This document shows positions 1-64,000 of a stretch of 64,000 bases of DNA, in pieces. Each line of letters opens with the position of its first letter. Position 1 is the first letter of the stretch. Where the stretch lies: the NCBI GenBank assembly GCA_002269645.1, contig NIVC01003090.1, positions 56,148-120,147 on the forward strand, in the 5' to 3' direction. The stretch comes from Macrostomum lignano. Taxonomy: Eukaryota. The notes beneath the pieces were generated by a model. It did not search any database. It saw only the letters and a list, made by a program, of their open reading frames with translations, and had not been told where the DNA came from. Made by a program: the position numbers and the translations under genes.

Positions 1-619
1 TTTGACACATTTTTCTCTTCTGGTAGCTTCTTCTTGCCCCATCTTCTAAAAGACGGTTTAGCGTAGAGAGGAAAAGAGTTTTCTGGCGCTACTGTTTGTT
101 ATTGTTGAGAGCGGGAGGGCCGTGTCGCGTCCCAATTCTCCCAACTGTTTACCGATCCCATTGCCTCGCTTTTTCTGGCACCGCTGAAAACCACTTTGTA
201 GCCAAAAATTCTTGGCGGTGGTGATTTTCACTCGCCGCTAATGAGGATGGTGTCTGTCCTCCCCTTTGCAAATTCTGCTTTTAATGAAATTGCAGCCAAA
301 GTGACGGCTCCTAGCGGTCCTGCCTTTACTTCCCTGCTTTGGCTGCGTCTTCTTATCCTTTTTTTCTGCGGCAAATGAGAGAGGCCTCTTCTGCCCTCCG
401 CCTCCCCGCCATCCTAACTATCACCTCTTGTTGCCTCTTGTTGTTCGTCTCTGTGTAAACACACACAGCTTCTGCAGCAGCAGCAGTATTATAGAGTGCG
501 ACTATAACAAGCTCGTATCCCTATCTATCTGTAGCACACTTTGCCTGCAGCAGTCCGCCCTTCTATACAAATAAGATGTTCGTTTCTCTCCCACTACCAA
601 ATTGGCCCTCGATGCTGAT

Positions 620-3300
620 TTCTGTCACCTTAATTAGGGAGACCTGAAGGGGTTGTACGCGTTTTAATGGGTGTGCTGAGGGTGTGATAAATGTATATAT
701 TTACACTATATTTGCACAGAGACTTTTGCATTCCCTCCCCCCACCAAGAGGTTCGACCTTGTCCTAGCAAAATAACCGTGTGTTGGGGCGAGCCTTGTGC
801 TGAATAAACAGTTTGTCAATGCTTTTTACTACACAATTTACAGCCATGCTGTACCCCCTGCCCGCTTATTGCATGCAGACCAGATGCCCAGAATCCCAAC
901 ACTGTTAGTCCAAGGAACATTTCGCTTAACTTTTTTCTACAACTAATTATGCATGCTGCTTTTTCATATAGTGCTGATATATAATGTTTAGGCATACTTT
1001 GAAGACTGATCCAGGGGTCGTTATGGCTGCGCAAGGGTCCTAATGAGTCTGGAGGAAGGTTCTAATGAGTCTGGAGGGAGGGAGGGAAGGTTCTAATGAG
1101 TCTGGAGGGAGGGAGGGAGGGTTCTAATGAGTCTGGAGGGAGGGAGGGAAGGTTCTAATGAGTCTGGAGGGAGGGAGGGAAGGTTCTAATGAGTCTGGAG
1201 GGAGGGAGGGAAGGTTCTAATGAGTCTGGAGGGAGGGAGGGAAGGTTCTAATGAGTCTGGAGGGAGGGAGGGAAGGTTCTAATGAGTCTGGAGGGAGGGA
1301 GGGAAGGTTCTAATGAGTCTGGAGGGAGGGAGGGAAGGTTCTAATGAGTCTGGAGGGAGGGAGGGAAGGTTCTAATGAGTCTGGAGGGAGGGAGGGAAGG
1401 TTCTAATGAGTCTGGAGGGAGGGAGGGAGGGTTCTAATGAGTCTGGAGGGAGGGAGGGAGGGTTCTAATGAGTCTGGAGGGAGGGAGGGAAGGTTCTAAT
1501 GAGTCTGGAGGGAGGGAGGGAAGGTTCTAATGAGTCTGGAGGGAGGGAGGGAAGGTTCTAATGAGTCTGGAGGGAGGGAGGGAAGGTTCTAATGAGTCTG
1601 GAGGGAGGGAGGGAGGGTTCTAATGAGTCTGGAGGGAGGGAGGGAAGGTTCTAATGAGTCTGGAGGAAGGGAGGGAGGGTTCTAATGAGTCTGGAGGGAG
1701 GGAGGGAAGGTTCTAATGAGTCTGGAGGAAGGGAGGGAAGGTTCTAATGAGTCTGGAGGAAGGGAGGGAGGGTTCTAATGAGTCTGGAGGGAGGGAGGGA
1801 AGGTTCTAATGAGTCTGGAGGGAGGGAGGGAAGGTTCTAATGAGTCTGGAGGGAGGGAGGAGGGTTCTAATGAGTCTGGAGGGAGGGGAGGGTTCTAAAG
1901 AGTCTGGAGGGTTCTGGAGGGTTCGTGAGTTCTAGAGACAGAAGTGGGTCAAGAACTCCCAAGTGCGTCATGTGAGGTGCCGATATCAAGGGTTTGCTTT
2001 AAGTTTGCAGACTCAATGGTCCACTCTGATTTGAGGCATGGAACTTCACCACGCCGCACCCTCCACTGTCAATTTAAATCTTCATCAGACGCTGACACGC
2101 GCTACGCTGACTGGGCCCAAGCGTGAGCAAACACACCTGGAGTTGATGACTCGGTGTGAAAGTGAGTATAGCTAATTGAGGTGTTTAGTCCATTGATAGC
2201 TAACATACTAAGCCTCACTGACTGAGTGAGCGATCGAGGTGGGAAATTTATCAGTGGCTTCTTCTCGAATTCCCTAACCGTGGGAGAGCTGGGGAGTTGC
2301 TCGGGCTGGTTCCGTTAGCTGTGTTGAAAAAAATTAAAGCCACTTCCTTTTTGCGCGCTCGTTTCTCTCCCTCTCATCTCTTTATCCTCTTCAGCTTGGG
2401 GGGAAATTGGTTGTCTGCTTTACCTTCTTTGCGCCGTGTGTTGAGACCTTCTTTTCTCAACAGCAGTGGCTAAGTGGCCTCTTCACCTGTGCTATAGCGG
2501 TTAGCAACTGAAGCCGCCGCTGCCGCCATCTTCTTTATATACAAGCCTATTTCATTTTCCCACCCTAATGCCAATAAATACTGAGACTGCTCACGTAATG
2601 AGGCTGTGAGGATGCTGGGTAATGATGAGGATGGTGATGATGATGGGATACTATGTCTATATACATTGCAACCAACTTGTCCCAGCGGGGAGCTCCATAG
2701 CTGACGGGCTGCGCTATTGTCTGCAGTTTTGAAGATTTGAAAACTATTTTCAAGAGCGCTAAAAGATGACGGCTGTGTAGAGTATAATGTCCCTCGTAGG
2801 ACTCCCATCAAATCTGATTTGCTTCAACTTGTTTTCCCCTACATCTCACCGGACACGCACAATGATGCGGGAGCTGGGGGCTACAATGAAGGATTGGGAC
2901 GAGGAGAGAGGGAACTGATGGAGAATAAATAGGAGGCTGGACATGCACCTTGACAGCCTTTGACATGCGTATATAAGTATAGTGATTGGGGGCATCAGTC
3001 ACGCCTGGGTGAGCGCGACAGTCGAACGACAGCTTCTGCTCGAGTCCTCCAATCTACCTGTGCTCGGGTCAAGCAGATTAGCTCAGCGAGCTCCGTCTCC
3101 ATCTAGCTCGGATGGAATTCGCTTTGTGCTTGTGGAATAATTGAGTTCCATGCATCCATTTTTTTCAAACCCCTCCATGCCCGCAGTTATATGCTCGCCA
3201 AAACTTCGCTTCAAGGTGGACAAAAGAATTTTCATACTTCATTAGACAATTTCGCTTTTCCATAAGTTGGCAAATATGCGTAGGTTAATCCTCTTACCGT
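620..3300 (-). mobile_element. Possible highly decayed non-LTR retrotransposon (gag-like ORF1 plus APE endonuclease remnants), interrupted by the 31-bp array
   Basis: Only broken motif resemblances, but in the expected order on the minus strand: knuckle-like CPVRCRG (~2840), LSMLAINGL (~2200; like APE xNxNGL), RVRRGEV (~2050; like RGGGV), VLG-F-A (~900; like GDFNA) and PSAHPL (~670; like SDH-P). Many stops and frameshifts. Confidence 0.25.
1040..1915. repeat. 31-bp G-rich tandem array (GGTTCTAATGAGTCTGGAGGGAGGGAGGGAA)n, roughly 27-28 copies
   Basis: Period of 31 read directly (TTCTAATGAG at 1091 and 1122). Confidence 0.95.
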
Positions 3301-3461
3301 GCGAGTGACCTTAAATACAACTGGCCTTTTAATTATGTGGGTTGAGTAGCATTGCTCTTTGCGTCATGGAGACTGGTGCTGCGCCTAGCGAAGCCGCTTC
3401 ATCTGGAACTGGCTCGGTCTGGATTGAGAACAGCTGGTTGAGTCTGGTCTCAGAATTGTCT

Positions 3462-3850
3462 CATGACAGAATGATCGGTCATGACAGAATGATTTCATGA
3501 CAGAATGAGCTCATGACAGAATGATCTCATGACAGAATGAACTCATGACAGAATGATTTCATGACAGAATGATTTCATGACAGAATGAGCTCATGACAGA
3601 ATGATCTCATGACAGAATGAGCTCATGACAGAATGATCTCATGACAGAATGAGCTCATGACAGAATGATCTGATGACAGAATGATCTCATGACTGAGTTA
3701 TGATATCATGACTGAGTTATGATCTCATGACTGAGTTATGATCTCATGACTGAGTTATGATCTCATGACTGAGTTATGATCTCATGACTGAGTTATGATC
3801 TCATGAAGTAATGATCTGATGACAGAATGATCTCATGACAGAATAATCTC
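3462..3850. repeat. Composite minisatellite: 16-bp (ATCTCATGACAGAATG)n with an embedded 19-bp (GACTGAGTTATGATCTCAT)n block
   Basis: 16-bp period at 3481/3497/3513 and 19-bp period at 3721/3740. Both units share the TCATGA core. Confidence 0.9.
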
Positions 3851-5103
3851 ATTAAAGTCCCATAAAAGCTTTATATAAAAATTAGTAAAATTTGCAGCAG
3901 AATTTGCCCACTTTTTCACCTTTTAACTAACAGCTAACGGAAGAAGAAATAATAGACCAAAGTGGCCGTGTCCGCACTCGCTCGCACCCCTCGCGGCTGA
4001 ATACAATACTCACTCCTCCGGGCAGACTTCTCGCTTGAGTAGGAGAGTTATAAATAAAAAAGGATATTTAAAGAGAGCTGCGTGCAAATATCACTGAAGC
4101 TCTTTGAAAGCGAAGTTTGGCAAACACTCCAGATAAGAAGCCTCTACCTTGCTCACTGCTTCTCTATGAGCTTCCCCTAACAACTTCGGGTGAGATCTTT
4201 AGAAACAGTTTGAGTTCTTCCAGCCCTCGACGGTTGAAGGAGCTCCGACCTCCGCGGTGTGCACCTACTTGAAGCCATAGTCAACCGCGCGAGCCCGAGG
4301 GTCGACCCCCCACGCCTGTTTTTCCTCTCATTATTAGCAAACTAGTTCGCAATAATAAACTTATGATAGCTAAAACACTCTTTGTAACCGTGCAGAGCCA
4401 CTTCTGCTGACTGCTAGGACCACTGCGCTGCTGATACGGCTCTCAACTTCACCCTAAACCCTTGAAGACGACATTCGAGTGGATTGATTAACCTATTGGA
4501 TTAAAACTTTTTACAGCAATGAATAGGAAGGATTTTTCAGAACCTGACTGACTACCAATGTCCATCTCCAGCCTCCCCTGTTCCGTCATCCGCCAGCCCC
4601 CCCCCCGTGTCACCGCTCCCGTTGATTCTGCCGCCTCTTCGCGGGCAAGAAAATGTTTACTAAACTCTCCCGATGGGAGGCCCGGCCGCGCGCCCAGCCT
4701 CCTCCGCCATCAGCCGCGGTGCCCCAATTGGGCGCTGCCGACACGGAGGGATCAGTTCTCGGCTAAGATCCCCAACCCATGGGCAAAACCAATCCAATCA
4801 GTCCCCTGAATATTATTCTTCCCCTTGCCACCCCTAAAAACACTCTTTCCCCTTGCTGGCGTTTCTCCCCTATTTCCCCTTCACCCCTCCCCCTCCCCAA
4901 CCCCGGCCGCCCACCCCACGCCAGAAGAATCATTTTTTCTGGGGCAAGAAAAATAGAAAGGCTAAGAGAGCAGAAGCTTAGACGGATCCTGAGGGGGAAG
5001 AAAAAGTCAAACAGGAGCCACCAGGCAGACAGTTCGGCGCCAAGGATAAAAATATTTCCGAGCAGTCAGCAAACTCTTCCCAATTCCAACAAATCAACAA
5101 AAC

Positions 5104-6495
5104 ATGTCGGTCGCCTCCTCAGCCGAGAGCGCTTCCGCCGGGAAGTCTGCAGCAGCCGCCGCCGGCGCCACCGCCGCTGCCACCACCTCCTTGTTTTTCT
5201 CGCCGCCTGCCGACTTGGCCGAGGACTACAGCGGCGACAGCAGCTGCGACGAAGAATTCTCCGCGGCAGCGGCGGCGGCTGCGGCTGCAGCTGCGGCTGC
5301 TTCAACTTCCGCATCAGCAGATGCAGACTCCGACGAGGACGCTGAGCTTGAGCTGGCATCGCAGCAGCCGCAGGAGCAGCAGCCGCAGCAGCAGCAGCAG
5401 AAGCGGCGCGGGCATCACGTGAAGCCGCCTTACAGCTACATCGCCCTCATCACCATGTCGATCCTGCAGTCGCCGGAGCGCAAGCTCACGCTCAGCGGAA
5501 TCTGCGAATTCATCATCAATCGATTCCCGTACTACAAAGAGCGGTAGGCTATTTCTTAGAAACACTACAGTTTCCATTGTGTTTCTGGTGTTTACTCTAC
5601 ACTGTATATAAATGTATAAAACCTTCACTCCGAACGCAGGTTCCCTGCCTGGCAGAACAGCATCAGGCACAATCTGTCTCTGAACGACTGCTTCGTGAAG
5701 ATCCCCAGGGAGCCGGGCAACCCGGGCAAGGGCAACTACTGGACGCTGGACCCACAGTCCGAGGACATGTTCGACAATGGCAGCTTCCTGCGCCGGCGGA
5801 AGCGCTACAAGCGGCAGACGCAGCCCGACCTTTACTTCCCCATTGCCGCCTCTGCCGCCTCGTTTATGGCAGCCAATTCGCATGTCGGCATGTCGCATCC
5901 GCCGCCGCCGCCTCCGCTGCCGCCTCCGCCGCCTCCGCCGCCTCTGGGCCTGTTTCCCGCGGCAGCGGCAGCAGCGGCAGCAGCGGCGGCCGCCGCTTTT
6001 CACAGTCGCAGCCAAAGTTCGCCTCATCATTCCCAGCAGCAGCAGCCGCCTCCGCCGCAAATGTCGAATCCGCCGACTCGACATCCCCCGACAAGCCTCC
6101 TGCCGGGCCTCGGGCCCCTTCTAGCCGGCCTGCCAAATCATCCGCTCAACCTCAGCCTGAGCCATCACAGCCAGCATCCCCAGAGCCAGCCTCATCAACA
6201 GCAGCAGCCGGCATCTCCACAGCAGCAGCAGCGGCGGAGGCGCCGGAGCGGCTCTCCCGGGTTCACCATCGACAGCCTCATCAGCGGCGGCGGCAGCAGC
6301 AGCGCCTGCAAGCGCCAAACATCGTCGTCAAGTTCCTCGCCGCCGCGCCAGGCGCCTCCGCCGGCACTTTCGGCGCCTTTCCTACCGCCGCCGCCGCCGC
6401 CGCCTCCGTATCAGCACCCGCCGTTCGATCTGGAAGCCTACCATCGCCTGCTGCGCAGCGGCGCCTTCCTGCCGCCACCGACTTGGATTCGCTGA
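5104..6495 (+). CDS. FoxD: Forkhead box D transcription factor, 2 exons (5104-5543, 5640-6495), 431 aa
   Basis: The spliced forkhead domain [99 protein letters not shown] matches FoxD-class signatures. There is a 96-bp phase-2 GT..AG intron (5544-5639), an eh1-like motif FTIDSLI at 6262-6282, and acidic N-terminal and Pro/Ala/Gln-rich tracts. Confidence 0.95.
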
Positions 6496-6954
6496 ACTGC
6501 TCGGATAAAATTCTCTGCTTTGCCAGTGCCGCCGCTCTGTACATCTTGAATATTCTACAGTATAAAACGACATTTCTAATGCTAAGAAAAAAACTGTTTT
6601 TCCTTCGGTTAATTTCTTATATAAATGATTTGTCAGGGCTTTGTGGAATAGCTTAATATGGTCTCTGCTTGTGCTCGTGTCTCTTTTCCATGTACCTTAA
6701 TTACTGTTATTGTTATTATTGTCTATTAATATGATTTGCCTAATGTTAAATTTTCCTTGCTACCTGTACGAACGACTGCAGGCTGATCCGTTCCAGTTGT
6801 TTTTTTTTAGAAAACGAGACTCAAATATGAAATAGCAACAGCCATTGGATATAGCGTGTTCTGCATTAGCGAGTATTGATTACCATGGATTCTATATAGT
6901 TGATTTACCATTCTGCTTGCTAAACTGTAACTGTTTAATGTATGCGTGAAGTTC

Positions 6955-6960
6955 AATAAA
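6955..6960 (+). promoter_or_regulatory. Candidate polyadenylation signal of FoxD
   Basis: AATAAA about 460 nt downstream of the stop in an AT-rich 3' region, followed by T-rich sequence. Confidence 0.5.
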
Positions 6961-7099
6961 ATGTGCGCATAAGTTTCCTTTGTCCATTCTTTTGGAGTTC
7001 GCTGTCGCCTTGTTAAATGGAAGATTGACTTTGAGTGTCTTGTTACCCCTCTCAGTGCTATTGCATTGCATTACCCCTCTCAGTACTCGCTGAGGCTGT

Positions 7100-8090
7100 C
7101 CTCTATCTGTCTTCTATCTGTCTTCTATCTGTCTTCTATCTGACTTGTATATGTCTTCTATCTGTCTTCCATCTGTCTTCGATCTGACTTTTATCTGTCT
7201 TTTATCTGTCTTCTATCAGTCTTCTATCTGTCTTCTATCTGTCTTTTATCTGTCTTCTATCTGTCTTCTATCTGTCTTTTATCTGACTTGCATCTGTCTT
7301 CTGTCTTCTATCTGTCTTCTATCTGTCTTCTATCTGTCTTCTATCTGTCTTCTATCTGTCTTTTATCTGACTTGCATCTGTCTTCTGTCTTCTATCTGTC
7401 TTCTATCTGTCTTCTATCTGTCTTCTATCTGTCTTCTATCTGTCTTCTATCTGTCTTCTATCTGTCTTCTACCTGTCTTCTATCTGTCTTCTATCTGTCT
7501 TTTATCTGACTTGCATCTGTCTTCTGTCTTCTATCTGTCTTCTATCTGTCTTCTATCTGTCTTCTATCTGTCTTTTATCTGACTTGCATCTGTCTTCTGT
7601 CTTCTATCTGTCTTCTATCTGTCTTCTATCTGTCTTCTATCTGTCTTTTATCTGACTTGCATCTGTCTTCTGTCTTCTATCTGTCTTCTATCTGTCTTCT
7701 ATCTGTCTTCTATCTGTCTTTTATCTGACTTGCATCTGTCTTCTGTCTTCTATCTGTCTTCTATCTGTCTTCTATCTGTCTTTTATTTGTCTTTTATCTG
7801 TCTTCTATCTGTCTTCTATCTGTCTTCTATCTGTCTTTTATCTGACTTGCATCTGTCTTTTATCTGTCTTCTATCTGTCTTCTATATGTCTTCTATATGT
7901 CTTCTCTCTGTCTTCTATCTGTCTTCTATCTGACTTGCATTTGTCTTCTGTCTTCTATCTGTCTTCGATCTGACTTGCATTTGTCTTCTGTCTTCTATCT
8001 GTCTTCGATCTGACTTGCATTTGTCTTCTGTCTTCTATCTGTCTTCGATCTGACTTGCATTTGTCTTCTGTCTTCTATCTGTCTTCTATT
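7100..8090. repeat. 11-bp tandem array (CTATCTGTCTT)n with a recurring TTTATCTGACTTGCATCTGTCTTCTG higher-order interruption
   Basis: Direct reading. It produces the SSICLLSVFYL artefact ORFs. Confidence 0.95.
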
Positions 8091-8399
8091 TGTATTGTAT
8101 CTGTCTTCGATCGTCTTTTACGAACCACGTCTATCTTTCTTTTCTTCATCTTTCACCAGTCTTCTACCCAATCTTCTATCAGTTTTCTCTTTTCCCATTA
8201 TTTAACTTTCGCGTCATTGCATTGCTTGATCCACAGAATCAATTCAGTCTCAAACGGCTTATTGCCTTAAACGCTAGATTAGTTCTGTGCAACTGAAAAA
8301 AAAACAAAAAAGTTACAGCAAATTAAAAATAACACTACGAAACTTTTTTTAGAAATTGTTTTTCCTCCCGGCATGACATGCCTGACTTCTTGCATGAAG

Positions 8400-9830
8400 A
8401 TAGTAGCTATTCGCCATAGACAGTAGCTATTCGCCATAGACAGTTGCTATTCGCCATAGACAGTTGCTATTCACCATAGACAGTAGCTATTCACCATAGA
8501 CAGTAGCTATTCACCATAGACAGTTGCTATTCGCCATAGACAGTTGCTATTCACCATAGACAGTAGCTATTCACCATAGACAGTTGCTATTCGCCATAGA
8601 CAGTAGCTATTCGCCATAGACAGTTGCTATTCACCATAGACAGTAGCTATTCACCATAGACAGTTGCTATTCGCCATAGACAGTAGCTATTCGCCATAGA
8701 CAGTAGCTATTCACCATAGACAGTAGCTATTCACCATAGACAGTTGCTATTCGCCATAGACAGTTGCTATTCGCCATAGACAGTAGCTATTCACCATAGA
8801 CAGTTGCTATTCGCCATAGACAGTAGCTATTCGCCATAGACAGTTGCTATTCACCATAGACAGTAGCTATTCACCATAGACAGTTGCTATTCGCCATAGA
8901 CAGTAGCTATTCGCCATAGACAGTAGCTATTCGCCATAGACAGTAGCTATTCGCCATAGACAGTAGCTATTCGCCATAGACAGTTGCTATTCACCATAGA
9001 CAGTAGCTATTCACCATAGACAGTTGCTATTCGCCATAGACAGTAGCTATTCGCCATAGACAGTAGCTATTCACCATAGACAGTAGCTATTCGCCATAGA
9101 CAGTAGCTATTCGCCATAGACAGTTGCTATTCACGATAGACAGTAGCTATTCACCATAGACAGTAGCTATTCGCCATAGACAGTAGCTATTCGCCATAGA
9201 CAGTAGCTATTCGCCATAGACAGTTGCTATTCACCATAGACAGTAGCTATTCACCATAGACAGTTGCTATTCGCCATAGACAGTAGCTATTCGCCATAGA
9301 CAGTAGCTATTCGACATAGACAGTAGCTATTCGCCATAGACAGTAGCTATTCGCCATAGACAGTAGCTATTCGCCATAGACAGTAGCTATTCGCCATAGA
9401 CAGTAGCTATTCGCCATAGACAGTAGCTATTCGCCATAGACAGTAGCTATTCGCCATAGACAGTAGCTATTCGCCATAGACAGTAGCTATTCGCCATAGA
9501 CAGTAGCTATTCGCCATAGACAGTAGCTATTCGCCATAGACAGTAGCTATTCGCCATAGACAGTAGCTATTCGCCATAGACAGTAGCTATTCGCCATAGA
9601 CAGTAGCTATTCGCCATAGACAGTAGCTATTCGCCATAGACAGTAGCTATTCGCCATAGACAGTAGCTATTCGCCATAGACAGTAGCTATTCGCCATAGA
9701 CAGTAGCTATTCGCCATAGACAGTAGCTATTCGCCATAGACAGTAGCTATTCGCCATAGACAGTAGCTATTCGCCATAGACAGTAGCTATTCGCCATAGA
9801 CAGTAGCTATTCGCCAAAGACAGTAGCTAT
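8400..9830. repeat. 20-bp tandem array (CAGTAGCTATTCGCCATAGA)n, about 70 copies
   Basis: Exact 20-bp register across the 60-nt lines. Variants TAG/TTG and CG/CA occur mainly in the left two-thirds. Confidence 0.97.
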
Positions 9831-9876
9831 TTTCAAGAGCACGCTGTGCGAATGATAATTATCTCTATTCGGTATC

Positions 9877-9907
<31 letters not shown>

Positions 9908-10884
9908 CCACCCTCTATAGGAATCGGGTGATCCAAACTCGAGTCCAAAGCGGATAATTAGGGCGTCCTCCTAATACTGTGCAATACGGGCTGTCGCGTG
10001 TTACTGACAAACAAGTGAAACAAGTGAGACGCACACAATGCCAATGCTAGTAAGATGAGAGTTTGACAGGGCAGGTCAAACAAGTGAACAAGGCTACTGA
10101 AGTCCCGACCTCATTCTTCACTCGTCCAGATTCGCTCCATTGAAAAGTCGGAATCGATCGCTCAATCAGTTCGCACCATCTACACCATGCACCCCGGGCC
10201 TGTTTGGCGGGAAATTATGCTGGCAGAAATTATTCCAAAAGAGGAAGAGGGGACAAAGACCACAAAATCAAGACTGAGAACCAAACTGGAACCAAAGGTA
10301 AATCATATATTGATAGTTGAAGGTTATAAACGAGTCAATTTGACAGGAAAGTTGACAAAAACTTGACAAAGAAGCTCTTTAAGAACCTGCGCGCTATACA
10401 GTTGTGCAAAGCGCGGCGCTGTGTTTGAAGTTTTCAAGTGTTCGCGGCGCCTCTCGAGATTCCAGCTATTACAGTATATTGAACTGATTGGCCTGCCGCA
10501 GCAGACCGCGCACAACCCCCACTTAGCAGAAGGGTCAAAATCACCTAATTGACCATTTTAATTGCGCGCAGGGTGTTTTAGGGGTGGGGGTGGGTGGCCT
10601 CCGTCACACTTCCTAACTGTCCGGAAATGATCGCTATTGCATAAACTGTACGATAATTATTACTCCATTTTGGAACTGTTTCAGTTGCAGTTTTATTGCC
10701 GTAAGCCTTATGGCTTATAGTCTTCGCTGGACCGCTCGCTGTGACAATCATAAAACTGTCCTTTCGGGGTCTTCCTTAGGGGGGCCCCCGACTTTCTCTC
10801 CGTTTATAAGGGCCTGCCTTTTCTAAGAAATATATTTACAGTTTTCTCTTCGCTGGGAGCAGCGCCTTCTGCGGATATTGTCCC

Positions 10885-12055
10885 AATCCGAGTATGGCGC
10901 CCCCAAATCCGAGTATGGTGCCCCACGGTCCAAGTATGGCGCCCCCGGCCCAAGTATGGCGCCCCCGGTCCAAGTATGGCGCCCCCGGTTCAAGTATGGC
11001 GCCCCTGGTCCAAGTATGGCGCCCCGGTCCAAGTATGGCGCCCCGGTCCAAGTATGGCGCCCCTGGTCCAAGTATGGCGCCCCCCCCCCCGATTCAATTA
11101 TGGAGCCCCCGGTCCGGTCCAAGTATGGCGCCCCGGTCCAAGTATGGCGCCCCGGTCCAAGTATGGCGCCCCGGTCCAAGTATGGCGCCCCGGTCCAAGT
11201 ATGGCGCCCCTGGTCCAAGTATGGCGCCCCCCCCCCGATTCAATTATGGAGCCCCCGGTCCGGTCCAAGTATGGCACCCCCAGTCCAAGAATGGCGCCCC
11301 GGTCCAAGGATGGCGCCCCCGGTCCAAGAATGGCGCCCCGGTCCAAGTATGGCGCCCCCGGTCCAAGTATGGCGCCCCTGGTCCAAGTATGGCGCCCCCG
11401 GTCCAAGTATGGCGCCCCGGTCCAAGTATGGCGCCCCCGGTCCAAGTATGGCGCCCCTGGTCCAAGTATGGCGCCCCCGGTCCAAGTATGGCGCCCCTGG
11501 CCCAAGTATGGCGCCCCCGGTCCAAGTATGGCGCCCCCGGTTCAAGTATGGCGCCCCTGGTCCAAGTATGGCGCCCCGGTCCAAGTATGGCGCCCCGCTC
11601 CAAGTATGGCGCCCCTGGTCCAAGTATGGCGCCCCCCCCCCCCGATTCAATTATGGAGCCCCCGGTCCGGTCCAAGTATGGCACCCCCAGTCCAAGAATG
11701 GCGCCCCGGTCCAAGGATGGCGCCCCCGGTCCAAGAATGGCGCCCCGGTCCAAGTATGGCGCCCCCGGTCCAAGTATGGCGCCCCTGGTCCAAGTATGGC
11801 GCCCCCGGTCCAAGTATGGCGCCCCCGGTCCAAGTATGGCGCCCCCGGTCCAAGTATGGCGCCCCTGGTCCAAGTATGGCGCACCTCAATCCGAGTATGG
11901 CGCCCTCCCCCCGATTCAAGTATGGCGCCCCCGGTCCAAGTATGGCGCCCCTGGTCCAAGTATGGCGCCCCCCAATCCAAGTATGGCGCCCCCCCCCCAA
12001 TCCGAGTATGGCGCCCCCAGTCCAAGTATGGCGCCCCCGGCCCAAGTACGGCGCC
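10885..12055. repeat. GC-rich 19-20-bp tandem array (CCAAGTATGGCGCCCC[C]GGT)n with higher-order duplication
   Basis: The unit is seen directly. The diagnostic block CGATTCAATTATGGAGCCCCCGGTCC recurs at about 11090, 11237 and 11643. Confidence 0.95.
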
Positions 12056-12829
12056 CACAGTGAAACTTTTCGCCACTTTTATTTTCAAAGAAAAAGCAGT
12101 GTCAACTTCTGCTCCTTGTTGCCTTTTTCACCAAATGCAGCAAAAAGGCTGGCTGGCTGACTGTCCACGCAGCAGCTTTGTCCGCTTTTCAGTTTAACAA
12201 AGGCATTTCCAATTTAGCCGGCTCGCCAGCTCAAATTAATAAAGTCGGCTCAAACCTGTATATATCGATGACACGCCTGATTTGCTCATAGTCAAGGGAT
12301 TCAATATTAAATTTCCCCACTCTCCCCCCGATTTCAGCGCTGACTGCACCAACTAATTGTTTTCCCATTGCTTTCAGGCGCGGCTCCCCGTTTTCTCCCG
12401 CTTCCCCCCTGCCCCCCTCCTACTCGGGGCCGCTTTGATTCAATTTGTCGAGTTTGAACGAAAATTCCTCGAAACCGAAGCAGCTCAGCCAAGGAGAGCT
12501 AAAACTGGAGTTCTGGATGAGACTGACTGCCGTGTGCTCAGTTTAGAGCTCTGCCAAAAATTGAAAACAAGGATGATAAAGTTCAAAGTAAAAAAAAGTG
12601 ATGTCTCTACCCTACCCTTTACACTGCTGAGTCTCTGCAGAACTCTGCAGACTCCGCGATTACAGATTTACTCAACTTTGAAAACTGATTAAAGTCTTGA
12701 AATCCCAAGCATCTCAATGATTATAAAAGTATTGATACTTTAAATTAAATATGAATTGCAGAAAATACGGAACTCAAATGTCATCCAGCTTAGAAAAAAT
12801 AATTGGGTAGAAGATAATTATAAGGATTT

Positions 12830-13445
12830 GAAGATAAGGATAACTATGGAAGATAAGGATAAGGATGGAAGATAAGGATAAGGATGGAAGATAAGGATAA
12901 AGATGGAAGATAAGGATAAGGATGGAAGATAAGGATAAGGATGGAAGATAAGGATAAGGATGGAAGATAAGGATAAGGATGGAAGATAAGGATAAGGATG
13001 GAAGATAAGGATAAGGATGGAAGATAAGGATAAGGATGGAAGATAAGGATAAGGATGGAAGATAAGGATAAGGATGGAAGATAAGGATAAAGATGGAAGA
13101 TAAGGATAAAGATGGAAGATAAGGATAAGGATGGAAGATAAGGATAAAGATGGAAGATAAGGATAAAGGATGGAAGATAAGGATAAGGATGGAAGATAAG
13201 GATAAGGATGGAAGATAAGGATAAAGATGGAAGATAAGGATAAAGATGGAAGACAAAGATGGAAGATAAGGATAAAGATGGAAGACAAAGATGGAAGATA
13301 AGGATAAAGATAGAAGATAAGGATAAAGATGGAAGATAAGGATAAAGATGGAAGATAAGGATAAAGATGGAAGATAAGGATAAAGATAGAAGATAAGGAT
13401 AAAGATGGAAGATTAAGATAAGGATGGAAGATAAGGATAAGGATA
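12830..13445. repeat. 19-bp purine-rich array (GGAAGATAAGGATAAGGAT)n
   Basis: Direct reading. It abuts the CR1-like 3' end at 13446. Confidence 0.95.
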
Positions 13446-13760
13446 AAGACTGCATTCTTTCGTCAAGCTGTTTAAAACAACGCATTTGGAGGCGCTCTTA
13501 AGTAGAAACTGGACACCGGTTTTGATGGGGAAGAGTTAGCGCTCCAGAATCTCATTCCAGAGTCTCCCTGGCTGAGCGGATAGGAAAAAAACTGTTTTTC
13601 GTGGTCGCGTAAAGAAATTTTCAAAGGGCTTGTGAGAGGGCCGAGTTTGAAGGCTTAATAGCTCCACTCGCACACCTGTCAGGCCTGAGTGAGCTTCAGG
13701 GTGGGTGGAATGGATAAAAGATTGAGTTATACACATTATTATTGGGTCGCTGCTCACTTG
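13446..13760 (-). mobile_element. CR1/L2-like LINE 3' fragment (ORF2 C-terminus plus 3' end)
   Basis: The minus-strand peptide TRPSHKPFENFFTRPRKTVFFLSAQPGRLWN resembles the CR1 C-terminal pattern TRGH..KL...RK.FFS.R...WN. It shares a 49-bp end (43/49 identical) with 13935-13983. Confidence 0.4.
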
Positions 13761-13929
13761 TGCTCAAGTAAAGCATTTTATTGAAGTTCGATGATGAGTT
13801 CACAATTGTGTCACCGGCCCGTTCGCCTTCGCGCTATTATTATACATATCTGATGTATATATATATACATTGGTTTCTGGGCGGCCCCTCGCCCCGGAGG
13901 CAAGGACGCGCTGCTCAAGGAGTCACACT

Positions 13930-14120
13930 AATTTAAGACCGCATCCTGTCGTCAAGCTGTTTGAAACAATGCATTCGGAGGCGATGCGGAGGGACCCAAG
14001 TGGACTGGACTGGTGGGGAGACCCAGCGGTCAAGCCGCTGTTTCAGTGCTCTCACGGTGGCACTCATGTCAGCCTCTTGAGGCTTCCCCATCAGACCGGT
14101 TATTGCACATCTCAATGACT
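13930..14120 (-). mobile_element. Second CR1/L2-like LINE 3' fragment
   Basis: The minus-strand WGSL-(frameshift)-EADMSATVRALKQRLDRW resembles CR1 WNSLP..V.A.SV..FK.RLD.W, and it carries the same 49-bp terminal segment as 13446-13494. Confidence 0.45.
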
Positions 14121-14274
14121 GTCTATCAACACGCAGTCAGCTCTTTGTCTGCCTGTGCTCGGAGACTTCCAATGCTGAGTATAGGGCCTGCGCAATGAGC
14201 CTCTGTTCATATATAGGCTGTTCTGTAAGAATGCGTTGTAACTGTCGCGGCACTGACGCCCTCAAATTTGCGGT

Positions 14275-15365
14275 TCTGACACCCTCGATAGGCGATCCTG
14301 ACACTCTTGATTTGGCGTTCCTGACACTCTTGATTTGGCGTTCCTGACACCCTTAATTTGGGGCACCTGACACCCTTAATATTGTGCTACTGATACCCTT
14401 AATATGGGGCTCCTGACATCCTTGATTTGGAGCTCCTGACATCCTAACTTCACGCTCCTGACATCCTAACTTCACGCTCTTGACATCCTAACTTCACGCT
14501 CCTGACATCCTAACTTCACGCCCCTGACATCCTAACTTCACGCTCCTGACATCCTAACTTCACGCCCCTGACATCCTAACTTCACGCTCCTGATATCCTA
14601 ACTTCATGCTCCTGATATCCTAACTTCACGCTCCTGATATCCTAACTTCACGCTCCTGACATCCTAACTTCACGCTCCTGACATCCTAACTTCACGCTCC
14701 TGATATCCTAACTTCATGCTCCTGATATCCTAACTTCACGCTCCTGACATCCTAACTTCACGCTCCTGACATCCTAACTTCACGCTCTTGACATCCTATC
14801 TTCACGCTCCTGACATCCTAACTTCACGCTCTTGACATCCTAACTTCATGCTCCTGACATCCTAACTTCATGCTCCTGACATCCTATCTTCATGCTCCTG
14901 ACATCCTAACTTCACGCTCCTGACATCCTATCTTCACGCTCCTGATATCCTAACTTCACGCTCTTGACATCCTAACTTCATGCTCCTGACATCCTAACTT
15001 CATGCTCCTGACATCCTAACTTCACGCTCCTGATATCCTATCTTCACGCTCCTGATATCCTATCTTCATGCTCCTGATATCCTAACTTCATGCTCCTGAT
15101 ATCCTATCTTCATGCTCCTGATATCCTATCTTCATGCTCCTGACATCCTAACTTCATGCTCCTGATATCCTATCTTCATGCTCCTGACATCCTATCTTCA
15201 TGCTCCTGACATCCTATCTTCATGCTCCTGACATCCTATCTTCACGCTCCTGACATCCTATCTTCATGCTCCTGATATCCTATCTTCACGCTCTTGATAT
15301 CCTAACTTCACGCTCCTGACATCCTAACTTCACGCTCCTGACATCCTAACTTCACGCTCCTGACA
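14275..15365. repeat. 22-bp tandem array (CTCCTGACATCCTAACTTCACG)n with degenerate 5' copies
   Basis: Direct reading. Confidence 0.95.
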
Positions 15366-16049
15366 TCCAAAGTTTTCACCCAGACACATTTATCCCCAAT
15401 ACTTGGTTTAACAGTTCCGCGTGTTTAACAATTGCATTCGTTCATTGTCAGACTTGTTAAACTGGCTGATCAAACTTCTTGGCCAAAAAAATCTTGAGAA
15501 TTTCACTTGCGGTTCTTTAGAATTCTTGGCACCAGTTTTTTTCAAGAAGCAGATTTTCACGGGATATTTTTTTCCAACGCAAGACTTGATTTTTTCATTG
15601 TCTGGGTATTATAGGGGATTAGGGGATGCCATGTTCCCATGGGATGAAGCAGCTGCCACAGCTTCCCAATTTCTGTACACGCCCGTTGATCTCAGCAGCA
15701 ACACTAAAAGAGCCAATAAAAAACTAAAACGAATGAAGTTGAACGACAATGACTTTTTGAGTCCGTCTGAGATCTCGGCAGGTGGGCTGGCACAAATTCC
15801 TGCATATTGTGGGGCCCAGGTAGCTCTGTGTGGTCATTCAGAAGCACGAGTTGCTCATTGAAGGGTGTCAGCTCATCCGGTACAAAAGCCAACCCAGGGA
15901 AACTCTTTGTTCTCTCTGCTGGGCCTCTCAGGGTCTCTGTGCTTGTATCACAGAGTTCCTTTGCTTTTTGGTTTGCGGTTCACTGTAAGATCACTCGCAT
16001 GAAAATTTTCTCACTAAAGATCTTAGGCCAAATGAGGTTTTATTGAAAT

Positions 16050-16200
16050 TACAGATCACTCTCCCAGTCACTCTACAGATCACTCTCTCAGTCACTCTAC
16101 AGATCACTCTCTCAGTCACTCTACAGATCACTCTCTCAGTCACTCTACAGATCACTCTCCCAGTCACTCTACAGATCACTCTCCCAGTCACTCCCTGGAT
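16050..16200. repeat. 24-bp tandem array (CAGATCACTCTCTCAGTCACTCTA)n, about 6 copies
   Basis: 8-aa periodicity (LQITLSVT) in the ORF track and direct reading. Confidence 0.9.
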
Positions 16201-18791
16201 CACTCTGCTACTCACTTTACAAGTAACTTTTCAAGCTGGGCAGCCCCTACAGCATACTCTAGCAATCCATTCTGTCCCCATATCGATTTTTCATATCCCG
16301 GCTCTCCCAGCCCAATTTTCACACCAGCAAAATTGGTATAGCTACCCTCGTAGTCACCCATCGAACACCCCCTCCCCAGTATTTGATTCCCTCCAGTCAT
16401 CGCTATCCCCCGTGCATAAACTTCTCTCGAATTCTCCTCGTCGGTAGGAAAATTTCGGTCGGCTATTTAGACAGAGTCGTAAAAAGTTGAGATGAGCTCT
16501 GCTCAAGTGATGGCCCGCCAGGGACTAACTTCGGACAGACTGAAACGAAAGCTCGAGAGATTAATCCCAAAGTTTGTTCCAGTCGATGTGGTCTGCTTTA
16601 GGGGTTCGAAAACATTCTGCTACAAGGGTGATCTCAGACTTGGACAGATGAAGATGAGCAATGGGTGTGAAGCTGCTATGAGAGCCTGACAAGGCCATAT
16701 AAATTTCAATTTCAGCGCTAAACCTCTTCCCCCCGGGGGCAGAGCTGCAGAGTTTTGTATAATCCCGCACTGGCTATAGATGAGATTCTCTATTGCAAAC
16801 ATTTGCGAGAGGTGCTCAGGTTGGAAACAGCACGGCTTTCGTGCCCGCTTCGCAACCAGCTCAGACTCTTGAAATCAATATGTGACTCAAATATTTAACT
16901 TTGGCCACTCTGCCCAGTGCAGATTGCGCAATCATGGCCCTAACCAGCACTGCCTTCCCCAGTTTGTGTTTTTTAATTATCAATATTAAGACGAAAAGAA
17001 TGAGGATTTCTTCTAACGTTATTTTCTAATGAGAGGCACTTAAAAAAGAGGAGTTGTTTAAAACTGCGTGAAAGTTATGCCCTAAAATAAAGGATAAGAA
17101 CCAGTTTTTAATATCAAATTTTCGCAAGGATTTTGTTTGTGAAAAGGAGCGTGTAAAAAAACTACACACTGGATTTCTCAGTTGCTTGGGGCCGTGGATT
17201 ACTAATATTAATTTCGCCTGGATTAGAAACTCATTGGCTTTCTCTGACTTTTTCAGAGCGGTCGTTGAAAAGTTAAGAAAAACGATTTCAAGTCTAACGA
17301 ATCCAAAATTCCAATCCATGTGTCTAGCTTTAGAGCTCCATGGCTGAGGAAATCGTATAGATAGATGTATTGAAACATCTAATGTATTGAAATAGATGGT
17401 CGCGAGTTCGAACTCTCCCACATCCAAACGACAGCAACTATAAAAATCAGAAGGACGCTATAATTTATTCCATTATTTAGTTGTCCATGTCCATCTCCGC
17501 CATGTAAATACATTAATTTTCATTGCCATCATATGCTGCACCTCCGGTTGCATAGATACAGATATTTATAGGTGTATTCCTGTCTTTCCAGGGATTCGCT
17601 GCATGCTTGAACAGCTGCCGAGCAGCTTGGTTGCTACACCAGCGATCCCCAACGCATCCGGACTTTGCCCGGCCAGAGAAGAAAAAGAAGAAGAAAAAAG
17701 AAACGAAAAAAGTTGACAGCAGCGGGGGAAGCGTTGAACAACAATTCTATTTTAACGCCTCGGTAGCGCACACACACACACACATACACACACACACACA
17801 CACGCTAATCTAATGCCCCCCTATTTACGCGAGGCAACAACTGTTACTTCTGGAACCTTCTATCATATCGTGTTTCACTCTCTCTCCCCTCATCCCTCCC
17901 AGCATGGACTCTGGAATGTGTCCCCCCCCCCTAGTTTCATAATTCTCTTCACAAAGGTGTAAAGCCTGAGCCAGTGTCCAAGATTCTATCAGTGCTGCTC
18001 CTGTGGCTAATCTGAATCATTAATCTCTGATTTTTTCAAGGAGTTTCAAAGAGTCTTCAGTTTCTTCAGAAGTCTTCAGTTTTTTTTAACCGCTAAATCG
18101 TATCTCGCAGCCTCCGAATTTAAGATGAAGCAAGTTGGTATGTTGCTTCATCCGAGGGTGAAATCTGTACGGAAGACCCTGTCTTACCCGAATAGCACTC
18201 TTACACGTTTACTTCTGCAGTGTAGCAGACAAAGGAGTTTTTGCCGGCCAGATTTGCCTAACTGAGTGGCTGTAAAGTGATTTCAACTGCTGTGTTGTTT
18301 GGCAGCTATATTGCTTGGACTGGCACTTTATATGCAAGCAGAAAATTATCGGCGGAACAAAAAACAATAAAAGAAAATAGTGCCGCCTGGCTTCTAAAAG
18401 CAAAATTTTTGTTCTTTGCTTGCTTCAGTTTCTTTTGCTTCCTTTAGCGGACGGCAAAAACTCCCCTAGACAGACTGGCGACTGCCCGGCAGCTGAGGGG
18501 GGCTGCCGCCGGAGGGCAAGGGGGGGGGCAGACAAGATGGAGAGAGTGAGGACCTCGGGGGCTTCCATGGGGAAGCTAGAGTTGACAGCCAACCCCGCTA
18601 TCCATCTACCCGGGCCGCCTCTGCATCACTGCGCTACACTTCTTCAGCCGCATTCACGCCTTGCTATTGCTGTGGCCTGCTGGCATTTAACACCGATTTT
18701 ACTGGCCTGCCGCTAGGCTGAGGCTGCACGGCTGAAATGTGCTAATGTGCTTATTCACTGCCGGCTCTTGTTTTTATAACTCCTGTAGAGA

Positions 18792-21241
<2,450 letters not shown>

Positions 21242-21689
21242 ATTAATATTCAAATGAGACTACTAACAGCTGTCCTAAGTAGGCAGAGGGGAATCTGATG
21301 AGTTTAAACTGCAGTAAAACATGCTCGGCAAAGGTGATTGGCAAATGAAAACTAGACCAAAACACGAGTTGCCAGTTCATACATTCTCTGTTCTTGTTGT
21401 ACACTTTGAACAGTCATGCCCACTGTTGCTATGACAACGAGTTGTGTAAGCGCAACCTTATCAGACTCAATGCAGCACGCAACCAAAAGGCAAAAAGTTG
21501 TGGAAGAGCAGCCCAAAACGTATGCGCCACTCGTGTTCTCAGATTTATCTTAAAATTGCTTGCTCATGTTGAAAAAGAAACACTTTTAATTTAGGATTGG
21601 GAATCACTTCAATATCACAGGTGAGTCTTCTGATCTCAAATACCTGTCTCAGTGTACACAGTGTCGAATACTGTGTCTTGAAGTCTTAG

Positions 21690-22015
21690 TGTCTGTCTTA
21701 GGGTCAATTGTCTGTCTTAGGGACTTAGTGTCTGTCTTAGGGACTAGTGTATATCTTAGGGACTTAGTGTCTATCTTAGTGACTTAGTGTCTATCCTAGG
21801 GACTTAGTGTCTAATCCTAGGGACTTAGTCTGTCTTAGGGACTTAGTGTCTATCCTAGGGACTTAGTGTCTATCCTAGGGACTTAGTGTCTATCCTAGGG
21901 ACTTAGTGTCTATCCTAGGGACTTAGTGTCTATCTTAGGGACTTAGTGTTTATCTTAGGGACTTAGTGTCTATCCTAGGGACTTTGTGTCTATCCTAGGG
22001 ACTTAGTGTCCGTCT
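21690..22015. repeat. 20-bp tandem array (GGGACTTAGTGTCTATCCTA)n just upstream of the RING gene
   Basis: 20-bp period read directly at 21841-21960. Confidence 0.9.
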
Positions 22016-22052
22016 TAGCGTCTGCCCTAGTATCCACCGCACCCCGTTCAGC

Positions 22053-25000
22053 ATGCTGTCACAGGCAGTTGCCGCTGCCAGAGCCGCTGCTCGGTGCGCC
22101 ATCTGCGACACCAACTGGACTCGGTCGGCGCTGACATCCCCAACGGAAGTCCGGCGCCTGCCGGCTTGCGGCCACGCTGTCTGCATTGGTTGCTACGCAA
22201 ATCGCTGGCGCCTAGCAACCAACGGTCGAGTTGTCTGCCCGACCTGCGGAGTGGCTTGTCGGGAGAAGCCGGACGGGCTGCCCGCCGACGCCGCGGCCGC
22301 TGTTGAAGGCATCGGCCGGCTGCTGGCGCACCTGGCATCGCAGCAGCAGCGGACATTGCTGGCTTGGTCTACGCGATCAACTGGTGGAAGCCACAGGCCG
22401 CAGGTGCGCCAGCTGGAACTGTGGGAGCCCTGCTATTCGCCCGAGTACCTGGCCAAGCGGCGGGCTGTGCTCTGCCTGCGGCGAGACTGGAACAATCAGC
22501 AGGTGGGGAAGAGACTGTTTTGGTGCGAGACCAGATCAGATGGGAAACTGAGACTAGATCCGGTGAGAAATTGAGACTAGATCCGGTGAGAAATGAGACT
22601 AGATTCGATGAGAAATGAGAATAGATCCGATTGGAAACTGAGACTAGATCCGATGGGGAACTGAGACTAGATCAGATGGGAAACTGAGACTAGATCAGAT
22701 GGGAAACTGAGACTAGATCCGATGGGGAACTGAGACTAGATCAGATGGGAAACTGAGACTAGATCCGATGGGGAACTGAGACTAGATCAGATGGGAAACT
22801 GAGACTAGATCCAATGATGAAATGAGACTAGATCCGGTGAGAAATGAGACTAGATCCGATGGGAAACTGAGACTAGATCCGGCGAGAAATGAGACTAGAT
22901 TCGATGAAAAATTGACACTAGATCCGGTGAGAAATGAGACTAGATCCGGTGAGAAATGAGACTAGATCCGGTGAGAAATTGACACTAGATCCGGTGAGAA
23001 ATGAGACTAGATCCGGTGAGAAATTGACACTAGATCCGGTGAGAAATGAGACTAGATCCGGTGAGAAATGAGACTAGATCCGATTGGAAAATGAGGGCAG
23101 GTGCCCATAGATGATAATTGATGGGGAAAGCAAAAATATGGAGTTCTGCTATTGGTGAGAAATGAGACTAGATCGTTATGCGCCAATCTCCAACTTAAAT
23201 TGAAAAGGTGGAGGCGGTGGACTCGGACACGGGCCAGCATCTCGCCAGCCTACAAATCGAAGGACTCAGACAAGATCGAACTCTCACCAGCCTGTGCCTG
23301 CGGCGGCACGGGCAGGAGCAGCGGCATCTTCTAGCAGCAGATCGCTACCGAGATCGGCTTCACGTGGTGGATTTGTCCACCGGCCGCTGCGTGCAGACTT
23401 ACAGAGATTGCAGCAGACCCAAGTGCCTGTGGGCGGATGAGGAACTGGCGCTGGTCTCAACCAGGGATGGCACTGGACTGCTGGTGAGCAAGCAGTGAAC
23501 ACAACCGTTGAGGATAGTGGGAGGACACAAATTTCTGGCTTGAGTAGCTGGCAGACACACAACAGATTGAATTGAGTAGCTAGTGCACACACAACAGACT
23601 GAATTGAGTAGCTGGCAGACACACAACAGACTGAATTGAGTAGCTTGCAGACACACAACAGACAGGATTGAGTAGCTGGCAGACACACAACAGACAGGAT
23701 TGAGTAGCTTGCAGACACACAACAGATTGGATTGAGTAGCTGGCAGACACACAACAGACAGGATTGAGTAGCTGGCAGACACACAACAGACAGGATTGAG
23801 TAGCTGGCAGACACACAACAGACAGGATTGAGTAGCTGGCAGACATACAACAGACAGGATTGAGTAGCTGGCAGACACACAACAGACAGGATTGAGTAGC
23901 TGGCAGACACACAACAGACAGGATTGAGTAGCTGGCAGACATACAACAGACAGGATTGAGTAGCTGGCAGACACACAACAGACAGGGTTGAGTAGCTGGC
24001 AGACACACAACAGACAGGATTGAGTAGCTGGCAGACACACAACAGACAGGATTGAGTAGCTGGCAGACACACAACAGACTGAATTGAGTAGCTTGCAGAC
24101 ACACAACACATTGGATTGAGTAGCTAGCAGACAAACAACACACTGGATTGAGTAGCTGGCAGACACACAATACACTGGATTGAGTAGCTAGCAGACACAC
24201 AAAAGATTGGATTGAGTAGCTGGCAGACATACAACAGACAGGATTGAGTAGCTGGCAGACACACAACAGACAGGATTGAGTAGCTGGCAGACACACAACA
24301 GACAGGATTGAGTAGCTGGCAGACACACAACAGATTGGATTGAGTAGCTGGCAGACACACAACAGACAGGATTGAGTAGCTGGCAGACACACAACAGACA
24401 GGATTGAGTAGCTGGCAGACACACAACAGACAGGGTTGAGTAGCTGGCAGACACACAACAGATTGGATTGAGTAGCTGGCAGACACACAACAGACAGGAT
24501 TGAGTAGCTGGCAGACATACAACAGACAGGATTGAGTAGCTGGCAGACACACAACAGACAGGGTTGAGTAGCTGGCAGACACACAACAGACAGGATTGAG
24601 TAGCTTGCAGACACACAACAGATTGGATTGAGTAGCTGGCAGACACACAACAGACAGGATTGAGTAGCTGGCAGACACACAACAGACAGGATTGAGTAGC
24701 TGGCAGACACACAACAGACAGGATTGAGTAGCTGGCAGACATACAACAGACAGGATTGAGTAGCTGGCAGACACACAACAGACAGGATTGAGTAGCTGGC
24801 AGACACACAACAGACAGGATTGAGTAGCTGGCAGACACACAACAGACTGAATTGAGTAGCTAGCAGACACACAACAGACTGAATTGAGTAGCTTGCAGAC
24901 ACACAACACATTGGATTGAGTAGCTAGCAGACAAACAACACACTGGATTGAGTAGCTGGCAGACACACAACAGACAGGATTGAGTAGCTAGCAGACACAC

Positions 25001-26515
25001 AACAGACTGAATTGAGTAGCTTGCAGACACACAACAGACAGGATTGAGTAGCTGGCAGACACACAATACACTGGATTGAGTAGCTAGCAGACACAACACA
25101 CTGGATTGAGTAGCTAGCAGACACAACAAGCAGGAGTAACAGCGCAAAGGTCCGGGGCTCGAATCCGCACGGCAGGTGCTCGGCTGGGACCAGTCCGACC
25201 GTCTGTCCAGCCTGGGCTCAGTGTCCGCCATCTCTGGCCGCTCCATCGCGGGCCTTCGCTGCGCAGTCGCAGCCGTCAGCTCAGACGGCAGCCCTAGCAG
25301 CTTCATCCTGATTCTGCATCGCCACGGCGTCTCGGCGCTGGATCGGCGTCAACTGCTGCGTCGGTTTCGCCGCGCCGCTTCGGCGCTAGGCACTTCCGGC
25401 GGCGGAGAGGCGGCCGGACAGCCATGCGACGTGCCCGCTGATGGCCAGCTGGACTCTGGGGAGTTCGGCCTGGTGGACTGCTCGGCCATGACTGCCGGCT
25501 GCGGCTGCCGCAGGGAGAAGGGTATGCGCTGCGGGGCTTTGTTTCTTAGAAACATAGCTGCACGGATTAGGGTTTATAGCCACACGGATTAGGGTTTATA
25601 GCCACACGGATTAGGGTTTATAGCTACACGGATTAGGGTTTATAGCTACACTGATTAGGGTTTATGGCTACACGGATTAGGGTTTATAGCTACACGGATC
25701 AGGGTTTATAGCTACACGGATTAAAGTTTATAGCTACATGGATTAGGGTTTATAGCTACACGGATTAGGGTTTATAGCTACATGGATTAGGGTTTATAGC
25801 CACATGGATTAGGGTTTATAGCTACACGGATCAGAGTTTATAGCTACACGGATTAGGGTTTATAGCTACACGGATCAGAGTTTATAGCTACACTGAATAG
25901 GGTTTATAGCTACACTGATTAGGGTTTATAGCTACACGGATTAGGGTTTATAGCTACACGGATTAGGGTTTATAGCTACACGGATTAAAGTTTATAGCTA
26001 CATGGATTAGGGTTTATAGCCACATGGATTAGGGTTTATAGCTACACGGATTAGGGTTTATAGCTACACTGATTAGGGTTTATAGCTACACTGATTAGGG
26101 TTTATAGCTACAATACACGGATCAGAGTTTATAGCTACACGGATTAGGGTTTATAGCTACACAACTTTTTAACGACAAACGGACAGCAGACAGCAGCTGC
26201 TGCAGCTGCCTGCTGTTCCTGGCTGGCCGGGAGGTCCCTTCAGCGGCGGGCGGCGGCGGCGGCGGCCAGGAGGGCGTCCCGTCGAACGGCATTCGAGTGC
26301 TTCAGCGTCGCGGCTCGGCCTGGCGGCTGCTCGCCACCGTCAGGTGTCGCTGCCGCTGCGGCCGCTGCTTCGCCGGCTGCACCGGCTGCTGGCACCAGCC
26401 GCGGCTGCTCATCGACGGCCTGGCCTATGATGAAGCTGGACGGAGGCTGATCGTCAGCCGGAGAGGCACCAACAGTCTGCAAATTGTCAAACTGCCTGCC
26501 TGTCTGTCTGACTGA
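22053..26515 (+). CDS. C3HC4 RING-finger protein with a putative beta-propeller (NHL/WD-like) C-terminal region; 4 exons (22053-22502, 23208-23483, 25176-25521, 26187[or 26190]-26515), about 466 aa
   Basis: RING motif CAIC...CGHAVCIGC...CPTC. Introns are GT-AG with matching phases 0, 0 and 1, and the summed length of 1401 nt is divisible by 3. Beta-strand-like segments such as LLAADRYRDRLHVVDL and GLAYDEAGRRLIVS resemble NHL-type blades. The fold assignment is inference. Confidence 0.75.
22545..23175. repeat. 22-23-bp array (GAGACTAGATCCGGTGAGAAAT)n in RING intron 1
   Basis: Direct reading. The variant unit is GAGACTAGATCAGATGGGAAACT. Confidence 0.92.
23545..25130. repeat. 32-bp array (GAGTAGCTGGCAGACACACAACAGACAGGATT)n in RING intron 2, about 50 copies
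   Basis: Direct reading. It is the source of the Cys-rich antisense artefact ORFs. Confidence 0.95.
25560..26160. repeat. 22-bp array (GATTAGGGTTTATAGCTACACG)n in RING intron 3
   Basis: Period of 22 (AGGGTTT at 25921 and 25943). Confidence 0.95.
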
Positions 26516-26649
26516 CTGACTGACTGACTGACTGACTGACTGACTAACTGGCTGACTGACTGACTGACTGACTGACTGACTGACTGACTGACTGACTGAC
26601 TGACTGACTGACTGACTGACTGACTGACTGACTGACTGACTGACTGACT

Positions 26650-26681
<32 letters not shown>

Positions 26682-26701
26682 GACTGACTGACTGACTGAC
26701 T

Positions 26702-26733
<32 letters not shown>

Positions 26734-27030
26734 GACTGACTGACTGACTGACTGACTGACTGACTGACTGACTGACTGACTGACTGACTGACTGACTGAC
26801 TGACTGACTGACTGACTGACTGACTGACTGACTGACTGACTGACTGACTGACTGACTGACTGACTGACTGACTGACTGACTGACTGACTGACTGACTGAC
26901 TGACTGACTGACTGACTGACTGACTGACTGACTGACTGACTGACTGACTGACTGACTGACTGACTGACTGACTGACTGACTGACTGACTGACTGACTGAC
27001 TGACTGACGGACTGACTGACTGACTGACTG
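26505..27030. repeat. (ACTG)n microsatellite beginning at the RING stop codon
   Basis: Direct reading. Confidence 0.97.
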
Positions 27031-27879
27031 AGTAGTGAATTAGCGAAGATAGGAAATATAAGTCGATAAATCAATTCAAGAAGCTGTCCTTTTTTACCAA
27101 TTTTACCAGTGACTTGGCACTGAGTCTAATTGGCTCGTTCGTAGAATTATTCAGTATAATTCTTTCGGCCATAGACAGCCGCATCTGGACTCCCGGCAGC
27201 GCCAGCTGTCGGAGGCAGGGCAGCTTAGCGGTGAACCGCGGCTGACTCTCGCGCCGCAAAATTCATTTGGGGCTTCTGAACGAAAATCGGCCTAGGAGGG
27301 GGCTGAGTGCGATTCCCACGAGTGCCAACCCCCAAGGCACAGAGACTGTACATGCCTGACGATTAGAAAGTCGGGGGCCGCTGTGCACCCTGTGTGAGCG
27401 TGTGCCGGAGAACAGCATCGGCGGCTGTGCCATGGTGCCCACCACCCTTCTGCGATTTGAGCGCCACATGAGGCCCGCGAAGACTCTCTATCCGGCCCTC
27501 GGGTCTTTTGAAACTTCTCAACAAAAATCCGGCCAGCTCAGTCTCCCCTCTCTTCTCTCTCCTCTCATCCGATCTCTCGCCTCTCCTCTCATCTCTTATC
27601 TTCGATTCCTTCTTCCTTTTCTCTCTCACCTGGGAAGCAGACGTGAACTGGATTCTTTATCTGAACCTGTAAATATGAAAAAAAACCTGCTTCATACTAC
27701 TGCTGTTAGTATAGAAAGGCAAATATACATGTTTATAAAATGTATTTTTCTCAACGAGTAAACTCCTAGCATTACAAATTCTACAGCGTATTGAGTATGA
27801 AATACAGTAAATCATACAGAGCTCATAGTACATTTTTATGAATTTGCGTGTGGGGAACAGTTGAGATTTCAGAGAGTAC

Positions 27880-28751
27880 CAGGGGCGTCGCTACTCGCAT
27901 GGATTTTATGGTGGAGGGACAAAGCCAAGAATTCTACATGTACATGACTGATTTCCTACATGTACATTATTTTCAGAATCGGTGTTGTCAGCACTCATTT
28001 TAGTGCCACACGCACTCATTTTGGCGCCGCAGGCACTCATTTTAGCGCCACACGCACTCATTTTGGCGCCGCAGGCACTCATTTTAGCGCCACACGCACT
28101 CATTTTGGCGCCGCAAGCACTCATTTTAGCACCGCAGGCACTCATTTTGGCGCCGCAGGCACTCATTTTAGCGCCACACGCACTCATTTTGGCACCGCAG
28201 GCACTCATTTTAGCGCCGCAGGCACTCATTTTGGCACCGCAGGCACTCATTTTAGCGCCATACGCACTCATTTTAGCGCCGCAGGCATTCATTTTAGCGC
28301 CATACGCACTCATTTTAGCACCGCAGGCACTCATTTTAGCGCCACAGGCACTCATTTTAGCGCCGCAGGCACTCATTTTAGCGCTGCAGGCACTCATTTT
28401 AGCGCCGCACGCACTCATTTTAGCGCCACACGCACTCATTTTGGCGCCGCAGGCACTCATTTTAGCGCCGCAGGCATTCATTTTAGCACCGCAGGCACTC
28501 ATTTTGGTGCCGCAGGCACTCATTTTAGCACCGCAGGCACTCATTTTAGCGCCGCAGGCATTCATTTTAGCACCGCAGGCACTCATTTTGGTGCTGCAGG
28601 CGCTATATTTTGTCGCCCTGAAGTAAAATTATCGATTTCCATAACGGGTCACAAGGTGGGGTGAGGGACAAAGCATTGGCATGTCCCCCTATAGATTTTA
28701 CTGGGGGGGGGGGCATGTCCCTCTGTCTTCCCCCCGGTGGCGACGCCCCAG
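27880..28751. mobile_element. hAT-type non-autonomous element (MITE), 872 bp, with an internal 21-bp array
   Basis: TIRs are CAGGGGCGTCGCTAC (27880) and GTGGCGACGCCCCAG (ending 28751), matching at 13/15. A perfect 8-bp TSD, GAGAGTAC, lies at 27872-27879 and 28752-28759. Confidence 0.88.
27990..28600. repeat. 21-bp array (GCACTCATTTTAGCGCCGCAG)n inside the MITE
   Basis: 7-aa periodic artefact ORFs (MSACGAK, ALILAPQ) and direct reading. Confidence 0.95.
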
Positions 28752-28812
28752 GAGAGTACAGTACAACAAGTCTTTCCAAGCTGTGGTTCGCATGGTTAAC
28801 GATCCTCTGGCA

Positions 28813-30249
28813 TCACTTGGACACATCCTTGAACTTGACGCTCTTCTTGTGATCCCTGCCGGCTGCACCTGCGGCTGCTGAGGAGCCTCTCGCTTCGTCG
28901 CCGTCCTTTGCTGTTGCGTCTTCTCCTTGCGCCGCTGCCGCCGCCGCCGTTGCCGCGGTGTCCGCTGAACCGATCGTCAGCTCTGAGATACCCGTGTCCT
29001 CCCGCAGCACCGTGGCCGGCTTCGGCGCCGACATGGCGGCGTGGTACAGCTCAAGCAGCTGGCAGGCGTTCGACACCGCGTTGTAGCGGGGCGGCGGTCG
29101 CAGCGCCTGCAGGTCCCGCGTGTTTGGCCGCTGCTGCTGCGGCTGTGGCTGCCGCTGTCGCTGCTGGGCCGCTGGCGCCAGCTTCGGCTTCGGCACCGTC
29201 GGATAGGGGAACTGCACAGCCTGAGCGCGCAGCCGCTCCGCGAGGAGGTCGCGCGCCTCCCTCACCGACAATTCGTCGACATTGACGTAGACAGTGTCCC
29301 CGGAGGCGCTGGTGTAGCGGCTTCGTCGACCTCCGCCGTTGTTGCCGCCGCTGAAGGTGGTCGGCCGGCTGGAAGATGACGCGTCGACGTCTTCGTCAAT
29401 CATCGGCGGAGGCGGCGGCGGCGGCGGCGGCAGGGTCGATGCGAAGCCGCCGGCAAAAGTCCTCGATCGGGACAGCCGGCCGCTGCCGCCAGCTCCGTCC
29501 AGGCTGGAGTACTCGGTGATGAAGGTGATCGGCTGCTGCCGCTGCTGCTGGAGCTTGCTTTGTCGCGGCGTTGTCGATGCGGCAACCTCTGGCGCCGTGT
29601 CCGCTCTTCGCAGCTGCTGCGGCGCCGATAGTGGCGGCGGCGCCAGGGGTGCCAGTTTGCGCGGCAGCGGCTGGTCGCATCTCAGCCATTCCAGAGCGCT
29701 TAGAAAGTGCGCGTCGTCCTTCAGGAAGCCGGAGGCGCCGCCGTCCAGCAGCAGGAAGAGGGCGCAGTGGTAGCGCCGCAGCCGGCAGGCGAGCATCAGC
29801 GGCGTCCAGCCCAGACGGTTCCGACAGTCGACGCTACTCCGGCCCTCGGCGCAGGCGCGGACCAGCAGGCAGACGATCCGGGAGTTGCCGATCACGGCCG
29901 CGTGGTGCAACGGCGTGCAGCCGTCGTTGTCCGGCTCGGTGGGGTCAATGACCCCCGACTCGGCCAGGTGGACCACCAGAGACTCCCGGTTGAACAGGCA
30001 GGCGTATGCAAGGGCGGTGCGGCCCAGCTGGTCCTTCAGAGTCAGGTCGGGCCCGGCCGCCAGCACCAGTCGGGACATGGCAGCGGCCGCCCGCTGGTTC
30101 TCCAGTGCGCAGCACAGCATCAGCGGAGTGCGGCCGTACAGATCCTGACTGTTGGCGTCGGCGCCGCACTGCTCAATCAGGAGTCGAACCTGGGCCACCC
30201 GGCAGTCTAGAATAGCCCGATGCAGAGCTGTATACTTGAGTCGTTGCAT
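28813..30249 (-). CDS. Ankyrin-repeat protein (N-terminal ANK repeats, low-complexity C-terminus), single coding exon, 478 aa; ANKRD34/63-like layout
   Basis: ANK motifs TALHRA, GRTPLMLC, GRTALAYAC, GCTPLHHAA and GWTPLMLAC. The ORF is uninterrupted, and an acceptor-like TTCTCTATTAG lies 7 nt before the ATG. Confidence 0.88.
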   Translation of the reverse strand: MQRLKYTALHRAILDCRVAQVRLLIEQCGADANSQDLYGRTPLMLCCALENQRAAAAMSRLVLAAGPDLTLKDQLGRTALAYACLFNRESLVVHLAESGVIDPTEPDNDGCTPLHHAAVIGNSRIVCLLVRACAEGRSSVDCRNRLGWTPLMLACRLRRYHCALFLLLDGGASGFLKDDAHFLSALEWLRCDQPLPRKLAPLAPPPLSAPQQLRRADTAPEVAASTTPRQSKLQQQRQQPITFITEYSSLDGAGGSGRLSRSRTFAGGFASTLPPPPPPPPPMIDEDVDASSSSRPTTFSGGNNGGGRRSRYTSASGDTVYVNVDELSVREARDLLAERLRAQAVQFPYPTVPKPKLAPAAQQRQRQPQPQQQRPNTRDLQALRPPPRYNAVSNACQLLELYHAAMSAPKPATVLREDTGISELTIGSADTAATAAAAAAQGEDATAKDGDEARGSSAAAGAAGRDHKKSVKFKDVSK

Positions 30250-30500
30250 CGCAGAGCTAATAGAGAACTACCATTGAGTTAGCAGAGACGGTGAGCTGCA
30301 GGGCTGGCAGCGGCCGAACTGGAGTTATACCAAAATGAAGAGATGATAAAAGAAGTGGCCATAGAGATGAGCGAGCGGAGAGCGAATGAGGCGGCGGGCC
30401 TGTGCTCAAACTGGCAGCAGCCTAGCGGGTCTGCAAGCAATCGTTGTGCAGTTTCTCCACCCTCGGCCTCTTTAACTGTCGTGGAAGTGACGGTATTGCC

Positions 30501-30534
<34 letters not shown>

Positions 30535-31120
30535 CTGTTTCGCCACACCTCAAACCTTAGCCAAGTCTAACCAAATGTTTTTTCTCTCTCTCTTACCTTT
30601 CCGCTCTGGCGACAGGTCATGGAGCTCTCCCAACAAACAATCTGGTGTGCGAATCCAGTCTAGAATAGCAACTTCAAAGTCAAGCTAAAGTTTTTATGCC
30701 AATCTGTGGGCAAAATCTACATATTTTACTAGACCTATGGCACTTTTAAGGCAGCAAAGTGATCTGTAGGTTTTACTCTCCAGAGATGCTCTGTTTACCC
30801 TAGCAGTACTCCTTGAATGTGGCACTTCAAGTTTGCAAGCGCAGAGAATGTCGTTACAGAGAGACTGTCTTGTCTTGAACTCGCACTGGGCCTTGGTCAG
30901 CTGTTATTTACCATTAGGAATATGGTTGTTTACACTATTTGAGTCTATTTACTCTCCATCTGTCTGTCTCTATCTCGCTGCTCATATATTAAGCTTCAAG
31001 AGTCCAAAAGACTTAAAAAGTCTTACGTCATTTTATTAAAAGTTGACTGAAATCTAACTACAATCTAAGCATAGTAGTAAAAATGGCCCTATAGGAGTCC
31101 CTCATAAACTGGTCATAGAC

Positions 31121-32783
31121 TTATTTTTTTGTCTGCTTTTGCACCGTCTTCTGCTTTTGCTGTTGCACTTTTTGCTGCTGCTGCTTCTGTGGCTGCTGGT
31201 AATGGACATGGATTCCCTTTTTCTGATCCGACTGCTGCTGCTGATGCTGCTGCTGATGCTGCTCCAGTTTTTCCAGTGGAATTGCTTCATCTGGAGTTAA
31301 TTGCTGCCCCAGCTGCCCTTGCTGCTCCTGCTGCTGTTGCCGCTGCTGAAGCACCGATACCATTAGCTGCTGCTGTATGGTGGACTGCTGCGGCTGCTCC
31401 TGCTGGTCCTTCTGTTGCTTGCCGTTGCAGCAGGTCGCGGCCAGGTCGCAGCCGCTCACCTGACCCCAGGGCGACCGCGCCGCTACCGCCGCATCGTTGG
31501 GATTCGACTCCAGCAGTGCGGCAACCGCCGGCATCGACACGGCCAGGGTCAGGCGGGAGCTGACGGCGGCCACAGCGCAGCAAACTTGGCACGCCAGCTG
31601 GCCGGTGTCAATGCACAGCCGCTGAGTGCCCAGCTGCACCGGTTGGTCGCACCGGCTGCACCTGGACAGGTGGGATGTCGGTGTGGTCAGGTTTGTCTTC
31701 ATTGTGTCAGGTTTGTCTTCAGTGTGTCAGGTTTGTCTTCAGTGTGTGTCAGGTTTGTCTTCAGTGTGTCAGGTTTGTCTTCATTGTGTCAGGTTTGTCT
31801 TCAGTGTGTGTCAGGTTTGTCTTCAGTGTGTCAGGTTTGTCTTCATTGTGTCAGGTTTGTCTTCAGTGTGTCAGGTTTGTCTTCAGTGTGTGTCAGGTTT
31901 GTCTTCAGTGTGTCAGGTTTGTCTTCATTGTGTCAGGTTTGTCTTCAGTGTGTGTCAGGTTTGTCTTCAGTGTGTCAGGTTTGTCTTCATTGTGTCAGGT
32001 TTGTCTTCAGTGTGTCAGGTTTGTCTCTAGTGTGTCAGGTTTGTCTCTAGTGTGTCAGGTTTGTCTCTAGTGTGTCAGGTTTGTCTCCAGTGTGTCAGGT
32101 TTGTCTCCAGTGTGTCAGGTTTGTCTCTAGTGTGTCAGGTTTGTCTCTAGTGTGTCAGACAGTGGATGCCGGTGTCAGGTAGCAGATGTCGGTGTGTAGG
32201 ACTGTTTCTGGCAGGTCAGAAAGAGTGTGGGTGTCAGAGGGCATGAAACAAGTCGGCAGGGGCAGAGCTGAAAAAGCAGCTCAGTGAAGCTCCACCAGCC
32301 GCTGTCTCACTTGAAGCAGGCGATGTGCCAGTTGCGCTGGCCGTGTCGCAGAAACTGCCTGGTGATGAGGCAGCCGCAGCCGCAGCAGACGAGGCCGCGA
32401 CTTGCCAGGCCGCACTGGACGCACAGCGGACCGCTGCTGCCGCCGAAGGTGACGAAGCCGCGGCTAGCGAGCTCGATGTCGCCGCAGCCGCGACAGGTCA
32501 GATGGTCGGCGTGGTAAAACACCGGCGCCACGTAGAGGAACTCTTTGTCGCGAATGGAGCGGCTGCAGCCGGCGCAGGTTGGCGCGAATCTGGAGCTGCA
32601 GGGGGCGCACATCACACGGCCCTGGAGGCGGAGCACCTTCGGACTGCCAATCAACGAAATTCCGCAGGCGCAGCAACGGAAGCAGTTCAAGTGGAAGCGG
32701 CTGTCGTCGTCAGTTTGGACGGCCCGACCGCCGCCAATGCTCGAGTGGCAGCCGGCGCACAGCTTGTGGGCGGCCGCCTTCAT
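31121..32783 (-). CDS. LIM-domain protein with three LIM domains and a Gln-rich tail; 2 exons (32783-32311, 31661-31121), about 337 aa
   Basis: LIM1 is CAGC...HLNCFRCCAC...CAPC and LIM2 is CAGC...YHADHLTCRGC...CVQC. LIM3 (CCGC...WHIACFK/CSRC...CQVC) is completed across a phase-2 GT-AG intron (32310-31662). AATAAA occurs at 31037-31032 on the minus strand. Confidence 0.82.
31685..32160. repeat. 18-20-bp array (GTGTCAGGTTTGTCTTCA[GT])n in the LIM intron
   Basis: Direct reading. Confidence 0.92.
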
Positions 32784-32884
32784 CTCCTGAGCAAAACTCA
32801 ATTTGCTAAATGTGAGCGCTGGGTTGAGCCTCTGAGATAGAGCTCAGGCAGCTGCTGCCATAGACTATTGATGGGTTAAAGCCA

Positions 32885-32954
<70 letters not shown>

Positions 32955-33248
32955 CGCTTCGCTCGCTCTTTCTCGCTATCTACCATCTATTGCCAGGACC
33001 TGCACCGGAGCGGTTACGAAAATTAGATTTCTCGGTAGTTGCTCGCACTCTTTTGCACTACTTGAGTAGTCTGATTTTCGTTCGGCATGGCTGGTTCCAG
33101 CAGGTAGTTCCTCTGGATAAAAGCGCTTACCGCGCCCATTGGCTTTCCAGCTGCCTTAATCGTTTCCGGTGATCTTGTGTGCGTGCATTCAGCTTGATTG
33201 GCTGCGGCAAGCAAGCTCGAAAGAGCTCGCTTCGCTCGCTCTTTCTCG

Positions 33249-33286
<38 letters not shown>

Positions 33287-33359
33287 GTCTTTCTATCTAT
33301 CTATCTACCTATCTATCTATCTATCTATCATCTATCTATCTATCTATCTATCTATCTAC

Positions 33360-33398
<39 letters not shown>

Positions 33399-33399
33399 C

Positions 33400-33468
<69 letters not shown>

Positions 33469-33498
33469 ATCTATCTATCTATCTATCTATCTATCTAC

Positions 33499-33549
<51 letters not shown>

Positions 33550-33550
33550 C

Positions 33551-33593
<43 letters not shown>

Positions 33594-33594
33594 C

Positions 33595-33641
<47 letters not shown>

Positions 33642-33675
33642 CCTATCTATCTATCTATCTATCATCTATCTATCG
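32885..33675. repeat. Two (TATC)n microsatellites (32885-32953, 33250-33675) bracketing a ~300-bp unique segment with a duplicated 28-bp motif
   Basis: CTCGCTTCGCTCGCTCTTTCTCGCTATC occurs at about 32953 and 33226. Two ATTGG (CCAAT) boxes lie between them. Confidence 0.85.
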
Positions 33676-35534
33676 TAAATGAATTCTTAAACAATAAAGA
33701 ACCATCAGACCATTAGGCGAGCTGCAATAACACGGGCCTAAAGTTTATAATATATTTTCCATGAATTAGCGGTCAATTTAAAAGAGCCCTATGAAAAATT
33801 GGCCCGAATTTTCGCCCGAAAACATATGAAATTGGGCCCGGAACTTTAAATTTGCGGGTGAAAACTAAAAAGCGGTCGATTCACCCGGAAAGCACGCCGA
33901 CAAAACGGTTGAAACTAAATCGGGCGAAAAAGCGGGACTCTCGCCCGGAAAGCGGGGAAAGCAGAAACCCAGACGTGCGGGTCTCTAGCCCGTTTTTTTT
34001 TCTAAAAGCGTGTCCTGAGGGACTTTGACGTGACGATGCAGATTAAAAATGGGTTTAAATCAATATAGCTAAACGAGTAGGAAGCTAGGTGCCCAGGTTC
34101 CAAGATTCAACCGTACATGTATGTTTATTATTTTAAAAAGTACTATTATAGGAGTTTATATATCGATCACAAATGGTGGGAAATAATGTGTCGAAATCAT
34201 TACTTCCATGTCCATGCCCTTCCATGCCCTTTTGGGGAATCTTTTTGCATGCTAATCTTTAATTTTTTACACGAGCCGCGTCTGGGGACTGCGTTTAAAA
34301 TTTTGACGCGGCTGAGATGCGGCTGGCGACTTGGAAGTGAAATCATTTACAATCGCTTACTATAAATACCTGTTTCTGAATAAGCTATTCACAGGCTAAA
34401 ATCTATTTTTATTAAGTATTTGCTGTGCTTTTCACTCTTTCATTGCGCTGACCAATGTGAAAAAAAGCTAGGAAACTATTTTGTTTGTTTTTTGTTACTC
34501 GAAAATTATTTAAATTTCAGACGCCACGTTTTCAGAACTTCGATATTTTATGTGCTAGCTAGTGAAGCGTGTTTTGTTACTTTTGTATTAATTTATCATA
34601 ATCTAACAGACAAAGTTTATTTAACTTCAAAAATAGTCAATGTGAATTATTTCACTAAATGAGTCAATAGCAAGGACTGATCCCCTGCCCCTGCCCTGGT
34701 TCAGGAATTGGCAGTCACATAGTTAATTATAATTTAATTAAGTCCAGTAATTAGCCTATTTATTTATTTCTTAAAGTTAGTAAAAATAGAAAATAATTTA
34801 GAAAACTTATCCTGATTAATATTTCACCTATAATGAAGATAGTATTGTATATGAGCACAGAGAGCTTGCTGAATGGTAAAAAGTTTTAGAACATAAGTAA
34901 CAAATCAATTTAAAAACCATTTATAAAGTCCAAATATAGCTCATAAAACTCTGAGTAGCATTAATATAATTTTTGCTTTTTCAAGTTTGTATAGTCTATA
35001 TAGTACTTTTTAGAAAGCTATGTATTCACATTATTTTTTAATCTGTATGCTTTTTGTATTTTATTTAATATAATTTTGATAACTTATTATATTCTAAGGG
35101 AACCTAAAGCCTAGAACTGAGCATTTTTCAAGGAAGCTAATAACTTGAAAAAGTTTTGCAATTTAACATATTCCCAGAGATAAAGGCCCTTTATATCTTA
35201 TAAATAAGCCTTCTTTTTGCTCTTATATGAATGTTTTAGATCTAATAATCTGAATATGTTTTGTAGAATAAACATTTACCATCAGATTTAACATTCCAAG
35301 CACTGTACTTATACCATTATAATTAAAGAAAAATTATTAATAATCAATTTTGTTGCCTTTTAATTTAGGTTTAGATTTTATTGCTCAATAAACAGAATTT
35401 TAGCATCATCATACCATGCTCCTAAGTCATTTATGCTATGTATACATGCCCCTCAGCCAAGTTTTCCTCTGGCCATTAATGTCTGATGACATTGGACTGC
35501 TAAGCGTCGTCGCCGGGATTATGCCGTGCACTAC

Positions 35535-35752
35535 AGGACTGGTGTTAGGCGACATACTCCAGCCCAGGACTGGTGTTAGGCGACATACTCCAGCCCAGGA
35601 CTGGTGTTAGGCGACATACTCCAGCCCAGGACTGGTGTTAGGCGACATACTCCAGCCCAGGACTGGTGTTAGGCGACATACTCCAGCCCAGGACTGGTGT
35701 TAGGCGACATACTCCAGCCTAGGACTGGTGTTAGGCGACATACTCCAGCCCA
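35535..35752. repeat. 31-bp array (AGGACTGGTGTTAGGCGACATACTCCAGCCC)x7 inside the TIR element
   Basis: Period of 31 (35535 and 35566). Confidence 0.95.
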
Positions 35753-35757
35753 AACAG

Positions 35758-36107
35758 TCTATTTTGAAGTCATGTAAAATCACAAAATCCGAGCTGCAGC
35801 GTGCCTACTCCCGATGCCGAGAGGGCCAACTACCGAGAAAGACCAGCGTCGCTAGAAAGGCGACGAAGACCAAACCAGGTGATGTTTTCATTTTTTTGTA
35901 TTGTAGTGTTGTTTAAAACGTTATTGACGCTTTTCTGCAACTGCGCCCCCTTCTACTCCAGGTGCGCTGCTTCGATTAGCTGGTGCTGCAGCATCTCAGC
36001 TGCCAGAATCTGCTGTTACACCACCCAGCACCAGGCTCACAACCAGTGACACTGCTAACATGTTCAATCAAGCGCAGTATCGCATCCTGTCGCTCGCTGA
36101 GTTATAA
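35758..36107 (+). pseudogene. Putative spliced coding remnant inside the TIR element (exons 35758-35878, 35962-36107)
   Basis: A GC-richer island in AT-rich DNA. An 83-bp GT..AG phase-1 intron joins SILKSCKITKSELQRAYSRCREGQLPRKTSVARKATKTKPG to ALLRLAGAAASQLPESAVTPPSTRLTTSDTANMFNQAQYRILSLAEL*. No family recognised. Confidence 0.35.
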
Positions 36108-37464
36108 ATCTATACCTAAACTTTGAACTTATGAATTTCTATCGCATTTGCTTTTGTTCTACACTGATTTGTTTTTTTCATTGCTTCGTAATGTGGCTGC
36201 GACTGGGAGGGAGGGATCTCGAAGTCACCTTAATTTGCACCAGACCCCATTACTGATCTCGGTTCTTCCTATCCTTCCGAATGTTGCTATTTCCCCCTCA
36301 CATCGTTTCTCTCCTTTCTCCATGGTCGCGCTAATACTTTCCCTATCTTAGCTATTTCACATGTGCATTCTGTGTGCACCCCTCTCCTTGCACTCTGTGC
36401 CTTAGATCTACCTCTTTTCAGTTGCAAACGTACTAGTATATTTGGTTATTTCTTAGCTGCAAATGCCCTATAAATAGTTAGTTATTTCTCCTTTTTATGG
36501 TTTTCTTCAGAATTTCTCTACGTCAAGCCCCTTCATGTTATCTTCTTTACAACTTTGTTTGTTTCTGTTTCGATTCTTTTCTTAACCCTCCTTTGCTTTT
36601 ATTACTTTAATGCTTTAATGCTTTTGCTTACTGAACGTATTGAATGCATACATTAAATATTTAAATAAACTATCGCGCACACTTTTTCTTATTATGTGGC
36701 CAAGCTTAAACATTTCTATCTAGATCTAGATTTCTTATTGAATCCCTCCAGAATTGCCTTATTTTTCTTCTCGATACATGTAGCTCTCTTGGAGGGGGTC
36801 ATTTAGCTCGTACATGCAAAATCTTCCTATTCAACTAGATACAAGTTTTATTACAGTATGAAAAGTGGCAGTCACCGTAATTAAGTTTATGCCCTCTAAA
36901 AACTTACTATAATATCGTGCACTATCACTAAGACCAAAAGCAGGAAATATGACCAGCTCTTCGGGCCGGATTTGCAAGCAAAATATCGGTTAACTGGCCC
37001 GGATTTTTCGGCGCAAAATAATTCTGGGTGAATCGCCCGTAAATATTCGGGTATAAATGCGGGTGCATGCACGGGTGCATCGCCCGAAAAACGAACTTTT
37101 CGTAACGATTCCGGGCCAGTAGCCCGGCAATTTTTACACCCGCAAAGTGCTGACGATTTCGGGTGAAGAGTAGGGTGAAAATTCGGGCCAATTTTTCATA
37201 GGGAGACAATAAAAAATTCCTAATGCTTATTTACAAAATTGTGACTGCAGTCAACTTCACGACATTTTCTGCAGATTTGAAGATAAAGTTACAAAACTAC
37301 AACCCTATTTCCTAAAAGTTATGTACGACGTAACGAACAAAAAGCAAAACTGGAAAATACTAAGTAATGTATTCTAATTTTGATGAGGATAGCAAACACA
37401 CTGGAACTTAATGAGCATGATTTCATGTTTGAATATTCAGCAAGATACAGAAAATAAAAGCTAC

Positions 37465-38040
37465 GTGTGACATGTGGGCTGTGTGACAGGTGGACTGTGT
37501 GGCAGGTGGGCTGTGTGACAGGTGGGCTGTGTGACAGACAGGCTGTGTGACAGACAGGCTGTGTGACAGACAGGCTGTGTGACAGGTGGGCTGTGACAGG
37601 TGGGCTGTGTGACAGGTGGGCTGTGTGACAGACAGGCTGTGTGACAGACAGGCTGTGTGACAGGTGGGCTGTGTGACAGGTGGGCTGTGTGACAGACAGG
37701 CTGTGTGACAAACAGGCTGTGTGACAGACAGGCTGTGTGACAGGTGGGCTGTGTGACAGGTGGGCTGTGTGACAGGTGGGCTGTGTGACAGACAGGCTGT
37801 GTGACAGACAGGCTGTGTGACAGACAGGCTGTGTGACAGGTGGGCTGTGTGGCAGGTGGGCTGTGTGACAGACAGGCTGTGTGACAGACAGGCTGTGTGA
37901 CAGACAGGCTGTGTGACAGGTGGGCTGTGTGACAGGTGGGCTGTGTGACAGGTGGGCTGTGTGACAGACAGGCTGTGTGACAGACAGGCTGTGTGACAGA
38001 CAGGCTGTGTGACAGGTGGGCTGTGTGACAGGTGAGCTGT
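37465..38040. repeat. 16-bp array (GGCTGTGTGACAGGTG / GGCTGTGTGACAGACA)n just downstream of the M13-like stop codon
   Basis: Direct reading. Two unit variants are interspersed in short runs. Confidence 0.95.
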
Positions 38041-38094
38041 GTCCAACAGAAGCAGTGAATAGCGTATTTGCAGGTATCCCTATCGCCAACGCAT

Positions 38095-41000
38095 TCACTG
38101 CCAATCAGGCAGATGGAATTGCTGCAGACAGCTGCCAGGGTCTGCTGTGCCGCCCCCAGCAACAGATTGTTTCAACTCAGCCTTGCAGTTGAAGAGCTCT
38201 CGAAACCAGCGGTTATTTTGCACTGCCGTGTTCACGCTACAAAAGAAAACAAATTGTTGATGGTGTAGCCCAGCTTGATCACGTAATTTTGCATGCACTT
38301 TATCAGAAAGTTCAGATGCTCACCGCTCTCGCCTGGACAGGTAGGTCTGCTTGTTGAGCCGGAGAAATTTTTTGTCTTCAGAGCCGCAATTCGACTGTAA
38401 ACAAAAACAAATTTTGAACGAAAATATACTGTAAACTCCCTGTTTAAGCACAATCAATGTACACAGGGTCTCAAGCTCTCTCTCTGTCAAAGCACAATCA
38501 ATGTACACAGGGTCTCAAGCTCTCTCTCTGTCAAAGCACAATCAATGTACACAGGGTCTCCAGCTCTCTCTCTGTCAATCACAATCAATGTACACAGGGT
38601 CTCCAGCTCTCTCTCTGTCAAATCACAATCAATGTACACAGGGTCTCCAGCTCTCTCTCTGTCAATCACAATCAATGTACACAGGGTCTCCAGCTCTCTC
38701 TGTCAAATCACAATCAATGTACACAGGGTCTCCAGCTCTCTCTCTGTCAAAGCACAATCAATGTACACAGGGTCTCCAGCTCTCTCTGTCAATCACAATC
38801 AATGTACACAGGGTCTCCAGCTCTCTCTGTCAATTCACAATCAATGTACACAGGGTCTCCAGCTCTCTCTCTGTCAAATCACAATCAATGTACACAGGGT
38901 CTCCAGCTCTCTCTGTCAATCACAATCAATGTACACGGGGTCTCCAGCTCTCTCTGTCAATCACAATCAATGTACACAGGGTCTCCAGCTCTCTCTGTCA
39001 ATCACAATCAATGTACACAGGGTCTCCAGCTCTCTCTCTGTCAAATCACAATCAATGTACACAGGGTCTCCAGCTCTCTCTGTCAAATCACAATCAATGT
39101 ACACAGGGTCTCCAGCTCTCTCTGTCAATCACAATCAATGGACACGGGGTCTCCAGCTCTCTCTGTCAATCACAATCAATGTACACAGGGTCTCCAGCTC
39201 TCTCTGTCAATCACAATCAATGTACACGGGGTCTCCAGCTCTCTCTGTTAATCACAATCAATGTACACAGGGTCTCCAGCTCTCTCTGTCAAATCACAAT
39301 CAATGTACACAGGGTCTCCAGCTCTCTCTCTGTCAAATCACAATCAATGTACACAGGGTCTCCAGCTCTCTCTGTCAATCACAATCAATGTACACGGGGT
39401 CTCCAGCTCTCTCTGTCAATCACAATCAATGTACACGGGGTCTCCAGCTCTCTCTGTCAATCACAATCAATGTACACAGGGTCTCCAGCTCTCTCTGTCA
39501 AATCACAATCAATGTACACAGGGTCTCCAGCTCTCTCTCTGTCAAAGCACAATCAATGTACACGGTCTCCAGCTCTCTCTGTCAAATCACAATCAATGTA
39601 CACAGGGTCTCCAGCGCTCTCTGTCAAGTCACAATCAATGTACACAGGGTCTCCAGCTCTCTCTGTCAATTCACAATCAATGTACACAGGGTCTCCAGCT
39701 CTCTCTGTCAAATCACAATCAATGTACACAGGGTCTCCAGCTCTCTCTCTGTCAAAGCACAATCAATGTACACAGATTCTCCAGCTCTCTCTGTCAATCA
39801 CAATCAATGTACACAGGGTCTCCAGCTCGCTCTCTGTCAAATCACAATCAATGTACACAGGGTCTCCAGCTCTCTCTCTGTCAAAGCACAATCAATGTAC
39901 ACAGGGTCTCCAGCTCTCTCTCTGTCAAATCACAATCAATGTACACAGGGTCTCCAGCTCTCTCTCTGTCAAATCACAATCAATGTACACAGGGTCTCCA
40001 GCTCTCTCTGTCAAATCACAACCAATGTACACAGGGTCTCCAGCTCTCTCTCTGTCAAATCACAATCAATGTACACAGATTCTCCAGCTCTCTCTCTCTG
40101 TCAAATCACAATCAATGTACACAGGGTCTCCAGCTCGCTCTCTGTCAAATCACAATCAATGTACACAGGGTCTCCAGCTCTCTCTCTGTCAAAGCACAAT
40201 CAATGTACACAGGATCTCCAGCTCTCTCTCTGTCAAATCACAATCAATGTACACAGGGTCTCCAGCTCTCTCTCTGTCAAATCACAATCAATGTACACAG
40301 GGTCTCCAGCTCTCTCTGTCAAAGCACAATCAATGTACACAGGGTCTAATAGAATAAAAATGTCAATTAGCTACTGTAAACTTAAAAAATCATATAGAAC
40401 GATACTGAAAGAGAACAAGTGACCAACTTGAGCATAAGAGATAAACAACAGCTGTGCGATATCATAGCTGACAGTGGGCAAAGCGAGTTGCTCAGGCCCG
40501 GTGCGCAAGTAAGTTCTTAACGCTTGAGCAGTGACCAGCAGTCCCAGGCTGCTAGAGAATGCCTGGTTGGCCAGCTCGAGTGAGGCGTCCTGTTGGCCAG
40601 ACTGAAATTGTGTTTTTTTGTTTTAATTACTTGAACAAATTCTGCACAACTTCGGAATCATGCGCAGGAGCCACTTATGACAGTTTATAAATCATGGAAA
40701 TACCCCATGTAGCAGAGATTCATAGGGATACCCTCTATAGCAGATATTAATAGGGATAACCTTTATAGCAGAGATTCATAGGAATACCCTCCATAGCAGA
40801 GATTCATAGGAATACCCCTTATAGTAGAGATTCCTAGGAATACCCTCTATAGCAGATTTTCATAGGAATACCCTCCATAGCAGAGATTTATAGGAGTACC
40901 CTATATAACAGATATTAATAGGGATAACCTTTATAGCAGAGATTCATAGGAATACCCTCCATAGCAGAGATTCATAGGAATACCCTCTATAGCAGATTTT

Positions 41001-42830
41001 CATAGGAATACCCTCTATAGCAGAGATTCATAGGAATACCCTTTAAAGCAGAGATTCATAGGAGTACCCTATATAATAGATATTAATAGGGATAACCTTT
41101 ATAGCAGAGATTCATAGGAGTACCTTTATAATAGATATTAATAGGGATAACCTTTATAGCAGAGATTCATAGGAGTACCCTCTGTAGCAGAGATTCATAG
41201 GAATACCCCCTATAGCAAAGATTCATAGGAATACCCTCTATAGCAGAGATTCATAGGAAAACCCTCTGTAGCAGAGATTAATAGGAATACCTTTGTAGAC
41301 ACTTATCTTCATTTGCAATTAGGAATTACAGCGAGTGAAGAAGCAACTAATTTTAGTGCTAAGAAACGACACAGTCCCAGTGAAAAGCAGGAAAACTTGC
41401 AACAAAGACAGGTGCGCACCAGTCGGGCCTGTATCCGGTTGCGAAAGCACTGCCTGGCAGACTGAGTGGCGGCTGATACGCGACTACCGCGAATGATCTG
41501 ACCTTGGCTGGAGACGGCGGATCCTTCAATTTGAAAGTGAGACGTTTCCTAAGCATTTACTATTAGTAGTATCTGAGGGGCATTTTATGGGAATCCTGAA
41601 ACATTCCGATGGGTCTTTAGACATTAGCAGACAACAGTATTGTTAGATTAGGAGCAGATTAGGAGAAAAGAATGGCAGATTAGGAGAAAAGAATGGCAGA
41701 TTAGTCAAGAGAATGGCAGATTAGTCAAGAGAATGGCAGATTAGTCAAGAGAATGGCAGATTAGGAGAAAAGAATGCCAGATTAGGTCAAGAGAATGGCA
41801 GATTAGTCAAGAGAATGGCAGATTAGGTCAAGAGAATGACAGATTAGGAGAAAAGAATGCCAGATTAGGTCAAGAGAATGGCAGATTAGGTCAAGAGAAT
41901 GGCAGATTAGGAGGAAAGAATGCCAGATTAGGACAAAAGAATGGCAGATTAGGAGAAGAAAATGGCGGATTAGGAGAAGAAAATGGCGGATTAGGAGAAG
42001 AGAATGACAGATTAGGAAAAGAGAATGACAGATTATGGCAGATTAGGAGAAAAGAATGGCAGATTAGTCAAGAGAATGGCAGATTAGTCAAGAGAATGGC
42101 AGATTAGTCAAGAGAATGACAGATTAGGAGAAAAGAATGGCAGATTAGGTCAAGAGAATGGCAGATTAGGAGAAAAGAATGCCAGATTAGGTCAAGAGAA
42201 TGGCAGATTAGTCAAGAGAATGGCAGATTAGGTCAAGAGAATGACAGATTAGGAGAAAAGAATGCCAGATTAGGTCAAGAGAATGGCAGATTAGGTCAAG
42301 ATAATGGCAGATTAGGAGGAAAGAATGCCAGATTAGGACAAAAGAATGGCAGATTAGGAGAAGAAAATGGCGGATTAGGAGAAGAAAATGGCGGATTAGG
42401 AGAAGAGAATGACAGATTAGGACAAAAGAATGGCAGATTAGGAGAAGAGAATGACAGATTAGGAGAAGAGAATGACAGATTAGGACAAAAGAATGGCAGA
42501 TTAGGAGAAGAGAATGACAGATTAGGAGAAGAGAATGACAGATTAGGAAAAGAGAATGACAGATTAGGACAAAAGAATGACAGATTAGGAGAAGAAAATG
42601 ACAGATTAGGAGAAGAGAATGACAGATTAGGACAAAAGAATGGCAGATTAGGAGAAGAAAATGGCGGATTAGGAGAAGAGAATGACAGATTAGGAAAAGA
42701 GAATGACAGATTATGGCAGATTAGGAGAAGAAAATGGCAGATAGAATAGAAACATCAGAGAAAGCTCTGTGATCGAGCAGCGAACTCTCTGTCGGAGCTC
42801 ATGGGAGTTGTGAAGCTCGGGACACTGACT

Positions 42831-42906
<76 letters not shown>

Positions 42907-45900
42907 TGCTGTTTTCAATTTCTCTATCAGAAATTCCGGCCAGGCCAGCCATGCGGAGAGCAGAGCCGGCGCTCACCGAAAGAGTCCAAAGCTGCTGCCA
43001 TCCGAGTTGCCAAGGCGGTGCCCAGCATGCCGAACTTGAGATAGCTGGCGCGGGCGGAGGGGTTGGGCAGGCAACGGTCAGGAAACACGGAGTCAGAAAG
43101 ACATGCAGCTCAAAAAGTGAAATTTTCTCAAAGAGTCGCACCGCATGTAAGACCATTTTGTATGCAAATTGGAGTACTGGAGAGTTTATAATACTTTTCT
43201 GACTTTTGGCTGGTCGAATTCTGTTATTTTTGTTCAAACTATAATGAACAGCAGGCAGATATTTCCTACTGACACTGTTGCAATTAACTAACCAAGTGTG
43301 AATAGTTGATTACTCAATTTAAAATTGCTTCATCAGAGGAAGCGGCTACTCACAAAGGCATGCTGTTGTCCCACATGTGGAATGGCCATTGAAATAGTGC
43401 GGCTGGCAGGACTGGAAATCGAATCAAGCGAATCGAATGCAGCTATTTAAACGCAAATTTTTATTGTCTCAAGTAATATAATTACTGGCAATAATTAATG
43501 ATGACTGCGATTCACATCCACGAACTCCTGTTGAAAACTCGTTTTAAAATAGTTGTCCATAAACTATTTAGTACAAAATTTAAATCCGTGCCAAAATGGA
43601 AGCTGTTAAACAAAATTTTAAACTAAATAAATCCGCTTTTGGTTAGGTTAAAAATAGTCAGATTTTTAATAATAAGTTTGCTTTTTAAGGCGTTTTAAAG
43701 GTGCTGATAAAAGTGCGTCAAATTCATACGCTACACAATTTTACACATAAAGTAGAGTACTTACAGACGGTATTGTAGGCAGCTATGTACACCGGTTTCA
43801 CAGCCGTGGAGTCTAGGATTTCGCTAAAAATGGTTTTCAGTCACTTATTTAAGTTTTTTATAATCTGACAATGTGAACACTTTTGAGAAAAGTCAAGAGT
43901 GCTTTTAGTTCTTGTCCCCATCGTTTAAGATAAAAGCAGAATATGCGCGTAGAACAATTCATCTTGTTGCATTGCATGGCTTCTGGAACAGTCTGCTTCA
44001 ATGAACGTGCCTCTTGTTTCAGGGCCTGCTCTTGTATCGATTGCACTTCAAAATTAAGAAAGTCTATATAGGGATGCGGAGGCGTTTTGACAGACAGGAA
44101 GATATAAATAAGTATGACACGTAATATCGTCCACTTGAGCCAGAGAACATAAGGCTTTTGTCTCTACAGGTTTAGTCACATTAATTCGATGTTTCAAACG
44201 CACGGTGTATTAAGCAACAATGACTCACCCCAACTGAAAGTGCTTTCCGTAAAGCTGTTTTCTCAGCCTGGCCTGTTTGAATTTTTCCAAGCCCAGTGCA
44301 GCCTCGATTGCAGTTTCGTTGTTGCCGATTTCCCACTGTAAAATTGACGGGTTTGACAATCAGGCAATGGAAGTACTTCGTATGAGTCATACTGCATTAG
44401 AGTGCAAAAAGATTTTACCTATTTGAGATTTGATGAAAAATTTACAAAACCAAATTTTTAGAAAAATTATATGAATGCTTTACTTACCTCCGTGTAGTAA
44501 TCGGCCAAGTAATATTCTGTCGGTTCCTGTCCACCGTGACCAATAAGCACCTTTATTGATTTGATCTAACCAATAGAATAGAATGTAAATAGGTTTTTCC
44601 ATTTAAAGTTCAAACAAGAGACTATATTGCGTATAAAGAGCTAAAAAAGGGTTGGGGAGTTGGACTGAGCCAGAGGGACAGGAATTGAAAGATAAGGAGT
44701 GAGGTGGCTGGTACAATGGGGTCGAGAGGGGTTTAGACTGAGCTACAGGGACAGGAATTGAAAGATAAGAAGTGAGGTGGCTGGTACAATGGGGTCGAGA
44801 GGGGTTTAGACTGAGCCAGAGGGACAGGAATTGAAAGATAAGGAGTGAGGTGGCTGGTACAATGGGGTCGAGAGGGGTTTAGACTGAGCTACAGGGACAG
44901 GAATTGAAAGATAAGGAGTGAGGTGGCTGGTACAATGGGGTCGAGAGGGGTTTAGACTGAGCCAGAGGGACAGGAATTGAAAGATAAGGAGTGAGGTGGC
45001 TGGTACAATGGGGTCGAGAGGGGTTTAGACTGAGCCAGAGGGACAGGAATTGAAAGATAAGGAGTGAGGTGGCTGGTACAATGGGGTCGAGAGGGGTTTA
45101 GACTGAGCCAGAGGGACAGGAATTGAAAGATAAGGAGTGAGGTGGCTGGTACAGTGGGGTCGAGAGGGTCAGGGAGTTAGACTGAGCTAGAGGGACAGGA
45201 ATGGAAAAATAACGACAGAGGTGGCCGAGATTATCTGAGATATTTATGAAGGAGGGGTCTAGATGATTTATGAAGAGAGTCACTTGACAGCTCTCAGACA
45301 CAACTCTCGTGATAGACCAAGGTCACCTTCTCTGACGCTTCGGCCCTGACCGCTGGGTCAACTTCGCTGGCCGAGTCCAGCAGGTCTATAAAAGCAGATT
45401 TTAGCAGCGGCACAACCACCTGCTGCATCTGGAATAGGTTATTACATTTATGTAAAAGTAACAAGAATATTTCTGCCATGCATTTTTTCCATGCCTAATT
45501 CGCTCTAGCTCCTCCAGCCCCTGCCCCTCATCCGCCCTCTCCTCCCGCCCCTAATCACCCTCTCCTCACCCTCATCCGCCCTCTCCTCCCGCCACTCGTT
45601 CGCCTCTCCTCCCGTCCCTCATCCGAAGCACTCACGGGCAGCAAACTGAGTCCTTGGCGCCGCAGGTCGGCCAAAAACAGGGCGCTGAGGCCCGGCGAAG
45701 GCAGCAGAGGTCGGATACAAGCCGCCGTCAGCTGCTGCCTCTCGTCCAGCTGTTTCCAACCGGAAGCGGTCAGTCCAGACCGGAAGTTCAGCGTTAGTCG
45801 GCGGGACTTTGCTGACAGATACGGCGCGTATTTGTACACAGCGCTGAACTCCAGAAACTTTTTCAGGTCACTGTTTGAGACGGAAGGCGATCGGGGATGC

Positions 45901-48900
45901 GTTGAATGATTTAGAAATATGAGATCTCACCTGACTCATTTGGTAGATGCTGGATGGTATGAGATCTCACCGATTCATTTGGTATGAGATCTCACCTGAC
46001 TCAGTTGGTATGAGATCTCACCTGACTCATGTGGTATGAGATCTCATTCGACTCATGTGGTATGAGATCTCACCCGACTCATTTGACATGAGATCTCACC
46101 TGACTCATGTGGTATGAGATCTCACCTGACTCATTTAGTATGAGATCTCAACTGACTCATTTGGTATGAGATCTCACCCGACTCATTTGGTATGAGATCT
46201 CACCCGACTCATTTTGAGTTTGATTAATTATATAGATCTGTTCATAAAAGCCTGCAAAAAGACTTAAGCTAGTAGATAAAATGCATGACCTATAGAGCAA
46301 AAAAGGCAATAAGCAACAGAACAGTTGATCAGGTCACGTGATACAAGTCACGTGGTCTTAAAAATCGCGAATGCCAGCTCACTCATCTCGTAGGCCTCGC
46401 AGCAGTCTGCTAAGCCGTTGGAAATATCCCAGATCCCCGATTACGACTGGAAGGTCGTCTACGTCCGCGGAGTCTGGCACGTCGGAGCCCAGGAGCAGGC
46501 GGGGCAGCAACTCGTCGAACTGCAGCTTAACGCGTTAAGGATATAGGTGAATTTGAGCTGCTGCTCAAGCACTGCTCTGATTCTTCACTTGAACATATCA
46601 TGCGCACATGTCTGGATTATGAGGCAAGCATGTGTCTATAGATCTAGTACAAGCATGTGTCTATAGATCTGGTACAAGCCTGTGTCTATAGATCTGGTAC
46701 AAGCATGTGTCTATAGATCTAGTACAAGCATGTGTCTATAGATCTAGTACAAGCATGTGTCTATAGATCTAGTACAAGCATGTGTCTATAGATATAGTAC
46801 AAGCATGTGTCTATAGATATAGTACAAGCATGTGTCTATAGATCTAGTACAAGCATGTGTCTATAGATCTAGTACAAGCATGTGTCTATAGATATAGTAC
46901 AAGCATGTGTCTATAGATCTAGTACAAGCATGTGTCTATAGATCTAGTACAAGCATGTGTCTTTAGATATGGAAAATGAATGTGTACTTAGATCTAGTAC
47001 AAGCATGTGTCTATAGATATGGAAAATGAATGTGTCCTTAGATCTGGTACAAGCCTATGTCTATAGATCTGGAAAATGAATGTGTCCTTAGATCTAGTAT
47101 AAGCCTGTGTCTATAGATCTGGAAAATGAATTTGTCCTTAGATCTAGTATAAGCCTGTGTCTATAGATATGGAAAATGAATGTGTCCTTAGATCTGGTAC
47201 AAGCCTATGTCTATAGATCTGGAAAATGAATGTGTCCTTAGATCTAGTATAAGCCTGTGTCTATAGATCTGGAAAATGAATTTGTCCTTAGATCTAGTAT
47301 AAGCCTGTGTCTATAGATCTGGAAAATGAATGTGTCCTTAGATATTGTACAAGCATGCGTCTATAGATCTGGTACAAGCATGTGTCTATAGATCTGGTAC
47401 AAGCATGTGTCTATAGATCTGGTACAAGAATGTGTCTATAGATCCAGTACAACCCATCAGTCTACATGTACATGTAGATATGTTACCCAGTCCATGCCCC
47501 TCCAGTGCAACTCCCTGTCTGTCTCACACCGGCTCGCAATGCATTCTCCATCTCACCGCTAGTCCTTCCAGCTGGCGGCTCCGTCTGAGCTCGCCCAGCG
47601 TCATCTGAATAGCGCGCAGCCTCGGCCGCTGTTTGTACGGCCGGCCAGTCTCGGACAGAGCAATACCGGCCAGAGCGGTTAGCACAGTCAGCGAACTCCT
47701 GGCGTAGCTTTCGCCAACTCCGTTGCCAAGGAAACCGATATCATTGACCAGGGTGGCGGCCAGCTGGGTGTACCTTGCTCGGACGGCCGGGTCTCTGAGC
47801 TGAGCGCCACTGCGCATGTCCGGGTGTCTGTACTCGTCCAGCTGAGCTCGCGGATAGAGAGGCGGGTGGGTGCGTAAGCTATTCATAGTGACAACTGCCT
47901 GATCAGAGTGACAAATGCCTGATCAGAGTGACAACTGCCTGATCAGAGTGACAACTGCCCGATCAGAGTGACAACTGCCCGATCAGAGTGACAACTGCCT
48001 GATCAGAGTGACAACTGCCCGATCAGAGTGACAACTGCCTGATCAGAGTGACAACTGCCTGATCAGAGTGACAACTGCTTGATCAGAGTGCAACTGCCTG
48101 ATCAGAGTGACAACTGCCTGATCAGAGTGACAACTGCCTGATCAGAGTGACAACTGCCTGATCAGAGTGACAACTGCTCAGACAGAAGCAGAAAGCAGTC
48201 AGCAGCCTGTGAACTTACAAACAACACCCGCCGTCCAGGTGACACAGGTGAGCTGTCAACGAACACGCTGAAGAAGGTGTCCACGCCCAGTTCCGAGTGC
48301 AAGCAGGCAATTCGGTGGGCTGAAATTATTTTAGGAATCAAATACTAACAACTCGTATCGCATGGCATTCCCTGCTACCTGAGGAGGGACCCAATAAAAT
48401 AAGATTAGCCCTAGTAGTGGCTCATCGAAGTCTGCTACTCGCTTGCTCAGCCAGGTAAGCCCCAGATCAATGTGGCGACCCACCGGCTTGATAGAGTGAT
48501 TGATTGGGGATATTTTGGCCTGTTGACACGGGGCTAGGGGCACAATCGGGGATCGAAGGATGACATTGACTGATAGGAAGATGTAGGGAAAAGTCAGAAG
48601 CGCTGAGGTTAACAACCGACCACAGGCATTGAGTATGGCAGTACTTAGCCAACCGATCAGGAACCGGTTAGAGGTCAACTCGGCATTTTTAACCAATATC
48701 TGTCAGCTTGTTGATTCTATATTGACTTTACATTCTGTATTAAACTTAGTCAGTTCATGGACAACGGGGATTGTAGTCCATGACGGGTGTACGCTCAAGA
48801 TTGGCGCTAATGGGGTGTCCAGATTGGCGCTAATGGGGTGTCCAGATTGGCGCTAATGGGGTGTCCAGATTGGCGCTAATGGGGTGTCCAGATTGGCGCT

Positions 48901-50175
48901 AATGGGGTGTCCAGATTGGCGCTAATGGGGTGTCCAGATTGGCGCTAATGGGGTGTCCAGATTGGCGCTAATGGGGTGTCCAGATTGGCGCTAATGGGGT
49001 GTCCAGATTGGGGCTAATGGGGTGTCCAGATTGGCGCTAATGGGGTGTCCAGATTGGGGCTAATGGGGTGTCCAGATTGGCGCTAATGGGGTGTCCAGAT
49101 TGGGGCTAATGGGGTGTCCAGATTGGCGCTAATGGGGTGTCCAGATTGGGGCTAATGGGCTGTCCAGATTGGCGCTAATGGGGTGTCCAGATTGGCGCTC
49201 ACTGAGTCCCCGGCCCAGGATGCAGGACCGCAGCCGGTCCCGCAGGTTCTCCCAGCCGGCGTCGCCGTTTTGCTGGCAGTGGTCGGCTGGCAGAGAGCCG
49301 CAGGCCCGATAGAAGGCACCGAGCTTCGCCCGCCAGAAGCCGCCACCAGCGGGGCCCCGGCCTGAGGCCGCCAAAGCCAGCAGGCCGCGCAGGCGTCTCT
49401 CGGTGACGCGGCGAAGTCGCTCAATCGGCGACCACCGGTCGGCTTCGTCATCGAAATCGTCAACATCGTTGAGGAACTCCTGCGGCGACGACGATGACGT
49501 CAGGCCAGTCGGCTGACGTCCGGAGCAGGCGAAGCCGTGGAAGTCGCGGCAGGCCGGCAGGGTCTGGTTCAGCGTCTCCTTCATGTCGGCCGCCGCTCGC
49601 AGGCAGGCCAGGGTAAGGCAGTACCGCGGCTGCCGCTGCTGTCCCGCTGGCAGCACCAGCGCTGACTGGCCGGCAACTCCGCCAGCCTGGCGCCGGCTGG
49701 CCGCGGCCAGGACCAGCAGGAGGCCACCGCACAGAGCTGCCAGACAGAGCAGCAGGGCGCAGACGCAGCTGCACAGGAGGCGCTCACGTCGACGCCTGCG
49801 TCTCTGATTGCCACCAACGCCGCCGGGGTGATCCTCTTCAGCCACCTCGGCACCTCCGCCGCCACCCAACGATGAAGAAGGCTTCAGCAGGCGCTGCAGT
49901 GCGAGGTGGACCGGCCGCTTCGGCTGCTGTCGCCGGGTGCGCTTGAGTGGCGCCTCCGACGATGCGGCAGCAGCGACAGACGTGTCCGACTCGGCCTCCG
50001 CCTTCAGCATCCGTTGGCTGACGATATCGGGAGAGGCCGACAGCTTGAGCCGATGCGGCAGCGGCTGTTGAGTTGCCTGCGAGTAGGCGGGCCCTGAGAA
50101 GCTCGGATAGCTGCTGCCGCTGCTGCCGCTGCTGCTGGCGCATCCGTTCCAGCCTCCACGGCGAGCAGAGGACAT
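38095..50175 (-). CDS. Neprilysin/ECE-like (peptidase M13) type II membrane protein, predicted catalytically inactive; 15 exons, about 899 aa
   Basis: Exons: 50175-49203, 48319-48219, 47841-47557, 46525-46383, 45870-45636, 45428-45327, 44565-44488, 44335-44229, 43823-43765, 43411-43354, 43044-42977, 41523-41420, 40601-40428, 38394-38324 and 38236-38095. All introns are GT-AG with matching phases, and the total is 2700 nt with no internal stop. Features include a basic stretch plus signal anchor (RRRRRERLLCSCVCALLLCLAALCGGLLLVL) and the M13 landmarks CLTLACL...PACRDFHGFACS, SAFIDLL...AEASEK/IKSIKVLIG, FLPAALFQWPF, QLLFISYAQ/SNC and RVNTAVQNNRWFRELFNC. Confidence 0.85.
38445..40350. repeat. ~41-45-bp array (TCAA[A]TCACAATCAATGTACACAGGGTCTCCAG(CT)nG)n in M13-like intron 13
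   Basis: Direct reading. Unit length varies with the internal (CT)n count. Confidence 0.95.
40705..41300. repeat. ~28-bp array (AGCAGAGATTCATAGGAATACCCTCTAT)n in M13-like intron 12
   Basis: Direct reading. Copies are moderately diverged. Confidence 0.9.
41645..42740. repeat. 21-22-bp array (GAATGGCAGATTAGGAGAAAA / ...TTAGTCAAGA)n in M13-like intron 11, followed by (CT)n at 42833-42903
   Basis: Direct reading. Confidence 0.92.
44663..45200. repeat. 73-bp tandem array, about 7 copies, in M13-like intron 6
   Basis: GACTGAGC at 44663 and 44736 gives a period of 73. Confidence 0.95.
45920..46210. repeat. 26-bp array (ATGAGATCTCACCTGACTCATTTGGT)n in M13-like intron 4
   Basis: Direct reading. 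Confidence 0.9.
46625..47450. repeat. 25-bp array (GATCTAGTACAAGCATGTGTCTATA)n with a central two-unit higher-order block, in M13-like intron 3
   Basis: Direct reading. A GGAAAATGAATGTGTCCTTA variant alternates in 46970-47340. Confidence 0.92.
47887..48180. repeat. 20-bp array (GATCAGAGTGACAACTGCCT)n in M13-like intron 2
   Basis: Direct reading. Confidence 0.95.
48797..49202. repeat. 23-bp array (GGGGTGTCCAGATTGGCGCTAAT)n starting at the donor of M13-like intron 1
   Basis: Period of 23 (TCCAG at 48841 and 48864). Confidence 0.95.
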
Positions 50176-50504
50176 GGGGCGTCAGGCTCACAGAGTTTTT
50201 CTCTCGAAGGAATTGTTTTTCAATGCGGCTCGATTTTCACTCGGTTTTTTCAGCTAGAGAAGAATGAAGGTCGCTCGAGTCGGTTCTCCATCAATTTCGT
50301 TCAGTCAACAAGTTGTAATCGCCCAGCTTCCTGTCTAAACTGCGTGTGGATTTGCTCCTCCATTGGCTTTGAGACGGATATCCAATCAGAGTTGCTAGAA
50401 ATGCCTTTGGTGTAGAATGCCATCCGAATGGGCTGTCAATATGAGATGAGCTGTGAGACCCGCGGGTCTAATGCGTTTTTGCCTCTTCAATAAAGCATAT
50501 TCTG

Positions 50505-50830
50505 TATGCCGATTCTTCAGGTGGTTTGGATGCGATTCTGCAGGTGGTTTGGATGCGATTCTTCAGGTGGTTTGGATGCGATTCTGCAGGTGGTTTGGAT
50601 GCGATTCTTCAGGTGGTTCAGATGCGATTCATCAAGTGTTTTAGATGTGATTCTACAAGTGGTTCAGATGTGATTCTTCAAGTGGTTTAGATGCGATTCT
50701 TCAGGTGGTTCAGATGCGATTCTTCAAGTGGTTTAGATGCGATTCTTCAGGTGGTTCAGATGCGATTCATCAGGTGGTTTAGATGCGATTCTTCAAGTGG
50801 TTTAGATGAGAATCTTCAGGTGGTTTGAAT
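50505..50830. repeat. 23-bp array (CAGGTGGTTTGGATGCGATTCTT)n upstream of the M13-like gene
   Basis: Direct reading. Confidence 0.9.
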
Positions 50831-51175
50831 CTTTAGGAAGTTTATATAAGCGATTCTTCTTGATTTCTCCGGTTTAATAGTGTCGAACTTCTAACATTCG
50901 ATTATTAGAAGAGTACTGTATTTGAGTGTACTCGAATTTCTCCACTACCGTATTATACAAAGTATAGTTTTACATATTTCATCTACGCGACTAAATGTGC
51001 ATCCTCGGCAAAATTCTTGCAGCAGACTCGTACGCGAAATAGACAAACCTTTGGGAATAAGCGAGTTGCACTATCCACCCGTCCTGCGTCTACTCGTACA
51101 TTAGCAGCGGTAAAGTTACTTTAACTTTAAAGTACGCTCGTACATCCACAGAAAATTAGATCTAGATAAGATCTA

Positions 51176-51417
51176 GCTTGGCTTGGCGCTTCGCTTGGCG
51201 CTTCGCTTGGCGCTTCGCTTGGCGCTTCGCTTGGCGCTTCGCTTGGCGCTTCGCTTGGCGCTTCGCTTGGCGCTTCGCTTGGCGCTTCGCTTGGCGCTTC
51301 GCTTGGCGCTTCGCTTGGCGCTTCGCTTGGCGCTTCGCTTGGCGCTTCGCTTGGCGCTTCGCTTGGCGCTTCGCTTGGCGCTTCGCTTGGCGCTTCGCTT
51401 GGCGCTTCGCTTGGCGC
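51176..51417. repeat. Near-perfect 12-bp array (GCTTGGCGCTTC)n, about 20 copies
   Basis: Direct reading. It produces the SEAP/AKRS/LALR artefact ORFs. Confidence 0.97.
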
Positions 51418-52119
51418 GAACTCTAGCCTCACAAGGCAAACTAAACCACCAAAGGCTGTACAGCATTAGTTAACGTCAGCTGACCAGCAAGGCAAATTAT
51501 AAGAAAAATAACTTCATTATTTGCATATATTTTGAACAATGCAGATAAATTACAGGGCCAACAAACAAGATATGTAAGGATACTTGAGCCAGCTCAGTTC
51601 GTATTGAATAATTTATGAAAACTATCGACAAAAATACAAGAGTAAGTAGATTACAAACCCTGTACAATAGGATTAGCCGGGGAACAGGTGCGCACTGGGT
51701 TTTCTTGGAATTAATAAATAATTATAAGTTTAAGCTACTTTACAGGTATACAAATGATGCGCTTGGAGTTTTGTAAAACATTAACAAATTAATTTTTATG
51801 AGCACCATGCAAAGTATATGCTGATACAACAAATAGAAATATATAAAATAATTTAATAAGATTACTAACAGCACGCAAACTGGCCATACAGACACGGAAA
51901 ACACCCTAATGCACAACTCGCTACTGATTTTTGTCAGTAGTGCATCATGCTACACTGCTTAAAAAATAACCAAATTATACAGTTGATAAATAGGAAATTT
52001 CATCCCTAATTAAAGATCTAACAAGCAAAAAGTTATTTGCTTTGTTTTAAGAATTTTAATAGATCACATTTTTTATTAACTGGATATAGTTAGATTGGAT
52101 CGCTTGGGGGTAATCAAAA

Positions 52120-52640
52120 AGGGGAAGAAAGGGGAAAGGAGAAGAGAAAGGGAAGACAAGGAGAGAGAAAGAGAGTGAAAGAGAAGGGGAGAAGTGGAAG
52201 GGGAGGAAAGGGGAGGAGAAGGGGAAGAGAAGGGGAAGAGGAGAGAAGGGGAGAGAAGGGGAGAGAAAGGGAAGAGGAGAGAAGGGGAAGAGGAGAGAAT
52301 GGGAAGAGGAGAGAAGGGGAAGAGGAGAGAAGGGGAATAGAAGGGGAGAAGGGGGAGAGAAGGGGAAGAGGAGAGAAGGGGAATAGAAGGGGAGAAGGGG
52401 GAGAGAAAGGGAAGAGGAGAGAAGGGGAAGAGGAGAGAAGGGAAAAAAAGGGAGGAGAAGGGAAGAGGAGAGAAGGGGAATAGAAGGGGAGAAGGGGGAG
52501 GAGAAGGGGAAGACAAGGGGAGAAGGGGAAGAGAAGGGGAAGAAGGGGCAGAGGAGAGAAGGGGAGGAGAAGGAAAACACGGGAAGAGATAGGGAAGAAA
52601 AGGGGTAGAAAAGGAGAAAGAGAAGGGAAGAGAAGGAACT
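52120..52640. repeat. Polypurine (A/G) low-complexity tract downstream of gamma-tubulin
   Basis: Almost purely A/G with loose AGAAGGGGAAGAGG periodicity. Confidence 0.9.
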
Positions 52641-52766
52641 TACCCATGTACTACTCCCAGCTATATTCAGATGTAATCCAATCTAAACAATATAATAATT
52701 ATACAATTGAGAAAAGTCCAGGTGACCAGCTGCAGACACGGAATGGAAGGCAGTTCAGTTAATAGG

Positions 52767-54667
52767 TCAGGCCTGCCTAGCGCCCCAGTGAATATAATCC
52801 TCTGTAGTGGCAGCCCGGTGCTCGTCAATCAGACTCTGCAACACCTCCCGACTATCCGAGAACTCTCGCATCTCCGGATCCTGCTCAAAGATGGCCTCTT
52901 TTAGAAACTGATTCAAAAAGGCGTTGTGCGATTTCAGCCTATCGTACTGTTGCATAATTCGCTTGAATAGCGACGAGATGGAGGTGTGATTGGCCAGCAT
53001 CAGGCCGGACACCCGGTGGGTGCTCTGAACGTAAGGCGATCGTCGGGACAGTGCCACCTGTATGCTGGCCGGGCCCCACGGGATGAAGCTGGCTAGACGG
53101 CGTTCCCGAATCCGTTGCAGACTCTTGTGCACCTCGGTGGGATCCAGTTCGCCTTGGATAATGTTGAGTATGCTCACGTAGCAATGCGGAATGTCTCGCT
53201 CGGCCGGGGCTGACACCATCATGTTCTTGGGCTGCAGCAGGCGGCGCATCACGTCAAACACGGTGGTTCGCCGGATGTTGGTCTGCTCGGAGGACTCCGT
53301 GGTCAGCGGCGTGTAGCCGGTCATAAGGAAGTGCAGGCGAGGCGTTGGCGTCAGCGGGGCAATCAGGCCGACAAGATCGTTGTTCATGTAGGACGGATAG
53401 CGGAGGGTGGCCGTTGAGGCGGACATTACCTGAGGAGTTGGGATTTTGTTTCGGGATAGTCAAATGGGATCGGTAAATAGACTTATTATTCAGTTACTGC
53501 GTAACGCATGATCATGCGACTGCATGACACTGACTGGATGACCCCTAACATCACGTGACTACATAGCCCTAAGATCATGTGACTATATAACCTTGCATGA
53601 CCCTAGAATCATGCGACTATATAACCCTAACTAATAATTGATTACACCTGCCCTAATGGCCAGATGTGCAACCGACAGCTCAGCCGCAGCTATTGCACGG
53701 CGCATCTGAAGGCTGCGTACGGCTGTTCAGTACAAGAACTGGGGGGTCGCCACACACACACCCTCAATTACCCCAGCTAATGCTGGCACCCATTTTACAG
53801 CTGGGTGAACTGAAGCAATGCAGGGCTAAGTGTCTTGTTCAAGGACACAAATTGTTCCAAGTGGGATCGGAAATCGAACCCCCGACCTTCAAGTCGTGAG
53901 ACAAACGCTCTAACCACTAGACTACAACCCCTAATGAATGAATTAACATTACTCTTGTCCTCTACCTTAGACACCAGCTGATTAATCTGAGCAAAACTGG
54001 GCTGCGCCAGATGCAGCCGGTCCGTGGCAATCCGATGCAGGGCCGCATTATCCAGCACAACAACGCAGTCTGCATTCTGAGTTAGCCGACGCAAAGTCAG
54101 CAGGCTATTATACGGCTGCACAACCACGTCGCTAGTCTCCTCCAGAGTTGGAAACACTGAATAGGTTTGAACCAGTTTCTTAGGAAACCGATCGTTCAAC
54201 CGTTCCAAGATGTACGAGCCCATGCCGGAGCCCGTGCCGCCGGCGATACTGTGACACATGACGAAGCCTTCTAGACTGTCGCTGCCCTCCGCTTCCCGTT
54301 CGATAATGTCGAATACGCCTTCTTGAAGTTTTTCACCCTGGCAATAGCCGCTAGCCCAATTGTTCCCAGCTCCGCCGCCGTGCTCAGACTTAAAGATATT
54401 CTCTCTGTTATAGAGATTGCAATACGGCGAGTTCATAATGCTATTGATAACGCGCGGCTCCAGGTCGATGAGTACAGCTCTCGGCACATAGTGCTCATCG
54501 TCAGCCTGATAGAAGAATACGTCTTTGCGATCTGAGCCACTGGTAGCAAATTCTTCCAGCACACCCTGAGGCGAGATGCCGTGCTCTGAGCACAGCTGGC
54601 GCCAGAACTCCATGCCTATTTGGTTGCCGCATTGGCCCAATTGTAAGGTGATTAGATCGCGGGGCAT
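52767..54667 (-). CDS. TUBG1: Gamma-tubulin, 2 exons (54667-53966, 53429-52767), 454 aa
   Basis: [57 protein letters not shown], the tubulin signature [11 protein letters not shown] and [20 protein letters not shown] phase-0 intron (53965-53430) joins [17 protein letters not shown]. Confidence 0.97.
53640..53931 (-). mobile_element. tRNA-derived SINE with a CORE-like central domain, in the gamma-tubulin intron
   Basis: The minus-strand head GGGGTTGTAGTCTAGTGGTTAGAGCG...GGTTCGATTTCC contains A- and B-box matches. It is followed by TGTGTCCTTGAACAAGACACTTAGCCCTGCATTGCTTCAGTTCACCCAGCTGTAAAATGGG, which resembles the CORE consensus. The 3' boundary is approximate. Confidence 0.7.
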
Positions 54668-56281
54668 GACTGCTGTTGGCTGTTGAAGTTACTGCACAAC
54701 TGCGGGAGAGGTAAACAGGTACTCCTAGAATGCATAGACAAGGTTAATTTAACTAGCAACTTTTAATCGATAACCAATAAGCAAAACTTATTGAGAGATT
54801 ACGGGAGTCGAAGTTATAATGGAACCCAAGTATCAATGTATTATGCCAAATTTGGTGCCGGCAGTCAAACGGATTTGCCAAAGAATCAAGATATAGACTA
54901 GACGACTAAGAATGAATTCACAAGCTGTATGCAAGAAGCGTCTCTGGTTAACGAATGGCGAGAGTTAATAAACAAAATCGCCAAATTTCAAATCCAAATG
55001 AAGTTAAATGACGACTTGCTGAATCATCCACACCATAACACGAAGACCTTCCAAGCACCTTAAACCACAAATCAACATGCTAAAATCCGCACCAGTCCAG
55101 CGCTTGTGAAAAATATCTGCCAAAGTACAAGAGTTCACAGGATTTTTTTAAAAACCTGATTCAGCTATTTCTTCATTCGGGTTTTCATCGTTGAAATGAC
55201 TTGCAATATTAAGTCGGTGGCACATTAGTCAATATCTATCTTTTCGGAGTCGATGGCGTTAACTTAGATCAGCTGTGACAGAATTTTAAAGAAAATTTAT
55301 AACATTCGATTTCGGTCGGCAAGATTGCAACAAAGTGTCGTCCTTGTAGTGGTTGATTCAGTAGTTCGAACTACAGTAGCAACAGTAACGGGTTATTCTG
55401 AAAGAGGTTCGATGACCACTGCTACCGTACCTCTGTTGATAGGATTTATTATTTACAAACACGAATGGGGGAATATTCGTAGGGTAACTTATTGACTATC
55501 TATGAATTTAGAAAGAAAGCAAAATAAATAAAAACGAAGACAATAACAACTCGGCAAAATTCAATGTTATAATGTTTAACAAGATGGTAACCAAATAAGA
55601 ACTAGATTAAACCTGCCAAGCAATATAGATAGAAAAACGCAGTCACAAACTCATTGATAATGAATACGACGTACTCTTACATGCCAAGTGCACCTTCCTT
55701 TGCAGATTTTCGCGAAGTGAATCATTCCCGACAATTATTATTCGACTTAAATACACGTCGGATACAAGCTTGAATAAACAATATCGAAATACATTCCTAC
55801 GAGGATACTATTTAACTAGCCGAATTTTTTGATGATTATTATTTCACAACACAAAGAGTATGAAGTATCATCGCATTATATTTGCAATGCATACGAGTAA
55901 GCACAAGACGTCTCTTCAACACAAAGCTTAGGTACTTTCCAAGATTAGCCAAGATCAAGGGTTACCAGTAAGTCTAAGTAGCAGCAATCCATTCCACTAG
56001 CAGCAATAGGATGCACAGTGGAACTACTGTACTAGTGAGTACTTTAAATGTAGCCTGAGCCACCAACTGCCTCGAACTTCCAAAATATTCCGTAGACTAC
56101 CTCTATCAACTGAGACGGACCCAGGAACGCCAAAGCTACAAGATTGGTGCACAAAGCCGTAACTAAACCAGTGCAAGAGGTCAGATTATTTGTCAAACTG
56201 AGAAATTTATACACTCGTACTATGCGAACAACAACCATACTGCTTGTGGCCGATTCATAAGTTTTGCTACTCTGATTCGTA

Positions 56282-57549
56282 CGAGGAGGAACGATCAAAA
56301 AGTCCTGTCACCGCTTAATTTTTCTGCACATCAGACTTCTCTTAAATTGATTTTAGTCGTTACTATAGACGCATGTCTCCTACTTAAACATAATTTTAAA
56401 AGCCACTCTTGCCTAGCTCGAGAATCTGTTGCATTTTTCTTCACCGACCCTGAGCGACTGTCAGTTTCAAGCGAAGCCATACGTGCCGTCATCCATTATG
56501 AGTGGAGGCGTGGCACAGCAGCAAAGGAAATTGAAGCCCGTTTGCGTGAGCAACATGGGGAGTCTGCATCGTCATATCGCACTATCATCCACTGGATGCA
56601 CAGTTTCGAAGGAAGCAAGTGACTTCGAAGACGAACTTAGCAGGGGCAGACCCAGCACTTCCAGCAGCCAGAGTGTCATCGACAACGTTCAGAGCCTCCT
56701 TGACAAAGACAAAAATAGACGGGTGACTATTTCTGAAAAAGCAGATGCCTGTGACATCAGTTATGGCAGCGTGCAGTCCATCCTGACGGTCCAGCTGGGA
56801 ATGTCCAGGGCTTGTGCCAAAAATTTTAACTTTGGAGATACAGCACAATCAGATGCAGGCTTTTTAGCACCTGTTGCACCTGATCTAGTACCGCCAAGAG
56901 GAGTTTCTCGACAATCATGATAGGGGATGAGTCGATGTTCTTCCTGTACGAGCCGGAAACCAAAGTCCAAAGCAAGCAGTAGAAGCGCCCCGATGAGCCC
57001 CCACCGCTGAAGGCCACGACGGTGTCATCGATGAAGCGGATTGGCACCATCGTCTGGGATCGGCAAGGAGTGCTGCTGATCAAGTGGCTGTCTGAGAAGC
57101 GGACGGTCACAGGAGATGCTACGTTGCCGCTTGACACATTGCGCCAGCTGAAGGAGGCAATCAAGGAAAATAAGGCGTTGCAAGGTCACCAGGGGCATCC
57201 GGCTGCCCCATGAAAACGCCTCAGCGCACAACTGTCACAAGATGCAGGCTGCAATCCGCGAGCTGGTGTTCGAGCAGCTCCCTCTCCCTGATCATTCGTC
57301 AGACCTGGCCATCGGACTTGTGAGGACGCTACTGAGCTCCTGTGACTGCACTGGCATCCTTGGTGAACCAGTGGTGAAAACACCAGGGTGAAGACTGGTA
57401 CTCTGCGGGCATTTAGAAGCTACCAGAGCGCTGGGCCAAGTGTGTCACTGCGTGGTAACTTTGTTGAGAAAGTACAGGAAAATTACCAGTTTTATTGTTC
57501 TCTTTTGTTTCTAGTTTGGAAAGTGACAGAACTTTCTGATTGTCTCTCG
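56282..57549 (+). mobile_element. Decayed mariner (Tc1/mariner) element, 1268 bp
   Basis: TA at both ends (56280-81, 57550-51) and imperfect TIRs CGAG...ATCA(A/G)AAAGT(C/T)CTGTCAC. Transposase fragments are RAVIHYEWRRG...EARLREQHGE, FEDELSRGRPS, ISYGSVQSILTVQLGM, IMIGDESMF, IVWDRQGV, HENASAH (HDNA-like) and HSSDLA (YSPDLA-like). Stops and frameshifts are present. Confidence 0.9.
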
Positions 57550-58131
57550 TATTTTAGGGCGTTTTTTTAGCTTTGTTGATCAAAAGCTTTCTTTTGGCAG
57601 TATCTATACCAAGGCGGTTGATCCCTCCTGAGCAGCGCAGGCAGATGAATTCTTGAACCTTTCAGAAGTGACAAAATGTCAATAACACCAGTCCATGCAA
57701 AGTCCTACCGATGATGAACGAGATGAATTTCTCGTTTATTATCAGTCTCAAGGACTTTTTAGACTCGACATGATAATAGTTTTGTTTTAAAGATGTGGAA
57801 TGCGATTCGGCATGCCCTTTTTAATTTCCACGTGCCAATGGCTTTTCGTTCAGGCACAATAGCAAAAAGTATAAGTTGATAGAGTAGCCAAGTCTTGACT
57901 TCAAGACAGCAGTGCCAAATGAAAACCCGTCAATTTAATTCACCAGCTAAACAGCTGGTGAGCTAGTTATGAATTATTAGTGCAAGATTACTGGGGATGC
58001 GTAAAAGCGTACAGTTAACAAAAAAACACTGGGAGAATTGAGGGCAAACAAATACGAAAATTATTTAACTAATTTGTATGGACCTTCAGTGCAGAAACAG
58101 TTTAATAAAGATGGAAATCACGCGAGTAAAC

Positions 58132-59811
58132 TCAGCGCGATACCAGCTTCATCATAGTGGCACCGATTTTTGCCAATTCCATCGTATGCTTCTCCGAGGC
58201 GCGATGGGCCACCAGCTGGTCGCGACGGACTTTCATCCGACAGCTTTCACAGAAGACAAAGTCATCAGCGGCCGAATCCGACTTACTAACCGCAGAAGCG
58301 ATAGCGGCCGCGTGCTTCCGGCCATTAAAATGCTCATTAGAGCTTGTCTCGCTATTGAAATGCTTATTGCATAGCGAGCAATGGGCCACGAATTTCGCTT
58401 GCGGCCTATCAAGTGACCGTTTCGAAGGTGGTGGCTTGAAAGCCGCAGGTCCATTGGCTGGACGCTTTTTAGCCGCGGCTTGGTTCGAGCCAAGCAGAGA
58501 GTTACCAGACGCTTTCGATTTTGAATCCGGTTGCATCTTTGCATGCTTAAGCTTGAACTTCTGCTTATATACCGGTTTCTTTTTAAAATCCTTTGACGAC
58601 GCAGGGACTGGCGGCGCACGCGGCGGAGAAGACTTTGGCCGACGACCTATGGGCTTCTTGGAGCCTGAGGTGGACGTTTTACGTTCCTTGTCAGGTCGAG
58701 AGCCAAACAAAGAATTGTTGGAGCCTGAACCACCGATGGCAGAGTCCATCCCAACTTCAGCAACAGGCATATCGAATCGATTGGCTCGAGCAATGCCAGA
58801 GTGCCAGTCAGCCCTCGGTGGCGGGTGGAAAGTAGAAGCGGCGGAAACAGGAGCAGCAGTTCCAGCAGCGGTAGCTGAGCTGGCATAGCTACCGGTAGCT
58901 TGTGAAGGCAGATCCGTAGCTGCCAAATGAACAGAAGAAGTAATGTGCCTAGAGAGCTGCGTTTCATTTTCAAACGCCATGCAGCAGGTGTGACAAAAAT
59001 GCAACAGAAACTGCATAAGACGGTGGTCCGTAACAACTCCATAAACCCTGAGGCACTCTTCGCGGCAAATAAGCATTTTATGATTGCTCCTGTGCTCAGA
59101 GCTTTCCTGCTTATGCATCTGAAGCTCAGCAGAGCTTGGAAAGCTTAGATCGCATAAAGCGCATCTAAACTGCTGCCGTATATCATAATCCTGGATCTGC
59201 TGATATGCGAGTTGCCGATGTGTCATCAGTTCCAGCTGCATTCGCTCTTCTTGCTCCTTTCGCATTTGCTCCTGTTGCTGACGAAGCTGCCTTTGCTGTT
59301 CTTCAATCTGCTTTTTCTGCTGTTGCAGCTCTCTTTTTTGCTGCTCCATCTTTTGTTGCTCCAACAGTTGCTGCTTTTGCAATTTCTGTTGCTGCTGCTG
59401 CTGTTGCTGTCTCATCTTCTGCTCCATCTGCTGCTGTTTCCGTTGCTGTTCAACTTGCTGCTGCATTTTCTGCTGCAAGAATTTCTCCTGCTGCTGCCTT
59501 TCCTGTTGGTGTTTTTGCTGAAATTTCTGCTGCTGCTTCGACTGCTGTACACCTTGTTGCTTTTGTTGGGAAGATGGCTGGGGAAGCAAAGACCTGTTCT
59601 GCTGCCGCCAACTAGCGGCCGCAGCGGTGGAAGAAGCGCCAGAGCCGGCAGACTTTAGATCATCGGGCCACCAAGGTGGCAGGGCCCGACGAGTGACGGC
59701 TTCAGGATTGATAGCATGGCCATAGGGGCCATAGGCTTCAAAATCATCATTCTGAGGTGCAGCGCCACTGTTACCAGAGTCAGACAAGAAATAGTTTGAT
59801 TTGCCAAACAT
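58132..59811 (-). CDS. Gln-rich protein with four widely spaced C2H2 (matrin/U1/JAZ-type) zinc fingers, about 559 aa in one coding exon
   Basis: The fingers are CALC..ELQMHKQESSEH, CHTC..QLSRHITSSVH, CSLC..SNEHFNGRKH and CESC..LVAHRASEKH. The ORF-track start at 59892 lies in pyrimidine-rich acceptor sequence. TTTACAG|ATG places the likely start or exon edge at 59811. Confidence 0.8.
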   Translation of the reverse strand: MFGKSNYFLSDSGNSGAAPQNDDFEAYGPYGHAINPEAVTRRALPPWWPDDLKSAGSGASSTAAAASWRQQNRSLLPQPSSQQKQQGVQQSKQQQKFQQKHQQERQQQEKFLQQKMQQQVEQQRKQQQMEQKMRQQQQQQQQKLQKQQLLEQQKMEQQKRELQQQKKQIEEQQRQLRQQQEQMRKEQEERMQLELMTHRQLAYQQIQDYDIRQQFRCALCDLSFPSSAELQMHKQESSEHRSNHKMLICREECLRVYGVVTDHRLMQFLLHFCHTCCMAFENETQLSRHITSSVHLAATDLPSQATGSYASSATAAGTAAPVSAASTFHPPPRADWHSGIARANRFDMPVAEVGMDSAIGGSGSNNSLFGSRPDKERKTSTSGSKKPIGRRPKSSPPRAPPVPASSKDFKKKPVYKQKFKLKHAKMQPDSKSKASGNSLLGSNQAAAKKRPANGPAAFKPPPSKRSLDRPQAKFVAHCSLCNKHFNSETSSNEHFNGRKHAAAIASAVSKSDSAADDFVFCESCRMKVRRDQLVAHRASEKHTMELAKIGATMMKLVSR

Positions 59812-62749
59812 CTGTAAAGACAGCAAAAAATGCATTAAAGATGACCTAGTAGAGCACCAGCACAAAATTTGTTTGTATTTAGGTGATGACAAATAAGAGA
59901 AATATATTTGGTAAAAGGAATCAAAAGTAAGTCCTAATTGATAGCATTGCTAAAATGTGATATTGCTAAAAAGCCTAAATTATAGGGTACAAAATTATTA
60001 ATAGATAAAAATACATGTACAGATAAATAAAAAACTATTTGAACACATAAAACTCCAAGTTTTTTCTGCTTAGCTACATTGATAAATAGATATCTTATTT
60101 GTCTTTAATTTAAATTTAAATTTTTAAATTAAGTAAAGTTTATAAATTGAACTAAAAGTAGTTGAATAAATTAGTCTAAAATGATCTAAATTAATTAGCC
60201 TAAATCAGTCTAAAAGTATGGTACAAATAGCTTTTGCAACTTAGACTGGATTTAGATTGCATCATCATATAATGCCTTTTTGATTTTAGATAGTTAAAAA
60301 TATTGACTTACTGAAAAATTTATTATGGCAATTAAAAATTATTTATGACTTTATTTAACTGACTTGACATAAGAAAAAATTTATAAATCCTATAATTAAT
60401 GTCCTTAATTGATTAGGAGCTAGTTTAGATATGAAATGGCTATACTGGTAATGTTTGTCTTTTAAATATATATGTCACCGTCTAATTTTGATTTATTCAT
60501 TATAGTACCTTGATTGAACAAAGATATATTTAAATAGTTGTAGACTTGCTTTGTATATTGCATTGCAGTCTGCATTATAAAGCTGTACTTTTAAAATATT
60601 TGAGTTGAATAATATTTGTTGTCTAGTGATACATTAGGCAATTATTTTAATAACTAATAATAATCCCAGTTATCTAGTCAATGGTATATAAGTATAGGTT
60701 TTGTAAGTTGACTCTAAATTTTTCAATAATTATAGCTTGTATATAAGTTTATATTTTTTAGATTGTAAATCATTTGCACATCTTATAAAAATTGGTTTTG
60801 TATAGCAAACTCAATAATAAAAACAAAAAAGGCAATATAATTCATTTTTTTTATTGAAATTTAAGATAAAAATCATTTTTTTATATTTGATATTTAGGAA
60901 TATTATATTAACTTAATATTAACTTAAGCTCAAAAAGTGGAGTCCCTAATTATCCCCTTGCTTATTCTCACTTATTTCAAGTCCAACCTTTGTCACCTTT
61001 TTGCCAAACTTACCTTTTTGGTATAACTATGAGTGGAATGGCATATCATTTGTATACATAGGTTACTTGGGCTTCACTATATGAGCTTAAGTTGATAGGC
61101 CCTTGGTTAAGAAAATATTTTATATGATTATATATATAATATATATCAAATCATAAGGCATATTTAGCAGTATTATACATTTGTATTTACTATAACAGAT
61201 ATTGAAACAAATACTGTATAATAGTTTTATATATAGGCATCAAACAATATCTTGATCACAATCTCAATTGTCAAATTTGTGACTATGACTATTGGTGACT
61301 GATATTATTATATTTATTTTTTATATATATCAAGTTATTAAGAAGCTCAATATTATTTAAAAATTGTTTTTCCTTCTATTATCATTGTATACATTTAACA
61401 AAAATTAATATTAGCAATAATAAATAGAATAATGTAAAAAGGCCTACTAGATGCTAATTAGGCTTAATTTTAAACCTTAATCAAATCTTGAAATCATAGG
61501 TCTTAGTCTCAAAAATCTTAAAAATGTAATATTGTCTAACCTTTATTTATATGGCATTGTTACATTGCCTAATTTTATTTGAACTTCACTTTAATATACT
61601 AAAAATTGTAGCATTCTTTTGGATAATAATCATTGTTTAATATACCAGTTTTAATAGATGATTACAGTTGATGTTTGTCTTTGTTTTATCAAATTATTAC
61701 ATACCTATTAAAAACCACAATTTTTAATATCAGTTAAATAGTCAGTTTATACATAATCTATTTGGAAAGCAATCAATTACTATGCAACATTTAAAAAAGA
61801 ATGATCATGTTCAAAAACTACAAAAGAAATGTTTTCAAAAATTGAAACTTAATAAAATGGATATATAAAATAGGAAATGAAAGCACTATACTTTTGGTTA
61901 ACAACACAACAACTAAACACAGAGCAGAGCATGTTTGGTGATAAAGAATGACCATTAGCATAGTTTAGGCTTTGACTAGGCCTATATGTTCAGTTGTTTT
62001 AGAATTTATAAACAGCTATGTAAAAATATAAAACTAGAAGTTTGACACATTGCTTTTTGCAGCTTTGTTCTATCTATTACTGTTCAACAGTTACAACTAT
62101 GTATAACAGTTACAACTACAAGTGCTTAAAATTCAAAAACATGATAGGACCCTCTCGTGGAATGACCCATAGATGTGTGTTTGTAAATTTGTTAAAATAT
62201 ACAAACATTTAAAATGTACATGTAGACTTTTTTTGGCATTTGATTAGTCAAGTAGGCCTATTAAAAACAAAAAACTTTGTTTTACAGAAAATTTTAAGGC
62301 AGTTTTTTCTAAAAATATACTAAATGGCAAGTTATCATTTTAGCAAATAAATTTTTATTGCTTTTGATACAGAAGGCAGACTTATGTTTATATTTTCTAT
62401 GTTCTACTTTTCATTAAGTTCTATTGATATTCATGAACATATATGCCCAACCTCAAAATTTCACCTGTCTAGTGTGACTTATTTTTATCTAGATTTGCAA
62501 CTTAGTTCCTTTCATACATGCCTAACACCATCTGACCCATCTAAACTAGACAGGTGAAATGGCACCAGGCAAAGTAAGTTGCAAAATCAAAAACGCAAAA
62601 AAAAACAAAAAATTGGGGGAAAAAAGAAAGGAGAGGAAGAGAAAAAAAGAAAGGAGGGAGAAGAGAGGGGAAGATGAAAGAGAAAAAGAAAGAGAAGAAA
62701 AGTGAAAAGGCAAGACAAGTCATATACAAAGTGAAAATTAATTTGCAAT

Positions 62750-63200
62750 TGGAGAACTAAGTTGCAATTAAGAGGAACTAAGTTGCAATAATCAAGAGGA
62801 ACTAAGTTGCAATTGAGAGAAACTAAGTTGCAATTAAGAGGAACCAAGTTGCAATAAGGAGAAGCTAAGTTGCAATTGAGAGGAAATAAGTTGCAATGGG
62901 AAGGAACTAAGTCATAATTAGGAAGAACTAAGTTGCAATTGGGAGGAACTAAGTTGCAATTAGGAGGAACTAAGTTGCAATTGGGAGGAACTAAGTTGCA
63001 ATCAGAAGGAACTAATTTGCAATCAAGAGGAACTAGCTTGTAAGTGGCTATTGGGAGGAACTAAGTTGCAATCGAGAGGAACTAAGTTGCAATCAGAAGG
63101 AACTAAGTTGCAATTGGGAGGAACTAAGTCGCAATCAGGAGGAACTAAGTTGCAATTGGGAGGAACTAAGTCGCAATTAGGAGGAACTAAGTTGCAATTG
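62750..63200. repeat. 21-bp array (GAGGAACTAAGTTGCAATTGG)n
   Basis: Period of 21 (62943 and 62964). Confidence 0.93.
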
Positions 63201-63880
63201 GGAGATTTTTTGCCTGTTGTTTAGGCATTGCAGTAGTTTATCTAGGTGTTGTATATATGACCAATTTTCAAAGGCATGATACATAGAAGGCTCCAATTTA
63301 TGTGCAGCCCAATGGTGTTGGAAGAAATAGTTTCTTGCCCATGGTTTCAGCAAACTTGTAAGTCCAACTTGACTTCCTATCATCACAGATGCTTTATCTG
63401 TTGTAATGCCCGCATAGTCTTGCAAAACAACTGTCACAATAATATCTTGAGTAAATAAATCTTTTAGCATATCATGCTTTGTCTTGTTTCTGTGACTGAC
63501 AGTTGCTTAAATCTATAGAAGTACATTATTGGTTTGCTCTTCTCAAGCATCCAGAAATATATCATTAGTTAACTACTAGCTAATTAGAGCTGGCTGCCAG
63601 CATCCAGAATAATTTTATTGCTCCCTTCTTAAAGTGGGGCCCAGTGAGTTTTCTTATCAGTTGGCTCTGGCACAATCATTAAAATTGGCTGTGAAGTTCT
63701 CGCTGATAAAATTTGCATTGAAAAAGCCCATTTAAAACAGTTTTTTGAATATTTAATCCCTTTAACATTGAAGCAGATACAAGAAAATTTAACCGTCTTC
63801 TTTCCAGACAATTTTGCATATTTTGGCGAAAATGCGATCAAAATTGGTCAAGAATTGCAATCTCTAGACTGTTATGGACA
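63200..63880 (-). pseudogene. Fossil hAT-family (ZNF862/DUF4371-like) transposase fragment
   Basis: ITTDKASVMIGSQVGLTSLLK...HHWAAHKLEP resembles the TDGAxVMxG..SG...L....HCxAHRLEL signature. The frames are broken and the fragment is cut by the 21-bp array. Confidence 0.6.
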
Positions 63881-64000
63881 TACAAACCTTAGAGATTTTA
63901 TATATTTGGATTTGTAACTGTTTGTATAACTATATATCTTTTTCTTGAAGGACTCACTTCTTTGGCCATCAGTCTCAGTCTTTGAATCTGAGTCCAAATG

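What the first reader, a model, noticed from the sequence alone, without database searches (positions are those of the whole stretch)
38095..50175. Intact 15-exon neprilysin-like gene with the whole catalytic apparatus erased (putative pseudo-peptidase)
Seen: 15 phase-consistent exons give an uninterrupted ~899-codon type II membrane protein with M13 landmarks and conserved Cys. Established: M13 enzymes need HEXXH (two Zn ligands plus the catalytic Glu), the Glu of ENxADxGG (third ligand), the NAxY substrate motif and a C-terminal His. Seen: exon 11 reads LKFGMLGTALA-TRMAA-ALDSFG where LNYGGIGxVIG-HEITH-GFDDxG is expected (43007-42993). Exon 13 has LANQAFSSSLGL in place of TLGENIADNGGL, exon 9 has AVKPVY in place of VNAYY, and exon 14 has TYLSRRER in place of xHSPxxxR. 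Inference: coordinated loss at every active-site position with the frame and splice sites preserved suggests a repurposed non-catalytic protein (peptide sink, receptor or scaffold), possibly part of an undescribed lineage-specific family.
Basis: partly seen in the sequence, partly recalled or inferred. Interest (0 to 1): 0.78.

Follow-up and report, generated by a model that had tools for sequence, protein, structure and literature searches.

The report
Flatworm neprilysin-like gene lacking active site
An intact but unannotated 15-exon gene in the flatworm Macrostomum lignano encodes a membrane-anchored relative of the peptide-cutting enzyme neprilysin that has lost every residue needed to cut; such "dead" neprilysin relatives are already well known in flies and worms, so this is a new member of a known kind.

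Summary
On the minus strand, 15 exons (50175-38095) with GT..AG at all 14 introns give an uninterrupted 897-codon ORF. It encodes a type II membrane protein that passes Pfam's curated cut-offs for Peptidase_M13_N (75-87 bits) and Peptidase_M13 (37 bits). It matches human neprilysin at E=6e-15.

In that alignment TRMAA (43007-42993) lies under HEITH, NQAFS under ENIAD and VKPVY under VNAFY. Tyr replaces His711, and the C-terminal CxxW is gone. Arg717 and the family-wide cysteines remain. No frame of the locus holds an alternative exon with HExxH.

The window is the last 64 kb of M. lignano contig NIVC01003090.1 (Mlig_3_7). The gene is not in that record's annotation, and no close relative turned up in the protein searches that could be run.

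The active-site codons differ from canonical ones by about 12 nucleotide changes, yet the ORF is intact. That points to a maintained non-catalytic protein rather than an old pseudogene. Expression is not shown.

Inactive M13 homologues are an established class: 21 Drosophila Nepl genes, including the type II membrane protein Gone early. I rate it a new member of a known kind, of modest interest. The proposed function, binding without cleavage at the cell surface, is inferred by analogy only.

The parts
49203..50175 (-). Exon 1 (aa 1-325). Start ATG at 50175-50173. It encodes a 132-aa Ser/Gly/Arg-rich cytoplasmic tail ending in RRRRRRER (49803-49780), the transmembrane helix (aa 133-159, 49779-49699), and the start of the ectodomain with C-x4-C...PC...AC (49623-49519).
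   Evidence: The alignment to neprilysin Cys56/61/79/87 is. GC is 0.69.
48219..48319 (-). Exon 2 (aa 325-358). It contains VFVDSSPVSPGRRVLF, the counterpart of the M13_N 'FVGTDDKNS..IHIDQ' block.
   Evidence: Adding it raised the Peptidase_M13_N score from 55.4 to 75.3 bits and made the match one continuous stretch.
47557..47841 (-). Exon 3 (aa 359-453).
   Evidence: The 47841 acceptor scored better than 47898 (78 against 69 bits).
46383..46519 (-). Exon 4 (aa 454-499).
45636..45870 (-). Exon 5 (aa 499-577). It includes Cys550, the proposed counterpart of neprilysin Cys410.
   Evidence: The Cys410 assignment rests on motif context, not on a printed alignment.
45327..45428 (-). Exon 6 (aa 578-611).
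44488..44565 (-). Exon 7 (aa 612-637). IKSIKVLIGHGG aligns with neprilysin ALAIKERIGYPD.
   Evidence: (87.3 bits with this acceptor).
44229..44335 (-). Exon 8 (aa 638-673).
43765..43823 (-). Exon 9 (aa 673-693). AVKPVY (43804-43787) stands in place of the substrate-binding VNAFY, so Asn542 becomes Lys.
43354..43411 (-). Exon 10 (aa 693-712). LPAALFQWPFH aligns with neprilysin FPAGILQPPFF.
42977..43044 (-). Exon 11 (aa 712-735). LKFGMLGTALA-TRMAA-ALDSFG, with TRMAA at 43007-42993 in place of HEITH. Both His zinc ligands and the catalytic Glu are lost.
   Evidence: The same column holds HEIGH in another M. lignano M13 protein.
41420..41523 (-). Exon 12 (aa 735-769). It includes Cys760, the counterpart of neprilysin Cys620.
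40428..40601 (-). Exon 13 (aa 770-827). ANQAFSSSLGL (40571-40539) stands in place of GENIADNGGL, so Glu646 becomes Gln and Asp650 becomes Ser.
38324..38394 (-). Exon 14 (aa 828-851). SNC is the counterpart of neprilysin VWC (Cys694). In TYLSRRER, His711 becomes Tyr and Arg717 is kept.
38095..38236 (-). Exon 15 (aa 851-897 plus the stop at 38097-38095). VNTAVQNNRWFRELFNC holds the counterpart of Cys734. The C-terminus is ...SCLQQFHLPDWQ instead of CxxW.

Best explanation
This is a real, structurally intact gene of Macrostomum lignano. It encodes a type II membrane protein of the neprilysin (M13) family that cannot be a zinc peptidase.

Shown: the fold-defining features are kept. These are both Pfam domains, the cysteines of the family-wide disulfides and Arg717. 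All three zinc ligands (His583, His587, Glu646) are replaced, and so are the catalytic Glu584, the supporting Asp650 and His711, and the substrate-binding Asn542.

Inferred: the active-site codons have drifted by many nucleotide changes while a 2.7-kb frame and 28 splice sites stayed intact. The protein has therefore been kept by selection for a job that does not need catalysis.

Inferred by analogy only: it sits at the cell surface with the M13 ectodomain outside. There it binds a peptide or protein partner without cutting it, either sequestering or presenting it, or modulating a receptor. The unusually long 132-residue cytoplasmic tail is available for trafficking or signalling. This is the mode proposed for Drosophila Gone early and for the secreted Nepl proteins.
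For: The gene model has 15 exons, all introns are GT..AG, and the frame is open. Pfam M13_N scores 75-87 bits and M13 37 bits, both above the curated cut-offs. Neprilysin in PDB matches at E=5.8e-15, with the residue-by-residue replacements listed above. Cysteines align with neprilysin Cys56/61/79/87/620/694/734.

No HExxH occurs in any of the six frames of 37000-51000, and no NAxY, HSPxxxR or terminal CxxW occurs in any minus-strand frame of the locus.

In a substitutions-only neutral simulation the ORF stays open in under 1% of trials at 5% divergence and in 0.04% at 10%. The seven active-site codons need about 12 nucleotide changes from canonical codons (codons).

The nearest annotated M. 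lignano M13 protein found (P0124, HEIGH present) is only 24% identical over the catalytic domain, so this is not a recent dead copy of it.

Precedents: Goe is a type II membrane protein with a 129-residue intracellular domain that lacks HExxH and ExxA/GD and acts at the germ-cell surface (PMC4242634). Sequestration of peptides has been proposed for Nepl proteins (PMC8223033).
Against: There is no evidence of transcription. No gene is called over exon 1 in the duplicate contig or over exons 14-15 in this contig, although the tool does list genes that run over a locus end. The exact product is not in the 15-billion-protein collection.

No orthologue or close paralogue was found, so there is no dN/dS and no test of conservation.

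The only second copy available is near-identical: 6 substitutions in 11,410 noncoding bases and 1 synonymous change in exon 1. It says nothing about constraint.

No structure could be predicted, because the tool refuses spliced proteins. A binding function is pure analogy.

The C-terminal CxxW motif, reported as important for folding and maturation of neprilysins (PMC8223033), is absent.
Confidence: 0.6

Rival explanations
1. It is a silent or dying gene copy (an unprocessed pseudogene) whose frame happens still to be open. It makes no functional protein.
For: It is absent from the transcript-based GenBank annotation in both assembly copies. It has no relatives in the protein collections. Large tandem arrays fill its introns and lie directly after the stop codon. 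The nearest AATAAA is 1.2 kb downstream of the stop. All catalytic motifs are gone, and so is CxxW.
Against: An unconstrained 897-codon frame is lost quickly: the simulation gives P<0.01 at 5% divergence from substitutions alone, with indels ignored. Yet the active-site codons carry about 12 nucleotide changes, and the protein is only 24% identical to the nearest paralogue found. All 28 splice dinucleotides are intact. Structural cysteines and Arg717 are kept while the catalytic residues are not, which is the pattern of selection on fold and not of uniform decay. The GenBank annotation deliberately dropped transcripts that overlap repeat annotations, so absence from it is weak evidence (PMC5730564).
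Confidence: 0.22
2. It is still an active peptidase. It would use either an alternative exon that supplies the zinc site, or a non-canonical set of ligands.
For: None directly.
Against: No HExxH occurs in any of six frames across 37000-51000. The only ExxGD hits are translations of a 44-nt intronic tandem repeat. No NAxY, HSPxxxR or CxxW-stop occurs in any minus-strand frame. The exon chain aligns with neprilysin residues 402-696 with only two small gaps totalling six residues (289 against 295), so there is no room for a missing exon. Only three His remain in residues 640-897 (669, 704, 892), and none is in the zinc-helix or ENIAD columns.
Confidence: 0.03
3. The exon chain is an artefact of stitching open frames together in a repeat-rich, GC-rich region, and no such gene exists.
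For: Single exons give no significant Pfam hit on their own. Exon 1 is 69% GC, where long open frames arise easily. Two acceptors were picked by Pfam score.
Against: The first, unoptimised chain already passed both curated Pfam cut-offs (55.4 and 37.5 bits). The final chain covers the M13_N profile from position 2 to 379 in one stretch, in the correct order and orientation, followed by the M13 domain. The transmembrane helix, C-x4-C...PC...AC and the C-terminal Cys pattern fall where the family has them.
Confidence: 0.02

Closest known systems
Drosophila Gone early (Goe, CG9634, Nepl2), a non-peptidase M13 homologue
   Same: Both are type II membrane proteins with a long intracellular domain (129 residues in Goe, 132 before the transmembrane helix here) and a large M13 ectodomain. 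Both lack HExxH and ExxA/GD (PMC4242634).
   Different: Orthology was not tested, because no Goe sequence was on hand. Goe has shown expression, membrane localisation and a germline phenotype, and this gene has none of these. This protein also lacks NAxY, His711 and CxxW.
Drosophila Neprilysin-like (Nepl) genes: 21 predicted inactive M13 proteins, e.g. Nepl15
   Same: The class is defined by significant similarity to neprilysins while lacking one or more of HExxH, ENIAD, NAY/FY and CxxW (PMC8223033). This protein lacks all four. Sequestering peptides without cleavage has been proposed as their role.
   Different: [quoted passage not shown] The Nepl genes arose by Drosophila-specific expansions (PMC2259306), so they are analogues and not orthologues. 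No tandem paralogue lies in this window.
Human neprilysin (MME; PDB 1DMT, 4CTH) and ECE-1 (3DWB)
   Same: They share the domain architecture, topology and disulfide cysteines. The ectodomain from about residue 398 aligns with neprilysin 402-696 at E=5.8e-15.
   Different: Similarity is low. All zinc ligands and catalytic residues are replaced. The cytoplasmic tail is much longer, and the C-terminal CxxW is absent.
M. lignano 'Endothelin-converting enzyme 1' A0A1I8H6W6 (P0124)
   Same: It is from the same species and the same family, and it was the best M13 hit from this species in the exhaustive search.
   Different: It is only 24% identical over the catalytic domain. It carries HEIGH where this gene has TRMAA. 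It is a fused model of several tandem M13 units.

Membership tests
Peptidase family M13 (homology level; MEROPS would class it as a 'non-peptidase homologue') | Peptidase_M13_N domain above Pfam's gathering score | tested here: met
   75.3 bits for the 892-aa version and 87.3 bits for the final N-terminal ectodomain, against a cut-off of 32. The match covers profile 2-379 of 381 in one stretch.
Peptidase family M13 (homology level; MEROPS would class it as a 'non-peptidase homologue') | C-terminal Peptidase_M13 domain above Pfam's gathering score | tested here: met
   37.4 bits against a cut-off of 24.5, over profile 3-194 of 205. Neprilysin in PDB matches at E=5.8e-15.
Peptidase family M13 (homology level; MEROPS would class it as a 'non-peptidase homologue') | Type II membrane topology (N-terminal cytoplasmic tail, single transmembrane anchor, ectodomain) | tested here: met
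   Kyte-Doolittle maximum of 2.88 around residues 138-156. The hydrophobic run is aa 133-159, preceded by RRRRRRER. There is no second hydrophobic segment among the top windows. This is a hydropathy test only, with no dedicated predictor.
Peptidase family M13 (homology level; MEROPS would class it as a 'non-peptidase homologue') | Conserved disulfide cysteines (neprilysin C56-C61, C79-C734, C87-C694, C142-C410, C620-C746) | tested here: met
   Cys186/191/209/217/760/830/868 align with C56/61/79/87/620/694/734. Cys292, Cys550 and Cys887 are assigned to C142, C410 and C746 by motif context only. Those three are inferred and not taken from a printed alignment.
Active M13 peptidase (Nep class of PMC8223033) | HExxH: two His zinc ligands and the catalytic Glu | tested here: not met
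   TRMAA lies under HEITH. No HExxH occurs in any frame of the locus.
Active M13 peptidase (Nep class of PMC8223033) | ENIAD(xGG) / ExxA/GD: third zinc ligand Glu646 and Asp650 | tested here: not met
   NQAFS lies under ENIAD, so Glu646 becomes Gln and Asp650 becomes Ser.
Active M13 peptidase (Nep class of PMC8223033) | NAY/FY substrate-binding motif (Asn542) | tested here: not met
   KPVY lies under NAFY.
Active M13 peptidase (Nep class of PMC8223033) | C-terminal CxxW | tested here: not met
   The C-terminus is SCLQQFHLPDWQ, with eight residues between Cys and Trp and one residue after Trp.
Active M13 peptidase (Nep class of PMC8223033) | His711 (transition-state stabilisation) and Arg717 | tested here: not met
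   His711 becomes Tyr. Arg717 is kept.
Neprilysin-like (Nepl) / non-peptidase M13 homologue class | Significant similarity to neprilysins while lacking one or more of the four catalytic motifs | tested here: met
   All four motifs are absent, with both Pfam domains present. The definition is from PMC8223033.
Neprilysin-like (Nepl) / non-peptidase M13 homologue class | Expressed, and conserved as a non-peptidase across species | not testable with these tools
   No RNA-seq access. The word-based searches and the exhaustive search with the exon-1 ectodomain returned no orthologue. The gene is not in the GenBank annotation.
Orthologue of Drosophila Goe | Reciprocal best match or phylogenetic grouping with Goe | not tested
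The resemblance is one of architecture only (PMC4242634).

The most novel reading that the evidence does not exclude
The gene is the first seen member of a flatworm-specific, membrane-anchored M13 pseudo-peptidase lineage that is expressed and conserved across Macrostomum or wider. It would act as a non-cleaving surface receptor or sink for a neuropeptide or growth-factor ligand. By analogy with Goe this could be in the germline or neoblast niche, with its long cytoplasmic tail signalling inward.
Probability: 0.1. Interest if true: 0.55.

Novelty: new member of a known kind. Interest (0 to 1): 0.3.

Why it matters
If it is expressed, it adds an unannotated gene to a regeneration and stem-cell model organism. 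It would also extend the known range of membrane-anchored dead neprilysin homologues from arthropods and nematodes to a basal flatworm.

Very few of these proteins have a known role. M. lignano offers RNAi, in situ hybridisation and transgenesis, so it could be a workable system for asking what an M13 ectodomain does once catalysis is gone.

It does not open a new category. The loss of catalytic motifs in M13 homologues, their conservation and a ligand-binding role have been discussed since 2008.

Tried and rejected
1. Two word-based homologue searches, with the full model and with the ectodomain, gave no hit. That tool needs shared 5-mers, and it returned only short proteins. The negative result therefore excludes close relatives only.

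2. The exhaustive 1.84-billion-protein search accepts only contiguous window translations. I used the exon-1 ectodomain (150 aa). It returned repeat proteins and a few M13 N-terminal fragments, and no orthologue.

4. I tried for dN/dS from the duplicated copy on NIVC01000350.1. Only exon 1 was reachable, and the copies differ by 0.05% in substitutions, so there is no power.

5. Look-ups of the exon-1 read-through ORF, the gamma-tubulin exon ORF, a LIM ORF and P0001 in the contig index found nothing.

6. I rejected an extra exon between E8 and E9, because the neprilysin alignment is gapless across that junction.

7. I rejected the 47898 acceptor for E3 (69 against 78 bits) and my first 14-exon model, which lacked E2.

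8. Rfam and tRNA scans of the window found nothing. tblastn of the model against the window found no second M13 copy.
Full report
**Where the window comes from.** A 143-aa stretch of the gamma-tubulin exon at 54667-53966 (minus strand) is 100% identical to a UniRef entry from the flatworm Macrostomum lignano. A single-exon ankyrin gene of the window (30249-28813) is on record in GenBank assembly GCA_002269645.1, contig NIVC01003090.1. The 21.4 kb fetched around it is 100% identical to window 40249-18813. The window is therefore the last 64 kb of that 120,147-bp contig, and window coordinate + 56,147 gives the record coordinate. A near-identical second copy of the neighbourhood lies on contig NIVC01000350.1. 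This fits the known redundancy of this assembly, which comes from a line with extra chromosomes (PMC5730564).

**Checking the observation.** Stop-to-stop frames on the minus strand and three-frame views showed M13-like pieces in the right order. A junction search that required GT..AG, a preserved frame and no junction stop gave a chain.

My first 14-exon model already passed both curated Pfam cut-offs: Peptidase_M13_N 55.4 bits against 32, and Peptidase_M13 37.5 bits against 24.5. The M13_N match was split, however, and about 40 profile positions had no counterpart. Intron 1 held a small exon (48319-48219) encoding VFVDSSPVSPGRRVLF, the family's 'FV..D..NS....I.I.Q' block. Adding it raised M13_N to 75.3 bits as one stretch. 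The 44565 acceptor for exon 7 raised it to 87.3 bits, covering profile 2-379 of 381.

The final model has 15 exons and 897 codons, with all 14 introns GT..AG. The exon numbers of the motifs agree, and TRMAA sits at exactly 43007-42993.

**The active site.** phmmer against PDB sequences gives human neprilysin at E=5.8e-15, aligned with two small gaps from neprilysin residue 402 to 696 (earlier model). The alignment shows these correspondences:

| Neprilysin | This protein |
|---|---|
| VNAFY | VKPVY (Asn542 to Lys) |
| HEITH | TRMAA (His583 to Thr, Glu584 to Arg, His587 to Ala) |
| GENIADNGG | NQAFSSSLG (Glu646 to Gln, Asp650 to Ser) |
| VHSPGNFR | TYLSRRER (His711 to Tyr, Arg717 kept) |

The C-terminus is SCLQQFHLPDWQ and not CxxW. 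The family's structural cysteines are in place. Cys186, 191, 209, 217, 760, 830 and 868 align with neprilysin Cys56, 61, 79, 87, 620, 694 and 734. Cys292, 550 and 887 sit in the sequence contexts of Cys142, 410 and 746. Those last three assignments are my inference from motif context.

Residues 133-159 form the only strongly hydrophobic segment and follow RRRRRRER. The protein is therefore type II, with a 132-residue cytoplasmic tail.

**Could another exon restore the site?** No. HExxH occurs in none of the six frames between 37000 and 51000. In the minus-strand frames of the locus there is no NAxY, no HSPxxxR and no CxxW-stop. The only ExxGD matches are translations of a 44-nt tandem repeat in intron 13. 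The near-gapless alignment with neprilysin also leaves no room for a missing exon in the catalytic half. No second M13 copy lies in the window.

**Gene or pseudogene?**

*Evidence for constraint.* The evidence is indirect but points one way. The seven active-site codons (ACT CGG ... GCA, CAG, AGC, TAC, AAA) differ from canonical His/Glu/His/Glu/Asp/His/Asn codons by about 12 nucleotide changes. Catalysis was therefore lost long ago. The nearest annotated M. lignano M13 protein found, A0A1I8H6W6, carries HEIGH in the aligned column and is only 24% identical over the catalytic domain. This gene is not a recent dead copy of it.

A substitutions-only simulation on this coding sequence keeps the frame open in 37% of trials at 1% divergence, 15% at 2%, 0.9% at 5% and 0.04% at 10%. 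Indels and splice-site loss would lower these figures further. An open 897-codon frame with 28 intact splice dinucleotides, and with fold residues kept while catalytic residues are lost, is what selection on a non-catalytic protein produces. Uniform decay would not give that pattern.

*Evidence against expression.* No gene is called over exon 1 in the duplicate contig or over exons 14-15 in this contig. The tool does list genes that overrun a locus. The exact 897-aa product is not in the 15-billion-protein collection. This counter-evidence is weak, because the GenBank annotation was built from transcripts and then filtered to drop transcripts overlapping repeat annotations (PMC5730564). This gene's introns and the sequence just after its stop codon are full of tandem arrays.

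*The duplicate copy.* It could not settle the matter. It differs by 6 substitutions in 11,410 noncoding bases and by one synonymous change in exon 1.

**Relatives.** Two word-based searches found nothing. The exhaustive search, which accepts only a contiguous window translation, was run with the 150-aa exon-1 ectodomain. It returned no orthologue, only repeat proteins, generic M13 N-terminal fragments and the distant M. lignano paralogue.

**What is already known.** Catalytically dead M13 homologues are an established class.
- FlyBase now lists 7 active Nep and 21 inactive Nepl genes in Drosophila. They are defined by the same four motifs examined here, and peptide sequestration is a proposed role (PMC8223033).
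- Gone early is the closest match in architecture. It is a type II membrane protein with a 129-residue intracellular domain that lacks HExxH and ExxA/GD. It sits on the germ-cell membrane and acts without peptidase activity (PMC4242634).

**Most likely mechanism.** The protein is a surface-anchored M13 ectodomain that binds a ligand or partner without cleaving it, with the long tail available for trafficking or signalling. Shown: architecture, fold markers and loss of the catalytic apparatus. Inferred: selection for a function. Analogy only: what that function is. I put 0.6 on the whole statement, about 0.2 on a silent or dying gene, and a few per cent on residual activity or a model artefact.

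**Verdict.** This is a new member of a known kind, of modest interest (0.3).

Noticed in passing
window 1-64000: The window is the terminal 64 kb of M. lignano contig NIVC01003090.1 (GCA_002269645.1). A second copy of at least window 64000-48526 lies on NIVC01000350.1. It differs by about 0.05% in substitutions, plus indels in tandem arrays. It is probably the assembly redundancy described for the DV1 line.
   Followed up: yes
window 37465-38042, 38449-40347, 40692-41291, 41654-42713, 44663-45225, 45955-46214, 46625-47452, 47883-48177, 48798-49199: Most longer introns of the gene hold a large tandem array, for example 44 nt x 44.5 copies in intron 13 and 21 nt x 50 in intron 11. A 16-nt array starts 53 nt after the stop codon. 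The exons are spared. The nearest AATAAA is 1.2 kb past the stop.
   Followed up: partly
window 50175-38095 (exons): GC content is highest in exon 1 (0.69), falls to 0.57 by exon 6 and to 0.44 in exon 7, and stays at 0.49-0.62 in exons 8-15. No explanation was sought.
   Followed up: no
P0124 (UniRef A0A1I8H6W6, M. lignano 'Endothelin-converting enzyme 1', 1248 aa): This public model looks like a fusion of parts of at least three tandem M13 genes, since it has two transmembrane-plus-CxxxxC starts inside it. One unit reads GYEIGHAFD (first zinc His replaced by Tyr) and another reads GHEIGHAFD. M. lignano may therefore hold further partly degenerate M13 genes.
   Followed up: partly
window 54667-53966 and 53429-52767 (minus): This is a two-exon gamma-tubulin gene (454 aa, as in the GenBank call). 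The UniProt entry A0A1I8GEU9 (241 aa) for the same gene departs from it after about residue 224 and looks like a truncated, mis-spliced model.
   Followed up: partly
window 5050-5544 and 5620-6492 (plus): This is a forkhead-box gene whose forkhead domain is split by a short intron: Pfam Forkhead profile 2-41 lies in one frame and 45-87 in the next. It has long poly-Ala, poly-Gln and poly-Pro tracts.
   Followed up: partly
window 56167-57388 (plus): This is a degenerate mariner/Mos1-type transposase remnant. HTH_48 and a partial DDE domain lie in different reading frames.
   Followed up: partly
window 59811-58132 (minus); 30249-28813 (minus); 32789-31121 (minus): The annotated neighbours are a single-exon 559-aa protein with JAZ/matrin-type C2H2 zinc fingers and a long Gln-rich region, a single-exon 478-aa ankyrin-repeat protein, and a 339-aa LIM-domain gene.
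   Followed up: partly
window 50510-50826 and 51176-51417: Two tandem arrays (23 nt x 14 and 12 nt x 20) lie in the 2.6 kb between the gamma-tubulin 3' end and the start codon of the M13-like gene, which is its presumed promoter region.
   Followed up: no
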